Shown here piece by piece: positions 1 through 64,000 of a DNA stretch of 64,000 nt. The stretch lies in UHGV virus genome UHGV-1368455, one strand, 5' to 3'. The stretch is from a virus. Numbering within the stretch: position 1 is the first letter of the stretch; the number at the start of each line of letters is the position of its first letter. Both the position numbers and the translations under genes were made by a program. The notes under the pieces are model-generated. The model was not told the DNA's origin and made no database searches. It was given only the letters and a program-made list of their open reading frames with translations.

Positions 1-18
1 CACTAAACCTATATTCTG

Positions 19-66
19 CCTCATTTATAGCCTCATTTATAGCCTCATTTATAGCCTCATTTATAG
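19..66. repeat. 4x perfect tandem 12-bp direct repeat (cctcatttatag); may continue upstream of the window
   Basis: Read directly: cctcatttatag repeated four times at 19-66, in non-coding DNA 3' of the minus-strand genes. Confidence 0.8.
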
Positions 67-144
67 CACCATTATTTTTTCTTATCTACAATATTATTAT
101 AATACCCCTTATTCTCTCTCACTTACAACATAATAATAAACTCA

Positions 145-480
145 TTACTCTTTTTTACTTTTACCTTTACGAAAATACTTCTTAACAATATCAACTATAT
201 TATTTATTGTAATATCTTTTACATAAGCACTTTCATCAATATTATTAGCTAATTCAGAAACACTTTGTTCTTTTTTATTATCATTACATTTAATAACAAA
301 AGGTACTTGTGCATTATCTTTTCTTTTAACTAATTCTTTTACAAGTTTATCAAAATCTACATCTTCAATTCTTGCACAAGGTACACTACCAATAAACTTA
401 TTATTTTTAGTATCAAATACACGAGCTTCTTCTACTTTAACCTTAAGTTCTCCCCAATCATAATTCACAATTTTATTCAT
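145..480 (-). CDS. hypothetical protein (111 aa)
   Basis: ORF on the minus strand; forms a divergent unit with 477..770 opposite the plus-strand gene block. Confidence 0.45.
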   Translation of the reverse strand: MNKIVNYDWGELKVKVEEARVFDTKNNKFIGSVPCARIEDVDFDKLVKELVKRKDNAQVPFVIKCNDNKKEQSVSELANNIDESAYVKDITINNIVDIVKKYFRKGKSKKE

Positions 481-770
481 AATTCTGGTACATTAAAAAC
501 ACTAACAACTATATTACTATTAATTTTATAATAATCTTTAGCTTCATTAATTTTAGATATTATACCTAAATCTATTAACTCAGTCATTGACGCATCATAA
601 GTATGATGATTAGTATATAATTTTTTAATAACATTCCATTTATCCATATAAATAATAAATGTTTTATCATCACAATAAGTAAGAATATAAATAAGAATAC
701 GATAACTAAGTAGATGTTTGAAATCATACTTAAGAACTTCACTTGGATTAATTGTACATCTAATATTCAT
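477..770 (-). CDS. hypothetical protein (97 aa)
   Basis: Minus-strand ORF overlapping 145..480 by 4 nt (coupled); no recognisable motif. Confidence 0.4.
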   Translation of the reverse strand: MNIRCTINPSEVLKYDFKHLLSYRILIYILTYCDDKTFIIYMDKWNVIKKLYTNHHTYDASMTELIDLGIISKINEAKDYYKINSNIVVSVFNVPEL

Positions 771-980
771 ATCATTATTAAGTTTACCTCTCGTATAACC
801 GGTTCTGTATTTACTATAATAATATATATAATATATATAATAATATATATAATAATATATATAATATTTATATTATATATATTATATATTATATATTATA
901 TTACAAATATATAATTATTTTCTGTATATATGCTATTATATCGCATTTTTTGTTATATTAGCACTCAAAATATGTAAGAT
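771..980. promoter_or_regulatory. AT-only divergent intergenic region with tandem repeats (ataatatatata x3-4, attatatatt x3); probable bidirectional promoters and/or a DNA-unwinding element
   Basis: Lies between the 5' ends of the minus-strand gene (770) and the plus-strand gene (981); extreme AT content and short tandem repeats. Confidence 0.4.
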
Positions 981-1421
981 ATGAAAGATATTAAAGTTCT
1001 TAATGAAAACGATATTAGTCTTGTTGATAAGACTAATTATCTTTATGCTGATAAAAACGATATTGTTTATTTACGTGCTACTGATTATTTTCCTATTTCT
1101 ATGTATTATGCTAATATTCTTGGTATGATATTTGATTTAGGTAAAGAAGATATTATTGTTATGAAATTTATACTTGAACATCCTAATATTACTAAACGAA
1201 AGATACGTGAGATGTATATTTATGAAACTAATAAAAGTAATATGACTTTTGAACGTGCTATTAAAGAACTTACTAATAAACGTATTATATGTGTAGACGT
1301 TGAAGATAATATTATTATTAATAGTAATTATAAACCTATCAATAATATTAATTATTCTAAATATATCGTTATTGACGCTACTGCCGCTACTAATCGTTAT
1401 ACCTCCCCCGTAGAGGGATAG
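981..1421 (+). CDS. hypothetical protein, possible winged-helix DNA-binding fold; C-terminal SPVEG and the stop codon are encoded by a copy of the dispersed motif
   Basis: First plus-strand ORF after the divergent region; segment TFERAIKELTNKRII resembles a winged-helix recognition helix (weak). Confidence 0.45.
   Translation: MKDIKVLNENDISLVDKTNYLYADKNDIVYLRATDYFPISMYYANILGMIFDLGKEDIIVMKFILEHPNITKRKIREMYIYETNKSNMTFERAIKELTNKRIICVDVEDNIIINSNYKPINNINYSKYIVIDATAATNRYTSPVEG
1403..1418 (-). repeat. dispersed GC-rich motif copy (CTCCCCCGTAGAGGGA orientation), in-frame; encodes SPVEG plus the stop codon
   Basis: Exact 16-mer read from sequence. Confidence 0.9.
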
Positions 1422-1479
1422 CTGGGACTGTGATATTGTTATTGATATTTATCTTTTAACTTATAAAACAAATAATGTT

Positions 1480-2070
1480 ATGATTACAATTAAAAGTACA
1501 AAAGCAAATTTTGGAGCTATCGTTCCAACTTCTCTTAATGAATTAAGTAAAGAAGTTCTTGAACAACTTGTTGAGAATATTAAATTGCCTAAACATTATG
1601 CTATTGTTTGTATGTGTTTTAAGACAAGTCTTTTTGATTTTATAGCTGTTGCTAAAAATCCGAAAGAAACTTCTGTCATGGTTATACCACTGCTGGCTAA
1701 AATTAGTGATGAAGATAAAGAACTTATTAATGCAGAAGTTGGTGATAAAATTATTATTGATAGAACTTCATTAGAACGTGGCTCACATCTTCATGTTCCT
1801 ACTATGATTTCTTCTAATAATTTGCGCAATTATATATTTAATGATAGTATATTAACTAAGGCTATACTTTCTAAAAATGTTTCAAGTGGAGAACTTGATG
1901 ATAATACTAAATTTGTTATTAAAAAAGGAAGTGATATTCCTATTTATGTTGTAGAATTTAAGATAGTAGCTGCGTCAGATATTAGAGCTTCTCTTGCTGT
2001 TGAAAGTAATATTAACGACCCTTGGATAGAAACTTGTTATCCTAAAACTGATACAGCAAAAGCCGAATGA
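1480..2070 (+). CDS. hypothetical protein (196 aa)
   Basis: ORF with phage-typical spacing; no motif recognised. Confidence 0.5.
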   Translation: MITIKSTKANFGAIVPTSLNELSKEVLEQLVENIKLPKHYAIVCMCFKTSLFDFIAVAKNPKETSVMVIPLLAKISDEDKELINAEVGDKIIIDRTSLERGSHLHVPTMISSNNLRNYIFNDSILTKAILSKNVSSGELDDNTKFVIKKGSDIPIYVVEFKIVAASDIRASLAVESNINDPWIETCYPKTDTAKAE

Positions 2071-2077
2071 GATAGAG

Positions 2078-2097
2078 TTATCCCTCTACGGGGTAGC
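2078..2097 (+). promoter_or_regulatory. intergenic motif copy (T variant) TTATCCCTCTACGGGGTAGC, containing mini-hairpin CTAC-GGG-GTAG; followed by an unusually GC-rich 50-bp spacer
   Basis: Same 20-mer recurs intergenically at 18047 and 29510, with a variant at 10753, all in the gene orientation. Confidence 0.5.
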
Positions 2098-2148
2098 CCG
2101 ACAAGCAAGGCGAAGCGGAGCGTAGCCTGTGTTTAAGCTATAATTGCT

Positions 2149-2676
2149 ATGACGGACGAACTCAATAAAGAAGTAACATCTATTGATGATATTGATTATA
2201 CTATTCATGAAGTCAATTTATATGATGTTATTAAAGAATGTAAATTCAAAGATGAAGATGATGAATATATTTGTAAAATGATTATTACTAATCTTGAAAC
2301 TATGGCAGCTAAGGAACTTAAGGAACTTAAAACTGTTTCTTTACCTGCAATAGGTCAACTTCGTATTAATCCTATTAATAGACAACTTAGAGATAATAAA
2401 GTTAAGCTTTCTACTATGCGTAAAATACTTGGCAAAGAACGATATAAAACTTATGTTAGAGAAACGGTTTTAGATTTGAAAAGAAAGCAAGAAGAATTTG
2501 ATAAACAAAAATTGTTTATAAAAAGACTTAGAAGTCATAATAAAGTTAAATATGAAAAACTTTGCCGAAGTATTAATCGTTCTTATGCTGAATTATATCT
2601 TAAATCTATTGCTTGGTTAAATGAAATACCTTTTAATCAAGAATTTGAAGATAGATATAAAGAATTAAAATATTAA
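2149..2676 (+). CDS. hypothetical protein (175 aa)
   Basis: ORF; no motif recognised. Confidence 0.5.
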   Translation: MTDELNKEVTSIDDIDYTIHEVNLYDVIKECKFKDEDDEYICKMIITNLETMAAKELKELKTVSLPAIGQLRINPINRQLRDNKVKLSTMRKILGKERYKTYVRETVLDLKRKQEEFDKQKLFIKRLRSHNKVKYEKLCRSINRSYAELYLKSIAWLNEIPFNQEFEDRYKELKY

Positions 2677-2679
2677 GAT

Positions 2680-3297
2680 ATGGCTGCTGTTGGAGTTATA
2701 ATTGAAAAGATGTTGACGATAGATGATACTGGTATGCCAAAAGCTCCAACTCTTCGTCAAATACAAGATAAAGATGTTGCTCTATTATGGCAACGTGATA
2801 CTTCAAAAGATAAACATAAATATATTGGTGAAGTTGGTATTATTTATTATTTAGGCGACCCTAAAAGTCCTGCTCGGCAACAAGGTCTTACTGATGCAGA
2901 AGCATTACAAATGGCTATTGATAATTTTAATCTTCCAAAAGATTATCAGCCTGATAGTTTAATTACTAAACTTATTGCTAAATATTATAAACAAAATATT
3001 ACTGAAGCTGGAGTTGCATTGGAAGCATTGCATAAATCTATTCATCTTGTTTCTATTGCTGCTGTCAAAATTAATGATATGCTAAATAAAAAATTATCTA
3101 ACGCTTTATCTGATGAAGATATTACATCTACGCTTACAATGATGGATGCGGTTAGTAAACGTGTTGCTGAAATACCATCGCTTACTAAAGCTCTTGCAAC
3201 TGCTTATGACAATCTTCGTAATGAAGAAGAAGAGCAACTTGCACGTGGTGGTAAGAAGATTCTTTCAAGTATGGATGCTGATGAAGATATAATATAA
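2680..3297 (+). CDS. hypothetical protein (205 aa)
   Basis: ORF 4 nt after the previous stop. Confidence 0.5.
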   Translation: MAAVGVIIEKMLTIDDTGMPKAPTLRQIQDKDVALLWQRDTSKDKHKYIGEVGIIYYLGDPKSPARQQGLTDAEALQMAIDNFNLPKDYQPDSLITKLIAKYYKQNITEAGVALEALHKSIHLVSIAAVKINDMLNKKLSNALSDEDITSTLTMMDAVSKRVAEIPSLTKALATAYDNLRNEEEEQLARGGKKILSSMDADEDII

Positions 3298-3300
3298 GTT

Positions 3301-4299
3301 ATGTTTACACTTCGCGATACAAGATATAATGATGTACGATTAATATTTAAAGAAGAAGGTCATAGTTATACTGATACCTTTGGAAATAAATATCTTTCAA
3401 CAACTACTCTTTTACATAATTATAAAGAACCTTTTGACCGTGATTATTGGTTGAAGAAAAAAGCTAAGGAATTAAATATATCTGAAGCACGACTTGCTAA
3501 ACAATGGCAAGATATTACTAACGAGGCTTGCGAAAGAGGAACAAGAACTCATAATGGACTTGAAGACGGTATTAAAGGTTCATCTATGTTTCGCGAAGCT
3601 GTTAAATATATGATACGACCAAACGGCGAAATGATTACTGTTGCTGATATTCCTAATATAGATATTAATGTAAAAGAGCTTGATATTAAAGAATTTATAG
3701 ATTCTACTGAAAATAAATATCCTGAAATATATAATGTATTTAATTATTATACAAATAGAGGATATAAAATTTATTCAGAGATTGGAAGTTTTCTTATAGA
3801 CTTTCTTGTTTCTGGTACTATTGATGTTTTATGTCTTAGAGAAGATGGTTTTGTTATTGGCGATTGGAAAACTAATCGTGGCGGATTAATTTTTGAAAGT
3901 GGTTATTATAAAAAAGATAAACGTACTAAACCTGCTCAAATGACTAATGAATGGATTAGTACTAATAAAACACTTTTAGCTCCTGTTAATAATCTTCCTG
4001 ATTGTAATGGTAGTATTTATAATCTTCAAACTTCTATGTATGCTTTTATGGTAGAGCATATTCTTGGTATTCCTTGTAGAGGTATTTGGCTTTGTCATAT
4101 TGATTCTGATTTTGTTCTTAATGAATATGGAATGCCAAAACGTTTTCCTGATGGTCTTTATCATATTAGAAAAAATCCTAAAGAAAAAGTTTCTTTATTT
4201 AAGATGAATTATCTTCGTGATGAGATTGTTCGTATTCTTAAAGATAGAAGACGAGTAGTTGATGCAGAACGTGTTAGAAGTAAAGATTTGTTTGAATGA
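3301..4299 (+). CDS. PD-(D/E)xK family nuclease (RecB/Cas4/YqaJ-like exonuclease)
   Basis: Motifs in order: IDVLCL (Asp), IGDWKT (D/ExK), QTSMY (QxxxY of RecB-family nucleases). Confidence 0.55.
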   Translation: MFTLRDTRYNDVRLIFKEEGHSYTDTFGNKYLSTTTLLHNYKEPFDRDYWLKKKAKELNISEARLAKQWQDITNEACERGTRTHNGLEDGIKGSSMFREAVKYMIRPNGEMITVADIPNIDINVKELDIKEFIDSTENKYPEIYNVFNYYTNRGYKIYSEIGSFLIDFLVSGTIDVLCLREDGFVIGDWKTNRGGLIFESGYYKKDKRTKPAQMTNEWISTNKTLLAPVNNLPDCNGSIYNLQTSMYAFMVEHILGIPCRGIWLCHIDSDFVLNEYGMPKRFPDGLYHIRKNPKEKVSLFKMNYLRDEIVRILKDRRRVVDAERVRSKDLFE

Positions 4300-4604
4300 A
4301 AAAATTGATATTATTAGTAAGTATTGTGATACTTACTTCTTGTACTTCCGAAACTGCTGTACAAGTTAAATACATTCCTATATATGATACTATTGATGTA
4401 GAAGATACACAACGTATAATTGCTCTTCAAAGACAACTTGATTTAACAAGAGATAGTCTTACTTATGTTAAAGATAGTCTTGGTGAAGATTTGTTTGTTG
4501 CTAAATATAAACTTGGACGTATTAAATATTATAATGATATTGCTAAAAAGGGTAATAATATTAAATATCTTAGAGGTTGGATTAATAGAGTATTAAATGA
4601 ATAA
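4296..4604 (+). CDS. lipoprotein (candidate o-spanin-like or superinfection-exclusion lipoprotein)
   Basis: N-terminus MKKLILLVSIVILTSC has a signal peptide and LTSC lipobox; its ATG overlaps the upstream stop as ATGA. Confidence 0.5.
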   Translation: MKKLILLVSIVILTSCTSETAVQVKYIPIYDTIDVEDTQRIIALQRQLDLTRDSLTYVKDSLGEDLFVAKYKLGRIKYYNDIAKKGNNIKYLRGWINRVLNE

Positions 4605-4607
4605 ACT

Positions 4608-4868
4608 ATGAGAGAAAGAACTATTATATGTGAAGGAAATAACTCTAACAGAAAGTTTAGAGTAGTTAGAGATATTTATAGTCGATTTGGTATTGACTTA
4701 AATAATTATCATGTGTATACTGATATATTTTATGAAATGGAATATAAATTACAAGTTAAAATACTATGGTTTTGGGTTACTATTAAAACTAATCAATCTT
4801 ATAAAGAAGAAGATGCCGATTATCTTTATAAAATAACTGTTTGTGATTTTAATCGTTTAGTAGATTGA
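4608..4868 (+). CDS. hypothetical protein (86 aa)
   Basis: ORF between the lipoprotein and the endolysin. Confidence 0.4.
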   Translation: MRERTIICEGNNSNRKFRVVRDIYSRFGIDLNNYHVYTDIFYEMEYKLQVKILWFWVTIKTNQSYKEEDADYLYKITVCDFNRLVD

Positions 4869-4869
4869 T

Positions 4870-5298
4870 ATGGCTAAATTTGATATAGAATTTGATAAGG
4901 TTATTAAAGCTGAAGGTGGGTATGTTGATGACCCTGACGACGCCGGTGGAGAAACTTATCTTGGCATAAGCCGTAAAGCTCATCCTTATTGGAGTGGTTG
5001 GAAGATAATAGATAAGATTAAAAAACAATATGGTACTAAGAATATTACTAAACGTCTTAAAGAAAATGATGAACTTACTTCTCTTGCTAAGAATATTTAT
5101 AAAAACGATTATTGGAATGTATTTGAACTTGATGATATTCCAAGTCAAGATATAGCTCATCAAATGTTCGATACCGCTGTTAATTGTGGAGCTTCTCGTG
5201 CAATACGTATTGCTCAACAAATTATAGGTATGACTGTTACTGGTAAATGGAGCGAAGAACTTAAATATAATCTTATGCAATATGGAAAGGAAAACTAA
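4870..5298 (+). CDS. endolysin, GH108-type N-acetylmuramidase
   Basis: N-terminal EGGYVDDPDDAGGETYLGIS matches the GH108 signature EGGYxxDxxDxGGxTxxGI with the catalytic Glu. Confidence 0.75.
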   Translation: MAKFDIEFDKVIKAEGGYVDDPDDAGGETYLGISRKAHPYWSGWKIIDKIKKQYGTKNITKRLKENDELTSLAKNIYKNDYWNVFELDDIPSQDIAHQMFDTAVNCGASRAIRIAQQIIGMTVTGKWSEELKYNLMQYGKEN

Positions 5299-5575
5299 AA
5301 TATGGATAATTATAATTACTCTAATTGCACTTCTTGTGGGTTGTATTATTGGTGTTGTAATCAAACAGAACAAAATCCATACACCTGCCAAATATCAACC
5401 TATTGATACATCGTATAATAAAGTTGTTTTAGATTCTATTGAATATCGTATTATAGAAAAAGATTCTACTATTAAGAAAATTAAATATCAAATGAAGTAT
5501 GAAGTTAATAAAGTTTATACTCTTGACGATAGTGCTACTGTTAAATTGTTTTATCGGTTATGCACAAGTGAATAG
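5282..5575 (+). CDS. membrane protein with N-terminal signal anchor (lysis-associated candidate: holin, antiholin or i-spanin-like)
   Basis: IWIIIITLIALLVGCIIGVVI transmembrane segment; overlaps the endolysin 3' end by 17 nt. Confidence 0.4.
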   Translation: MERKTKIWIIIITLIALLVGCIIGVVIKQNKIHTPAKYQPIDTSYNKVVLDSIEYRIIEKDSTIKKIKYQMKYEVNKVYTLDDSATVKLFYRLCTSE

Positions 5576-5909
5576 GAATGTTCCCTCTACGGGGGAGATA
5601 AAACTATCTGATACGACAAATGTTATAATTCCTATTAATTATATTAAACAAGCTAATGTTAAAATGATTGAAAGACTTTATCTACTGCGTATTACTAATG
5701 AACAAGATTCTATAATACTTATGAAAGACAAATATATTAATGAACAACAAAAAATTATTGTTGATTTTCAACAAAGAGTAAAAGAAGCTAATAAGATTAA
5801 TCAACAAATCAATACTGATTTAGTCAAACAACGTTCTAAATTTACGACTATTTGTTGGGGAGGAGGAGGTGTTATTATTGCTTTATTAATAGGATTATTA
5901 GTAAAATAA
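5499..5909 (+). CDS. membrane protein with N-terminal hydrophobic segment, central coiled coil and C-terminal TM (lysis-associated candidate); start uncertain
   Basis: Out-of-frame overlap with 5282..5575 resembles embedded spanin architecture; C-terminal GGGGVIIALLIGLLVK. Confidence 0.35.
   Translation: MKLIKFILLTIVLLLNCFIGYAQVNRNVPSTGEIKLSDTTNVIIPINYIKQANVKMIERLYLLRITNEQDSIILMKDKYINEQQKIIVDFQQRVKEANKINQQINTDLVKQRSKFTTICWGGGGVIIALLIGLLVK
5582..5597 (+). repeat. dispersed motif copy TCCCTCTACGGGGGAG (in-frame, PSTGE)
   Basis: Exact 16-mer. Confidence 0.9.
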
Positions 5910-5914
5910 ATATT

Positions 5915-8158
5915 ATGGCAGAAACTAATTATCCATTTCTTGATTTTATAGAAGAAGATAAGTCGCATTATAAACACGCCAAAGATGTTGGTTATGTTGA
6001 TGATGACGACTTATTTCTTATTGGAGATAGCGGTGGCTTTCTTATGAATATTCGGTCTGGATGGAAATTTATTAATACACATCTATTTTATGAAGTTGCC
6101 GATTATTATAGAGAATATAATAGATTTACTAATTATAAAGTAGATTCTATACCACATCGTCAATTTAGACGTCGAGAGCAATATCGTAGATTACATGGAT
6201 ATAGTGCTCCTTGTTTACAAGCTCCTGATGGTAGTATTCATAATGTTCGTATTACTGGTAGTCATTATAATTTTCTTAATTATTGTCGTATTGAACAACT
6301 TGATGAAAGAACAATTAATAAAGGTGCTGTAAGTACTGCTAAAAAACATTACGATTTTCCTAAATTTTTTGATAGTCAATTTTGGGTTTTTCATATTATG
6401 GAATTTGCAGAAAAAAATGGTTTTCATCTTCTTATTGATAAAACACGTCGTGGTGGTTTTTCTTATATGATGGCCGCTGATTCTGCAAATAGTGTTAATT
6501 GTCAATCTCGAAAAGTCGTTATTCACGTTGCTGTTGATAAAAAATATCTAACACAAACAGGTGGTCTTACAGACTTTGCTGTTAATGATTTGAAATTCTA
6601 TGAAGAAAATACTCCCTTTGTTCGTGGTATATATAGTAGCATTAAGTCTGATTTTAGGCTTGGCTATAAATTGCCTAATGGTATCGAAGCTGATAAGTCT
6701 TGGCGTTCTGCTCTTATTAGTGTCAGTGCTGCAAATAATCCAGATTGTGCTATCGGTAAAGATGCTGTTAAAGTAAAAGTAGAAGAGGTTTCTACTATGG
6801 ATAATTTTGATGAATTTATGAATGTTACTGAACCTGCTATGCGAACAGGTGCTTATACTACTGGTATGCTTTGTGCTTGGGGTACTGCTACATCTGGAGA
6901 TATGCAAACTTTTGAACGTAATTTCTATGATGTTAAAGGCTTTAATTTTATGCCTTTTGAAAATGTTTGGGATAGAGATTGTCGTAATGAAGTTTGTGGT
7001 TTCTTTAAGCCTTATTGTTGGGGTCTTCAAGGAGAAATTAAAGGTGTTAAAGGAGTTGATGAAGACGGTAATAGTAATATAAGAATAGGTCTTGAAATTT
7101 CTCGTCAAGAAAGAATAAAGAAAAAGAATAGTGTTAAACGTTATTCTGATTATATTAACTATCTTGGTCAGTATGCTAATTTTCCATCTGAATCTTTTAG
7201 TAGTGCTACTGAAAATATATTTAGTTCTGAAGCATTAACTGCTTGGGAAGATAGACTTCGTGTTGATTCTGATTTGCATTTTTATACTGACGGAATGCTT
7301 GAAATGCAAGGAGATAATGTTGTATTTAAAAGTAATGAACGTTTACATTCTGAAGGTAAAGAAGTATCTGAATATATACTCGGTGTTCCTCGTCGTAGTC
7401 ATGAATCTCCTTATGGTTGTATTAGACGATGGTTTGCTCCTGAATATGAAGAAGTTTCTGTTAATGGTAAATTAATTAAACAAATACCTGCCGGTCTTTA
7501 TAGTATATGTTATGACCCTGTTGGTGTTGATAAAAATAAAGATGAGCTTACTCTTAAATATTCTCATAATGCTATTTTTGTATTTATGAATCCAAGTATT
7601 CTTAATGGTTATAAAGAGAAACTTGTAGCTGCTTATTATGGTCGTCACGATAGACTTGAACAAGATGATAGAATATGTTATATGCTTGCTAAGTATTATA
7701 ATTGTATTGGAAGTGTTTGTGTCGAAATTAACCGTGGTGAAACTGTTTCTAACTTTCGTAAATGGAATGCTTTACAATATCTTGATTGTGAAGATTTAAT
7801 AGTTTGGGATGCTACTTTTAAAGGTAAAATAAATACTACTTATGGATATAGTATGGCTGGTGAACAAAAGAAGCTTGATGCTATACGATTACTTAAAGAA
7901 TATCTTTATGAAGTTATTGGTAAAGATGAAAATGGAAATGATATTTATAATTTTCATAGAATACTTGATTATCAAACTATACTTGAATTAAAGAAATATA
8001 GTCTTAAAGGTAACTTTGACCGTGTTTCTTCTTTACTACTTAGAGCTATTGAATGGAAAGGTAAACAACTTAGAGCACAAGATGAACTTAATAGTCGTAA
8101 AGAACTTACTGGTGTTAATATTGATAATCAAGATATATTACAAAGAGAATGGTTTTAA
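5915..8158 (+). CDS. putative terminase large subunit (start taken at MAETNYPF; the longer ORF begins at 5852)
   Basis: Sits immediately upstream of the portal, about 750 aa; candidate RNase-H-like nuclease strand ICYDPVGVD; no canonical Walker A lysine seen by eye (TRRGGFS). Confidence 0.4.
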   Translation: MAETNYPFLDFIEEDKSHYKHAKDVGYVDDDDLFLIGDSGGFLMNIRSGWKFINTHLFYEVADYYREYNRFTNYKVDSIPHRQFRRREQYRRLHGYSAPCLQAPDGSIHNVRITGSHYNFLNYCRIEQLDERTINKGAVSTAKKHYDFPKFFDSQFWVFHIMEFAEKNGFHLLIDKTRRGGFSYMMAADSANSVNCQSRKVVIHVAVDKKYLTQTGGLTDFAVNDLKFYEENTPFVRGIYSSIKSDFRLGYKLPNGIEADKSWRSALISVSAANNPDCAIGKDAVKVKVEEVSTMDNFDEFMNVTEPAMRTGAYTTGMLCAWGTATSGDMQTFERNFYDVKGFNFMPFENVWDRDCRNEVCGFFKPYCWGLQGEIKGVKGVDEDGNSNIRIGLEISRQERIKKKNSVKRYSDYINYLGQYANFPSESFSSATENIFSSEALTAWEDRLRVDSDLHFYTDGMLEMQGDNVVFKSNERLHSEGKEVSEYILGVPRRSHESPYGCIRRWFAPEYEEVSVNGKLIKQIPAGLYSICYDPVGVDKNKDELTLKYSHNAIFVFMNPSILNGYKEKLVAAYYGRHDRLEQDDRICYMLAKYYNCIGSVCVEINRGETVSNFRKWNALQYLDCEDLIVWDATFKGKINTTYGYSMAGEQKKLDAIRLLKEYLYEVIGKDENGNDIYNFHRILDYQTILELKKYSLKGNFDRVSSLLLRAIEWKGKQLRAQDELNSRKELTGVNIDNQDILQREWF

Positions 8159-8183
8159 TGATTAAATATATAATTGTGAAACA

Positions 8184-10610
8184 ATGAGAGCAACTTTTCA
8201 ACCTTATGATTTTCCTAATCAACGTGTTCCTAATTCTAAAAAGAATGACCCTGAATGGTATGCAAATTGTTGCGATTGGATTATTGCACAAGGAATTGGA
8301 CAACGAGATATTAAGGAACTTGAAATTAAATATGGAATATTGCAAGGTAATATTCCAGATGAATTTTATAAAAAGATACTTAATCCTTATAATGCTACAA
8401 AAGAAAAATATACTCGTTTTCCTGCTACTATGCGTAATTATGATTTAATGAAAGGAGTTATAAGACGTTATATTGGAGAGTATATTCAAAATCCTCATGA
8501 CTTTATTGTAGGTGCTAATAATGCAGAAGTTGTGCTTGCAAAAAATAGTAAACTTCGTAAAGAACTTCAAATACTTGTTGAAAATAAAATTGCTGCTGAA
8601 ATTCAAAAGAATTATGTAAAATGGGTTAATGGTGGAAATGACCCTCAAGAGTTTAATCCACAAGAAGCTATTGATATTGAGACTTTTATTAAACAATTTA
8701 ATTCCGATTATATTGACGATATATCTGCTCAAGGACAAGAAGTATTTAATGTTATTAGAGATATAACAGAAGATACTCTTTTTTATACTCGTGCTTATTT
8801 TGATTTTGTAACATTTGGCGAAGCTTATTCTTATACAGATGTTATTGGCAATAAACTTATAAAACGAAATATAAGTCCTCGTGATGCATATCCAGTTAAT
8901 ACTGACAATATGTTTCGTGAAGATGACGATATGTTTTGTTGTAGACGTAAATTAAGTTATCAACAAATTGTAGATGAATTTGACGATTATCTTACTGATA
9001 AACAAAGACAATTTCTTGAAACTTATTATGCTAAACGCAGTAATGCCGTTCCTACTGAATTAATGTTTAATATATATCAATCTTATTTTCCTGATGTTTG
9101 TAATAAGTTTACTGAAGAGGAACGTAAACTTTTTAGAACTCAACCTAATATGCGACGTGATGTTAATCCAGACTTATTTGATGTTTGGCACGTTGTGTGG
9201 AGAGGAGAAATAAGAAGAGCAATTGTTACATTTATAAATGCTGCTGGACTTATTGATAATCGAATTGAAAACGATGATTACGTACTTAATATTGCAAATG
9301 GGGATATATCTATTGAATATATTTATGAACCACAAGTTTATGAATGTGTACGTATTGGAACTCGTAATGATGCGATTTATCCTTATGGGTGTAGAGCAAT
9401 AGCATATAATAGAGGTGGCAAACTTCCTTATAATGGTATTAATGAATTATTGCCTGGTTTTGGTAAGTTTAGTATTGTCGATATTCTTACTCCTTATCAA
9501 ATATTTTATAATATTGTAGCTTATCATCGTGAGATGGTTATAGCCAAGAATAAACTTAATATTCTTCTTATTGCCAAATCATTACTTGGTAAATATCCCG
9601 AAGATACGATATATAAGATGATTGCTGATGGAGTACTTTATATTGACGATACTAATGACCAAGGTATGCTTAGAGCACAACAAGTTCGTGTTCTTCAAAA
9701 TAATCTTGGCGATTATCTTACACAGCTTACTAATCTTCTTCTTGATATTAAGAATGCAGCCAATGAACAAGTTGATATGACTGCACAACGTTATGGGGAA
9801 ATTGCTAATAGTGCAGGCAAAGGCGTTACTGATGAAGCTATTATACGTGGTAGTATGGGTTCTGTAATAATTGAATTTATTATGGATGCTATGCGAGAAC
9901 GAGATTATAATAGAGATATGGACTATTCTAAACTTGCATGGATAGATGGTCTTAATACTTCTTATCGTGATGAACACGGTCAATTGAAATATATTAGTCT
10001 TGATATTGATAAACATATTTATGCCGATTATATTATTAAAGTTAAATTATCTGCTAAAGAAAGAGAAAAACTGCAACAACTTAAAGAATACGCTTTTAGT
10101 GCTGCACAAAATGGAGATAATCAAATGGCTATTGCTGCAATTGAAGGAGATAATGTTGCTACTATTCGTAAACTTATTGATAAGTTCCAAAAAGATAAAG
10201 AAGCTCATGAAATTGAACTTAAACAACTTGACCAACAAACTGAACAAATGCGTCAAGAATTTGAACTTCAAAAGATTCAAGCTAAGGGAGAAGAAGATAG
10301 AAAGACTAAGGAACTTGAAGGTTATATTGACCAACAAATTGAACTTATACGTGCTGATGCTAATATGATTAGTTATAATGCAGAAGTTGGTACTGCTGAA
10401 CAGCAACAAGGTCTTAATCGCTTGGATGCAGCTCGCGCAAGAGTAGAACAACAGAAAGTTAATCTTGAACGACAAAAAGCTGTTCTTGATGCAGTCGATA
10501 AAGAACGAGATAGACAAGTTAAAATGCACGATATTGATACTAAATTAAAAATTGCAAAAGAAAATAAAAATAGATATGATAGTCGTCCTAAATCTACTAC
10601 TAAAAAGTAA
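8184..10610 (+). CDS. putative portal protein with long C-terminal coiled coil (barrel-like)
   Basis: 808 aa between the terminase-like and capsid-like genes; strongly helical heptad-rich C-terminal 200 aa as in podovirus portals. Confidence 0.5.
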   Translation: MRATFQPYDFPNQRVPNSKKNDPEWYANCCDWIIAQGIGQRDIKELEIKYGILQGNIPDEFYKKILNPYNATKEKYTRFPATMRNYDLMKGVIRRYIGEYIQNPHDFIVGANNAEVVLAKNSKLRKELQILVENKIAAEIQKNYVKWVNGGNDPQEFNPQEAIDIETFIKQFNSDYIDDISAQGQEVFNVIRDITEDTLFYTRAYFDFVTFGEAYSYTDVIGNKLIKRNISPRDAYPVNTDNMFREDDDMFCCRRKLSYQQIVDEFDDYLTDKQRQFLETYYAKRSNAVPTELMFNIYQSYFPDVCNKFTEEERKLFRTQPNMRRDVNPDLFDVWHVVWRGEIRRAIVTFINAAGLIDNRIENDDYVLNIANGDISIEYIYEPQVYECVRIGTRNDAIYPYGCRAIAYNRGGKLPYNGINELLPGFGKFSIVDILTPYQIFYNIVAYHREMVIAKNKLNILLIAKSLLGKYPEDTIYKMIADGVLYIDDTNDQGMLRAQQVRVLQNNLGDYLTQLTNLLLDIKNAANEQVDMTAQRYGEIANSAGKGVTDEAIIRGSMGSVIIEFIMDAMRERDYNRDMDYSKLAWIDGLNTSYRDEHGQLKYISLDIDKHIYADYIIKVKLSAKEREKLQQLKEYAFSAAQNGDNQMAIAAIEGDNVATIRKLIDKFQKDKEAHEIELKQLDQQTEQMRQEFELQKIQAKGEEDRKTKELEGYIDQQIELIRADANMISYNAEVGTAEQQQGLNRLDAARARVEQQKVNLERQKAVLDAVDKERDRQVKMHDIDTKLKIAKENKNRYDSRPKSTTKK

Positions 10611-10626
10611 TTTATAACTGATAATG

Positions 10627-10673
10627 ACCTGTTCGGTATGATGCAAATAGCAATCCGAGCAGGTTATTTTTAT
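10627..10673 (+). terminator. rho-independent terminator candidate after the portal gene
   Basis: Stem ACCTGTTCGG pairs with CCGAGCAGGT (10 bp, one G-U), 18-nt loop, then TATTTTTAT. Confidence 0.45.
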
Positions 10674-10752
10674 GCCTATAAATAAGCTATTATTAGCTTT
10701 GTATGACAAGATAATTTTGCAGTCGATAAAATGGTAAGGCTAAGCACAGACA

Positions 10753-10770
10753 ATCCTTCTACGGGGTAGC
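10753..10770 (+). promoter_or_regulatory. intergenic motif copy, variant ATCCTTCTACGGGGTAGC followed by CTTTTT
   Basis: Lies in the 317-bp portal-scaffold intergenic region, in gene orientation. Confidence 0.5.
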
Positions 10771-10927
10771 TTTTTCGGCTGGTATAATGGCAAAGATAGT
10801 TCTAACAGTAATATTAATAAATATGATGTAATTGTTAATATTTATATATTTATAAATGTTGAACTTGTTAATCTAATTAATTATGCTTATAATTGTAATG
10901 ATGTTTAATATTTAATTAATTAAAATT

Positions 10928-12241
10928 ATGCCGGATATTGATTTTGGTTTTGATGGTAATAAAAGTGTCGATACCGATACTACCATCACTAATCCAGATG
11001 GTGATGATAAAACTAATCTCACTACTGGTAAAATAGACCATGATAAAAATGGTGTACCTGTTGACGCTATTGATGATGGTCAACAAACTATTACTAATCC
11101 CGATAAGGGCGATGACGATACTACTAAAAATAAAAATGATGACTCTAATAAAGGTAATGACGATGATAAGAATAAAAGTACCGAATCTGAACTAACTGAA
11201 GGTATGACTGTCGAAGCTGATGGTCAAACTTATACAGTTGATAAAGATGGCAATCTTATTGATGCAAACGGAAATATCTTTAAGGAAGCTAAAGATGTTA
11301 AAGAATGGATAGCGTCTTTTGATAAAGTAGAAGACGATAATCATGAAATAAGTATTAATGCTATTCAAGAAGCAATTGGTATTGATATTACTGATGAAAA
11401 TGATAAGCCTATTGAATATGAAAATACTATTGAAGGCATAAAGTCTTATGTACAGGCAGTCATGGATGTTTCTAAACAAGAACATTATGAAGCTGCTATT
11501 AATACTCTTTATCAAAAGTATCCTATTTTGAATGAACTTCTTAATTACTATATAGCTAATGGAAATTCGTTAGAAGGTTTTAATGAAATTCCGGATAGAA
11601 GTAATATTACTATTGATGATACTAATGAAAAGCAACAAGAAGAAATTATCCGAATGGCTTGGAAAGAACAAGGCCGTAAAGGTGATGTTGATGGATATAT
11701 TGCTTATCTTAAATCATCTGGTACTTTGTTAGCTACTGCAAAAGATGAACTTGAAGGAATGCAAGAAGCTGACGCAGAATATAAAAAACAACTTGAAGAA
11801 GAAGCTCAGAGAAAGGAACAACAGCGTATTAAAGAACTTGAAACTTATTGGAATGGAGTTCATGATGTTATTAAAACTCGTAAAATTGCTGGTTATCAAA
11901 TTCCTGAATCTATTATTATCTCTCGTAATGGTCAAAAGATTACGGTTACTCCCGAAGATTTCTTTAACTATATTTACAATGTAGATGATAATGGAACTAC
12001 AGCTTATGAACGTGATTTAGCTAAACAAAAACCTGAAAGTCGTCGTGATGATGAAATTCTTAGAGCTTATCTTACTTTTGTTGGCGGTAATTATTCTAAC
12101 TTAGTCGATATGGCTATTAATAAACAACAAGTTGCTAATCTTCGACTTAAATCTAAACAGAATACTCATTCTACTGTTAGAATAACTAAACCTGCAGATA
12201 GTAAGAAAGATAATACTAATATTGATTTAGGTTATAATTAA
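10928..12241 (+). CDS. acidic coiled-coil protein, candidate head scaffolding protein
   Basis: Positioned between portal and capsid-like genes; D/E-rich disordered N-terminus and coiled-coil segments. Confidence 0.35.
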   Translation: MPDIDFGFDGNKSVDTDTTITNPDGDDKTNLTTGKIDHDKNGVPVDAIDDGQQTITNPDKGDDDTTKNKNDDSNKGNDDDKNKSTESELTEGMTVEADGQTYTVDKDGNLIDANGNIFKEAKDVKEWIASFDKVEDDNHEISINAIQEAIGIDITDENDKPIEYENTIEGIKSYVQAVMDVSKQEHYEAAINTLYQKYPILNELLNYYIANGNSLEGFNEIPDRSNITIDDTNEKQQEEIIRMAWKEQGRKGDVDGYIAYLKSSGTLLATAKDELEGMQEADAEYKKQLEEEAQRKEQQRIKELETYWNGVHDVIKTRKIAGYQIPESIIISRNGQKITVTPEDFFNYIYNVDDNGTTAYERDLAKQKPESRRDDEILRAYLTFVGGNYSNLVDMAINKQQVANLRLKSKQNTHSTVRITKPADSKKDNTNIDLGYN

Positions 12242-12251
12242 TTAAAGTTTT

Positions 12252-13730
12252 TTGAGTATGTATAAAATGCGTGTTCTTTCGCAGGGTCGTTTTGAAGATA
12301 GAGGATACTCTAATGAAGAGAGTATTGCTTATCTTCAACTTACGAAACCTGTTGAAATTAATGCTTTCCTTACTTATAATTATGGTATGGATGATGACCG
12401 TTTCCCGTTGTCATTTATGACCGAAGGTCAGGGAAGTTCTGGTGTTGTTGATATTGCCACAGTTCAATGGACTTGGAATACAATGGGACGTATGAAGTTT
12501 ACAGACTTCGTTACTTATTTCAATTCTGCTAATACACAACCTGGTATTGGCGGTGCTGAATTTGAAGTTCATTTTAGTACTCATTGGTTTATTGAACAAT
12601 TTGGTCTTATTGCTCCTGATGGCAAGACGCAAGTTCGTATTCAGAAAGACCTTGGAGAATCTCCTTATGGTTATGGTTATATTCTGAAACTTACTAATCC
12701 TAATCCGAATGCTTTTGTTGACCCTGAGATGTTGACTAAAGGAAAGTATTGGAGTATGTCTGCTCCTACTGTTTCTGAATCTTATTCAAAAGGTAATAGG
12801 AGCAATTCTATGGGACCTGGTAAGATGACTTCTCAACTTGAGTTCCATCGTTATTCTAAAGAAATAGCTGGTAACCTTGCTAACGTTGTTACTCAATATC
12901 AGTTTAAGAACGGTAGTGGCGGTACTTCTAATCTTTGGATTAATGAAGAGATGCGTCAGTTTAATCTTACTATGCGTGTTATGAATGAAGAGCGACTTTG
13001 GGTTGCTGAATATAATCGTAATCTTAATGGCGAGATTGGACTGAAAGACCGTGATAATGGTAAACCGATTCCTCATACAAGTGGTATGCTTGAAATTTGT
13101 CGTGAATCTAATTATGATACTTACGGCGAGTTCCTTACTATTGGTAAATTGAAGAGAATAGTTGATGATGTTCTTGACCGTGATACTGATACCGGTTCTA
13201 TGGAAGTTGTTCTTATGGCTGGTAAGGGTTTCATGGAAGACTTTGATGATGCTATTAAGCGTGATTCTAAGGATAATGGATTCCTTACTCCTCTTGGTGA
13301 AAAAGAAATACAAGGTAGCGGATATGGTCTTGAATATGGAGCTTATTTCCGTGCTTATAAGACAGTTGATGGTCACCGTATTACTGTAAAACATTGTTCT
13401 TACTTTGATAAAGGTACTATCGCTGAAGCTGCTAAACAAAATGGTTATATTCATCCTCGTACAGGTCTTGCAATGACTTCTCACCAAGCTGCTTTTATTG
13501 ACTTCTCTATGTATGAAGGACAGCGTAATGTACGTATGGTTCGTCAGAAAGGACAAGTTTATAAGGCAAAAGTAATTGAGGGTATGACTGATATTCCGCC
13601 TTGCTGGGGTCTGCCTAATACTAACCATGCAGCAACTGATGTTGATAATGCTCGCTATGAAGTTAAATCTTCTCTTGGCTTGCAGGTTAATAACTCAACT
13701 AAGATGTTCTTGCTTACTTGTGTATTGTAA
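12252..13730 (+). CDS. putative major capsid protein
   Basis: 492 aa directly after portal and scaffold-like genes; markedly higher GC and G/C-ending codons than neighbours (highly expressed); size fits crAss-like capsid proteins. Confidence 0.5.
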   Translation: MSMYKMRVLSQGRFEDRGYSNEESIAYLQLTKPVEINAFLTYNYGMDDDRFPLSFMTEGQGSSGVVDIATVQWTWNTMGRMKFTDFVTYFNSANTQPGIGGAEFEVHFSTHWFIEQFGLIAPDGKTQVRIQKDLGESPYGYGYILKLTNPNPNAFVDPEMLTKGKYWSMSAPTVSESYSKGNRSNSMGPGKMTSQLEFHRYSKEIAGNLANVVTQYQFKNGSGGTSNLWINEEMRQFNLTMRVMNEERLWVAEYNRNLNGEIGLKDRDNGKPIPHTSGMLEICRESNYDTYGEFLTIGKLKRIVDDVLDRDTDTGSMEVVLMAGKGFMEDFDDAIKRDSKDNGFLTPLGEKEIQGSGYGLEYGAYFRAYKTVDGHRITVKHCSYFDKGTIAEAAKQNGYIHPRTGLAMTSHQAAFIDFSMYEGQRNVRMVRQKGQVYKAKVIEGMTDIPPCWGLPNTNHAATDVDNARYEVKSSLGLQVNNSTKMFLLTCVL

Positions 13731-13749
13731 TCATTAAACTATTTTAGAA

Positions 13750-14898
13750 ATGGATAATAACTCTGCTGATAAAATGCAATTTGGTTTTGGTAAGGCCAAT
13801 GTTGAAGCAAATAAAGAAGTTGAAGATAGTACCATCTCCCCCGTAGAGGGAGAATCGCCGATAGAAGAGACTGCTAACATTCCTAATGATTATGAAGGAG
13901 AATATACTGATAACCGTACAGTTACTATAAATTTAGTTAAGAATTATTCATTGTATCGTAAAGTTAATGATAAAGTTCTTCCTAAACGTAAAGACTATAT
14001 TGGTGGAAGTATTAATTCTTCTATGATTCTTTCTTCTAATAAAGGTGAAGTTGAAGCGTATTTTCCAAATCTTATAGGTATTTCTTATAACAATCCTGAT
14101 TTTGTTAATCGCGTTAAAGCATATCTTAACAATATTCGTATTCCTGTTGATGAACTTGGTAAGACTTTTGATGTTAGTTTTCATTATTATCATAAAAAAG
14201 ATTATTATCATTTTAAGAATGAAGAAGAAAGAATTGAAAAGGCTTATCAAAATGCTGACCGTTCTTCTATAAAGAAGATTCGTGAAGCACTTAGCGAAAA
14301 GATTAAAGCTCTTAATGTTCTTGAAGGTACAAAATATAAATATGGTTATCCTGTTAATATTACTGATTATCTTATGTACCGTCATTGTCTTCTTTATCAC
14401 GATGTTGCAAAAGATATTGCTCTTATAAATAGTGACCCTAATATTAGGTTCTACTTCAAAGATGATGTTAAAGAAGCACAGAAACGTCGTAAATATCGTG
14501 AAAGTGTTAATAAAGCTAAAGCGAATTATGTTGCTTGTCTTGCTGATGATACATTATTTGATGCGGTTTATATTCAGTATTGTGTCATTAACAATCTTCC
14601 TGTTATTTCTTCTCTTGCAGAAGATAAACTTGAAAGAGAAATTAAACTGGATAAGTTTAGTACTGAAGAGCCTATTAAATTCAATAAGATTTTCAATAAC
14701 AAGGATAATAAACTGATTGCTAATATTGAAATGCTTATAGCTCGTGGCGAACTTATTCGTTCTCAATATAATCAGAATATTACTTCGAGTGATGGAGAAT
14801 TTATTGGTGCTAATATGAGTGAAGCTATATCTTGGTTTAAGAATCCTAATAATACTTCTGCTGTTAATGCTTATCTTACCAAACTAAGAAACGTGTAA
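13750..14898 (+). CDS. virion structural protein candidate (382 aa)
   Basis: Follows the capsid-like gene; contains an in-frame motif copy encoding SPVEG. Confidence 0.45.
   Translation: MDNNSADKMQFGFGKANVEANKEVEDSTISPVEGESPIEETANIPNDYEGEYTDNRTVTINLVKNYSLYRKVNDKVLPKRKDYIGGSINSSMILSSNKGEVEAYFPNLIGISYNNPDFVNRVKAYLNNIRIPVDELGKTFDVSFHYYHKKDYYHFKNEEERIEKAYQNADRSSIKKIREALSEKIKALNVLEGTKYKYGYPVNITDYLMYRHCLLYHDVAKDIALINSDPNIRFYFKDDVKEAQKRRKYRESVNKAKANYVACLADDTLFDAVYIQYCVINNLPVISSLAEDKLEREIKLDKFSTEEPIKFNKIFNNKDNKLIANIEMLIARGELIRSQYNQNITSSDGEFIGANMSEAISWFKNPNNTSAVNAYLTKLRNV
13836..13851 (-). repeat. dispersed motif copy (CTCCCCCGTAGAGGGA orientation), in-frame SPVEG
   Basis: Exact 16-mer. Confidence 0.9.
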
Positions 14899-14899
14899 T

Positions 14900-15706
14900 A
14901 TGAACATACAAGAGATGCACCAAGTGTTTCGTACACTCGGACAACAGTTAGGCATACAGCTTAATAGAGGAATACTTCCTGAAAGCATTGATGTTTATAT
15001 TAATCAAGTTATTACTGAAAAGACTCAAGAAGAGTTGTTAATGGGAGTTCGTACTGCATTGCAAGATAGTGTTACAACACAAGCTCAATCGATGTCTTCT
15101 ATTAATGCTTTTCGTACTCTTTATAGGAATGTAAGATATAAGATAGATACTACTCAGGCTGATGAAAATACTGGTAAAGTTGCTTTTTATAATCCCGATA
15201 ATGGTTATCATATTATTAATATTCCTACTGTTAAATCTAAAGTAACTTTAGATATAGGAGAATATAAAATTTCTCCTATGCTTTTTACGGGTTTCAGCGT
15301 TGAGTTTAATAATACTCTTCGTGGTAATCCTGTTGCTTGTAGAATAATTGGTAGCGATGTTATTGAAACTACTCTTCGAGATTATTGTAATGGAGCTGGT
15401 AAAGATTCGCCTATTGTTTGTCTTAGTTCTGTTCCTATTATAGAGGATGGTCAGGAATTACTTGATGGAACATCTAATGAACAATTAGAAGTATATATTA
15501 ATTCAAAAGGTACTGATATTAAATACTTGAATATTCATTATATTAAAACTCCTAATGTTGTTAAATACGATGTAGATATTAATAAATGTGTCAATTGTGA
15601 TTTGCCTGATTATACTCATTCAAATATTATTGAACGAGCTGTTCAGAAATATTATCAATCAATTGGCGCAACTACTGATACTAATCGTAGACGACAACAA
15701 GATTAA
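14900..15706 (+). CDS. hypothetical structural protein (268 aa)
   Basis: ORF 2 nt after the previous stop. Confidence 0.45.
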   Translation: MNIQEMHQVFRTLGQQLGIQLNRGILPESIDVYINQVITEKTQEELLMGVRTALQDSVTTQAQSMSSINAFRTLYRNVRYKIDTTQADENTGKVAFYNPDNGYHIINIPTVKSKVTLDIGEYKISPMLFTGFSVEFNNTLRGNPVACRIIGSDVIETTLRDYCNGAGKDSPIVCLSSVPIIEDGQELLDGTSNEQLEVYINSKGTDIKYLNIHYIKTPNVVKYDVDINKCVNCDLPDYTHSNIIERAVQKYYQSIGATTDTNRRRQQD

Positions 15707-15735
15707 CGATTGATTAACGTATAAATTAAAATAAT

Positions 15736-16608
15736 ATGCGACAATTTATTTTAGCTGGTAATGTTGCTTATCCTACTCAAGCTACTCCCGATAAACTTAC
15801 AGCTGGTTCTGTTGGTTTCTTTTATAATAAAGACGGGCAGTTTACAGTAGATTCTGATGGTACTGGTATTACTCGCGAGGGTATGCTGATACTTGCAAGG
15901 TCTGCTGAGGATGGTGGCAATGTTGTTATTCCTGTATTTAAGCAGAATTTCCGTTATACAAAGGGAGCTTATCAAGCAGCTACTACTTTTACAGCAACGA
16001 TTGAAATACCTGCTCCAACTAAAATTGGAGAGTATTCTATCATAATTGCTAAGAAAGGTCTTCTGTTTAATGAAAGGAACAAATGGACAGCTTCTGTTTA
16101 TGTTAAGGATGTTACAATGACGGCTGATGCACTTGCTGAAGAGCTGGTTAAACATATTAACTATAACACTGCAGGTCACGGATGTACTGCTGAAGCTGAT
16201 TCTGCATCTATTACTATTACGGCTACTAAGAAAGATAAAGATTATACAGTTCTTGGTGCTGATTTGCTAATGGGAGTAGAAGTTGATATAACTTCTGGAA
16301 CTCCTGCTTATGGAGATGCTAAGTATGTTACGGACTTGGCTAACAAAGCAGCTTCTGAAGCTGGATTTAATGATACGTATCAGGAAGCAAATGTTTATAT
16401 GTATCCTAACTATCCTCTTAATCCTCTCAAATCTGCTGACGCTGAGGATACAGGGTTTACTATTTTCACATTGAAGTTTACCGAGCCTCGTAATACTAAG
16501 CCTCTCGATGACGTAGTAAATCAGATTATACAAGTTGCTTTCCCAACTGGCGCAGCTGGAATAACTACTTTTGAAACTGTATGTAAAGCACTTGCCGGAG
16601 TTAAATAA
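15736..16608 (+). CDS. hypothetical abundant virion protein (290 aa, Ala/Thr/Gly-rich, elevated GC)
   Basis: Codon usage shifted like the capsid-like gene; beta-rich composition. Confidence 0.45.
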   Translation: MRQFILAGNVAYPTQATPDKLTAGSVGFFYNKDGQFTVDSDGTGITREGMLILARSAEDGGNVVIPVFKQNFRYTKGAYQAATTFTATIEIPAPTKIGEYSIIIAKKGLLFNERNKWTASVYVKDVTMTADALAEELVKHINYNTAGHGCTAEADSASITITATKKDKDYTVLGADLLMGVEVDITSGTPAYGDAKYVTDLANKAASEAGFNDTYQEANVYMYPNYPLNPLKSADAEDTGFTIFTLKFTEPRNTKPLDDVVNQIIQVAFPTGAAGITTFETVCKALAGVK

Positions 16609-16664
16609 CTCAAAAACGTTTTTATTTTGACTAATTGAAGAGGGGTTGTTGATAATGATGTTAA

Positions 16665-17267
16665 TTGTTATCAATGACCCTTTTTTCGTTTATTCTGATG
16701 ACGTTGATAGAAGAAGCACTTGCTCAAGGATTAACTCCAGCGATAGTTGTAGTTATTTATTTAGTTATAATTCGTATCATAGATGCGAAGAAAGAAGCTC
16801 AACAGTCTAAAATTAGTCAAGAACTTATAAATAGTATTAGTACTATAAGTGAATTTCTCGATGCTATAACTAAAAATATTCTTAATAAAGATAAAGAACG
16901 TTCTCGTATAATTATAGAACTTGCATTTGATAACTTGCATAAAGAGTTACTTATATTTGCAAGAGATATTATTGTTACTAACAATATTGATAAACGAAAA
17001 GAATATATAAATCAAAGTATTAAAACTGTAGTTAATGCTCAATATTATGAAGTTTATAATTGTCTTTCAGTTTGTGAAGTAAACGGACATAAAGCTGCTC
17101 TTTATTGTAAAGAGAGCTGGAAAGAAGAACTTTCTTCTAATATCATAAAGATTATTTTTGATGAAAATCTTGATAAAGTTGCAAAGATAACTGAAATACA
17201 AACTAAACTCAAAACTATATGTGCCAATTATGTTACATACATACATAATAAAACTTTTAATTCTTAA
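16665..17267 (+). CDS. hypothetical protein with hydrophobic N-terminal segments (200 aa)
   Basis: FSFILMTLIEEALAQGLTPAIVVVIYLVIIRII. Confidence 0.4.
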   Translation: MLSMTLFSFILMTLIEEALAQGLTPAIVVVIYLVIIRIIDAKKEAQQSKISQELINSISTISEFLDAITKNILNKDKERSRIIIELAFDNLHKELLIFARDIIVTNNIDKRKEYINQSIKTVVNAQYYEVYNCLSVCEVNGHKAALYCKESWKEELSSNIIKIIFDENLDKVAKITEIQTKLKTICANYVTYIHNKTFNS

Positions 17268-17270
17268 ACT

Positions 17271-17531
17271 ATGAACAATACTAATAACGAAAATAAAGAT
17301 TTTATTGCTAATCGACTTAGTAATAATATTATTAATCTTCAAAGTTCTCTTGTCGAGCGTGTTATAAAACAAGCTGATTTTGGCTTTGTAAGCGCATCAA
17401 ATTTTCCATGCTTATTAGCGGTAAGCTGTTTATTAGAACACGCATTAGACAACGTTATTTTGTACTCTAACAGCCAATTTTCAAACATACTTAATCTATA
17501 TAATAAGGTGATATATGCCGCAAACGTTTAA
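17271..17531 (+). CDS. hypothetical protein (86 aa)
   Basis: ORF. Confidence 0.35.
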   Translation: MNNTNNENKDFIANRLSNNIINLQSSLVERVIKQADFGFVSASNFPCLLAVSCLLEHALDNVILYSNSQFSNILNLYNKVIYAANV

Positions 17532-18033
17532 TGATGTAGTTGCAGCTCTTGAACGTGTTTATGTTCGTGCTGAAAATAATACTGTGGAAATAAATCCAGA
17601 GTATATTTATATGACTATTCCAGCTGATTATGTTTGTACTTATCATAAGATATTAATACTTCTGTCTGAATATGGAGTTGATATGTTAAATGATTGTCAA
17701 GCTGGTTGTACTAATCAAAATAAGTCTATTATTAATTGTTTTAATATGTTTAACGCTGCACTTGCTGCACGTAAACTTGGACAAGATAAAGTAGCCGAAA
17801 CTATTATTAAATATGTCAATGGACAATTAAAACTTATATATAATAATGGTGTTGCTATACCTGAAACAGTGTTTCCAGTAGATGAACATGGATACTTAAA
17901 AGCTGTTGTAAGTTGTGGTGAAAATCCAACTTTTACTATTGACGTTGACAGTGGTCAACTGTTTCAAGAAAGTATTAAAGATATGAATAGTGTTTTTGCA
18001 CTTGATGAAACAGATACTAACGATAACGAATAA
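17515..18033 (+). CDS. hypothetical protein (172 aa)
   Basis: ORF. Confidence 0.45.
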   Translation: MPQTFNDVVAALERVYVRAENNTVEINPEYIYMTIPADYVCTYHKILILLSEYGVDMLNDCQAGCTNQNKSIINCFNMFNAALAARKLGQDKVAETIIKYVNGQLKLIYNNGVAIPETVFPVDEHGYLKAVVSCGENPTFTIDVDSGQLFQESIKDMNSVFALDETDTNDNE

Positions 18034-18046
18034 TAGTGATACATGA

Positions 18047-18066
18047 TTATCCCTCTACGGGGTAGT
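18047..18066 (+). promoter_or_regulatory. intergenic motif copy (T variant) TTATCCCTCTACGGGGTAGT, flanked by inverted GATTAT/ATAATC
   Basis: Located 14 nt after the upstream stop and 24 nt before the 1200-aa gene. Confidence 0.5.
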
Positions 18067-18089
18067 GCGAATAATCAAAAACGATATTA

Positions 18090-21000
18090 ATGAAAAGTAA
18101 AATTATATATTTAGGTAAAGTTAGTATTACTTGTGAAAAACTATGGGATGTTAAAAGACAATACGATAGACTTTGTCTTGTTCATGATGGTTATTTTGCA
18201 AGTTATTTAAGTCGTAAGAGAGTACCGTCTGGTACTCCTCTTACGAATACAGAATATTGGCAACCTATTGCTAATCTTCGTGATGATGTTAAACTCAATT
18301 ATGAAGAGTTTAAGAAATTTATTAATGAACAAGTTGAAGCTATATGGGATTATACACATCATTTAGTTCCTGAAGTTAATTGGGATGATGTAGCTAATCT
18401 TGTTATAGAACTTGTTAACGATATGGTTGCCAATGGTAAACTTAAAGTTGGTATTATTGCTGTTGCTAAACGAGAGGATTTGGATAGTAGAGAAGACCTT
18501 AAGGTTGATGGTTCATTTGTCTATGTTACCGAAACTAATCGTTACTATACTTATAATAAAGATGAATGGTATGAAATGCCATTGTTCTATATTGGAGAAA
18601 ATGAGCCTAATATAAACTTTTGGATTGACCCTCAAGAAAATTATTCTGTTAACGGTAATGATGATGAAATGATTACTGCTATACAGAATGCTTTATCTGA
18701 ACTGCAATCACAAGTTAAGACGCTTAATGGTTTAATTACTATTGGTATTATACCTGGAAATATTAGTAGCGGTTATCGTCAAGTTCTTATGGCTTCTGCT
18801 GAACCCGAAAAACCTGAAGACGCTCCAGATATTGAAGATGAGGATGAAGATAAACCTGATGTTGAACCTGCTGAACACACTGTTACTTGTGTATGCGCTA
18901 AGATGGATACCGCCACTAATTTTACGGCTAATAAAGCTGATTTAGTCGATGGCGAAATTATATTTTATACTGATAGAAAAAAGTTTGCTGTTTATTATGG
19001 TGGTAAATTTTATGTTTCTGGTAGTGGAGACGGAGGTGATGGTGGAGGAGGTATCAGTATTGATGACCTTTATTCTCTTAATCTCGAACGTTTACAATTT
19101 ACTAATGGTAAAGAAAATTTCCGAGTTACTGTTGATGATAACGGTAATTGGTCTATAAGACCTTATGATGAAACTATTAATAAAGTTGGCAATCCTGACG
19201 ATACTTGGGGCAATTATATTAGTCAATATCTTTGTATAAATAGTATTTATTGTGGAGGTACAGGCGGAGAAGAATGTGTTTGTACTCATAATTATGTTGA
19301 ACTTGCAAATGCCAGCAATAAAGATATTAATCTTAATGGATTATATCTTTTATATACTGATGGTACTAAAGAATCATCATCCGACATAGGATATAAATGG
19401 GACGTTCTTTCTCTTGAAGGAGTTATTAAAGCAGGAAGTACTTTTGTAATAAAAGGTGCTGAATGTAATACTAAAAAGAATGCTTTTATTACTGTTGACT
19501 CTTACGATATGATATGGAAGAAAGATGGTGAACCAATTTCTTTCAATCAAGGCCCTGCAAGTTTTTATCTTTGTGCTGGCGATGGTTTTCAAGAATATCT
19601 TGATAACAAAACTTTGAATAATCCTTGGGAAAGTAAAACAACGAAAGTTGGTTATATTGATTCTTGTGGTTTTGGTACTGGTTCTGTTGGCGAAGGTAGT
19701 GCTACATTTACAGTTAGTGAAGATTGGAATAAACTTCTTTTTGTTCGTTGGTTTATGCTTGAACCTGCTAAACAAGGGAATAAAGCTTATGCTTCACGTA
19801 AGACTACTGACCTTTGGACTTATATTAATATAGAAAAACAAACTACAAATCTTGGTAATAGTATTCAATATTATTATCCAGATGATATTAAAGCTAAATA
19901 TACTCCTATGGCAAGTTATCTTGGAAAAACGTTTTTTAGTAATAAGAATCTTTTTAATGATAAACATGCTAATTATATTAATATGACTTTTGGTATTCAA
20001 GCTACTGATAATGGAGAAGGTGCTACTCGTTGTTTTAACTGGATTTCAGTTGGTTACTATGATGAGTTTGTAGAATATCGTAAAGTTGGTGATAACGAAT
20101 GGATTAAAACTTATAGTATAACTGATAATAATGTTTCTAATCCTGCATGGATTACTAAATTTATTGAACATTATAAACGATTTAGATGGGCTACAAGTGA
20201 CGGCACTTGGGTTACTACTCATAAATGTATTATTAAAGGTCTTACTAAAGGCGATTATGAATATCGTATTGGTCGTGATAATAATAATTTATATACAAGC
20301 GATATTCTTAATTTTACTGTTGTAGCAGATGAAGATGTTTCTAATTTTAGTTTTTTACATATTAGTGACCAACAAGGATTTAATTGGGCTGAATATACAG
20401 CTTGGTGGAAAACTGCTTACGTTATTAAACGTGATGAAACTGATTATGATTTCTTTATTAATACAGGCGATATAACTCAATCTGGTAATCGTCCTAATGA
20501 ATGGCTCGATTATTATACTGGTAAGAAACTTAATATAGATAAAGTTGAAATGTTTACCATTGGTAATAATGATCTTTGTGGTCATGTTAGTACTGAACTT
20601 ACCGATGGTGAAGATGCTACATCTAAATATTCTCATATTAATGTTCTTCGTTATTTCTGTTTTGAACTTGATGTTAATAACGAATATTCTTTTGAATGGA
20701 ATGGAGAACAATATCCTATTTATAGTCTTTATTCATTTAATTATGGCAAATATCATTTTGTTTCACTTAATAGTGAAATTGCTATTGCCACAAGTAAAAT
20801 GTATAAAGATTGGGAGAGTAATTCTTATCAAGGAGATAGAACTTTTGCAGAAAATGCTAATGCTCATATAGAAGATTGGTTTAAGAAAGACCTTCAAATA
20901 TGGAAAGGTAATGATGATGAACCTATTGATTGTGGCAAATGTATTGTTTATATGCATGAAATGCCATTTACTATTGTTACTTGGAGTTTTATGAATGGTG

Positions 21001-21692
21001 AAAGTGCTCGTGTTGGTTCTCATCTTAATACTCTTAATTCTCGTGGTCTTTATAGATTTAGTCGTTTATTTAAGAAATATGGTATTCGACTTGTACTTGG
21101 AGGTCATAAACATACTTATTCTATAAGCAAACCTATTTATGATGCTCCTGGCAATTATATAGGAGATAATAATCAACCAGCAAGCGATGCAGATATAATG
21201 GGCGAAGTTACTACTGCTGATACTCGTAAACCTGTTATACAAGTAATAAGACAACAAGATATTAAAACTGATGATAACTTTGCTCGTTATGAACTTGTAA
21301 GTAAAATTGATGCTCCCATTTACGTTATGAGTCAAGCCAGTGGTTATAAACTTGTTTCTAATAAAGAGCAACCTTCTGGTCCTCAATATACTATTCCTTG
21401 GCTTCTTGCATATTTTAAAGCTAAAAATAATGCTGCAAGTCCTACTGAAAATGTTGCTCAACACTATCCTATGTATATTAAATATGAGCTTAGTGACACT
21501 ACTATTAAAGTTACAGCCAAACAAGTACAAAATATTTGGGATGTAAATCTTGATAATAATAGTAAGAAATTTGATATGAACAAACAGCTTAATGATACGA
21601 GTGCAAAAATTATGACACTTAGTACTACAAGCGATGAGGATAAAGATGCTTATAATATAACTGATATTGATACATTAACTATAACTTTATAA
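18090..21692 (+). CDS. large virion/tail protein with a lamin-tail domain (about 19260-19470) and a calcineurin-like/purple-acid-phosphatase-like metallophosphoesterase domain (about 20350-21130)
   Basis: LTD-like NYVELANASNKDINLNGLYLLY; phosphoesterase motifs HISDQQG, NTGDITQSGN, IGNNDL, YMHEMPF, LGGHKHTY (GHxH); acidic and Gly-rich linkers. Confidence 0.55.
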   Translation: MKSKIIYLGKVSITCEKLWDVKRQYDRLCLVHDGYFASYLSRKRVPSGTPLTNTEYWQPIANLRDDVKLNYEEFKKFINEQVEAIWDYTHHLVPEVNWDDVANLVIELVNDMVANGKLKVGIIAVAKREDLDSREDLKVDGSFVYVTETNRYYTYNKDEWYEMPLFYIGENEPNINFWIDPQENYSVNGNDDEMITAIQNALSELQSQVKTLNGLITIGIIPGNISSGYRQVLMASAEPEKPEDAPDIEDEDEDKPDVEPAEHTVTCVCAKMDTATNFTANKADLVDGEIIFYTDRKKFAVYYGGKFYVSGSGDGGDGGGGISIDDLYSLNLERLQFTNGKENFRVTVDDNGNWSIRPYDETINKVGNPDDTWGNYISQYLCINSIYCGGTGGEECVCTHNYVELANASNKDINLNGLYLLYTDGTKESSSDIGYKWDVLSLEGVIKAGSTFVIKGAECNTKKNAFITVDSYDMIWKKDGEPISFNQGPASFYLCAGDGFQEYLDNKTLNNPWESKTTKVGYIDSCGFGTGSVGEGSATFTVSEDWNKLLFVRWFMLEPAKQGNKAYASRKTTDLWTYINIEKQTTNLGNSIQYYYPDDIKAKYTPMASYLGKTFFSNKNLFNDKHANYINMTFGIQATDNGEGATRCFNWISVGYYDEFVEYRKVGDNEWIKTYSITDNNVSNPAWITKFIEHYKRFRWATSDGTWVTTHKCIIKGLTKGDYEYRIGRDNNNLYTSDILNFTVVADEDVSNFSFLHISDQQGFNWAEYTAWWKTAYVIKRDETDYDFFINTGDITQSGNRPNEWLDYYTGKKLNIDKVEMFTIGNNDLCGHVSTELTDGEDATSKYSHINVLRYFCFELDVNNEYSFEWNGEQYPIYSLYSFNYGKYHFVSLNSEIAIATSKMYKDWESNSYQGDRTFAENANAHIEDWFKKDLQIWKGNDDEPIDCGKCIVYMHEMPFTIVTWSFMNGESARVGSHLNTLNSRGLYRFSRLFKKYGIRLVLGGHKHTYSISKPIYDAPGNYIGDNNQPASDADIMGEVTTADTRKPVIQVIRQQDIKTDDNFARYELVSKIDAPIYVMSQASGYKLVSNKEQPSGPQYTIPWLLAYFKAKNNAASPTENVAQHYPMYIKYELSDTTIKVTAKQVQNIWDVNLDNNSKKFDMNKQLNDTSAKIMTLSTTSDEDKDAYNITDIDTLTITL

Positions 21693-21693
21693 T

Positions 21694-24600
21694 ATGGGTA
21701 ATATAAAAGTTAAAGGTTCAAATGGAAAATGGAAAGTAGTTGCTTCCAGTAATGCAAAAGGTATTGCCGCCACTAATAGTAAATTTCAGCATGAAGAAAA
21801 TACTATTCCAAATGTTGATTCTGTTCTTGAAAATCATGAAGACCGTGTAAGTAAACTTGAACGTAATGTTTCTTGGTTAGCTAAACATGGCGGAGGTGGT
21901 TCTGGAGGTTCAGGCGGTAGTGGAGGTGGTCCATCTATTGCTGAAGCTACTTGTAAAATAGTCGTTAATAGTGTTGAAAGTGGTGGAGATGTAATTCTTG
22001 ATAATAACGGTCTTACTATTAATCTTCAAGAAATATCTGTACAAGCTACACGAGCATGGACTATTACTATACGTGTGGGTTCTGTTCAAGTTGCGTCAGG
22101 TAATGCTTCATATGTTTCACCTATACTTTCGATACCGTTTTCAACTATTAGTAATGCTCTTACTAATCATACTGGTAATATGTATATTATTGCTTCATAT
22201 GAAGATGAAAATAATGGTATTTATGGTTCAGCATCTTGGAATGGCACTGTTACAGAATCTGTTGTTAATCTTTCAGCTGAAAATGTTTCAGTTGGTTTGA
22301 CAGAAGATGGTGACCTTGAAACAGATATAAGTATTAATTATAGTTATTCGGTTGGTATTATTGGCGATTATACTCTTAAAATAGATGCAGTTAAAGACGG
22401 GTCTACTGTTGCTACTAAAACTTATCCTATAACAATTATTGATACTAATGTTAATAACTTTAGTGTACGTGTTAAAGAACTATTAAGTAGACTTGATGTT
22501 GGAGTTTATAATATTAGTTCTCAATTATATTATAATTCTAACAGTGCTGTACAAAATACAATTAGAACTACTCTTACTCTTGTTAGTAAGAATATTTTGA
22601 TTAGTTCTAATATAATGAGTGAAAGTCAAGAAGAACCTATTGAAGTAAATTTAAGCGGTTCTATTAATCTTGTATGGACTGCTTATCTTCAAGGAGCTGC
22701 TACTTTCCAATATAATTATAAAATAAATGAGACTACTATTAAAGAAGATGCTATTGGTTACTTTGGTCAACAAATTAATGACTTTGTTTCAGTTATAAAT
22801 AAAGAATGGGCTGTTGAAAATCAAATAGTTCCTCTTGTTATTACTGTTAAATCTGGTAGTGATACTGCTACTAAAACTTATTATTTTAAGTTTGTTAAAA
22901 GTAAAGATGTTTTTCTTGCTAAATCTACTACTTCAAAAGGACATCTTCTTAGTGAGTTCTTAGCGAGAAGTTATAACAATGACGAGCAATCTTTTGCAAT
23001 GTCTAATTCTGAATATCTTATTGGAGGTAGTAAGAATATAGTTACATCGCAAATAGATATGTTTAATAAATCTAATCTTGTAGGTATTAAATCTTCTGCT
23101 TCTAATCCTCCTTATCTTAGAATTTCTAATGGTACTCATGCAACTCTTAGTAAATTTAATATAGGTGGTACTGAAAGAAATCTCTCTGATATTATTAGTA
23201 GTGCAAATGGAGATTTTACTATAAGTATTAGTTTCAAAGCTGATTATCATCCTGATGACCAACGCACTATATTAGTATGCGGTAATGTTGATTCCTCTAC
23301 GGGGGAGATTATTACTGGATTAGAGATTGATGTTCACGACGTTTATATTAATACCGCATCTCAACTTCGATTAACTGATAATAATATTAATAATATTGAT
23401 ATTGTATGTGTTCATTCAGATGATGATTATATTGATAGTAGTGGAGAACTTAAAAAAGAACGTCATTATATTATAAAAATATATCTTGAAGGTGCTCTTA
23501 GTGCAGTTACTAACTTATCTACTTTTCCAAATCTTAGCGATATTATTTATCTCGGCGGTAAAGTATATGGAGATGATAATGAAAGTGGTTGGCTTTGTGA
23601 TTGCAATATTTATAATCTTCAAGTTTACGATTATGCTCTTACTGATTTTGATATAGTTACTAATTATATTAATAATAAAGTATCTACTACTTATAAAGAT
23701 GGAGAATTTGATTTTAGTATTATTGATGTTGAGCTTCGTAAAAACTTTTGCGAACGTACTTCTGATGGTGTTGTAAGAAGTTATATTTATCAAAATGGAG
23801 CTTATACTGTTGACTTTTTGCTTGATGGTCCTAATCTTAGTGAAGAAAAACTTAATCAGTATGCAAAAGCTGTTGGTATTTCTGTAATGCTTATTGATGT
23901 TAGCACAGATGATAGTTGGACATTTGAAAACTTTGTTAACCAACAAAGTGCCGATAATGTACAACTTCCAGCTACTTCTGGTAAGACTATTAGTTATTGG
24001 GACCCAACTCAACAGAATACTACTGTTCTTCAAGTTCATAATAGTACTATTGAACTTCAAGGTACTTCTACTCTCGCAGATGCTGTTAAAAATATTAATA
24101 TAACTATTCCAAATGATACTGCATTTATACCTCGAAGCACTTGGTTGCCAGAGCAAACTTATACACTCAAAGCTGATGTTGTAGATAGTTCTCATAGTAA
24201 TAATGCTTCGATTGGTAGATTTATTAATACTGTTCTTAAAGATTATTTCCCATCAGACCCGATTGCAGTTGATAACGTTGAGAATAGTGAATATGTTAAA
24301 AATCAACAACCTACTGCTACTCTTAAACATACTGTTGAAGGATTTCCTATTCTTCTTATTATGAATTTCCATACAACTGAAACTTCTAAAGTATCTACTA
24401 CGCCTCTTGGTATTTATTCTTTCAACCTTGGCCGTGATGCTTTTAGAAATCTTGGTTTTAGAAAAGTTAATCAAATAACTGATAATCTTGGTGCTAAGAT
24501 TAATGTTACTACTTTCCCGTTCCTTGCTGAAGGATGTACTTATGATGAAGATGATAGTAATGCCAATTGGATTGAAATTAAAGATACTACTTCTCTTGCT

Positions 24601-27600
24601 GATATGAGTAAAATTGAAGGTAGTAGTCTTCCTGCTAATTTTGATTCTTCTGTTGGCGATTTTTGGCAAAATGACGATACTATTCTTGACCAACGTTATG
24701 AAGTACGTTATCCACAAGGACGACAAGTAAGTAATTATACTACTTTTAAGAATTTTGTTGGTACAGTTATGAGTCTTCCTATGGAAGGTCTTTATGTTAC
24801 AAAAGATAGAATTGGTAATGTTGACCGTCCAGAAATTACTACAGAATATGACCTTTATAGATATGAAAATGGTTATATAAAAACTGGTAAGAAACAACAA
24901 ATTATTACTGATGTTAACCAGCTTGCTGCTCTTGGATTTAATGCTACTTCAATGTATAAATACTTTGTTATAGCAAACTTTTTTGGACTTGCTGATAACT
25001 TTGGTAAAAATAGTACTTTCCGTAGTTGGCAAAATGGTGATTATTATATTGGGTTCTATGATATGGATACTGCTCTTGGCGGTGGTAATCAAGGTACTCT
25101 TTCTATTGAACCCAATATGTGGATGAAATATCTTAAAAATCAAATTCTTGAAGATAAGAATTATGGATTTGTTGCTGAAACATTTAATAGTGATGATGAA
25201 CTTCGTTTAAGTAATACTGTTTTCTCTGCTAACCATAATAAACTTTGGCTTAGTATGGATACAACACTTATGCGTAGTAAAGTTAATATTACTGAAGTTG
25301 CAGGTACGAGTGCTTATTCTTATTATTGGGATGATTTTAGAGAAACCATATATAATAAAGCTAATGATGCTGGTTATAAAGATATAGCTGAATATTTTGT
25401 TAATGAATTTTATCTTAAACAAACTGGCGATTGTGGCCCTCTTCTGTTTAATCTTGATTATAAACTTAAATATCTTGTTCAGTTTACAGATGATAAATAT
25501 TCTAATACTAAACATCTTAGTAAACTACATGGGCGCAAAGCTGCTTATACTCTTGATTGGTTAAGAAAACATATACTATTTCTTGATAGTGTTTTCTATT
25601 GGAGAAATACTACTCAAAAGTTTAATTATCCTAATGATGTTAACTGTAAAATGTCTTCTACTGTTTATAATACTCCTGAATATATACCTATTAAATCTAA
25701 TGCCGATATTATTATTTATCATAATGTAGGTAATGCTACTCAAACTTATTATTATCTTCCTAAGAATAAAACGGTTTATGTTGATGCTGGTAATAACAAT
25801 AGTGACTCTGAGGTTACTTGGGGTTGTACTAACTCTTCTCAAATTATTGAGATTGGAGATGCAGATAATCCGTTGTCTTTAATGAATATTTATAAACTAT
25901 CTCATACTAATACTGAATTATATATTAATAATCCAGGTCTTACTGCAATGACCGAACTTAATCTTAAAGATAGTAATTCTCTTGCTGCACCGTTTGGACT
26001 TGATTCTTTTCAACCAGAAATTGGAGTTAGTGAAATACGTACTCTTAATTTTGCTAATACCATTTCTCGTTTAATACAAGGCAGTAGACCTACATTTACT
26101 CTTGAACTTGTTAAACATCTTGCTGGCGGTGAAACAGATACTAAATTTACTAAACTTCGTGAAATAGATATAAGTAACTCGCAATGCGTATCTGATATTA
26201 CAATACCTTCTATTCCTCTTAAGCATCTTGCTGTTTATAATAGTGCTTTAACTAATCTTAATCTTGACAATCAAAATTATATTGAGAATGTAGATTTGAC
26301 AGGATGTACAAAACTTATTACAATTACTATTAAAGAATGTGAGTTATATAAAGAATTTAATGTATCTAATCTTAATAACTTACAAGAAGTTAATATAGTT
26401 AATAATCCAAATATAGAAAGTATTATTATTAATGCTTGCTCGAATCTTCAGAAAGTTACTATTCAAAATAATAGCAAATTAAAAACTATTCGTATTACAG
26501 GTTGTAGCAAACTTACTGGTACTTCCGGTACTAATTATTTAACTATTACAGATAATATTGCGCTTACTACTCTCGATTTACAAAATAATACTGCCCTTAC
26601 TACATTTACAATTAGTAATTCTAATCAAGCTAATATTAGTAGTTTAATTCTTAAATGGACTTCTCTTAAATATATACAAGGTGATGGAGTTGATACTTCT
26701 TTACTCGACCTTAGAAAGTTTACTTATGGTAGTGGTATTGACCTGTCTGGAAATAGTGCAGTTGTTGAAATTCAATATCTTAATGATAAATCTAAACCTA
26801 TTACTATTGCTGGTGATTTTCAAAACTGTAAAAAACTTAAACGTATTTATGGTAATCTTATATTAAAACCTGTTTCTGGTCCTTTAGGAGATGGTATGTT
26901 CCGTGGATGTGAAAACTTTAGTGTTCATGGTGATGACTATCGTTGTCTCGGTCCTGCTAAATGGAACAATAAAGATACTCGTGATGATTCAAATCGTGTA
27001 AAAACTATTTGGGAAATACTTTCTAATAGTATTGATAATAAACTTACTAATCCTGAAAAAGATACTACTCGTCCATATTCTAAGATTGCTTGGGATAATA
27101 GTTATGTAGCTGGCGATAAAGTTACTAACTTTAAGATGGGTAACACAAATTATAGTTATATGTTCTATAGAACTCATATTACTCAATTTGATGTATATTA
27201 TATACTATTTGTTATGGCTTTGACTTCTCCAAATAATTTCAGTCTTAATGGAACTTTTAGCGGTCTTGTTCGTAAATCAACTGATGAAGAGAATCCTGAA
27301 TATCAAATATTTCGTTGGTCTAATACTGATAATAATATAATGAACCGCTTTACTTTCTATAAGTGTGATAAACTTACAAGTTACGGGGAACCATTTGCTG
27401 GCGGTAATACATATATACTTTCTCCGGAAGATGATTATCCTATTGAAGATGATGAAGATAATGGAGTATTTAGTCCTCTTATAAATCTCACAAGCGGATA
27501 TCGATTGTTTACTTATGGGTCTATTTCATGCTCTAATAAAGTATATAGAAAAACAAATGGAGATTATAAGATAAGTAGGCTTTCTTATCAAGAATGTGCA

Positions 27601-29469
27601 TATCTTACTCCATCAGATGTTAACTTTAGTACTTATGGTTATGCTGAACAACATATTACTGAACTTGGAGATTTCACTGATTTCTTTACTAATCTGCCTT
27701 ATCTTTCATCACTAAATAATATATTCAACTTTACATATAATAATTATAGTACTATTAAACTTCCTACTTCCATTGTTAATGTAAATAATGCGTTCAATGG
27801 TAATGCAACAGGAGTTATTGATTTGAAAGTTATCTTTGCAGGATGTACTAAATTACAAACTATTTATTACTCTTTTGCTGGTTCAGTAAATAATTCTTAT
27901 AATCGTTCTCAACCTGAATTTCCTATTACAAGCGATATGTTTGCTGGTTTTCCTAATCTTATTGGAGTTGGTTATAATCCAAATGATACTCAACAAGGAA
28001 ACAAGAGTACATTTTCATTTAAGGGAGCAAGACATTATATAAATCAATCTACTTATCCCGAAGATATACTTGCTAATAATCCTAATATTAAAGTATTTAG
28101 TGGTATATTCTATAACTGTGAAAGTAAGAGTTTTGGAAGTGTTCCTAAAATACCTGGAAATATGTTTATCAATAGTACTAAACTTGAAAATGTTGCTTGT
28201 TTGTTCTATAATGCTAATTTCCCAGCTACTCTTTCTCCTAATGGATTTATAAATTGTCCTCAACTTAATAATGTATTTAGCTTTGTTCGTCACGACCCTG
28301 TTAAAGATAAAAACAGTCGTAGTCAAATAACTGGTGAAATACCGTATAAGTTCTTCTATCATGGCGCTAATGATTCTACCAAAACTGTTTATGGTACTAA
28401 TCAAGTTGATAAACCAGATGAGGAATTTGACATTGAACAAGATTTACAATCTACTCAAGTAACAAGTGTTTCTCCTATATTCGGTATTACTGATATAAGT
28501 TATGCTTTTGCAGGTTGTATAAATCTTTCTTATTATGAAAATGCTGAAAATCAAGATATTATAGAAAATAATCCTGATTATGCTCCTTATAAATGGTTAT
28601 ATAATAAGATTTCTAAAACTTGGTCTGAAAATACTGAAACAAAAGAAAAAATAGCTTATTGGGGATATAATGGCGACCCTTCTACTCAAAACGATACTTA
28701 TAAATATCTTGAAGACGATGATATAACAGTTCCTACAATAAATGATATTGCTAATAAAGTTCAAAACATTCATTACATGTGTCCGCCGGATTTGCTTCGA
28801 TATTGTAATATAAATGCTAATGTTGAAGGACTTTTCTATTATGCAGGTCTTGACATTCCTACTTATGGAATAATTAACTCTGATGAGAATTATCAATCTG
28901 CTGGTATTAATGGACGTATAGTTCCTTATCTGTTAAAACCTGTTCCTAATATTACTTCTATTTATAATATGTTTACTTATTGTAGACGTCTTAGTAGTTA
29001 TATTAAAGAAGGTACTATTTATCAAATACCTGCTGATTTCTTTAGTTATGCGACTGGTATTACTAATCTTAGAAGTGCATTTCAAGGTCTTGATTTTGCT
29101 AATGGTACTAATCTTGCAGTGTTTAATGCTCTAAAGAATAGTCTTGATATTCGTAAGATATTTGCTATGTGTAGATATTGTATATCTACTACAGGTAGTA
29201 TTAAACAAACTGTTAATAATGTATTTAGTAATAATACTATTAGTATGCTCACAGGTGCATTCTCAGAAAATGATATAAATCTGAGCGGAAATTATAACGG
29301 TAGTATAAAAGAATATTGGACTATTGATAATGGTAATGTAGTAACTGCTAATAATAATTTTAATTCTACTAAGATACCTACTACACAATATATTAGTTAT
29401 GTATATTATGGTTGGGGTACAAATGCTAATGATAGTGCTATTCCTAATATTAGTAATAATTATAATTAA
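21694..29469 (+). CDS. giant 2591-aa tail/adhesin-like protein with Gly-Ser linker and two types of leucine-rich repeat (internalin-like at about 26200-26650, BspA-like at about 27600-29200)
   Basis: HGGGGSGGSGGSGGGPS linker; repeats LxxLxLxxN with TGCTKL/TGCSKL; BspA-type FAGCTKLQTIYYSFAGS and FAGCINLS. Confidence 0.55.
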   Translation: MGNIKVKGSNGKWKVVASSNAKGIAATNSKFQHEENTIPNVDSVLENHEDRVSKLERNVSWLAKHGGGGSGGSGGSGGGPSIAEATCKIVVNSVESGGDVILDNNGLTINLQEISVQATRAWTITIRVGSVQVASGNASYVSPILSIPFSTISNALTNHTGNMYIIASYEDENNGIYGSASWNGTVTESVVNLSAENVSVGLTEDGDLETDISINYSYSVGIIGDYTLKIDAVKDGSTVATKTYPITIIDTNVNNFSVRVKELLSRLDVGVYNISSQLYYNSNSAVQNTIRTTLTLVSKNILISSNIMSESQEEPIEVNLSGSINLVWTAYLQGAATFQYNYKINETTIKEDAIGYFGQQINDFVSVINKEWAVENQIVPLVITVKSGSDTATKTYYFKFVKSKDVFLAKSTTSKGHLLSEFLARSYNNDEQSFAMSNSEYLIGGSKNIVTSQIDMFNKSNLVGIKSSASNPPYLRISNGTHATLSKFNIGGTERNLSDIISSANGDFTISISFKADYHPDDQRTILVCGNVDSSTGEIITGLEIDVHDVYINTASQLRLTDNNINNIDIVCVHSDDDYIDSSGELKKERHYIIKIYLEGALSAVTNLSTFPNLSDIIYLGGKVYGDDNESGWLCDCNIYNLQVYDYALTDFDIVTNYINNKVSTTYKDGEFDFSIIDVELRKNFCERTSDGVVRSYIYQNGAYTVDFLLDGPNLSEEKLNQYAKAVGISVMLIDVSTDDSWTFENFVNQQSADNVQLPATSGKTISYWDPTQQNTTVLQVHNSTIELQGTSTLADAVKNINITIPNDTAFIPRSTWLPEQTYTLKADVVDSSHSNNASIGRFINTVLKDYFPSDPIAVDNVENSEYVKNQQPTATLKHTVEGFPILLIMNFHTTETSKVSTTPLGIYSFNLGRDAFRNLGFRKVNQITDNLGAKINVTTFPFLAEGCTYDEDDSNANWIEIKDTTSLADMSKIEGSSLPANFDSSVGDFWQNDDTILDQRYEVRYPQGRQVSNYTTFKNFVGTVMSLPMEGLYVTKDRIGNVDRPEITTEYDLYRYENGYIKTGKKQQIITDVNQLAALGFNATSMYKYFVIANFFGLADNFGKNSTFRSWQNGDYYIGFYDMDTALGGGNQGTLSIEPNMWMKYLKNQILEDKNYGFVAETFNSDDELRLSNTVFSANHNKLWLSMDTTLMRSKVNITEVAGTSAYSYYWDDFRETIYNKANDAGYKDIAEYFVNEFYLKQTGDCGPLLFNLDYKLKYLVQFTDDKYSNTKHLSKLHGRKAAYTLDWLRKHILFLDSVFYWRNTTQKFNYPNDVNCKMSSTVYNTPEYIPIKSNADIIIYHNVGNATQTYYYLPKNKTVYVDAGNNNSDSEVTWGCTNSSQIIEIGDADNPLSLMNIYKLSHTNTELYINNPGLTAMTELNLKDSNSLAAPFGLDSFQPEIGVSEIRTLNFANTISRLIQGSRPTFTLELVKHLAGGETDTKFTKLREIDISNSQCVSDITIPSIPLKHLAVYNSALTNLNLDNQNYIENVDLTGCTKLITITIKECELYKEFNVSNLNNLQEVNIVNNPNIESIIINACSNLQKVTIQNNSKLKTIRITGCSKLTGTSGTNYLTITDNIALTTLDLQNNTALTTFTISNSNQANISSLILKWTSLKYIQGDGVDTSLLDLRKFTYGSGIDLSGNSAVVEIQYLNDKSKPITIAGDFQNCKKLKRIYGNLILKPVSGPLGDGMFRGCENFSVHGDDYRCLGPAKWNNKDTRDDSNRVKTIWEILSNSIDNKLTNPEKDTTRPYSKIAWDNSYVAGDKVTNFKMGNTNYSYMFYRTHITQFDVYYILFVMALTSPNNFSLNGTFSGLVRKSTDEENPEYQIFRWSNTDNNIMNRFTFYKCDKLTSYGEPFAGGNTYILSPEDDYPIEDDEDNGVFSPLINLTSGYRLFTYGSISCSNKVYRKTNGDYKISRLSYQECAYLTPSDVNFSTYGYAEQHITELGDFTDFFTNLPYLSSLNNIFNFTYNNYSTIKLPTSIVNVNNAFNGNATGVIDLKVIFAGCTKLQTIYYSFAGSVNNSYNRSQPEFPITSDMFAGFPNLIGVGYNPNDTQQGNKSTFSFKGARHYINQSTYPEDILANNPNIKVFSGIFYNCESKSFGSVPKIPGNMFINSTKLENVACLFYNANFPATLSPNGFINCPQLNNVFSFVRHDPVKDKNSRSQITGEIPYKFFYHGANDSTKTVYGTNQVDKPDEEFDIEQDLQSTQVTSVSPIFGITDISYAFAGCINLSYYENAENQDIIENNPDYAPYKWLYNKISKTWSENTETKEKIAYWGYNGDPSTQNDTYKYLEDDDITVPTINDIANKVQNIHYMCPPDLLRYCNINANVEGLFYYAGLDIPTYGIINSDENYQSAGINGRIVPYLLKPVPNITSIYNMFTYCRRLSSYIKEGTIYQIPADFFSYATGITNLRSAFQGLDFANGTNLAVFNALKNSLDIRKIFAMCRYCISTTGSIKQTVNNVFSNNTISMLTGAFSENDINLSGNYNGSIKEYWTIDNGNVVTANNNFNSTKIPTTQYISYVYYGWGTNANDSAIPNISNNYN
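23292..23307 (+). repeat. dispersed motif copy, variant TTCCTCTACGGGGGAG (in-frame SSTGE)
   Basis: Read from sequence; one C short of the consensus. Confidence 0.85.
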
Positions 29470-29509
29470 TTTATTGCTATTAGTAATAATAATAGAAACC
29501 GATGTATGA

Positions 29510-29529
29510 TTATCCCTCTACGGGGTAGC
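29510..29529 (+). promoter_or_regulatory. intergenic motif copy (T variant) TTATCCCTCTACGGGGTAGC
   Basis: In the 270-bp intergenic region after the giant gene. Confidence 0.5.
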
Positions 29530-29671
29530 TCAGCAACTATAACGACATTAATGGTATTAGCTATTTAGAGCTGCTATAATGTTTTAGTATGGTAGGCTTA
29601 TAACTTAATCAAGTATTAACTAACAACCGTTGACAAAGCTAAAATCAGCTTAGTTGTTTTAGCTCGTTGGG

Positions 29672-29686
29672 CTTCCCCGTAGGGAG
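29672..29686 (-). promoter_or_regulatory. degenerate inverted motif copy CTTCCCCGTAGGGAG in the same intergenic region
   Basis: Reverse-orientation variant 145 bp downstream of the 29510 copy. Confidence 0.4.
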
Positions 29687-29739
29687 ATGATTGTACTCAA
29701 CTTGATATTGCAATTAATAATCAATATATAGTTAACGAT

Positions 29740-30351
29740 ATGAATTTTAATCATTTTTTAGATAGAATTGATGATATAAATCTTTCTCTTGACCAAAAGA
29801 AAAGATTATTTGATGTTATTAATAATGTTGTAAAAGATAATATTCCTGAACAAAAAGATGATTTCAAGCAATTTATATTACAAAATTTTGGCAAACCTGT
29901 ATATATTAATTTTGAAAGAATTATTGGAGTAAATAATGATACTGGAGTATTATATAAAAATAGTAATAAAACTATTTCTGTACAAGAATACGGAAAAGAA
30001 AAAGTTAATTATACTATTAATGTAGAAGGAAATACTAATAAAAATAAATGGATATTTATTGGTAATGTAAGTGGAATGTATGGTAAGTTTATTAAATATA
30101 AAGGTTCTATAACACAGAAACAAGAAATAACTTTTAGAAATGTTTTTGGTCGTACTTGGGAAGGTTTTGCTGAATATTCTCCTAATAGTCCTATAAAGCT
30201 TGGAGATACTTTATTAGTTAATGGAAAAATAACGAATGGTGAGAATTATTTTTCTTTTAATAATTGTATAAAACTTGGAGAAGATTTAGTTATTACTAAT
30301 GTGAATAATGCTTTAATACTAAAAAATCCTTGTTATATAGAAACTGAATAA
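29740..30351 (+). CDS. hypothetical protein (203 aa), tail-associated by position
   Basis: ORF immediately upstream of the tail fibre gene. Confidence 0.45.
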   Translation: MNFNHFLDRIDDINLSLDQKKRLFDVINNVVKDNIPEQKDDFKQFILQNFGKPVYINFERIIGVNNDTGVLYKNSNKTISVQEYGKEKVNYTINVEGNTNKNKWIFIGNVSGMYGKFIKYKGSITQKQEITFRNVFGRTWEGFAEYSPNSPIKLGDTLLVNGKITNGENYFSFNNCIKLGEDLVITNVNNALILKNPCYIETE

Positions 30352-30352
30352 T

Positions 30353-33300
30353 ATGGCTAATAAACCTATGCGACAACTTGTTGCTGGTAGTAAACTTAGT
30401 CCTTTCTACCCTAAGCAACTTATGCAAAATGTCCTTAACGGTGAAAATGGTGAAAATCTTTATGCTTATCTTTCACAATTTAATCATATTAATGTAGGAT
30501 ATGTTGCTGATAAAATTTCTGCTCGTAATGCCATTCCTGATATAATGCGTAAAAATGGTTTATATATTACTTATTATATTAATAATAAACCTACTACTGA
30601 GATATTCGTTGGTGATAAAATTCAAGCCGGTACTAAATCTGAATGGATTAAAGATGAACTTTGGGAATTTCATGACGGTATTGGTAGTATTGAAAAACAT
30701 AGTATTACACTTGAAGATTTAAGTCAAGAAGTTATTAATTTGCTTGCTCAAGGAAATAATACTATTACTAATCAACCTGATGGTGAAGATTTAACACAAG
30801 TTGATATTTCTACTGAATTAGGTAAACCTCTTAATGTTTTAAAGTTTGCTAATAAAGTATATTCAAAAGCTAATTTTACTGGACTTGGACGTACTTATCT
30901 TCGTAAGAATATTGTAGATAATAATAATATTCTTACACAAGATATGATTAATGAACAAAATACTCGTTATATTATTCAATATGCTTATGATTTAAATGGT
31001 ATTACTATTAATATACCTGCTAATGTTGTTCTCGAATTTCAAGGTGGTAGTTTTACTAATGGTACTATTAATTGTGACGATACAATTATTATGACTTATG
31101 ATAAAGATTGGGTCAATGTTACTATTCAAGGTAGTTATTTCTTCTTTGGTTGGAATGATAATATACAACAAATTGAAATAGCTAATAATCTTACTACTAA
31201 TGAACCAAGTAAAGCTCTTAGTGCAGCACAAGGAGTTGAACTTAAAAAACTTATTGATAATATACGTCCTACTGAAAAACCTGCACAACCTGTTCTTGGA
31301 CAACTTTGGTATGACACTGATAGTAATGTTCTTACATATTGGAATGGTTCTAAATGGATTAGTCTTAATGAATTTGTAGATAAGAATGTGAATGCAGAAG
31401 TAACTGATGTTGAAAGTGTAGAGTCAACAGAAGAAGCTGAAGCTACTGTTAGTATTGAAAATAATATTTTTAAGTTTGGTTTTAAGATACCTAAAGGTGC
31501 TAAAGGAGATACTGGAGAACAAGGCGAAAAAGGTGAAACTGGTGATATTGGACCTGAAGGTCCTCAAGGTCCTCCTGGACAAGATGGACATGATGGAACT
31601 AATGGTAGAGACGGTGTAAGCCCTACTCTTCCTAATTATAGTATATATCGTTATTGTAAATCTGATAGCAAACCTGCTGCTCCTACAGGTACTTCTCAAA
31701 GTCCTTCCGGTTGGACTGATATACCAAATGATGTTGGTAATTGGTGGCAATGTGTTGGTGAAGTGAATGGAGCAACTGGAACAGTTATTCAATGGGGCGA
31801 AGTTCTACCATTAAATGGACGTGATGGTACTAATGGTAGAGACGGTGTAAGCCCTACTCTTCCTAATTATAGTATATATCGTTATTGTAAATCTGATAGC
31901 AAACCTGCTGCTCCTACAGGTACTTCTCAAAGTCCTTCCGGTTGGACTGATATACCAAATGATGTTGGTAATTGGTGGCAATGTGTTGGTGAAGTGAATG
32001 GAGCAACTGGAACAGTTATTCAATGGGGCGAAGTTCTACCATTAAATGGACGTGATGGTACTAATGGTAGAGACGGTCGTTATACTGAAATGAGATTTGC
32101 AGTTAATACTAATAGAACTAAATATCCTACTATTGATAGAAGTGTTCGTACACCAAGTGGTTGGACTCTTGCAGCTCCAACTGTTAGCGATGGTCAATAT
32201 CTTTGGATGACTACTGCTGTTGTTAATCCGAACGATACTCTTTATACTAATTGGAATATTCCTGTTTGCATCAGTGGTCCTCAAGGAGCTACTGGAGAAA
32301 CAGGTCCTGCTGGTAATCCTGGTCAACCGGGTTCTCAAGGAGCTACTGGTATTCCTGGAGTTAGCTTTGAAATTAGATATTGTGAAGGAGATAAAAATGA
32401 ACCTCAATTTCATGTAAATAATATTGATTATGAACAATATTGGCCTAAAAATATTAGTGACCTCGAATTAAATGAAAAATATCCTTATATTTGGTGTTGT
32501 CAAGGTAGTAAAGTTTATTCAGATAATACAGGTACTAAATATACTATTAATTGGGGTACACCATTTAGGTTAAGTGGAACTAATGGAACTGATGGTGTTG
32601 GTGCTGATGGTAAAAAAGGACAAATAATTTATCCTGCTGGCATTTATAATGTTAATACAGCATACGTTACTGATGAAAATAAAGCTCCTTATGTCCTCGA
32701 TAATACTGATGGTAATTATTATGTACTTAATGCTATAATGAGTTGGAAAGGTACTGAACATGATAATCTTACTCCTTCTCAAGACTATGCTATTAATCAT
32801 GGAAAGTATTGGCTTAAATTTGATGGATTTAATGCTGTATATGCTAAAATTGGAATTATAACTAATGGTCTTATTGGTTCTGCTGTATTTAATGGAGATT
32901 GGATGTTTAGTCAACAAGGTATTAATCAAAGCGGTAGTTTATCTACTGACTATCAACTTTTTAATCCTAATTCTCCTTATTCTTCTGATAATCAATTTAG
33001 ACCAAATATAGCTATAAATTTTAAAACTGGTGAAGTATATATGGCTCATGATAACTTTTATTGTGATACGAATGGAAATGTTACAATAAAAGGTATCAAT
33101 GCTCAAGGCGGAGTATTTACAAATAGTGATGATAATATTACTTTACCAGAAGTTCCAGATAATACATCAGTTGTTCTAAGATATACTTTTGCTAATATTA
33201 CTCGTTTAGGAATTACTAAACATATTGTACTCGGAGATGCTCCTGATAAAATAATACAATCAAAATATGATTTTTCTAAAAAAGTAAATTATGCTAAAGT

Positions 33301-33502
33301 TGATACTGACAATACTGATTTAACATTGCCTCATGGTTATGGATACGTAGAATTTGTTGGTGTTAGAGCAGATTCTCAAACAGAATGGTATATAACGATA
33401 TATAATTTTGGTATGAAACTTGGTGCTACTAATAATATTAGTCCAGCTTATGTTCTTACTCCTTATATTAATGATACATACGTTGTAACTGCTAATACTT
33501 AA
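30353..33502 (+). CDS. tail fibre protein with collagen-like G-X-Y repeats and a duplicated 77-aa module
   Basis: GAKGDTGEQGEKGETGDIGPEGPQGPPGQDGHDG, and later GPQGATGETGPAGNPGQPGSQGATGIPG. Confidence 0.65.
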   Translation: MANKPMRQLVAGSKLSPFYPKQLMQNVLNGENGENLYAYLSQFNHINVGYVADKISARNAIPDIMRKNGLYITYYINNKPTTEIFVGDKIQAGTKSEWIKDELWEFHDGIGSIEKHSITLEDLSQEVINLLAQGNNTITNQPDGEDLTQVDISTELGKPLNVLKFANKVYSKANFTGLGRTYLRKNIVDNNNILTQDMINEQNTRYIIQYAYDLNGITINIPANVVLEFQGGSFTNGTINCDDTIIMTYDKDWVNVTIQGSYFFFGWNDNIQQIEIANNLTTNEPSKALSAAQGVELKKLIDNIRPTEKPAQPVLGQLWYDTDSNVLTYWNGSKWISLNEFVDKNVNAEVTDVESVESTEEAEATVSIENNIFKFGFKIPKGAKGDTGEQGEKGETGDIGPEGPQGPPGQDGHDGTNGRDGVSPTLPNYSIYRYCKSDSKPAAPTGTSQSPSGWTDIPNDVGNWWQCVGEVNGATGTVIQWGEVLPLNGRDGTNGRDGVSPTLPNYSIYRYCKSDSKPAAPTGTSQSPSGWTDIPNDVGNWWQCVGEVNGATGTVIQWGEVLPLNGRDGTNGRDGRYTEMRFAVNTNRTKYPTIDRSVRTPSGWTLAAPTVSDGQYLWMTTAVVNPNDTLYTNWNIPVCISGPQGATGETGPAGNPGQPGSQGATGIPGVSFEIRYCEGDKNEPQFHVNNIDYEQYWPKNISDLELNEKYPYIWCCQGSKVYSDNTGTKYTINWGTPFRLSGTNGTDGVGADGKKGQIIYPAGIYNVNTAYVTDENKAPYVLDNTDGNYYVLNAIMSWKGTEHDNLTPSQDYAINHGKYWLKFDGFNAVYAKIGIITNGLIGSAVFNGDWMFSQQGINQSGSLSTDYQLFNPNSPYSSDNQFRPNIAINFKTGEVYMAHDNFYCDTNGNVTIKGINAQGGVFTNSDDNITLPEVPDNTSVVLRYTFANITRLGITKHIVLGDAPDKIIQSKYDFSKKVNYAKVDTDNTDLTLPHGYGYVEFVGVRADSQTEWYITIYNFGMKLGATNNISPAYVLTPYINDTYVVTANT
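31583..32077 (+). repeat. 231-bp tandem repeat, about 2.1 copies; 31598-31828 and 31829-32059 are identical at the DNA level
   Basis: Line-by-line comparison of the two copies is identical; the minus-strand ORF track shows duplicated peptides. Confidence 0.85.
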
Positions 33503-33506
33503 AAAT

Positions 33507-33815
33507 ATGGAACAAATAATTGCTCAATTAATAAACAATTTCGATTTCGCATTAATGCTAATATTAAATGTGATTACATATATAGCTATTAAGATATTAG
33601 ACGAAATAAATAAGGAAAAAAATGTTACTACTTGGCAAAAAAGACTTATATTTGTAGTGTCGGCTGTTATAGTCGGCACTATATACTATTTTGCTTCTGA
33701 TGTTAAGTTTATTAAAATTATTGATAGTATTATTATTGCTCCTGTTGCTTGGAGTTGGTTAGCTAAACCTATTGCCCATAAAATGGGTATTGATTATCGT
33801 AAAATATATAAATAA
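33507..33815 (+). CDS. small membrane protein with 3 predicted TM helices (holin-like topology)
   Basis: Three hydrophobic stretches in 102 aa; basic C-terminus. Confidence 0.4.
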   Translation: MEQIIAQLINNFDFALMLILNVITYIAIKILDEINKEKNVTTWQKRLIFVVSAVIVGTIYYFASDVKFIKIIDSIIIAPVAWSWLAKPIAHKMGIDYRKIYK

Positions 33816-33818
33816 ATT

Positions 33819-34541
33819 ATGACTGAAGATTATCTTAAAACCATTGTCCAATACCTTATCAAAATAGTTAATAATAATGGTGTTTCTGATAAAGGTATTT
33901 CAGAAAAATTAGATGAAGTTATTACTGCTGTTTCTAATATTAAAATTTCAGCTGAAAGTGTCAATCTTAATACTGATGAGGTTGAAGCTAAATTAGATAC
34001 TCTTAATCAATCTATTATTAATAATGGAGATAACGCTGGCATTATAGAAAAACTTACAGATTTAGGAACAAAACTTGATACTATTAAAGCGACTATTGAT
34101 GTTCTTAAAACTAATATTGAATCTGTTGATACTCATATACAGTCGAATACACAAGCTCTTAATAATGCTGCTGGAGATATTAATACTCGTCTTGATAATA
34201 TTGATACACATATACAAAGTTTAACACAAGCTTTGAATAATGGCATTGGTGTTGTTAATGAGAAACAAGATGCAACTAATAATAATATAATTTCTATGTC
34301 TCAAAAGATGCTTGTATCAGGTATTATCAATCCTACTCATATAGCTGCTGTTGCCGCTGGTGATACAACATTTGACCAACATGTAGTTCTCTGTAATATT
34401 ACTAATGATAATATAAGTGTAACAATTATGGCAGCTGATGATAGTCAAAATACAACTATTATTCTTGCTCCTGGCTGGAATCCTGTTGTAGTTAAATCTA
34501 TTACTGGTGCCGTTGAAAATACTTTAGTTTATGGCTATTAA
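33819..34541 (+). CDS. fibre-like coiled-coil protein with imperfect tandem repeats (DTHIQS-TQALNN)
   Basis: Repeats NIESVDTHIQSNTQALNNAAGDI / DNIDTHIQSLTQALNNGIG. Confidence 0.45.
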   Translation: MTEDYLKTIVQYLIKIVNNNGVSDKGISEKLDEVITAVSNIKISAESVNLNTDEVEAKLDTLNQSIINNGDNAGIIEKLTDLGTKLDTIKATIDVLKTNIESVDTHIQSNTQALNNAAGDINTRLDNIDTHIQSLTQALNNGIGVVNEKQDATNNNIISMSQKMLVSGIINPTHIAAVAAGDTTFDQHVVLCNITNDNISVTIMAADDSQNTTIILAPGWNPVVVKSITGAVENTLVYGY

Positions 34542-35517
34542 TGCTATTTGTAATGGAATACCTTTTCCAAAAGGAGAAGGTATTTCTTCTTCAATTAAGA
34601 AGGCAATGGTTCTTTGGTATGACCTTAAAAGACAAGGTGCTACTAATGAAACAATGAAAGCTAATCCTAAACTTATAGATTTAAGTGGTAATGGACACGA
34701 TGCTACTTGTTATAATTTTGCTTGGAGTGGAATGAGTAGTATTGGTGGATATGTACAAGTAAATTTTGATGACACTCATACTATACAGAATAATGCAGGA
34801 TGGAAATATTTATTTTCTGTTGCCCAATATGTTCCACAAGAATTTCAAATGAAAGTAATTTGTAAAAATCCACCAATAAAAACAGTTAATATTATTGGAG
34901 CTTGGAATGAAGGATACGAGTCTTTTTCAGAAGTCATTACTACAATAAAAATAAATGAAGTACAAACTATTCCAATATTAAATCTTGACCCTAAATATAA
35001 AAAGATACATATCTCATATAATAATCTTATAGGATATGAAGTAACTACTAAACAAATTCCTGAATATCCTAACACTCTTGTAGCTGATGGTGTAGATGAT
35101 TATGCTTTATGTTCTACGTTACCTACTTTAGATGATTTTACCATTGTAGCGAAAAGGAAAATTTTGAATGATTCATTTTGTTTTGCTTCTGCATCAGATG
35201 TAGTAAATAAGGGGGCTTTTGTTCTTGAAAGTGATTATTCTACCCAATTTATGGTATATTCATTTGGAGCTGGTAATTCTACGTCCAGGGCAGTTGATGA
35301 TATTATTTATATGACACCTACTTCTTATAATGGTACTGCTATTACAAGAGGTACTAATAATGAGGGGAATAACTTAAATTTATTCCGAGTTAGGAATGGT
35401 GATAGCAGATATATGAAAGGTGTATTATACTCTTTCATTCTATTTAACCGTACTCTTACTACTAAAGAAATTAATTGGGTTAAACATAATCTTATTGAAG
35501 GAGATACTGAATTATGA
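34531..35517 (+). CDS. tail fibre/receptor-binding protein with concanavalin-A-like (LamG-type) jelly-roll domain
   Basis: LIDLSGNGHDATCYNFAWSG matches the DxSGNGNHGT signature of LamG-like lectin domains. Confidence 0.5.
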   Translation: MAINAICNGIPFPKGEGISSSIKKAMVLWYDLKRQGATNETMKANPKLIDLSGNGHDATCYNFAWSGMSSIGGYVQVNFDDTHTIQNNAGWKYLFSVAQYVPQEFQMKVICKNPPIKTVNIIGAWNEGYESFSEVITTIKINEVQTIPILNLDPKYKKIHISYNNLIGYEVTTKQIPEYPNTLVADGVDDYALCSTLPTLDDFTIVAKRKILNDSFCFASASDVVNKGAFVLESDYSTQFMVYSFGAGNSTSRAVDDIIYMTPTSYNGTAITRGTNNEGNNLNLFRVRNGDSRYMKGVLYSFILFNRTLTTKEINWVKHNLIEGDTEL

Positions 35518-35780
35518 GATTTATAGTTATTCCTATTGAAGATATGAAAGTTATGTTTACTAAACAAGAACTTTCCACTATGAGAAAATCTATTGATGGT
35601 ACTAAAGTTATTGTTCATGAAGAAGTATTAATTGATAAAAGAAATACTCTTGGTCTTTCTACTTTGCCATCAGAAGATACTGGTATTATTGAATGGACTT
35701 ATCCTACTTATACTTATAATTCGAATGAGTTAAATAATTTATTAAATAGTAAAGAATGGTATAATGAAGTAAATATTTAA
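35514..35780 (+). CDS. hypothetical protein (88 aa)
   Basis: ORF overlapping the upstream stop (ATGA). Confidence 0.4.
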   Translation: MRFIVIPIEDMKVMFTKQELSTMRKSIDGTKVIVHEEVLIDKRNTLGLSTLPSEDTGIIEWTYPTYTYNSNELNNLLNSKEWYNEVNI

Positions 35781-35783
35781 GTT

Positions 35784-36107
35784 ATGAACACAGTTGAAAT
35801 TAAAGCTAAACTTGAACATGTTTTTAAGTCATTTCCTATAAGTAGAGAACAGAAAGAAGCTCTATTTGATATTTATATTCAACTTATGAATGCTGCTCTT
35901 GAAGGAGTTAATCCTGACATGACACAGTATGCTAAAAAGACTGATATAAAAACTTATAATGCTGCTACAAAAGAAGCATTAGGACTTGTTAAACAAGCTG
36001 CTACTATTGCACCTCTCGAAGGTGAGGATGAAATTGCTACGGTAATAAGTACAGTTAATACTCTTATTGCTAATCTTAAAAGCGCAGGTATAATCTCAAA
36101 TTCATAA
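35784..36107 (+). CDS. hypothetical protein (107 aa)
   Basis: ORF. Confidence 0.4.
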   Translation: MNTVEIKAKLEHVFKSFPISREQKEALFDIYIQLMNAALEGVNPDMTQYAKKTDIKTYNAATKEALGLVKQAATIAPLEGEDEIATVISTVNTLIANLKSAGIISNS

Positions 36108-36224
36108 AGTTATGGGACGTCCAAATCGTGGTACAGGAACTGCTGGTCCAAAGAGACATTATAGTGGTTCAAATGAGAATAAAGAAAGTAATTCTCAAAG
36201 TTCTGAAAAGAAAGATAAGTCTAA

Positions 36225-36599
36225 GTGAAACAATTATTCTTATTGTTAATAAAGTTCATACCCATCATTCAGTTGATGGGTATGCTTTTAAATAATATTT
36301 GTTATTATTTTAATCTTAATGATTATATTAGTTATACTTTTGATTTACTTGTTGGTAATTCTATTATTGTTATTATATTACTTTATGTGGCAAGTTATAC
36401 TTTTTATTTTTGTAAATGGCACAGATTAATTATTAGTGCTAATTTAAGTAATGTCATTATTGCTAATGTTGATATTTATTTTAGAATACCTATTACTGAT
36501 TTACAATTACTTATAGTTTATCATTTAATAGCTGCTATATTTATAATTGCAGCAACAATTTCACATATAAAAGAAAATAATCATGGACGTAAGACTTAA
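36225..36599 (+). CDS. polytopic membrane protein (about 4 TM); true start may be the downstream MGM codons at about 36276
   Basis: Hydrophobic throughout; an 11-bp perfect hairpin overlaps the annotated 5' end. Confidence 0.4.
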   Translation: MKQLFLLLIKFIPIIQLMGMLLNNICYYFNLNDYISYTFDLLVGNSIIVIILLYVASYTFYFCKWHRLIISANLSNVIIANVDIYFRIPITDLQLLIVYHLIAAIFIIAATISHIKENNHGRKT

Positions 36600-36924
36600 A
36601 TTAATCAGAAAACTATTAGTTGAAGCTATAAATAAAATTGATAGTGGTAATAGTAATCATAATTCTGACGAACTCGATATTATAGTTAAAGATTTAACTA
36701 AGTTAAATAGAGGTATTAAACGTATTAGTAAACGTTATACTTGTGATAAAATTTTACATTGTAGTTCAAGCACGTTTGATAATTATCTCAAACTTGGTCT
36801 TATTCCTCCTGGTCATAAAGAAGTTGGTTTCAAAGAATTAAGTTGGAGCGAAAAAGATTTTGATGAAATGACTTTACATAAAATTGGTAAATATAGAGCA
36901 ACACGTGTTGGAGCAACCTTATAA
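36583..36924 (+). CDS. DNA-binding protein, excisionase/MerR-like HTH (HTH_17-type)
   Basis: YTCDKILHCSSSTFDNYLKLGLIPPGHKEVGFKELSWSEKDFDE resembles the excisionase-family HTH pattern. Confidence 0.4.
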   Translation: MDVRLKLIRKLLVEAINKIDSGNSNHNSDELDIIVKDLTKLNRGIKRISKRYTCDKILHCSSSTFDNYLKLGLIPPGHKEVGFKELSWSEKDFDEMTLHKIGKYRATRVGATL

Positions 36925-36952
36925 CTATTTCATAACCTAATTGATTGATATA

Positions 36953-36993
36953 TGCGCACTTACAATTAAATTTGTAGGTGTGCATTTTTATTT
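36953..36993 (+). terminator. rho-independent terminator candidate
   Basis: Stem TGCGCACTTAC pairs with GTAGGTGTGCA (11 bp with 2 G-U), then TTTTTATTT. Confidence 0.5.
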
Positions 36994-37005
36994 GCTATTC
37001 ATTCT

Positions 37006-37013
37006 TATCTTTG
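37006..37013 (+). promoter_or_regulatory. possible Bacteroidota-type -7 box TATCTTTG (TAnnTTTG)
   Basis: About 55 nt upstream of the ATG at 37069, directly after a terminator; -33 element unclear. Confidence 0.25.
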
Positions 37014-37068
37014 TGCTGTAATCGGTTACAAATAACTTAATTTATTAACTAATTAAAGTACAAATGTT

Positions 37069-38025
37069 ATGAGTGAAGCAAAAACTTATGTATTTGGACA
37101 GGACGCTAACAATGGCGTTCTTAATGCACTTATTCCTCTGCTTAATCAGCGAGGTATTGACCCCAATGTTCTTCTTGCTATGAACAATAATGACTTTGGA
37201 GGAAATAATGGTGGATGGTTCTTTTGGGTAATATTGCTGTTGTTGTTTGGCTGGAATCGTAACGGTTTTGGTGGTAATGGTGATGGAACTGCTTATCTTG
37301 GCAATATGCTTAATAATGATACTGGACGTGACTTGTTGATGCAAGCAATACAAGGAAATACAAGCCGTATAAGCGAATTAGCCCAAATGTTTAACTGCTC
37401 TACACAAACCATGCAAAATGCTATCTGCCAGCTGCAAACAGCTATTAACGGGGTCGGCAATCAGGTCGGAATGTCAGGTTTGCAGACCGTCAACGCCATA
37501 CAGGCCGGCAACGCTTCTCTTGCTTCTCAACTTGCTAAATGTTGTTGTGATAATCAGCTTGCTATGTGTCAGCAAACTAATACTCTTCAACAAGCTATTA
37601 ACGGTGTTAATATTGGTCAAGAACGTGGTTTCTCTCAACTTGGTCATGAGACACAGCGTCAAACTTGTGAACTGCGTGACGCTATACGTGAAAATACTGC
37701 ACAAGTACTTGCTGGTCAACGTTCTGCTGAAATGCGTGAAATGCAGAGGGAACTTGCTGAACGTGATAGGAAGATTGCTGAGCAAGCTGTTGTTATTAAC
37801 AACGGACAGCAAACTGCTGTATTCGGTCAGATGATACAACAAGCTACTGCACCTATTGCTGCTGCTGTTGCTGGTTTGCAAAAAGACGTTGATGGTGTTA
37901 AGTGTAAACTTCCTGAGACTACTACTATTCCTTACTCGCCAGTAGTAGGAGTTCCTACTTGTGTAGCTGCTCAATATGGTCTTGGTTTTGGTCTTGGTGT
38001 AAATCCTTTTGGTGCTTGGGGTTAA
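37069..38025 (+). CDS. membrane-anchored Gln/Ala-rich coiled-coil protein with Cys cluster and Gly-rich C-terminus; elevated GC (abundant virion or injection protein candidate)
   Basis: TM WFFWVILLLLFGW; KCCCDNQLAMCQQ; C-terminal GLGFGLGVNPFGAWG; GC-rich codons. Confidence 0.5.
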   Translation: MSEAKTYVFGQDANNGVLNALIPLLNQRGIDPNVLLAMNNNDFGGNNGGWFFWVILLLLFGWNRNGFGGNGDGTAYLGNMLNNDTGRDLLMQAIQGNTSRISELAQMFNCSTQTMQNAICQLQTAINGVGNQVGMSGLQTVNAIQAGNASLASQLAKCCCDNQLAMCQQTNTLQQAINGVNIGQERGFSQLGHETQRQTCELRDAIRENTAQVLAGQRSAEMREMQRELAERDRKIAEQAVVINNGQQTAVFGQMIQQATAPIAAAVAGLQKDVDGVKCKLPETTTIPYSPVVGVPTCVAAQYGLGFGLGVNPFGAWG

Positions 38026-38044
38026 TTTTTAATATATAGAGGAT

Positions 38045-38374
38045 ATGTCTTTACTTAATCCTTTTATAATGGCTAACAGAAATGGTATTCCTCGTATTGA
38101 AGCTACTGGAGTAAATGTTAGTACTACTGCTGTTACTTTTAGTTTTCAGAGGAATGCTTTTTATAACAGAAATTTTGCTGGACTGATTATATTCAGACTT
38201 CCTGCTTATACAGCTCCTGCAACTGCCGTTCCTGTTATTTTTGATACCGATGGTGAAAGTCAAGCTGTTACTACTCTTGGTGGTGCTGCTGTTACTTCTG
38301 CTGAACTTAATCAATCTGGTATCTATCTTGGATTTTATGACGGAAATACTCTTCAACTTTTAACTGGTATTTAA
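38045..38374 (+). CDS. hypothetical small beta-rich protein (109 aa)
   Basis: ORF. Confidence 0.45.
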   Translation: MSLLNPFIMANRNGIPRIEATGVNVSTTAVTFSFQRNAFYNRNFAGLIIFRLPAYTAPATAVPVIFDTDGESQAVTTLGGAAVTSAELNQSGIYLGFYDGNTLQLLTGI

Positions 38375-38377
38375 TCT

Positions 38378-38869
38378 ATGTTTAATAATTTAGGCAAAAA
38401 TAGTGTATTCTATATCTTAGATAAGAATAATGAAAAACCTATTCTAAAAGTAGGTAAAGTTACTGATACTAAAATTAATCCTCAATTTTATGGACTTACT
38501 AATCAAGAAATGGAAATTAGTGCTGTTGCTGATGGACAAGAATATATATTTAAGAAAATTCCTACCAACATTTCTATTGTTAGTCCTTCTGCTGGCATTG
38601 TTATTTCTGACAATCCACAAGATATGATTAATGAATATGAAAGTATGGTATCTGTTAGTCAACAAGCTCTTAAGATGGTAGACTATAATAAAGCTGTTGT
38701 TGATAGTCGAGACGAAATTATGTCTATACTTAATCCTCGATTTGCTAAAGAAAAAGAACAAGAAAATAAACTAAATGCTCTTGAGGGTAGAGTTGGTAAT
38801 ATGGAACAAGGTATAGGTGATATAAAAACTATGTTGTCTAAACTTATTAACGTTAAACAAGGAGAATAA
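38378..38869 (+). CDS. hypothetical protein (163 aa)
   Basis: ORF 3 nt after the previous stop. Confidence 0.45.
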   Translation: MFNNLGKNSVFYILDKNNEKPILKVGKVTDTKINPQFYGLTNQEMEISAVADGQEYIFKKIPTNISIVSPSAGIVISDNPQDMINEYESMVSVSQQALKMVDYNKAVVDSRDEIMSILNPRFAKEKEQENKLNALEGRVGNMEQGIGDIKTMLSKLINVKQGE

Positions 38870-38873
38870 GATT

Positions 38874-39110
38874 ATGTATATGATAGAAATAAGCGAAGAT
38901 AAAATTGATAGTCTTGTTGAACACGTTTCTAAGAGTATCAAATGTCTCGGTAAAGTTGCCGAATGTCTTGAAGAAATGCGTAGTGAAGGCTATGAAGATG
39001 AAGATGAATATGACGAGCGAGACAAATACGCTGCCGGAGGTGGTAGAGAAATGTATCGTCGTGGAGGTCGCAGTCGTTATGCTCGCGGTGGTCGGTATAG
39101 TAATTATTAA
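38874..39110 (+). CDS. small acidic protein with C-terminal RGG/RG-rich tail (nucleic-acid-binding candidate)
   Basis: EDEDEYDERDKYAAGGGREMYRRGGRSRYARGGRYSNY. Confidence 0.4.
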   Translation: MYMIEISEDKIDSLVEHVSKSIKCLGKVAECLEEMRSEGYEDEDEYDERDKYAAGGGREMYRRGGRSRYARGGRYSNY

Positions 39111-39158
39111 ACAGTAGGTAATAGGAGCTATAATGCTCCTATTACTTTTTATAAAGCT

Positions 39159-39581
39159 ATGAAACATAATCCGTTAGACGCACATGATGATATGCCTGAT
39201 GGAATGAAAAGGTATATTAGTAATTATGGCTTTCACTTTAATAAAAAAGCATATAATTACGCTACTTCTTATATGACTAAACGTAATCCTAAAACTAATA
39301 AAGAAGAACATATAAAACCTTATACTAAAGAAGAAGTAGATAATCTATTAGATACATATAATATTGAACTTAAAAATAAAATAATGTATGACTATGTTTA
39401 TGCTGCTACTATGGCTAAAGCCGATTATTTAGGCTCTACTATTGAAGATGATTTACATTTAGCTCGTTACATTAAAGATACTATTGATGATGTGGATGCC
39501 AGCTCCGAAACTACATTTAGACGTTGGATGGCTACTATGATTGGAAATGGTATGCCCATTGATTGGTATGAAATTGTTTAA
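39159..39581 (+). CDS. hypothetical protein (140 aa)
   Basis: ORF. Confidence 0.45.
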   Translation: MKHNPLDAHDDMPDGMKRYISNYGFHFNKKAYNYATSYMTKRNPKTNKEEHIKPYTKEEVDNLLDTYNIELKNKIMYDYVYAATMAKADYLGSTIEDDLHLARYIKDTIDDVDASSETTFRRWMATMIGNGMPIDWYEIV

Positions 39582-39610
39582 GTTAATTGTGATAATAAAG
39601 TTTGTTTTTT

Positions 39611-39657
39611 AATTGCAATAGTTAGTCGTGATGACTAAGCTATTGCAATTTTTTTGT
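39611..39657 (+). terminator. strong rho-independent terminator
   Basis: 15-17 bp stem AATTGCAATAGTTAGTC pairs with GACTAAGCTATTGCAATT, 5-nt loop, then TTTTTTT. Confidence 0.7.
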
Positions 39658-39688
39658 TTATTGACATTGTATAATTAAATAAATGTTT

Positions 39689-39696
39689 TATATTTG
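39689..39696 (+). promoter_or_regulatory. possible Bacteroidota-type -7 box TATATTTG
   Basis: About 45 nt upstream of the ATG at 39743, just after the terminator. Confidence 0.25.
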
Positions 39697-39742
39697 TAGT
39701 GATTATCGTATTACATTATTTATTAATTAAACTATTGTTATT

Positions 39743-40426
39743 ATGAGCAGTATTGCACAACTTGTTTCAGAGATTGCTCATTCCGTAAAGCAACCTGATA
39801 GTGTTCCTGTTCGTAGAGCTATTAAACTTGGTATAATTCATGCTCGAAACGAAGTCATAAGACGTAGTTTTGCTAATCATAATTATACTGACAAAGTTCT
39901 ACAACAACGTTTTAAACTTACTCTTATTGATGTTCCTGACGGTGACCTTTATGGTTCTGATAAAGTTGTTACATCTCAAGTTAAAAGAACTATTAATAAA
40001 GTTCCTCGTCCTGTAAGACTTACTAATAATCTTCCTTTTCATTCTGTTCGTACTGCTGGTGTACGAAATCCTATTGAAATAGCTTTTGTTAAAGAAGCTA
40101 CTGCTAAATATTATAATGCTCTACCTGGGTTTTGTCCTAATGTTAGTTATGATTATATTAACGAATATATCTATGTGAACTCCCCCGTAGAGGGACAACT
40201 TGCTTCAATTAGTGCTATTATTGTTGAATCTGTATTTGAATATCCTCATATTATAGAAACTGAAACTGTTGAAGGTAAACTTGATATAGATACTATTGAT
40301 GATAATGATGAATTTTTACTACCTGAAGATATGATTACTACTGTTAAACAACTTATTCTTTCTACTTGGAATCCAGATATTATTCGTGATACTAATGAAG
40401 TTCCTACTCCTAATATAGTACAATAA
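39743..40426 (+). CDS. hypothetical virion protein (227 aa)
   Basis: ORF; contains an in-frame motif copy (SPVEG). Confidence 0.5.
   Translation: MSSIAQLVSEIAHSVKQPDSVPVRRAIKLGIIHARNEVIRRSFANHNYTDKVLQQRFKLTLIDVPDGDLYGSDKVVTSQVKRTINKVPRPVRLTNNLPFHSVRTAGVRNPIEIAFVKEATAKYYNALPGFCPNVSYDYINEYIYVNSPVEGQLASISAIIVESVFEYPHIIETETVEGKLDIDTIDDNDEFLLPEDMITTVKQLILSTWNPDIIRDTNEVPTPNIVQ
40180..40195 (-). repeat. dispersed motif copy (CTCCCCCGTAGAGGGA), in-frame SPVEG; 20-nt identity with the copy at 57394
   Basis: AACTCCCCCGTAGAGGGACA is shared with 57394-57413. Confidence 0.9.
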
Positions 40427-41355
40427 TGGTAGTAGATATTAAATTCAAAGACTTTTATCTTCAATTTATTGGTTCTATAAAAGAAAATATTAAAAAAAAT
40501 CAAGAAATAATAGAAGATACTACTAAAAAGCGTGATGAAATCTATAATGAAATTAATAACGCAAAAGATTTACTTAAAGATAAACTTAATATAGAATTAG
40601 ATAAATATACTGAATGGAAAGATAAAATTTATAATTCTACTCTTGCTTTATTCGGCGTTGCATATTATTATATAAATCGAACGAGTGATACAATTATTAA
40701 ACATCATCTCGGTAATATTATTCAGTTTACATATTGTCTAAAAAAGATTTATATGGCTGAACATCGTATTGAAATTAATAATAAAGCAAGTAAACTTACT
40801 TATCGTCAATATACTCTTATAGTAAGTAGTTATTACAATAAAGTTCATAAATTTCTTCTTAATGGTTATGGTTATAAATATCAAGGAGGTATTGGAACTT
40901 TTATTATTAATCATTGGAAATTTGATAATACTAAATCTAAACGTATGGTATTAGATTATAATGCTACTAATAAACGTAAAAAAGAACTTATAGCGAAAGG
41001 TCTAAAACCTTACGATGATAAAGAAGCCGCATGGTATAAAGCTCGTCATATTCCTTATGACGGAATTGATTATAAAGTATATCAAACTAATAGTAGTTAT
41101 TATGAATTTTGTTTTATTAAATCGAGTTTAGTTCATAGTAAACGCGGTTATGATTATAAACGTACTGAATATGTTTCTGCTAAATATAGAGGTATGAGTT
41201 ATCAAAAAATTGCTGATACTTTCGTTAAGAAAGATGAAGATGTTTATGATATGCAATTGGATATTAAATATAAACTTAATATACTTCTATATCGTAATCC
41301 CACAATATATCTAAACTTTGTTCGTAATGCAGAACAAAACCGTTACAAATATTGA
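40426..41355 (+). CDS. hypothetical protein (309 aa)
   Basis: ORF overlapping the upstream stop. Confidence 0.5.
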   Translation: MVVDIKFKDFYLQFIGSIKENIKKNQEIIEDTTKKRDEIYNEINNAKDLLKDKLNIELDKYTEWKDKIYNSTLALFGVAYYYINRTSDTIIKHHLGNIIQFTYCLKKIYMAEHRIEINNKASKLTYRQYTLIVSSYYNKVHKFLLNGYGYKYQGGIGTFIINHWKFDNTKSKRMVLDYNATNKRKKELIAKGLKPYDDKEAAWYKARHIPYDGIDYKVYQTNSSYYEFCFIKSSLVHSKRGYDYKRTEYVSAKYRGMSYQKIADTFVKKDEDVYDMQLDIKYKLNILLYRNPTIYLNFVRNAEQNRYKY

Positions 41356-42169
41356 GCGTATAATTGCTAAAATAGACAATGATTTCAATCCTGATAATAG
41401 TGATTGGATTCCTCGTGTTGGAGCATGGTGTATTGACGCAATGTCTATGCTCGATTGTCTTTGTACTAAACGTACTAAGAAAACTATTACTGTTAAAAAC
41501 AGAATAGCTTATGTTGGTTGTCCTATTAATAATATGAATATCAAAATATATGATTCTAATGGTTGTGAAATAGAAGAAGCTAATAATAAGAAATGCGGAT
41601 GTAATAATCCCTCTACGGGGGAGGTTGAACAATCTACAACGACAAAAATTAGTACGGCAGTTAGTCGTTATGAAGCCAATGCGCCTATTACAAAAGCTCC
41701 TGATTATTTATTAGCTGAAACTCTTAATGATAAAGAATGGCCTGGACGTTATAGAATTAATGAATTTAATTATGTTAATGGACAACAAAATATTAATAAA
41801 AATTATGTTATTACTGGAAATGATAAAATAGAACTTAATTTTGATACTAAATGTATTACTCTCGAATATGATACTATTGAAACTGCTCAAACTCAATTTG
41901 GTTGCGAACTTCCAGTTATTCCTAACAATGGAATACTTATTGAAGCTCTAACTTATTATTGTATGTATAAGATGTTATGTAGAGGTTATAAACATCCTGT
42001 ATTTAATCTTGCAGCAAGTCAATATGGTACTAATCCTTATTATATATGGACACAACTTAAAGATGAAGCTAAACGTTCTGTTATAGCTAATAGAGTTGAT
42101 ACTGATGAAGATATTAGTAAAATGTTTCGTAGTGCTTTTTATATTGATACTTTTGACCCTCGTAGATAA
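41318..42169 (+). CDS. hypothetical protein (283 aa)
   Basis: ORF; contains a motif copy encoding NPSTGEVEQ. Confidence 0.5.
   Translation: MFVMQNKTVTNIERIIAKIDNDFNPDNSDWIPRVGAWCIDAMSMLDCLCTKRTKKTITVKNRIAYVGCPINNMNIKIYDSNGCEIEEANNKKCGCNNPSTGEVEQSTTTKISTAVSRYEANAPITKAPDYLLAETLNDKEWPGRYRINEFNYVNGQQNINKNYVITGNDKIELNFDTKCITLEYDTIETAQTQFGCELPVIPNNGILIEALTYYCMYKMLCRGYKHPVFNLAASQYGTNPYYIWTQLKDEAKRSVIANRVDTDEDISKMFRSAFYIDTFDPRR
41608..41623 (+). repeat. dispersed motif copy TCCCTCTACGGGGGAG; extended about 32/36-nt identity with the copy at 53961
   Basis: TAATCCCTCTACGGGGGAGGTTGA identical in both; both encode NPSTGEVEQ. Confidence 0.9.
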
Positions 42170-45100
42170 TGGCACAAATAATTCCCAAACTTAATCTTAA
42201 CAAACATCCTTCAGAAGTACTTAATGGAAGTTTGATAGATGCTACTAATATTATTGTTAGTAACGACAATGCTGTTATACAAACTGAGCCTCAACTTGAT
42301 ACATCTGACATTAATAATCAACTAATAAATCTTATTGGTAGTCGTTCTTATTCTATTAAATATTGTATTAATTGTAATAAAGAATTAATTATATTTGTAT
42401 TATTTAATGATGATGCTGACAATATATCTTTATATAGATATAATGAAGATTATAATGAAATTAAATATGTTACTAAAACAGATTATCATGGAGGTGAATT
42501 ACTTGGAACTTTTACTTATAATTTTAATAATCTTATAATTGCTTTTAGCGAATACTTTGAAGATGATAGTAAGAACGTTCCATTAAAAACTATTAATCTT
42601 GGCAAGTGGAACGAAACTATAAATGATAATGATGTTAATCAATTAAATAATTCTAAAATACATCCTTGTAATCCTGAAGTTAAAATTCCTAATATTACTA
42701 CTTCTTATGTTAAAGGTAATTGTTATAAAGGATGGTATTTTATTTTTATTCGTTATAAAATTGATAGTAATACTTATACTCAATGGTTTAATACTAATGA
42801 ATATATTTTTATAGATACTTTTACTAATACTAATTTATATAAAAGTTATATCAGTTCTGATGTTAAAAATATTGGTAATAAGAAAAATACTTGGAACTCT
42901 TTTTATAATTATATATCTGATGATACTGATATAAGTTTAATTACATTACAATGTGATGTAACAAATAGGGATACTAAATATAAATATTATCAATTAGGTT
43001 TTGTTATTAATAGAAAAGATACAACTAAATGTTATCGAAGTGAAGATATTGATATTAATAATAGTACTTTTATATTTAATAATAATTTAGTTGTAGAAGA
43101 AGGTTTAATCAATATGATTAATACCTATACTAATTATTATAATGTTAAATCATTAACTGCTGTTGGAAATAGATTATTTATTGGAAACTATAAAGAAAAT
43201 AATTTTGAAAAAGATATTATTAATTCACTTAAAAATATTAATTTATCAGTTTCTTTTATTCCTTCTGAAAATAATACCGATACTCAAGATATAGAAACAA
43301 GAGCAGAACAAGAATTAACTTGTACTGTATATTGTACTAACAGAACAAGTAATAATCAAGTTAATCTTATTGCTAAACTTTGGAATAATCAACAAGATGG
43401 AATGATTTATTATACTGGTAGTCAAATGCCTCTTGTTAATAAAAATCATGACGATGTAGATATACATACTATGGGTCAATGTAAAATTAAATATCATTAT
43501 CAAGGTAAAGATGTTACTGAAATTGTTGATGCTAAAAATATTATAGTTGCTCCATTTGAAAATAAAGTTATTAACGGACAATCTAATCAAGGACGTATAT
43601 TTATTCTTAAAGATGGAGAACTTATAGAACATGAGCCAGATGGTCCAGATATAAATACTGTTAGTTTATTAAGTTTCTATACTAATAAAGTTTTTGGAGA
43701 AATAGCTATGTCTTATACTAATTGTGATTTTACTCATACAGAAGTTGGTGTTGATGGTGGAGAGATAGAATCTTCTACTAATATACTTAATACATCAGGT
43801 TTAAGACCTAATAATCCATATAACTTTTTTATTCATTTTATTGATAAATATGGATTATATACTGATGGTTTTAATATAAATAATTTTAATCTTAATACTT
43901 CTGAAAATAATTTTATTAATAATATAGGAGATAAAATTATTATTACTCCTAATGATGATAATTCATATATTGCTAAATTTGTTCTTGATAATATTCCTGA
44001 ACAATATGTTGGATGGTTTATTTCTTATGAAAAAATTGAACGTTATATTAAATATACAGGATTTATTGGAGGTAATGGTGAAATACAAGAAGATAGTGAA
44101 GATGCGAGTATTGAAATAAATAAAACTTCTTATATAGCTGAAGATATTAAAAGAGATTCTACTAATCCTTGGCAAGGAAAACGTGGCAATAATCAAAATT
44201 TTATTAGCAATGAACTTAATTTTCTTGATAGTATTATTACAGATTTTGATATTGCAAGATTTTATAATACTACTGTTACAAGAACAAAAGGAAATAATAA
44301 TATAGCAAAACTTACCTATAATAAAACTGATAATGCATATATAGATATTCCAATTATTAGTAAACATTTATTAGTTGCTGATAGTTATAATAATATTGGA
44401 GGTGAAACTAAATTTCAATTAGAGTTAAATGGTGTCGCTGAAGTTATTACTTATTCTTATATAGTTGAACTTATTAAAAGTGATAAAACTAATATTTATA
44501 ATAATATTAATAAAACATTAATTCCTTGTTCTGAAATTAAATATGAAACTGGAGAAATAAATGTAAATACTAAAGATTCTTTTCATAGTGAAATTCATGT
44601 TTACGACTACAAAGAAAGTACTTATTGGAATGATACTCTTAAATATTTTCAAAGTTCTGGTGATTCAAGACCTGTTATTCATCCTGTTTTTTGTAAAGTT
44701 CAACAAGCGTTTGTAGATATTCCTTGGGAAAGTTTACAAATTAATAATAAACCTGAAATTATATTTTTTCCTAATAAAGGACTTAATACTACTGATGAAT
44801 ATAAAAAATCATTTATAATCGGAACTATTATTGAAGCAAAAAATACTGTTGATTTATTTCAACAGAAAAATAATACTGTTTGGAATGCTTGTCCAAAAAC
44901 TATTACTAATTATTATGAAAGTAAAAACTACGCAAAAGATTATCCTAAAACTATTCGTCGTAGTAATATTATTCAAGATGAATCTCGTAATAATGCTTGG
45001 AGGCAATTTAAACTTGAACAATATAAAAATATTACTGAAAATAAAGGCGATGTAACCAAACTTATTGCTATCGGTTATTATTTTATTGTTCACTGTCAGC

Positions 45101-46053
45101 ATAGTATGTTCTTATTTAATGGTACTGATAGTATTGAAGCTAAAGAAAATAATATTCAACTTTCTTCTGTTGATTTTTGGGATACTCAATATAAAGAAAT
45201 TGTTACAAGCGATTTAGGTTATGCCGGACTGCAAAAAGAATACTCTGGTATAGTTGGTAGCTTTGGTTATATATTTTATGATTCTGATAGGCAGCGTTTT
45301 TATCGTTATGATAATGGTCAAGTAGCTTATATTGACGACGATATAAATAATTATATTCGTAAACTTAAAGGATATAATGTTCATCTGGTTGATGATAAAC
45401 GTCGTTATAGAATACTTATTAATTTTAATAAAAATGGTGAAAACGATATAGTTATAAGTTATAACTATCATACTAATACTTTTGTTTCTCGACATACGTA
45501 TAATTATGTTAGAGGATATAGTACTAAAGAAAATACTTATATAATTGGTAAGTATGATGATAATATTGGTAGAACTAATATCAATATTTATAAAGAAGCA
45601 TTATATTACAACTCTGTTGTTAATGTAATGCTTAATGCTAATTATATAAGTATGAAATATATTGAATACATACTTTATAAAGTTGCCAAAGTTACTCCCG
45701 TTGAACTTAACAATTACTCCCCCGTAGAGGGATTGAATGACCTTTATGCTGCTGATGGAGTTCGTGTATATAGTACTCATTGTGATACTGGTGTACTTGA
45801 TACTACTTTCAAAGATGCAACTATCGAAGTTAATAAAGTTATGAATTATGCTAAACCTTATTGGAGATTTGGTAATTGGCATCTTAATGCTCTTCGTAAT
45901 AGACTTGCTGAATATCTACAAAATAAATATGGGGATGATGAATGTAGTCGTATATTTGGTAATTGGTTTGTAGTTGAATTTCATATTAATTCTAACGAGC
46001 AAGTTGAGTTAGAAACTCTCGATGCAGTTTATAATAGTGCTGAAAATAAATGA
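42169..46053 (+). CDS. giant 1294-aa virion protein (tail hub/muzzle or cargo candidate), Asn/Tyr/Ile-rich
   Basis: Long ORF with coupled start (ATGG overlap); no catalytic motif recognised. Confidence 0.55.
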   Translation: MAQIIPKLNLNKHPSEVLNGSLIDATNIIVSNDNAVIQTEPQLDTSDINNQLINLIGSRSYSIKYCINCNKELIIFVLFNDDADNISLYRYNEDYNEIKYVTKTDYHGGELLGTFTYNFNNLIIAFSEYFEDDSKNVPLKTINLGKWNETINDNDVNQLNNSKIHPCNPEVKIPNITTSYVKGNCYKGWYFIFIRYKIDSNTYTQWFNTNEYIFIDTFTNTNLYKSYISSDVKNIGNKKNTWNSFYNYISDDTDISLITLQCDVTNRDTKYKYYQLGFVINRKDTTKCYRSEDIDINNSTFIFNNNLVVEEGLINMINTYTNYYNVKSLTAVGNRLFIGNYKENNFEKDIINSLKNINLSVSFIPSENNTDTQDIETRAEQELTCTVYCTNRTSNNQVNLIAKLWNNQQDGMIYYTGSQMPLVNKNHDDVDIHTMGQCKIKYHYQGKDVTEIVDAKNIIVAPFENKVINGQSNQGRIFILKDGELIEHEPDGPDINTVSLLSFYTNKVFGEIAMSYTNCDFTHTEVGVDGGEIESSTNILNTSGLRPNNPYNFFIHFIDKYGLYTDGFNINNFNLNTSENNFINNIGDKIIITPNDDNSYIAKFVLDNIPEQYVGWFISYEKIERYIKYTGFIGGNGEIQEDSEDASIEINKTSYIAEDIKRDSTNPWQGKRGNNQNFISNELNFLDSIITDFDIARFYNTTVTRTKGNNNIAKLTYNKTDNAYIDIPIISKHLLVADSYNNIGGETKFQLELNGVAEVITYSYIVELIKSDKTNIYNNINKTLIPCSEIKYETGEINVNTKDSFHSEIHVYDYKESTYWNDTLKYFQSSGDSRPVIHPVFCKVQQAFVDIPWESLQINNKPEIIFFPNKGLNTTDEYKKSFIIGTIIEAKNTVDLFQQKNNTVWNACPKTITNYYESKNYAKDYPKTIRRSNIIQDESRNNAWRQFKLEQYKNITENKGDVTKLIAIGYYFIVHCQHSMFLFNGTDSIEAKENNIQLSSVDFWDTQYKEIVTSDLGYAGLQKEYSGIVGSFGYIFYDSDRQRFYRYDNGQVAYIDDDINNYIRKLKGYNVHLVDDKRRYRILINFNKNGENDIVISYNYHTNTFVSRHTYNYVRGYSTKENTYIIGKYDDNIGRTNINIYKEALYYNSVVNVMLNANYISMKYIEYILYKVAKVTPVELNNYSPVEGLNDLYAADGVRVYSTHCDTGVLDTTFKDATIEVNKVMNYAKPYWRFGNWHLNALRNRLAEYLQNKYGDDECSRIFGNWFVVEFHINSNEQVELETLDAVYNSAENK
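45717..45732 (-). repeat. dispersed motif copy (CTCCCCCGTAGAGGGA), in-frame SPVEG
   Basis: Exact 16-mer. Confidence 0.9.
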
Positions 46054-46634
46054 AACGCAAGAAAGTTAAAAGAGACAAAGCCTTTTTAGGTGCAATCATT
46101 GGAGCTGTTGCTGGTCTTGCAGGCTCTGCGATTGGTGGTTCGATTAGTAATAATAAAGCTAAAGCTCAACTTCGTGCTCAACAACGAGCACAGAATAAAC
46201 AAGATACTCTCGCTATGGCTCAAAATCTTAGTGCAAGCTATGGTAATCAAGAGTATGTAGATGAATTTAATAAACGTGTAACTTTTAAGAATGGTGGTAA
46301 AATGAAAAAACGTAAATGTAGTGCTGGTACTAAAGTTTCTATTGCAAAAAGATTTGCTTGTGGAGGACGAAAGAAAGCCGAATGGGGAGCAAGCGATACT
46401 TCTGCTCTTATTAGCGGTCTTAGTAGAGGTCTTGGTAATATTGTTTCTGCTTCTTTGTCTGGCAATACCGGTATAGTAAAACAAGGAGATATGTTTGCAG
46501 GTACTCCTAAAGAACATCTTGAAAAACCTGATTATATTACTACTCCTGCTAATAATGTTTCTGATAATGACTATTTGTACCGTGTTGGTGGATGCAAACG
46601 CCGTAAGGCTAAATGTGGTACTAAAAAGAGCTAA
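46050..46634 (+). CDS. highly basic Gly/Lys/Arg-rich protein (internal virion or DNA-binding candidate)
   Basis: MKRKKVKRDK..., KKRKCSAGTK, CKRRKAKCGTKKS. Confidence 0.5.
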   Translation: MKRKKVKRDKAFLGAIIGAVAGLAGSAIGGSISNNKAKAQLRAQQRAQNKQDTLAMAQNLSASYGNQEYVDEFNKRVTFKNGGKMKKRKCSAGTKVSIAKRFACGGRKKAEWGASDTSALISGLSRGLGNIVSASLSGNTGIVKQGDMFAGTPKEHLEKPDYITTPANNVSDNDYLYRVGGCKRRKAKCGTKKS

Positions 46635-46748
46635 TATCAGCTCCATATTCCTATATTAATTTTGCCCCGATTAATTTATCCAGCCATGATAATTTAACAT
46701 GGCACAGGGCATGAGAATGTTTCATAATAAATAATATTTTTTTTATTT

Positions 46749-48365
46749 ATGACTAAAGTTAAAAGACCTAATATAGTGCGTGGAGGAATTGCTGTTCCTC
46801 TTGGACGTAACTATTATTATATGCGAGGTAGAAAACATGAACAAGGTGGTATTGATATTGGTAAAAATCCTCGTACAGGACTTGAAGTTGAAGACGGTGA
46901 AGTTATGCACGTTGGTTCTAAAGATATTAAAATATTTAGTTCTCTTCCTTTTCTTAATGGTAAATCCCCAGCTCAAAGAGTTATGAGTGGTGAAAATTCT
47001 AATGCTGTTTTTAATGCTCAGGAACGTTTTAAGAAAAGAAATAAGATTAATGATGATGGTACTAAAAAGAAACGTATGGGAGGATTAAATAGAAGTAAAG
47101 ATTATGGTTCAAAATCTAAACCTTATCCTAATGTTAAGAAAAGCGATTTTGCTGGAGGTGGCAGAAGTTATCCTATTCCTACTAAAGCCGACGCTCGTGA
47201 CGCATTAAGACTTGCTGGACTACATCATAGACCTGATGTTAAAGCTAAAGTTTATCGTAAATATCCTGAACTTAGAAAGAAAGCTAAAGTTGGTGGTTTA
47301 TATTCTGTTACAGTTAATGGAGAAACAAAATTATATCAATATCCCTCTACGGGCAAGATAAAGAAGTCTAAAACGACTAAATCGGCTGGACGTTCTAAAT
47401 TTGCTGGAGGAGGTGATACTAAAGATAAAGATAAAGAAAAAGATAAAGTAAAAATTATAACTGCTAAAACTTTTCCTGAAGTTAATCCATTTACTTTTAC
47501 TGAAAATCCTCCTGCTACTACTCCTACCGAAAATGTTGAAGCAACTATTAATGCTAATGTTCCTCGTGCTTTTGCAAAACGTAATAGAGATATAACTGAC
47601 CCAGAAAAACTTAATATTGCTTATCAAAAAGCTTCAGGTACTTATCCTAATTGGTTTCAACGTACTTATAGAAATATAAGAAATTATGTTAATGAACACC
47701 CCGATACTGTCAATGAAGGTATTGGACTTGCAAGTAATGTTGTTTCTTCTCTTATAGGTAATAGTATAAATAGACGAGTGCTCAATAGTCTTCGTTATTC
47801 TCCTGCTCCTATTCCTCAACGTGCTGCAAAACTTAAAACTCGAATCAATATTAATCCTCAACTTGATAGAATGAGAGAAAGTCTTGCTGCTTATGAACGA
47901 GCTATCGATACAAATACTGGTAGTTCTCAAGTTGCTCTGGCTCGCAAACAGAGAGCAAGGTTAGCAAATGTTCTTTCTACTAATGAACTTTATGGTAATA
48001 AAGAAAATACTGAGACTTCTCTTATTAATCAAGATAGACTTAATCAACAAGAAGTTGCTAATAGAAATATTGATGCTTATAATACTTGGGCACAAGGTAA
48101 AGCTGATTTTGAAAATAGTATAAGACAACAAAAAGCTGAAAATAATATTGCTTTGATGAATAATCTTAATGCTGGAGTTCAAAATGTTATTAATAATATT
48201 CAGCAACGTAGAACTGAAGGAAGAAATATTAAAGCAATGCTTCTTGCTTATCCTGATTTACCTGCTGAACAACTTCTTGCTTCTGGTCTGATTACACAGA
48301 ACGAATACGATACTTATCGTAAAGGTTATCCTCTTAAACGTAAAAAGAATAATAATAACGAATAA
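46749..48365 (+). CDS. basic, low-complexity internal virion (cargo/ejection) protein candidate, 538 aa
   Basis: K/R/G-rich N-terminal half; contains a degenerate motif copy. Confidence 0.5.
   Translation: MTKVKRPNIVRGGIAVPLGRNYYYMRGRKHEQGGIDIGKNPRTGLEVEDGEVMHVGSKDIKIFSSLPFLNGKSPAQRVMSGENSNAVFNAQERFKKRNKINDDGTKKKRMGGLNRSKDYGSKSKPYPNVKKSDFAGGGRSYPIPTKADARDALRLAGLHHRPDVKAKVYRKYPELRKKAKVGGLYSVTVNGETKLYQYPSTGKIKKSKTTKSAGRSKFAGGGDTKDKDKEKDKVKIITAKTFPEVNPFTFTENPPATTPTENVEATINANVPRAFAKRNRDITDPEKLNIAYQKASGTYPNWFQRTYRNIRNYVNEHPDTVNEGIGLASNVVSSLIGNSINRRVLNSLRYSPAPIPQRAAKLKTRININPQLDRMRESLAAYERAIDTNTGSSQVALARKQRARLANVLSTNELYGNKENTETSLINQDRLNQQEVANRNIDAYNTWAQGKADFENSIRQQKAENNIALMNNLNAGVQNVINNIQQRRTEGRNIKAMLLAYPDLPAEQLLASGLITQNEYDTYRKGYPLKRKKNNNNE
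47342..47357 (+). repeat. degenerate motif copy TCCCTCTACGGGCAAG (in-frame PSTGK)
   Basis: 13/16 match to the consensus. Confidence 0.6.
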
Positions 48366-48371
48366 ATTACT

Positions 48372-51059
48372 ATGGCTCAAGTACAATATATAACTCGTGA
48401 TTTTATACCTCGCGTAGACTTAACTACTCTTGGTAATACATTTAATACTCTTGAACAAGGTCATCAAGCTGCCGTACAGGCAGCTTCTGACCTTAAAGCT
48501 ACTATTGCTAAATTGCCGATGGATGCTCAAGAAGATGGTTTTAAAGAACAACTTGTTAATGAAATAAATCAAACTATTGATGATAATACTCTTTATGGTA
48601 ATTCTTATGGGGCTTTAGACAATCTTGTTACACAAATTGGAGATATTCAATCTGATGGTAGAATTATAGGTAGACTTCGTAATCATCAAGCTAAAGTTGA
48701 ATATGATGCTAAAGTAGATGCTATGGCTATTCCTGATGGAATGAAGCAAATGTATAAAGAAGAAAATCCTTATTATTATGAAGACGGAGAAGTTGATGCT
48801 AATACTGGACGTGTTCTTCCGGGTGAGATGTGGGAAGCTAAAACTAATCCTGTTACTACTGTTCCAGAAAATCAGATTCAAGCATATGCTTTACAAATAG
48901 CTGCTAAAGATGCTGGTAGTGGAGAAACTGTTAGTTTTCTTGACGTCAATGGCAATCCTACTACTGACCCAAATAAATCTGAAGACGGTTCTATGTACAA
49001 AAAAGTTGGAACTCGATGGGAACGTCTTAGTGAAGATAAAATTAGAGAAGCATATAGAGTAGCTATTAATAGTATTCCAGGAGCTAAAGATAGTCTCGAC
49101 CAAGATTATCGTTATGCTACTTGGCAATATGATAAACTTGTTAAAGATGCTGAAGCTAAAGGCGGGAATATCGCTCCTTATGTAAAAGGATATACTGATA
49201 AAAATGGTAATATTTATACAAGAGACCAATGGCTTAATAATAAAATAAATAATTTTGCTGATGTTGCTGCATATAATCATGTTTATAGTTCAGTAGATTT
49301 TGGTACTGCTTTACAAAATAGAAAAGCAAGACAATCTGCTGCATCTGCATCTGGAAGTGGAGGGCTTATAGGAGCTTTACAAGGAAATAATAGACAACTT
49401 GGAAATATTATTAGTGGTACTGAAGAGACTGAAAGCAATGCTTTTGCTGGAGTTACTAAAGCTAAAAATGATGCAAATAGAACTGGTCTTAATATAGCTA
49501 AAACTTTTGGAGGTAATCTTTTTAGAGAAGCTGATAGTATTAGCGATATTATTAGAACTGTTCGTCAAAGAGACCCATCTGTTAAAGGTCCAGGAGGTAC
49601 AGCTAATTATATTATTAGTCATTATGGCAAAAATATGACTCCACTTCAAAAGTCTCAACTTAGAAATGCTCTTGTTGGTTATGTTCAAGCTAACAAACAA
49701 TATAACCAAATGATTAAAAGTGCTGGTGGTAATGCTGATGGACTTAGATTTAGTGCCAATGCTGCTAATAATGAATATACTAATGACAATAAATATGGTA
49801 GAGCTGTTATTAGAGAATTAAATAATATATTTTCTAATAATAATAGTGTAGATTATGAAATAGGTTCTGATGTATTTTCAGCTCTTAAACATTTATATAA
49901 AACTGATGACCTTAGAAAAGTAGGTCTTAATTATTCTCGTAATGAAGATGGAAATTATATTGTTACTTTTACTCCTCAAAATAGAAATTTAATGCCTAAA
50001 TTTGACAGTCTTATAGCACAAGCTGATAGTCAAGTTGATGGTAGTTTTAGTGGATGGTTTAAAAAAGCATTTACGGGCAGAGCCGCTTCCGGTAATTATG
50101 TAGTTCATTTTCATAATAAGAATGGAAGAACTAATACAAGAAATATTAGTGGAGGAGGAGCTTTAGCCAATGCTTATGAAAATGGTAGTAATGCTGCTTC
50201 TAAAGCAGAAAGTAAAGCTGGAGTTGCTAAAGGAACTCGTAGTTTTAGTACTGGTAATTATGCAAGTTTTGGTGCTGCTTATGCTGCTATGCATCCAGAA
50301 ATAGCTCAACAAACAGGTGAAACTCTTCAACAGTTTATAGATAGACAAAATGAACAAGTTGATTTAGGTTTTGCTCAAGGTAATTTTGATTCTGGCCAAA
50401 TACAGTATCTTGATGAATCTGGTAGAGCTTTTATTGATATTTCTAAAAATCAAGATGCTAAAACTCTTATACAAAATATGTATGCTGATGATACTCAGCG
50501 TAAAAAAATAAAGAGAGCTATTAAAATTCCAACAGGTACTGAAGCTGGAGGAACACAAGGATATGTTCTTTCATTTACTGTACCTAAAGGATTTGGCAAT
50601 AAACATTTTAAAGAAGGACAAAAAGTAAATATAATTGTTAGTGGTGTTAGTGAAGAAGAAATTAATTTTAATCCTTCTATGAATCCATCTGTTCTTGCTT
50701 CTAATGCTATTGTTACAAGTAGAGCTACTGGAGGTCCTGTTGAAATTCAAGGTTATGACGCCAATCTTGGTAATACTGATTTAGTTCCTACTAAAAATGG
50801 AAAATATGCATCTACTTTTATGGGTAATGCAAAGAATATGACTCCTGAAGAAGCTGAATATTATATTACTCTTATGTACACTCTTCAACAATTCAAAGGA
50901 CAACTTGAAAGTGGAGCATATAATCTTGCTGACCCTAATCAAGTAACTCTCGTTAATAATAAATTTGACAATCTTGTAAATGAATTATCAAAAGTTACAG
51001 ATACAAGTAGAAATAGTGTTGCTACTGCTGTCTTTAATATGATTAAAAATGGAGAATGA
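48372..51059 (+). CDS. large virion protein (895 aa), cargo/ejection candidate
   Basis: ORF in the block of large genes upstream of the polymerase-like gene. Confidence 0.5.
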   Translation: MAQVQYITRDFIPRVDLTTLGNTFNTLEQGHQAAVQAASDLKATIAKLPMDAQEDGFKEQLVNEINQTIDDNTLYGNSYGALDNLVTQIGDIQSDGRIIGRLRNHQAKVEYDAKVDAMAIPDGMKQMYKEENPYYYEDGEVDANTGRVLPGEMWEAKTNPVTTVPENQIQAYALQIAAKDAGSGETVSFLDVNGNPTTDPNKSEDGSMYKKVGTRWERLSEDKIREAYRVAINSIPGAKDSLDQDYRYATWQYDKLVKDAEAKGGNIAPYVKGYTDKNGNIYTRDQWLNNKINNFADVAAYNHVYSSVDFGTALQNRKARQSAASASGSGGLIGALQGNNRQLGNIISGTEETESNAFAGVTKAKNDANRTGLNIAKTFGGNLFREADSISDIIRTVRQRDPSVKGPGGTANYIISHYGKNMTPLQKSQLRNALVGYVQANKQYNQMIKSAGGNADGLRFSANAANNEYTNDNKYGRAVIRELNNIFSNNNSVDYEIGSDVFSALKHLYKTDDLRKVGLNYSRNEDGNYIVTFTPQNRNLMPKFDSLIAQADSQVDGSFSGWFKKAFTGRAASGNYVVHFHNKNGRTNTRNISGGGALANAYENGSNAASKAESKAGVAKGTRSFSTGNYASFGAAYAAMHPEIAQQTGETLQQFIDRQNEQVDLGFAQGNFDSGQIQYLDESGRAFIDISKNQDAKTLIQNMYADDTQRKKIKRAIKIPTGTEAGGTQGYVLSFTVPKGFGNKHFKEGQKVNIIVSGVSEEEINFNPSMNPSVLASNAIVTSRATGGPVEIQGYDANLGNTDLVPTKNGKYASTFMGNAKNMTPEEAEYYITLMYTLQQFKGQLESGAYNLADPNQVTLVNNKFDNLVNELSKVTDTSRNSVATAVFNMIKNGE

Positions 51060-51062
51060 GAT

Positions 51063-54000
51063 ATGCCTAATAATGTAATTACAGGAAATTCTTTCGTAGA
51101 TAAAATACGTCCTTATATTCCTAATCCCGAATATAATCCTAAAACCAAGAAAGGTCGTGTTCAACCTCCTATTCTTGTTGATAGTTCTGCTCCAGCTATT
51201 AATGATAACTTTATGTCAAGAACTATGAATAGTGTTAATAGACTTACTTTTACTGGAAGAGAACTTGGTTTTACTAATGAAGAAATAGAGAGTGATGCCG
51301 ATTTAGGCATTACTCTTTCTCCGTATAATACTGTAGATGAACTTAATAAAGCAAGAGCAGATAGTCAATCTGCTCTTTCTCAGTTTGGTAACTTTCTTGC
51401 TCAAGCTGGTTTAGGTGAAGTTCTTGTTGGTACTATGGAAGGATTTGGTAATATCTTTGATGGAGCCAAACAATTTGTTACTGGAGACAATTATGAATCT
51501 TCTGCATGGACTCGTTTTTGGGAAGATATACATAATGATATTAAAGATAAATTTAAGATTTATCGTGAGAACCCTAACGCTGATTGGGACTTGTCTGACT
51601 TTGGTTGGTGGATGGATAATGCTGTCAGTGTTGCTACTACTGCTTCACTTATGATACCTGCTGCTGGTTGGGCAAGAGGTATTTCTATGCTTGGTCGTAT
51701 AGGTAAAATAGGAAAAGGAATTAATGCTGTAACTCGTTGGGCAAGTAAAGGTCTTAGTAATTGGAGCAAAGCCGCAAGAACTGGTAATAAGTATGCTCAA
51801 ATAAGAGCTGCAGCTTCTATTAATAAAACAATTAATAATGCCGCTGAAATAACTGGTACTGCTCTTCTTAGTAGAACAGGTGAAAACTATATGGAAGGTC
51901 GTCAAGTTTATGATGAAGTTTATACTAATAGTAAAGAGAATCTTGATAATATGCCAGATACTGAATTTCAGAAGTTTCTTGCTCGTCATCCTGAATTTAG
52001 AAACCAATCTAAAGATGACATTGCCAAAGAAATAGCTCGTCAATCTGCTAACGAAACTTTTTATAATGATTATTGGATGTTACTTATGGATATTCCTCAG
52101 TTCAAAGCTCTTGGTAGTTTATGGGGAAAACCTATGCAACGTGCTTCTAAAGCGTCTGAACGTATTGCTGCTGAAAATGTTAGACGTACTCTCGCTGGTA
52201 AAAAAGCTGAAGACCTTATAAAAAATAATCTTCTTAATAGAACAAAAGAAGGTTTCAAATATGCTTTCAAACATCCTACTAAAAGTGCTGTCATTACTCA
52301 ACTTGGTGAAGGCTTTGAAGAAATGTATCAAGGTATTCAAAGCGAAAAAGGAATGGAAGTTGCTACTAAATATTTTGACCCATCTTTTACTCCTCGTTCT
52401 CTTACTTCTTATTTTACTGACGGCAGTATATGGGAACAAGGATTTTGGGGTTGGATTGGTGGTATGGCTTTTACTCCTGCCGGACAAGCAATTCAAAAAG
52501 GCTCTCATGCTATTAAAGGTTTATATAATAAAAAACACATGACTGCCGAAGAATATGAACAATGGCAACGTGCTAATCGTAATATAGGAGCTGAAAAAAT
52601 TAATAATGTTACTATTACTGCAAAAGAATTTATTGACAATATGAATAAAATTAACGAAGGAAAAAATCCATTTAATTTTGTTGTCAATAAAGATACTGGT
52701 ACTAAGATTATTAAAGATGGTCAATTAGTTGAAGAAACTATTGACGATGAACAAAAAGAATTACTGAAACAAGAAGCTATTGATAAATTTGTAACAGATA
52801 CAGCTTTCGATGCTATTGATAGTGGTGTTTATCCACTTATGCAAGAAATACTTAATAGTTCTGAATTTGACCAATATCTTACTAAAAATGGTGCTACAGT
52901 TAACGGCAATGATAAAGCTATAAGCAAAGAAATTTCTAATCGTATGGAAGCTATTTCTGATATGTATCAGAACGAACTTCGTAACGTCAATAATCTTACC
53001 GATAAAGCAAATCCATTTGCAACCATTGCTGCTGCTCGTAGTTTAGTTAGAACTAAATTACAATTAGAAGATTATGAAAATCAGTTAGGTAATATCGCTG
53101 CTCGAATGGAAGAAGCTAACGATAACCAAACTGATTTTAATCCTTATATTGAACGTAGAAAATATAATTATGCTAAACGTCAATTAGATAATATTGAAAG
53201 ACAAGAACAAATTATTGCTACTCAATATGCCAATAAAGAAATTGGTGCATCTGCTCGTGACCAATATATGAAAGAACTTGATGCACAAAGAAAAGTATGG
53301 CAAGATTATATTATGAATAATACTTCTAAAGGTGCGATAGAAGAAACTATGAGAACTATTCAGGAAGATGAGAGTATTCCTGATAATATGAAAAAAGATT
53401 TTTATACTATTATGAGAAACTTGGATAAACAAATTGCTTCTGCTACTGAAGTGTCTATTCCAAGTGATACTATTAAAGAACTAATAGATGAAGAAATAAC
53501 TATTGAATCAAGACGTAATTATACGCAAGCTCAACTGCCATTAGATGAAGCTGATTATAAAAATGTTTATAATGAGTTTGCAATGGCTATGGACCAAATG
53601 TATCGTAAACGTATTGATGGAGATATTGATACTGTTAAAAATTATCTTAATAATGCTAAAGATTTAGATGAGGCTATTAATAATGTTCTATCTGAAAATA
53701 CAGGTATTAGTAAAGTCGATAACGCTCTTAAATCTATTCGTTATGGTTATTTTAATCAAAACAAAGATATGAGAGGTCAAATTACTAATAATCTTCAAAT
53801 GGAACTTATTATTGAAGAAGCTCGTAAAAATCGTAAAAAAGCTGAAAATTTACAAGCTGAAGCTGAACAAAGTGGTACTGTTCTTCCTGAAAGCGAAGCT
53901 GGTCAACAACAAGAGCAAGAAGAAGCTGCTATTAATCAACAAGAAACACAAGATGAGAATGGTAATCCCTCTACGGGGGAGGTTGAGCAAACAACAACAG

Positions 54001-57000
54001 CAAATACTGACACAACTATTGCAACAGATAATACTAATCTTGAACGTGCAGAATCTCAACAAGCACAAGCAACTGTTGGTGCTCCAGAGCAAGAAGTTGA
54101 AACTCGTCAAACAGGACATGAACATGATGTTAATCCTATGCAAGTTGATGTTGCACAAGATGAAGCAGAAGTACAACGCAAACTTGCTCAAACAATAGAT
54201 GCTAATTCTCTTAGAGCTGAACTTGCTGCTCGTAAATATGTTATGCAAATAGGTTTTAAAGAAGGTGCTAAACTTGATGCTATTACACAAGCTTTACAAA
54301 ATAAAGACGAAAGTAAACTTGCAGAGTTTATTCAAGAAATTACTGATTTCCTTACTAAACAAGGTTTTGATGATGATATTTCTAAAATAATGGCGCAACG
54401 TGCTCTTGTTAGTACTATAAATATGTATGGCGCTATGAATGAAAAAAGTGCATTTGGAAGACTTGCGACTCAATTAGCAATTGGTCTTAATGAAGCTGCT
54501 GCAAAAAAATATAGTGCTACTGAACTCATTAACGGAAAAGGTCTCGATGAAGTAGTTGATGCCTTTATGGAAGAGTTTGTTAAGGTTACTAATAATCTCA
54601 AACTTAGTAATGGCAAATATATTATTAATCTTAAAACATTATTTAATTATCTTATTCATAATGAAAGTATTGATGGCAAGACTGCTGTTCAAATTTATAA
54701 TAATCTTAATGAATATATAGCTTCGTCAGTTAATACTAAATATATATTTACAGGTTATGATACTAAACGCGGTCTTTATCAAACTGGTGAAGAGTTCATT
54801 CATCAAGTTGAAGAACAACGCAAACAAGAGATTTCTTCTCGCAATCAAATGCACATTCATCTTATTGAACCTGAACAAAGAAATAAAGAGTTCAATGATG
54901 CAATGCTTGCTGCTGCCAACGGCGCCCCATCGCATATTGAAGAACAAAGAAATAAAGCAGGCGAACTTACTAACTTAAATGTTATTGTTGATTGGGAAAA
55001 GAATGGTAAGAAAAAATCTACCAAAATAGGTATTCTTCGTACTGTTCATTATTCACAAGATGCTCGTAAGATATATCCTAATTCTCATTATAGCGGCTTC
55101 AGAAATGAAATTACAAGAAATGATGATGGTACTGTAAGTCTTGATTGTGATAATCTTTTCTATGCTATTTGTGATGCAACTACTACTGATGGATTTAATC
55201 TTCGTAATGCTATTGCTGATTATTTTGAAAAACGTTTAGCTTTACTTCAAGATGAAAGTCTTACTCCTGCCGGATTAAATAAAGCTCTTAATGCTCTTAT
55301 TACTCCTGAATTTATCAGTAGTATTGTAGATAATCCGCTTATTGAAGAACTTATTAATCAAGGTAGATATAAACCTTATGTTGAAGCTGAAGATATAGAA
55401 GATATACATGACGACGAGAAGAGTATGCGACGTCTTACTGCTATTCGTCTTGCCGAAGATATTTCTAAAGTACTTTTCTATGCTGATGGTTATGCTGAAA
55501 ATAATGTAGCTTCTGAAGTTAACGATTTCGCTGTTGATAGTTATACACTTCGCGAACGTTATAAAACATGGAAAGATAAAGTATATGATAATTATACTCA
55601 TACTTATGAACTTCAAAAAGCTATAAATAATAATGAAAATAAAAGTGCAACTATTAATGTTAATGTAGGTTTTGTTACTCGATTAAATGAAGCTCCAGAA
55701 GATTCTCAACCAAATATTGCCGACCAAGATTTTAATCCTATACCTAATACTGATGGATACACTCCATTTGTTTATTATAGTAATGGAAAACTTGTAGATG
55801 AATATGGTAACGATTATGGTTATGCTCCGTCTGGATTTGGTGATTATTCTATGGGTTTTATTGTTCATACTGATGGAGTTCAATCTTTTATAGCTGCTTG
55901 TAGAACAACTGCTAATGTTAAAAATACTAAAATGCATAAAGCTGTTATTGCCGAAGTAGCTGATATTATTACTGCTCAAATTAATAATATTAATAATTCT
56001 AATCATGCAGATAATTTTAATGTTGTCAAAGAAAGATTAGAAGAACTTTTTGGTCCTGGAGGTCTTTTCTATTTTGGTAATATTAATCTTGTTACTGATT
56101 CTAATGAACGATTTATTACTATACAATATAAACAAGGTAGAGGTAAAGATGCAAAATATACTAATATAACAACATTTCATTCTATTAATAAAGATGGAAT
56201 TACTCCAAGTAATGCCATAACTATATATGATAACGCCGGTAAAGTACTTACTAATATTACTTCTATTAATGCTGAAACTCAAGGAATACTTAATAAACTT
56301 ACTCAAACTTTGACTGATAATTTTGTTATTAATAGAAGTCAAATAGGCATGACCAAACAAACTAAATCTGGTGGTACTCCTCGAATATTTACTTGGAATG
56401 GCGAAAACTTTATTGTTCATCTTGGCGCTAAAGATTATACTTATAAAAATTATGGAGATTTTATTTTTCAAACTGCCGGTTTTACTACCAATCTTGTGAG
56501 TAAAAATGGTAGCTTTGTTACGAGATATATTGATACTCGTCATGTTACTATGGATACTCATATTAATAAAAAACAAAAAATTACTCAAAAAGCTAATACA
56601 GCTGTTTCTGATTATCTTTATAATGAACGTAATCCAAAACGTAAAACAGCCGATACCGAAGAAATACTTAAACGTGCTGGTGTTCCACAAGAAAAAATAG
56701 ATATACTTCTCGGTACTAATAGTAAAATTCCTTTTGTTACTAAACAAATATCTTTATCTAACGTTGATGATGGTAAGACTAATGCTTTTTATAATAAAAA
56801 AGATAAAAAGATATATATAACTCCTCGTGGAGCTTCCGTTATGAATGGTAGTTCTACTAATGCTATTCGTATTATATTACACGAAAATATACATAGATTA
56901 TTTAATAGTAGTAAATATACTAACGCTGAACGTCAACGAATTGTTACAGAACTTGAAGATGTTTATAATTTTGTTAGACAAAAATTTATCGAAGAACATG

Positions 57001-57776
57001 ATAATGGTAAAATTAATGATGCTTTTTTCAATTCTGTAAATAAAGTTCTCGATACTACACAAAGTTATGACAATCAACAAACTCGTATGGAAGAATTTGT
57101 TGTAGAATGTCTCACTCAACCATTATTTACTGAATGGCTTAATAATACTCAATATGATAATGAAAGTAGTGTTCAAGGTATTAAACAAAGCAAAAAATCT
57201 ATACTGCAAAAATTAATGGATATTTTGCTAAATTTATTTGGTATTAAAGACCGAAAAATAAATGATTTTAGTATCTTAGCACGTGAATATGTAATACTTG
57301 GTAAAGGTAATAATCCTACTACTAATAATGATTTATTTAGTCAACATCTGACTACAACATCGACTGCTGCAAATACTGTCGATACAGATAACACAAACTC
57401 CCCCGTAGAGGGACAGCCGGCATCTCCTACTGCTATTGATAATCAACCGCCTGCTATTAACCCTGCTACTGGTGAAAATGTAGAAACTACTACAAATGAT
57501 TATATTCCTATTGATGAAGACGGTGTATTTACTATGCCTGACGATGAAGATTATGACCCTGCTGATGGTCTTAAAGCTGCTACTGATTTGATTGAAAATA
57601 ATGATACTACTGCTGAAATATATTCTGTTCCTATTGCTGATGGTGCTGATATTAGCACATTTGGCGTTCGGACGGTTAACGATATGAGCGATTTTGTTAA
57701 TACGTTCCCGATGCAATATCGTGCCAATATTAAGCAAATACTGGCTTCTAATGAACTTAACTATACTTGTGCTTAG
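51063..57776 (+). CDS. giant 2237-aa virion (cargo) protein; contains an HExxH motif (LHENIHRLF, about 56880-56906) and two motif-encoded linkers
   Basis: Long uninterrupted ORF; motif copies at 53966 and 57398 lie in Q/T/N/P-rich linkers. Confidence 0.55.
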   Translation: MPNNVITGNSFVDKIRPYIPNPEYNPKTKKGRVQPPILVDSSAPAINDNFMSRTMNSVNRLTFTGRELGFTNEEIESDADLGITLSPYNTVDELNKARADSQSALSQFGNFLAQAGLGEVLVGTMEGFGNIFDGAKQFVTGDNYESSAWTRFWEDIHNDIKDKFKIYRENPNADWDLSDFGWWMDNAVSVATTASLMIPAAGWARGISMLGRIGKIGKGINAVTRWASKGLSNWSKAARTGNKYAQIRAAASINKTINNAAEITGTALLSRTGENYMEGRQVYDEVYTNSKENLDNMPDTEFQKFLARHPEFRNQSKDDIAKEIARQSANETFYNDYWMLLMDIPQFKALGSLWGKPMQRASKASERIAAENVRRTLAGKKAEDLIKNNLLNRTKEGFKYAFKHPTKSAVITQLGEGFEEMYQGIQSEKGMEVATKYFDPSFTPRSLTSYFTDGSIWEQGFWGWIGGMAFTPAGQAIQKGSHAIKGLYNKKHMTAEEYEQWQRANRNIGAEKINNVTITAKEFIDNMNKINEGKNPFNFVVNKDTGTKIIKDGQLVEETIDDEQKELLKQEAIDKFVTDTAFDAIDSGVYPLMQEILNSSEFDQYLTKNGATVNGNDKAISKEISNRMEAISDMYQNELRNVNNLTDKANPFATIAAARSLVRTKLQLEDYENQLGNIAARMEEANDNQTDFNPYIERRKYNYAKRQLDNIERQEQIIATQYANKEIGASARDQYMKELDAQRKVWQDYIMNNTSKGAIEETMRTIQEDESIPDNMKKDFYTIMRNLDKQIASATEVSIPSDTIKELIDEEITIESRRNYTQAQLPLDEADYKNVYNEFAMAMDQMYRKRIDGDIDTVKNYLNNAKDLDEAINNVLSENTGISKVDNALKSIRYGYFNQNKDMRGQITNNLQMELIIEEARKNRKKAENLQAEAEQSGTVLPESEAGQQQEQEEAAINQQETQDENGNPSTGEVEQTTTANTDTTIATDNTNLERAESQQAQATVGAPEQEVETRQTGHEHDVNPMQVDVAQDEAEVQRKLAQTIDANSLRAELAARKYVMQIGFKEGAKLDAITQALQNKDESKLAEFIQEITDFLTKQGFDDDISKIMAQRALVSTINMYGAMNEKSAFGRLATQLAIGLNEAAAKKYSATELINGKGLDEVVDAFMEEFVKVTNNLKLSNGKYIINLKTLFNYLIHNESIDGKTAVQIYNNLNEYIASSVNTKYIFTGYDTKRGLYQTGEEFIHQVEEQRKQEISSRNQMHIHLIEPEQRNKEFNDAMLAAANGAPSHIEEQRNKAGELTNLNVIVDWEKNGKKKSTKIGILRTVHYSQDARKIYPNSHYSGFRNEITRNDDGTVSLDCDNLFYAICDATTTDGFNLRNAIADYFEKRLALLQDESLTPAGLNKALNALITPEFISSIVDNPLIEELINQGRYKPYVEAEDIEDIHDDEKSMRRLTAIRLAEDISKVLFYADGYAENNVASEVNDFAVDSYTLRERYKTWKDKVYDNYTHTYELQKAINNNENKSATINVNVGFVTRLNEAPEDSQPNIADQDFNPIPNTDGYTPFVYYSNGKLVDEYGNDYGYAPSGFGDYSMGFIVHTDGVQSFIAACRTTANVKNTKMHKAVIAEVADIITAQINNINNSNHADNFNVVKERLEELFGPGGLFYFGNINLVTDSNERFITIQYKQGRGKDAKYTNITTFHSINKDGITPSNAITIYDNAGKVLTNITSINAETQGILNKLTQTLTDNFVINRSQIGMTKQTKSGGTPRIFTWNGENFIVHLGAKDYTYKNYGDFIFQTAGFTTNLVSKNGSFVTRYIDTRHVTMDTHINKKQKITQKANTAVSDYLYNERNPKRKTADTEEILKRAGVPQEKIDILLGTNSKIPFVTKQISLSNVDDGKTNAFYNKKDKKIYITPRGASVMNGSSTNAIRIILHENIHRLFNSSKYTNAERQRIVTELEDVYNFVRQKFIEEHDNGKINDAFFNSVNKVLDTTQSYDNQQTRMEEFVVECLTQPLFTEWLNNTQYDNESSVQGIKQSKKSILQKLMDILLNLFGIKDRKINDFSILAREYVILGKGNNPTTNNDLFSQHLTTTSTAANTVDTDNTNSPVEGQPASPTAIDNQPPAINPATGENVETTTNDYIPIDEDGVFTMPDDEDYDPADGLKAATDLIENNDTTAEIYSVPIADGADISTFGVRTVNDMSDFVNTFPMQYRANIKQILASNELNYTCA
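53966..53981 (+). repeat. dispersed motif copy TCCCTCTACGGGGGAG (NPSTGEVEQ)
   Basis: Exact; extended identity with the copy at 41601. Confidence 0.9.
57398..57413 (-). repeat. dispersed motif copy (CTCCCCCGTAGAGGGA), in-frame SPVEG
   Basis: Exact. Confidence 0.9.
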
Positions 57777-57802
57777 TGATTAATCAACTATATATACTAA
57801 AT

Positions 57803-57848
57803 GGATTGTGGGGCTAATAACAGCTTTCACAATCCATAATATTTTTTC
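57803..57848 (+). terminator. rho-independent terminator candidate after the 2237-aa gene
   Basis: GGATTGTG pairs with CACAATCC (8 bp), 17-nt loop, then ATAATATTTTTTC. Confidence 0.5.
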
Positions 57849-57909
57849 AAAACAACAAATTCAAACTATTGTTCATTATAGTGATGAATCTTATAACGGA
57901 GATAGTAAT

Positions 57910-60900
57910 ATGAATTGTACAATTAATGACCTTAATTTATCATTTGATAAAGATAATCGGCTTCGTACCACAATTGGACGTGTGGCTGGTTGGAGTGTTG
58001 ATAAGGCTTATGTCCTTGCAAGTTTTCTTCAAGATGAAAGTTTTAAGAAGTATCTTTCTAAAATGCTTACAGATAAAGATATTATAGGAGGTGCTGCTAT
58101 TGACTTGAAGAATATAACCGATAACGATTATATAAATATTAATCAGAATAAACTTGGTAGTCTGCTTAATGTTTATTATATTGACCATTATCATAGTGTA
58201 AATAATAGTAAAACTAATAAAGCTCTTGGTAGACTCAATGGCTTTAGTAGTGGTACAGCTAAAACTGTGGGCTTAAATTATACAGCCGACCGTATTATTG
58301 ATAAATACTATGACGAATTTGGTAAAGCTAAACCTAAAAAATCACAAGAAATAATTGCTGAAGTTATTAATGATATTGAGCATGAACTTTATAAGCAAGT
58401 TAATTTATTTGCAAATAATGTTATTAGTAGCGATAAATATTCTAAAGCAGCTCGTGATTATGCTCAAAAATTTATAGATATTATTAAACGTATTGAAGAA
58501 AATAATAATAAAATAAAAGAAACTACTATTTTCGCCAATGCTAATAAAAATCAACTTCGTCAATATAATGGTAAAAAAGTTACTGAAGAAGAAAAATCTA
58601 TAATTAAACGACTTACCGATATTGATAAACAATATAAAGAAGAACTCGCTTCGCTTGGTAAAGATAATGCTCGCGCCGCGTTAGACCGTTATGTTATTGC
58701 ACAAAACTTAGTTAATCTTTATGCAAACAATGTTGATGGTGCTTTGAATAAACGTCTTCGTAACTTTGCTAATCTTGTTGCTCAAATGAAAGGAGATACA
58801 AATGGTTGGTTCTTTCAAGTTATGAATACTAAACGTATGACTTCTATTGTTAAAGAATTTAATAATATTGGTGACATAGAAGAATATATTGAACAACAAG
58901 ACGAAAATAATGACAATATTATTGATAAATATAATGGTCAAGATGTAGACCAAACTACTAAATCTTGGGAAGATAGTCTTTATAAATCTTTTAATTCTGC
59001 CATTAGCGGAAAGATGAGAATTATACTTTCTCGTGTTCCTAAACTTTCTTCTCCTTTTAATCCTACTGCTGAAATACAATCGCTTGATACAGAAAATGAA
59101 CTTGGAGTTAAAACCTATATGGATGCTCAATTTATTACTGTTCAAATGTTTAGCTTTGGTGATTTCAGTGATATTGAATCTATGGTTAGAAGCATTGAAC
59201 GTAGAGCCAATACTGTTGAAGAACTTTATGGTATTGGAATGCTTGTTAATCAAATGAAACAAGATAAAGTTTTTGCTAATTATATGTATGCCAATTTCGC
59301 TAAACCTCTTGTTAATAAAACAATGTGTGTTATTAGCGATTTAACTAAAGAAAGTGGTATTACTTTTAATTATAGTAATGCTAATGCTTTCTATTCTACT
59401 AAAATGGCATTTGATATGATGAATAAACTTCGTGCTTCTTATAATACTCAATATGATATTAACGATTATAAAACTATTCAAGCCCTTGGTAATAAACTTC
59501 GCAATCCTAAACTACCAATAGAATTTGATGATACTGAAATTATTTACAATACTTTACTTAAATATTTTCCTAATATTAAACGTGAAGTTTATGATAATTT
59601 TTTACGTGGAATTAAAGATGATAAACGCAATGCTTTAATTAATTTTACTCAAAATCTTATAGCTATTATTAATGGCGCTGGTGCTCTTAAAACTAAAATT
59701 AACACTGCTATTGAAGAATCTAATAGAAAATATAATAATGCTAAGAAAAAGTTTAATCAAGATTATAATGCCTATTTGGAAGCTGGAGATACTCAAGCTG
59801 TTAAGCAAATGAAGTATCCAACTTATCAAGGAGTTGATTATACTGAATATGATTTAGACCCTAATACTCTTAAAGCTGTTATTAGACTTGCAGAAAATCT
59901 TTCAGATTATTCTGCTTCTAAAGCTCGTCTTAATACTGCTAACGCTGAGGGCAATACTGCTTCTGATGTAACTAAAAACTGTTATATAACACGTTTCTTT
60001 GAACAAATTAATGCTGGTACAGAAGAAGATTCTAATGCTGGCCTTCATGCTTTATTAGATTATATAACACAAGGTACTGAAAATGGTAAAGAAAATCAAT
60101 ATTCTAATAATCCTCTTTTCTTTGGTGTTAAAGATGAAAATGGAAGAGTAATTATACCTGGCATGTTTACTCGTGTCGGAGATATATTTAATATTAATAA
60201 AAACGCTAAAGAAATACTTAATTATAGTCTATTTGACGGTACAAAGAATACTCAAAGCGGAAATGGTAGTGGATATGCTTCTATGTCTAAACTTGATTTC
60301 TTTGTTACTCAATATATAGCTTATGCTAATAGCGTTGGAGATATTAATGAGAATGGTATAAATAAGAAAATAGGTAATCTTGACAGTTCTGTTTATGCTA
60401 TGCGTATTGGCAGTGATGCACCTAAAATTTATATGATACGCGCTCCTCGTTATAATTATCGCCAACTTCAATATGCTTTCTATAATCATCTTATGGATGA
60501 ACTTAATATGTATGTTAATAGTCTTAATAAGATATTTAGAAAGAATAATGCTGGAGAATATAAACTTATTACTACTACTAATGGTCTTTATGGTAGAGCA
60601 TTCTTTGATGAAGGTGCTGCTGATAATCTTCGTAAAGACGGAAAGAAAGATATGTCTAAAGCATTTGTTGAAGAAAATAATGGTAGACTTCAACTTGCTG
60701 GTAAAATGTTTAAGTTTCTACGTCTATTTGATGCTAATGGACATAGTGCAGCAACAGATATTGAAACTGTACTATCTCTCTACGGGGGAGTTGATGCGAA
60801 TGCAACGTCGTTATTTATCAAAGACGGCAGAACTAAACTTAAACTTAATAAAGATTATATTAATAGTGAAAATGGTTTTATTAAAGAATTAACTGATGAA

Positions 60901-63900
60901 CAAGGTACTCGTTTTGTACTTGATTTAGGTGCTACTCAAAAGAAAGCTCTTTTGAACATTGTCGATAATTGGATGAAAGATGTTCTTCAAGAATCTACTG
61001 CGAGAACAAGTGATTTCGTTCAAGCTATGGAACATAATAATATTCAATATACTCAACCTATGATTCAAAGTTTTATTCTTAACGCTTTGAATATGAATAT
61101 GAATTATGATGATATGTTTGAAGGAGATTTTAAGTTTTATAATAATGCTCGTGATTTCCTTAAACGTACAAAAGAAAGTCAAGCTGGAGGAGATGGTTGT
61201 AGCGGTTATAGATTAACGGAACTCCCCCGTAGAGGGATAACTGAGAATACTTATTTTGGCGAGCCTGAAATTATAAATGTTAAGACTGCTAAAAATACAG
61301 AAGCTGGGACTTATATTGTTCCTACTTATGATAATGGTAGTATTGTTAACAAGCCTATGACTGCTCGTAATGGTTTTAGAGCTGTTACTATTCATAATAC
61401 TATTAAACCTTCTGATGTTGCTATGGACTTGCAAGAAACTCTTGAAGAGGAATTTATTTCTCAAGGTATGAGTAAAGAGGACGCTCATGCACGTTCAGTT
61501 AAAATCGCTGGAGGTTATTTTGCTCAAACAAAAGTTAATGATGCGCAGTCATTTATTACTCTTGAAGAATTTATACGTCGTAAATATGCTGATGGTACTA
61601 TTGGCAATTATCAAGATTTAATTGCTCAACTTCTTGACCCGAATGTTAAAGCTGAAGATATTGATGTAGACGCTGTTAATGCTCGTATTCAAGTTCAAAA
61701 GAACTTCTATTTTGATAAGCAATTCGACCCTTATACTGGAACTTTTGTTCCTCGTCAAATTAAAAACGCTGAATTTGTACTTATTCCTAAATTGCTTCCA
61801 CAAGATAGCGATTTAATAAAAGTTTATGAGTGGATGCGTGCTAATGATATTGGACAGCTTAATACAGCTGAAACTGATAAAGCCGCTAAGAAAAATATAT
61901 TTACTATATGGAGTGAAGATACAGGTGAATTTATTGACCCTCGAAATAATAAAAAATTTAGAGAAGATTATATTCAAAATTATTATTATCAATATCTTTA
62001 TAAACAACAAGATGTTCCTCAACACATGATTAATGAGGAAAATAAACTTGGAGCACAAATTCAAAAGAAGATTATTGATAATGTTTCTACTGCATCTAAA
62101 CAAGTTCAAGATTGGGCTAATGAATATCAAGAAGCTCTTGTTGAAAATATTAGAGAAGATTATATTAGATTTCTTGATAGAATGGGATGGGAATATGATT
62201 CTGAATCTGGTCATATTGTCAACAGCGAATATGCTACAAAAGATGCAAATGGCAATCCTCTTCCTGCCGAAGTTATTAAATCGAATAGAGAAACATTAAA
62301 TCTTACTGATTTTTATACTCGTGCTCGTGAAGAAGCCGCTCGTTTAGGTATGGATAGTAATTTTATAGAATATCTTATTCCCAACGAATTTGGTGTTACT
62401 ACTATGCCTAACTTAATGAATAATGTTGCTTCTAAACTTGAAAGTGTAGCACAAGCTTTATTTAATAGAACTGTTACTCGTCAAACTATGCCTGGATGGC
62501 ATGCTGCTCAAGTTACTGATGTTGGTTATAGTCGTCGTCTTCTTAAATTTGACCCTAAAACTGGCGTTATGGAAGTTTATCTTCCTCGTTGGAGTAATCT
62601 TCTTCCTAAACCTAAAAATGCTGAAGAAGAAAAGAAACTTCTTGAACAAATAGCTAAAGAAGGACTTGATATACATCTCGGTTATCGTATTCCTACTGAA
62701 GGTAAACAATCTATATCTGTTCTTAGAGTAGTAGGTTTTACTAACGATGCGCTTGGTTCTACAATAATTGTTCCAGAAGAATGGGTTACTCAAACTGGTT
62801 CTGACTTTGACGTTGATAGTATATATGGTATTAGTTATGAAATATATGCTAAGAAAGATAAGAAAGGTAACATAACTGTTTATAAAATACCTTGTGAAGA
62901 AGATAAAGTAGATAACGACAATCTATATATTAACTATGTAAACTCTCGTCTTGAAGATAAAGTTAAACGTAGCGATATAGGTGAAGAAATTGAATCTCGT
63001 ATTAAAGAACTTCGCGATAGTCTTAAAGCTCAAATTGGAGATAAACTTAATTCTAATAACGCTGCATTTGTTGCAGTTGATACTCAACGAAATGAATTAT
63101 TTAATAAACTTCCTGCTTGGGCACGTGGTATTATAGTTAATGAGCAAACAAAAGCTAAACGTGTTGCTAAGAAAGATAAAGTAAGTGTTGATTTGCGTGG
63201 TGAATATCAAGTGATTAATAAATTGTTTGATGAACAACTTACTAAACGTAACTTAGATGATGCTACTGCCGATATTATTAAACAATATATGGACTATCAA
63301 ACTTCGTTGATTAATATAATGAACGAACAAGATGGTATTACTACTTTTGATAAAGACGAATATATTAGTTCTAAAAAAGATATAATTGCTACTGCTGTTG
63401 AGAATGCTCGAAAAGAACAAGTTAAACTTTGCGAAAGTAAAGCTAATGAAGTCGGGTTAATGAGTTATGACGACTTTATTAAACAACCTCTTATTAAACG
63501 TCTTTCTCGTAAAGCTCGCAATAATTATATTCTTGATAGAATGATTAATATTATGAACGATAGAAGTTCTCGTGAAGAACAGTATGGTCGTTCACAATTT
63601 GAAGGTATTGCTGGTGAAGAAACTTCTGCTAATGATATTATTAATAAAATAAGTGGTCAATCTAAACGTAGTTATAGTCCTTATAATCCTCTTGACCAAC
63701 TCGATTACTTTGAAGATGCAATGGGGGGCGCTCGTCTTAAAGCTCTTTCTGTAAATTGGGATACATTTGTTAGTAAATGTAATAGAACTCATCCAATTCT
63801 TAGTGAAGAAGATGCTGTTGAGTTTGTACTTCCCGATGAACACATAGAAGATAGCGCTATTGATTATGATATTAAATCTATAAAGAAAGCATATCCTGAT

Positions 63901-64000
63901 GCTATTAGGAAAAAAGAAATTAAATATGATACTTCTAATATAAACATAAATTATAATACTATTAGTATTGATGACGCTTATAAGATTTTTGAAAATTTAA
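57910..64000 (+). CDS. 5' part (at least 2030 aa) of a giant ORF running off the window; candidate virion-packaged multisubunit-like RNA polymerase (crAss/YonO-type)
   Basis: I translated the whole stretch and found no in-frame stop. At 62740-62817 the peptide YRIPTEGKQSISVLRVVGF...TIIVPEEWVTQTGSDFDVDS resembles the beta-prime double-psi beta-barrel segment (NRQPSLH...NADFDGD) with a DxDxD metal-binding triad. Confidence 0.45.
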   Translation, partial: MNCTINDLNLSFDKDNRLRTTIGRVAGWSVDKAYVLASFLQDESFKKYLSKMLTDKDIIGGAAIDLKNITDNDYININQNKLGSLLNVYYIDHYHSVNNSKTNKALGRLNGFSSGTAKTVGLNYTADRIIDKYYDEFGKAKPKKSQEIIAEVINDIEHELYKQVNLFANNVISSDKYSKAARDYAQKFIDIIKRIEENNNKIKETTIFANANKNQLRQYNGKKVTEEEKSIIKRLTDIDKQYKEELASLGKDNARAALDRYVIAQNLVNLYANNVDGALNKRLRNFANLVAQMKGDTNGWFFQVMNTKRMTSIVKEFNNIGDIEEYIEQQDENNDNIIDKYNGQDVDQTTKSWEDSLYKSFNSAISGKMRIILSRVPKLSSPFNPTAEIQSLDTENELGVKTYMDAQFITVQMFSFGDFSDIESMVRSIERRANTVEELYGIGMLVNQMKQDKVFANYMYANFAKPLVNKTMCVISDLTKESGITFNYSNANAFYSTKMAFDMMNKLRASYNTQYDINDYKTIQALGNKLRNPKLPIEFDDTEIIYNTLLKYFPNIKREVYDNFLRGIKDDKRNALINFTQNLIAIINGAGALKTKINTAIEESNRKYNNAKKKFNQDYNAYLEAGDTQAVKQMKYPTYQGVDYTEYDLDPNTLKAVIRLAENLSDYSASKARLNTANAEGNTASDVTKNCYITRFFEQINAGTEEDSNAGLHALLDYITQGTENGKENQYSNNPLFFGVKDENGRVIIPGMFTRVGDIFNINKNAKEILNYSLFDGTKNTQSGNGSGYASMSKLDFFVTQYIAYANSVGDINENGINKKIGNLDSSVYAMRIGSDAPKIYMIRAPRYNYRQLQYAFYNHLMDELNMYVNSLNKIFRKNNAGEYKLITTTNGLYGRAFFDEGAADNLRKDGKKDMSKAFVEENNGRLQLAGKMFKFLRLFDANGHSAATDIETVLSLYGGVDANATSLFIKDGRTKLKLNKDYINSENGFIKELTDEQGTRFVLDLGATQKKALLNIVDNWMKDVLQESTARTSDFVQAMEHNNIQYTQPMIQSFILNALNMNMNYDDMFEGDFKFYNNARDFLKRTKESQAGGDGCSGYRLTELPRRGITENTYFGEPEIINVKTAKNTEAGTYIVPTYDNGSIVNKPMTARNGFRAVTIHNTIKPSDVAMDLQETLEEEFISQGMSKEDAHARSVKIAGGYFAQTKVNDAQSFITLEEFIRRKYADGTIGNYQDLIAQLLDPNVKAEDIDVDAVNARIQVQKNFYFDKQFDPYTGTFVPRQIKNAEFVLIPKLLPQDSDLIKVYEWMRANDIGQLNTAETDKAAKKNIFTIWSEDTGEFIDPRNNKKFREDYIQNYYYQYLYKQQDVPQHMINEENKLGAQIQKKIIDNVSTASKQVQDWANEYQEALVENIREDYIRFLDRMGWEYDSESGHIVNSEYATKDANGNPLPAEVIKSNRETLNLTDFYTRAREEAARLGMDSNFIEYLIPNEFGVTTMPNLMNNVASKLESVAQALFNRTVTRQTMPGWHAAQVTDVGYSRRLLKFDPKTGVMEVYLPRWSNLLPKPKNAEEEKKLLEQIAKEGLDIHLGYRIPTEGKQSISVLRVVGFTNDALGSTIIVPEEWVTQTGSDFDVDSIYGISYEIYAKKDKKGNITVYKIPCEEDKVDNDNLYINYVNSRLEDKVKRSDIGEEIESRIKELRDSLKAQIGDKLNSNNAAFVAVDTQRNELFNKLPAWARGIIVNEQTKAKRVAKKDKVSVDLRGEYQVINKLFDEQLTKRNLDDATADIIKQYMDYQTSLINIMNEQDGITTFDKDEYISSKKDIIATAVENARKEQVKLCESKANEVGLMSYDDFIKQPLIKRLSRKARNNYILDRMINIMNDRSSREEQYGRSQFEGIAGEETSANDIINKISGQSKRSYSPYNPLDQLDYFEDAMGGARLKALSVNWDTFVSKCNRTHPILSEEDAVEFVLPDEHIEDSAIDYDIKSIKKAYPDAIRKKEIKYDTSNININYNTISIDDAYKIFENL
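60775..60790 (+). repeat. dispersed motif copy, variant TCTCTCTACGGGGGAG (frame SLYGG)
   Basis: Read from sequence. Confidence 0.8.
61222..61237 (-). repeat. dispersed motif copy (CTCCCCCGTAGAGGGA), frame LPRRG
   Basis: Exact. Confidence 0.9.

Follow-up and report, generated by a model that had tools for sequence, protein, structure and literature searches.

A GC-rich DNA word kept alike within genomes and conserved at orthologous positions in Intestiviridae crAss-like phages

The DNA uptake signal sequences of Pasteurellaceae (USS) and of Neisseria (DUS), which are read by the bacterial competence machinery, spread by a combination of biased uptake and recombination, and the GC clusters of yeast mitochondria spread via gene conversion. 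Among phages, the closest described systems include the stoperators of cluster A mycobacteriophages and the T7-like promoter sets, in which a single reader encoded by the phage fits all copies of a genome, and the copies of related phages have changed together. They also include the scattered nick sites of T5, phiKMV-like phages and tf: the T5 and phiKMV nicks are confined to a single strand and number 4-14, with the phiKMV consensus being CGAC-N5-CCTACTCCGG. The crAss-like phages are the most abundant human gut viruses; to our knowledge, few of the signals that govern their transcription, replication and packaging have been described. For one phage, phi14:2, no early-promoter motif was found (10.1101/2020.03.07.982082). 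Here we describe a short DNA word that recurs through the genomes of a family of crAss-like phages and compare it with these systems.

A DNA word with clade dialects

The window, as we term the whole 64-kb stretch of DNA analysed here, belongs to an Intestiviridae crAss-like phage: its major capsid protein, which alone was recognised in a PHROGs search of the window, is 77% identical to that of p-crAssphage. The word takes the form T-CCCTCTACGGGG(G/T)AG in the window, spans 15-18 bases, is not palindromic, and is GC-rich in a genome of 30% G+C. With up to two mismatches allowed, the 15-nt core is found in 16 copies on both strands (Table 1), as against 0.00 expected from 100 shuffles of the window. 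About half of the window copies conform to a longer consensus, which adds a T at -1 and, at +17 to +20, a second box, CG.C; this box, lying 17-20 nt downstream of the word, is often CGAC in the window phage. The coding copies use four reading frames, and four intergenic spacers also carry copies.

The word is spelled by codons that are rare in this genome (CCC 5%, ACG 3.8%, GGG 2.5% and TCC 1.6%), and is hence a signal at the level of DNA, not of the peptide. The probability of the exact codons is 2e-6 for PSTGE, with a range of 2e-6 to 6e-6 given the peptide, and all PSTGE and SPVEG peptides of the window are encoded by the word. A peptide-level motif (PSTGE or SPVEG), or low-complexity linkers that are alike by chance, could be argued from the observation that just two frames serve 10 of the 12 coding copies, and from the residues at sites A and B, which are constant despite synonymous changes. 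We find such an account scarcely credible: copies 60776 and 61222 are read in other frames, five copies are intergenic, the rare codons are invariant at the above probabilities, and chance resemblance would yield zero copies. The peptide motif is hence refuted by frame usage and codon choice, there being no single frame and the synonymous positions being fixed.

Intestiviridae crAss-like phages carry one copy in about every 3-4 kb. The word, of 15-27 nt, is present ~30 times per genome and sits at the same places in genes of the capsid module, the tail, the DNA polymerase and the virion RNA polymerase. Within a genome the copies are kept uniform; the variant differs from clade to clade, homogenised in each around the universal core YYYYY-TACGGGG, with the following 3' dialects: GGAG, GGGT, GAGT, CGGAGTGC, GCGG and GGAA. 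p-crAssphage has 32 copies of its own variant, distributed over replication, structural and RNA polymerase genes and with the extended consensus TTCCA...CTACCCT; crAss002 likewise has its own variant; and the word is absent from crAss001 of the Steigviridae. Given ~30 copies per genome at constant places, which diverge in step between clades, something must read the word. The searchable literature yielded no account of the word, the strings of six motif variants matching unrelated primers only, and it is not mentioned in 10.1101/2020.03.07.982082 or PMC10983915.

Table 1. Copies of the word and an associated module in the window; blocks are the near-identical stretches picked out by an earlier sequence-only reading of this DNA
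Feature	Position	Strand	Context	Relatives and remarks
Core copy, exact	1403..1417	-	last codons of the 146-aa ORF 981-1421, read as SPVEG	
Intergenic GGGGTAG variant	2082..2096	+	begins 12 nt past the stop codon that ends ORF 1480-2070; belongs to a composite element	orthologue of the composite in L003, L014 and L020
GC-rich module AGGCGAAGCGGAGCGTAGCCT	2108..2128	+	3' of copy 2082; GCGAAGC and GCGGAGC mini-hairpins	folding energy unexceptional, z = -0.6; same module also 3' of motif copies in p-crAssphage and crAss002
Exact copy	5583..5597	+	136-aa ORF, read as PSTGE; ORF lies just upstream of the putative large-terminase ORF (gene order with p-crAssphage)	orthologous in relatives
Intergenic copy CCTTCTACGGGGTAG, 2 mismatches	10755..10769	+	between the putative portal ORF and a 437-aa ORF	absent in L014 and L051
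Exact copy	13836..13850	-	382-aa ORF that follows the major capsid gene, at about codon 29; SPVEG	conserved as far as p-crAssphage; inverted in L035
Intergenic GGGGTAG copy	18051..18065	+	long form ATGATTAT-core-N16-ACGATATTAATG; 18 nt past a stop codon, 24 nt ahead of the ATG of a 1200-aa ORF	conserved in L054 and p-crAssphage
Copy TCCTCTACGGGGGAG, 1 mismatch	23293..23307	+	2591-aa ORF, read as SSTGE	
Intergenic GGGGTAG copy	29514..29528	+	long form ATGATTAT-core-N14-ACGACATTAATG, paralogue of copy 18051	conserved in L126
Degenerate inverted copy, 3 mismatches	29672..29686	-	143 nt downstream of copy 29514	
Exact copy	40180..40194	-	tail ring protein 2 (227 aa), NSPVEGQ	block 40178-40197
Site A, exact copy	41609..41623	+	tail ring protein 1 (283 aa), NPSTGEVEQ	block 41605-41640; orthologous in ~52 of 66 relatives
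Site D, exact copy	45717..45731	-	1294-aa ORF, SPVEG	nearly universal in relatives
Site C, variant CCCTCTACGGGCAAG	47343..47357	+	538-aa ORF, PSTGK	orthologous in relatives
Site B, exact copy	53967..53981	+	2237-aa ORF, in a low-complexity E/Q/T/P-rich linker	block 53963-53998; orthologous in five lineages
Site E, exact copy	57398..57412	-	2237-aa ORF, NSPVEGQ	block 57396-57415; orthologous in four lineages
Copy CTCTCTACGGGGGAG	60776..60790	+	>2072-aa ORF, putative virion RNA polymerase by gene order; different frame (LSLYGG)	orthologous in relatives
Exact copy	61222..61236	-	same >2072-aa ORF, yet another frame (LPRRG)	absent in 8 of 8 relatives aligned there; place of variable length

Conservation at orthologous positions

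The word is under purifying selection as DNA, at fixed orthologous positions. Sites A to E and copies 2082, 5583, 13836, 18051 and 60776 are orthologous in relatives, where the core is intact against flanks that are 40-65% identical; site B is present in relatives at ~45% amino-acid identity. The search pattern behind the copy sets used in the flank and concerted-evolution comparisons holds positions 1-11 constant, and the conservation of these positions is therefore partly by construction. The sequence-only reading had singled out two pairs of blocks in unrelated genes, one around sites A and B and the other around copy 40180 and site E, and had held that orthologues with the same residues in diverged DNA would imply ancient vertical descent rather than recent copies. 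The relatives do have the same residues, but the core DNA is identical and only the flanks have diverged; this combination argues for purifying selection on the DNA word itself. As sites A, B and E (41609, 53967 and 57398) stand at orthologous positions with an intact core and diverged flanks, they are ancient and not recent inserts.

Copy 40180 is confined to this lineage apart from a patchy presence in three distant relatives. The place it takes up is a hypervariable 6-residue loop in which the word appears repeatedly, in different frames; the copy differs from the loop of the relatives at 9 of the 15 core positions. The length of this loop is unchanged, with no indel, in 24 aligned orthologues, and is equal also in four word-carrying lineages; the presence or absence of an in-frame insertion among orthologues, which the sequence-only reading had suggested as a check, is not seen here. 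Nor are there target-site duplications or terminal inverted repeats flanking this copy or copy 61222: read directly, the flanks of both have just trivial AAC/TAAC recurrences at unequal offsets. The region of copy 61222 varies in length among relatives, and a clean empty site was not found there.

These observations bear on the proposal of a recently spread tiny mobile cassette, of the type of MITEs, Rickettsia palindromic elements or mitochondrial GC clusters, that inserts in frame into linkers. Such a cassette would suit a GC-rich word in a 30% G+C genome, the housing of copies in variable loops and linkers, the lineage-specific copies 40180, 61222 and 10755, the occurrence of the composite of motif and hairpin module inside coding sequence in p-crAssphage and crAss002, and the segments of 0, 9 or 12 nt that separate the core from the old flank at site A. 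We nevertheless regard it as very unlikely, because most copies are orthologous between genomes that are only 45-78% identical in protein, the gain at 40180 is length-neutral in 24 orthologues, 40180 and 61222 lack target-site duplications, no transposase-like partner is known, and perfect conservation at such distance requires selection anyway. A mini-transposon is accordingly rejected, and for the four copies of the two cited pairs a mobile insertion is largely refuted by orthology (sites A, B and E) and by the absence of an indel or target-site duplication (40180).

Likeness of copies within genomes

The cited blocks do exist, though each begins 2-4 nt downstream of where the sequence-only reading had placed it. 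The first pair, composed of TAAT, CCCTCTACGGGGGAG and GTTGA(A/G)CAA(T/A)C(T/A)ACAAC, is identical at 33 of 36 nt, both members encoding NPSTGEVEQ(S/T)TT; the second, AACTCCCCCGTAGAGGGACA, is identical at 20 of 20 nt, both encoding NSPVEGQ. The recurrence of the 15-nt core is far beyond chance; the likeness outside it carries much less weight as evidence. In a column-permutation test of flank identity beyond the core over all 120 copy pairs of the window, the first pair matches at 24 of 36 flank positions (p=0.017), with a contiguous 9-nt extension that is not significant (p=0.17), and part of its extra identity is explained by the longer consensus of about half of the window copies. The second pair has only a 5-nt extension and falls outside the six best of the 120 pairs: this is chance level, and adds nothing to the case for conversion between copies.

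Within one genome, non-orthologous same-frame copies share derived variants and 9-12 nt of flank, which differ between genomes, and this points to short-tract ectopic copying. For example, GGGCGGAGTGC...AAG is found at sites A, B and C in L077/L122, L128 and L013/L068, whereas sites A and B of the window have GGGGGAGGTTGARCAA; the stretch from +1 to +12 is common to A, B and C; and derived GGGCGGAGTGC blocks are shared by sites A, B, C and E within genomes. The inverted site of L035, corresponding to copy 13836, has an A/B-type flank, GAGGAAAC. The flanks of non-orthologous copies are more alike in the same lineage than in different ones (permutation p<0.0005); the excess is confined to motif positions 12-17, ending genome-wide at +2, so that selection for a lineage consensus without copying would give the same pattern. 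A permutation test of covariation between A and B over six lineages, which are not independent, gives p=0.068. The putative conversion tracts still contain synonymous differences (GAA/GAG and CAA/CAG, same codon, two lineages), which imply that the tracts are old or patchy, or that there is parallel selection on an extended site.

It is possible, if doubtful, that convergent selection alone is at work: point mutations would lead each site towards a long (~25-40 nt) lineage optimum set by a reader protein, no DNA would be copied between sites, and the shared flanks would be part of the recognised sequence. This would fit a within-lineage excess that adjoins the core at positions 12-17, the existence of an extended lineage consensus (for p-crAssphage TTCCA...CTACCCT, for the window the CG.C box at +17 to +20), the synonymous differences still held by the shared A/B blocks, and the repeated acquisition of the word by the same loop in different frames. 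It sits poorly with three features: the A/B/C blocks extend to +9 to +12, where the other copies of the genome are without consensus; about five sites in one genome, opposite-strand copies included, would each need 4-6 parallel substitutions (GGGGGAGgtt to GGGCGGAGTGC); and copy 40180 departs from the relatives' loop at 9 of 15 core positions. Gene conversion or templated repair between copies, which the sequence-only reading had favoured alongside insertion, is supported by the derived variants and flanks shared within genomes, though not proven.

Exchange between phage genomes was considered through 353 ends of mosaic segments with at least 97% identity. These breakpoints lie within 60 nt of a copy in 3.1% of cases (3.0% expected) and within 200 nt in 5.1% (8.2% expected), with a small excess within 30 nt (3.1% versus 1.5%); as there is no enrichment beyond this small excess, a recombination hotspot between phage genomes was rejected. 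DGR- or IMH-like targeting was also discarded: the repeats are at most 40 nt, with no long template/variable repeat pair and no adenine-specific variation.

Orientation, putative function and known systems

The word is enriched between genes. Two thirds of the copies are within coding sequence, where the parts of the protein concerned are variable loops and linkers, and where both orientations and several frames are used. The coding copies have no orientation bias (81 same-sense versus 82 antisense). The intergenic copies comprise 23 same-sense versus 8 antisense, and 10 of the 23 begin 10-19 nt past a stop codon. No sigma-70-like site coincides with copies 2082, 10755 or 18051, and the count of such sites in the window equals that in shuffles; likewise, no intrinsic terminator (a hairpin with a T-run) was found at the copies, an Rfam scan gave no match, and a tRNA scan returned nothing.

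A hairpin formed in RNA or in single-stranded DNA (UCCCUC-UAC-GGGGGA, G.U pairs included), serving as a terminator, a REP-like 3' stabiliser or an N4/G4-like promoter or priming signal, would agree with the co-orientation of intergenic copies with genes and their placement past stop codons. In its favour, folding energies of the motif strand are -4 to -9 kcal/mol and surpass those of its complement, the 5' arm varies across clades between C and T only, the intergenic variant 18051 has z = -2.1, and the downstream GCGAAGC/GCGGAGC mini-hairpins are of the type present in N4 virion-RNA-polymerase promoters. We consider this quite unlikely, since the coding copies (z -0.2 to -1.0) and the composite at 2082 (z = -0.6) fold no better than shuffles, with only 18051 reaching -2.1; in half of the coding copies the mRNA carries the complement of the word; the GGGCGGAG and CCTTTTACGGGGCGG variants break the stem without compensation; and the copies lack an Rfam match or a hairpin-plus-T-run terminator. 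Two further candidates were dismissed: IHF-like neighbours as the reader, as the proteins once so annotated are tail ring proteins by Pfam; and the likeness to helix 14 of 16S rRNA (CUCC-UACG-GGAG), which was judged coincidental.

We think it probable that selection maintains the word as a cis-acting recognition site whose copies evolve in concert; this function is putative and one that we infer. A lineage-specific and probably phage-encoded factor would read it, with the 3' half of the word co-evolving with this reader. The intergenic GGGGTAG subclass, sometimes accompanied by the GCGAAGC/GCGGAGC hairpin module, may be an orientation-dependent form that is probably linked to transcription. 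Homogenisation would be aided by occasional short-tract (~25-35 nt) ectopic copying between copies, with the invariant T-YYY-TCTACGGG half as the anchor for gene conversion or template switching; we propose that this explains the shared flanks of sites A and B. New copies would be gained by in-place replacement within length-constrained loops, not by insertion.

It is also conceivable, although we hold it unlikely, that the word is the target of a dedicated phage system, with cutting or priming at ...TCTACGGG and repair templated by other copies. The sites would then serve this system in replication priming, in nicking or in the entry of the virion RNA polymerase on either strand, and would also be rewritten by it: the word would be a self-homogenising cis-element that resides in genes essential to the most abundant phages of the human gut. 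The word provides a concrete handle for finding the reader, a marker for the classification of Intestiviridae lineages, and a natural case in which protein loops are constrained by a DNA signal that short-tract copying may homogenise.

Several known systems share some of these features. The yeast mitochondrial GC clusters and the Rickettsia palindromic elements are, like the word, short GC-rich repeats of an AT-rich genome that can occur in frame within protein-coding genes; however, they are optional insertions of 30-150 nt that add residues, whereas the word replaces residues in fixed-length loops at orthologous sites. With REP/BIME the word has in common dispersed short repeats, often just past stop codons, and with the cyanobacterial HIP1 an intragenic location in all frames and conservation beyond codon needs. 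In contrast to these, REPs being extragenic palindromes mobilised by RAYT transposases and HIP1 an 8-nt palindrome, the word is non-palindromic and its hairpin is statistically unsupported. The nick sites of T5, phiKMV-like phages and tf are comparable as a specific 9-19-nt consensus scattered over a phage genome, and the phiKMV consensus loosely resembles the bipartite core of the word with CGAC; the T5 and phiKMV nicks are one-stranded, whereas word copies are on both strands. The early-promoter hairpins of N4, GC-GAA-GC and GC-GGA-GC, which we verified in NC_008720, are identical in type to the module after some word copies, and both N4 and the crAss-like phages inject a virion RNA polymerase; yet the crAss enzyme is unrelated in fold to that of N4, and only a minority of word copies have the module.

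The stoperators of cluster A mycobacteriophages and the T7-like promoter sets resemble the word as 20-35 dispersed, asymmetric sites of 13-23 bp. They are almost all intergenic and oriented with transcription, whereas two thirds of the word copies are coding and unbiased there. As for USS and DUS, these are, like the word, short, asymmetric, hugely over-represented and equally frequent on both strands; mainly intragenic, in tolerated frames and variable protein regions, with clade-specific dialects; and they arise in place without indels, with a weaker extended flank consensus. The two differ in the setting of the reader: here the word is carried by a lytic or plasmid-like phage, for which no uptake step is known. 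Over-representation, strand parity, conserved intragenic positions and clade dialects, the features by which USS-, DUS- and HIP-like words are recognised, are all found for the word.

The dispersed word and its coding contexts

Two pairs of blocks singled out by the sequence-only reading are present, though 2-4 nt further downstream than it placed them: the first pair, 41605-41640 and 53963-53998, matches at 33 of 36 nt and encodes NPSTGEVEQ(S/T)TT, and the second, 40178-40197 and 57396-57415, matches at all 20 nt, encoding NSPVEGQ. The core common to both pairs, CCCTCTACGGGGGAG, has 16 copies in the 64-kb window at ≤2 mismatches (0 expected in shuffled sequence), with a 17th, more degenerate copy at 29672. 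Outside the core, identity counts for little as evidence: when columns were permuted over all pairs of copies, the flanks of 41609 and 53967 match at 24 of 36 positions (p=0.017), while their contiguous extension of 9 nt has p=0.17; the 40180/57398 extension of 5 nt is outside the six best pairs.

The signal lies in the DNA of the word and not in a peptide. In coding copies, PSTGE is the usual reading on the + strand and SPVEG the usual one on the - strand; the last ORF uses two further frames (LSLYGG and LPRRG), and another five window copies are intergenic. The word is written with the codons that this genome (30% G+C) uses least: among Pro codons CCC is 5%, among Thr codons ACG is 3.8%, among Gly codons GGG is 2.5% and among Ser codons TCC is 1.6%. 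Given the peptide, these exact codons have a probability of 2e-6 to 6e-6, and all PSTGE and SPVEG peptides of the window are word-encoded. A peptide motif is ruled out by the extra frames, the intergenic copies and the rare codons.

Spread and age of the copies

The window's major capsid protein shares 77% identity with its counterpart in Carjivirus communis (p-crAssphage), a member of the Intestiviridae. The exact 15-mer is found in 72 IMG/VR stretches, mostly crAss-like contigs of ~90 kb whose DNA is 65-78% identical to the window. In p-crAssphage a distinct version, TTCCA-TCCTC(T/C)ACGGGG(G/A)G-T, occurs 32 times; both strands and every frame are used, and the copies fall within the genes for DNA polymerase, ligase, tail, capsid module and RNA polymerase as well as within 11 spacers. 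The crAss002 version is YCCTTTACGGGGGAA. Each relative clade has one homogenised dialect (TCCTCTACGGGGGAG, TCTTCTACGGGGGAG, TCCTTTACGGGGGAA, CCTTTTACGGGGCGG or CTCCTACGGGGGG), and YYYYY-TACGGGG is the core common to all. The TACGGGG word was not found in crAss001 (Steigviridae; L125 6000-50000). On both strands of this region CTCCAGAAGGAG and its complement are enriched, though less strongly, with 13 copies of the 9-mer CTCCAGAAG/CTTCTGGAG in 44 kb; this may be an analogous word of Steigviridae. The only close relative found for the window is L126 (OHIY01000024.1), a 93.7-kb human-gut metagenome contig with ~93% DNA identity to 25.4-49.8 kb.

Many copies are orthologous across these genomes. 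Site A (41609, in tail ring protein 1) keeps its position in about 52 of 66 related genomes, where protein identity falls as low as 47%, and in p-crAssphage; site B (53967), in an E/Q/T/P-rich linker of a 2237-aa protein, is found in five lineages at ~45% identity; 57398 (site E) is common to four lineages; and 5583, 13836, 45717, 47343 (site C), 60776, 2082 and 18051 are likewise orthologous in relatives. At these sites the core is intact and the flanks are just 40-65% identical; these copies are hence old and held by selection on DNA. In the conservation profile, where the search pattern fixes positions 1-11, the free positions have 95% (-1) and 70-81% (12-15) identity.

The copy at 40180 is present in the window and the 93%-identical L126, in a hypervariable loop directly after the conserved YDYINEYIY(I/V)N of tail ring protein 2. 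Within 39743-42169, Pfam identifies the 227-aa protein as crAss tail ring protein 2 and the 283-aa protein as crAss tail ring protein 1; in the p-crAssphage record, their counterparts, taken by gene order, are annotated as IHF-like protein (gp52) and tail tubular protein (gp50). The loop has equal length in 24 orthologues (IPENSK, CINDSE, TTKNEK and others); hence, nothing was inserted there. With the other cited copies being old, the proposal that the word spreads as a mini-insertion fails, and no target-site duplication is visible at gained copies. The word also occupies this loop in three further loci, in the same frame in L143 (SSPVEGT) and a different one in L114 and L117 (PPRRK, PARRR), so the word was either gained repeatedly or lost patchily. 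Eight relatives lack copy 61222, and two lack copy 10755. At the site orthologous to 13836, L035 (contig 3300045988_090575) has the word on the opposite strand at the same protein position, with NPSTGEET in place of ISPVEG and an A/B-type flank, GAGGAAAC.

Proposed exchange of blocks between copies

Comparison of sites A, B, C and E codon by codon indicates that derived blocks, which vary from genome to genome, pass from one non-orthologous site to another (see table). In 3300029904_000006, site E also carries GGGCTGAGTGC on the other strand, and the site A form of _029825 is that of site C in the window. Across 13 genomes, non-orthologous flanks agree at 8.43 of 23 positions within a lineage versus 7.70 between lineages (permutation p<0.0005). 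This excess persists without sites A, B and C; an A/B-only test gave p=0.068 with six non-independent lineages. Synonymous differences remain inside blocks common to copies. Short-tract ectopic copying between copies explains the pattern most economically. A less likely alternative to copying is selection towards an extended consensus specific to each lineage; the concentration of the excess at motif positions 12-17 lends it weight. Gene conversion, as earlier proposed, is partly supported. What the sequence-only reading saw is real and much larger: a cis-element of Intestiviridae that is under selection and evolves in concert.

Sites, paired copies and associated elements (L-numbers are the loci compared)
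Genome	Feature	Position	Sequence or form
Window	site A	41609	AAT CCC TCT ACG GGG GAG GTT GAA CAA
Window	site B	53967	AAT CCC TCT ACG GGG GAG GTT GAG CAA
Window	site C	47343	CCC TCT ACG GGC AAG ...
3300029904_000006 (L077, L122)	site A		...ACG GGC GGA GTG CAA AAG
3300029904_000006 (L077, L122)	site B		...ACG GGC GGA GTA CAG AAA
3300029904_000006 (L077, L122)	site C		...ACG GGC GGA GTG CGT AAA
L128	site A		GGC GGA GTG CCA AAG TCT
L128	site B	outside locus	
L128	site C		GGC GGA GTG CGT AAG TCT
_029825 (L013, L068, L094)	site A		GGGCAAG form
_029825 (L013, L068, L094)	sites B and C		GGGCGGAGTGCA
Window	second box, examples	5614-5617, 41640-41643, 47374-47377	(A)CGAC
Window	paralogous ~50-nt element	18043-18092, 29506-29553	
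p-crAssphage (L118/L119)	inverted pairs	22899/22927, 28075/28172, 50971/51404, 58514/58725, 68493/68759, 95743/95864	
Window	GC-rich tract	2108-2128	
p-crAssphage (L118/L119)	GC-rich tracts	6043, 28188, 44936, 95887	
crAss002 (L123)	GC-rich tracts	4225, 47859	

Orientation, extended forms and the GC-rich module

Of 195 copies with unique context, those in coding sequence split into 81 co-oriented and 82 anti-oriented, and the intergenic ones into 23 and 8; 10 of the 23 begin 10-19 nt past the upstream stop codon. Intergenic copies form 16% of the total versus 3-8% of the DNA being non-coding. No sigma-70-like promoter or intrinsic terminator was found to coincide with copies; a possible hairpin, TCCCTC/GGGGGA, is no more stable than in shuffles outside the intergenic variant (z = -2.1); and breakpoints of mosaicism between genomes show a small excess within 30 nt of copies but no clustering there otherwise. 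We favor a putative sequence-specific recognition site, with orientation-dependent, transcription-linked use in spacers. A nicking or priming role is a more novel and less likely possibility. Each of the two repL genes of p-crAssphage has a divergent pair of copies upstream of it, and an origin has been predicted at one of these regions (PMC10983915). All six p-crAssphage copy pairs <500 bp apart are inverted (0 direct).

Beyond the core, T at -1 is nearly invariant, and the window has a significantly informative second box, CG.C at +17 to +20. Copies of all three kinds (sense-coding, antisense-coding and intergenic) carry it, and the '...ACAAC' tail of the block originally described is due to it. 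As (A)CGAC it stands at a fixed distance from the core in about half of the window copies, on any coding strand or frame; the extended flanks of relatives and p-crAssphage differ from it. Intergenic copies have a GGGGTAG variant. Those at 18051 and 29514 share ~50 nt, ATGATTAT-core-N14-16-ACGAYATTAATG. The ATG at 18090 starts a 1200-aa ORF, suggesting a possible leaderless start; that at 29551 opens a 5-codon ORF only. The 29514 copy and its degenerate inverted partner (together spanning 29514-29686), both kept in L126, bracket a 143-nt non-coding stretch in a 270-nt spacer before the ORF at 29740.

A GC-rich module with GCGAAGC/GCGGAGC mini-hairpins follows the 2082 copy in the window, six copies in p-crAssphage and two in crAss002. 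Nine of 10 such GC tracts in the three genomes are directly downstream of a copy, and two are within coding sequence. Mini-hairpins of the same types occur in the N4 virion-RNA-polymerase promoters (checked in NC_008720, L124), a likeness that we regard as a lead only.
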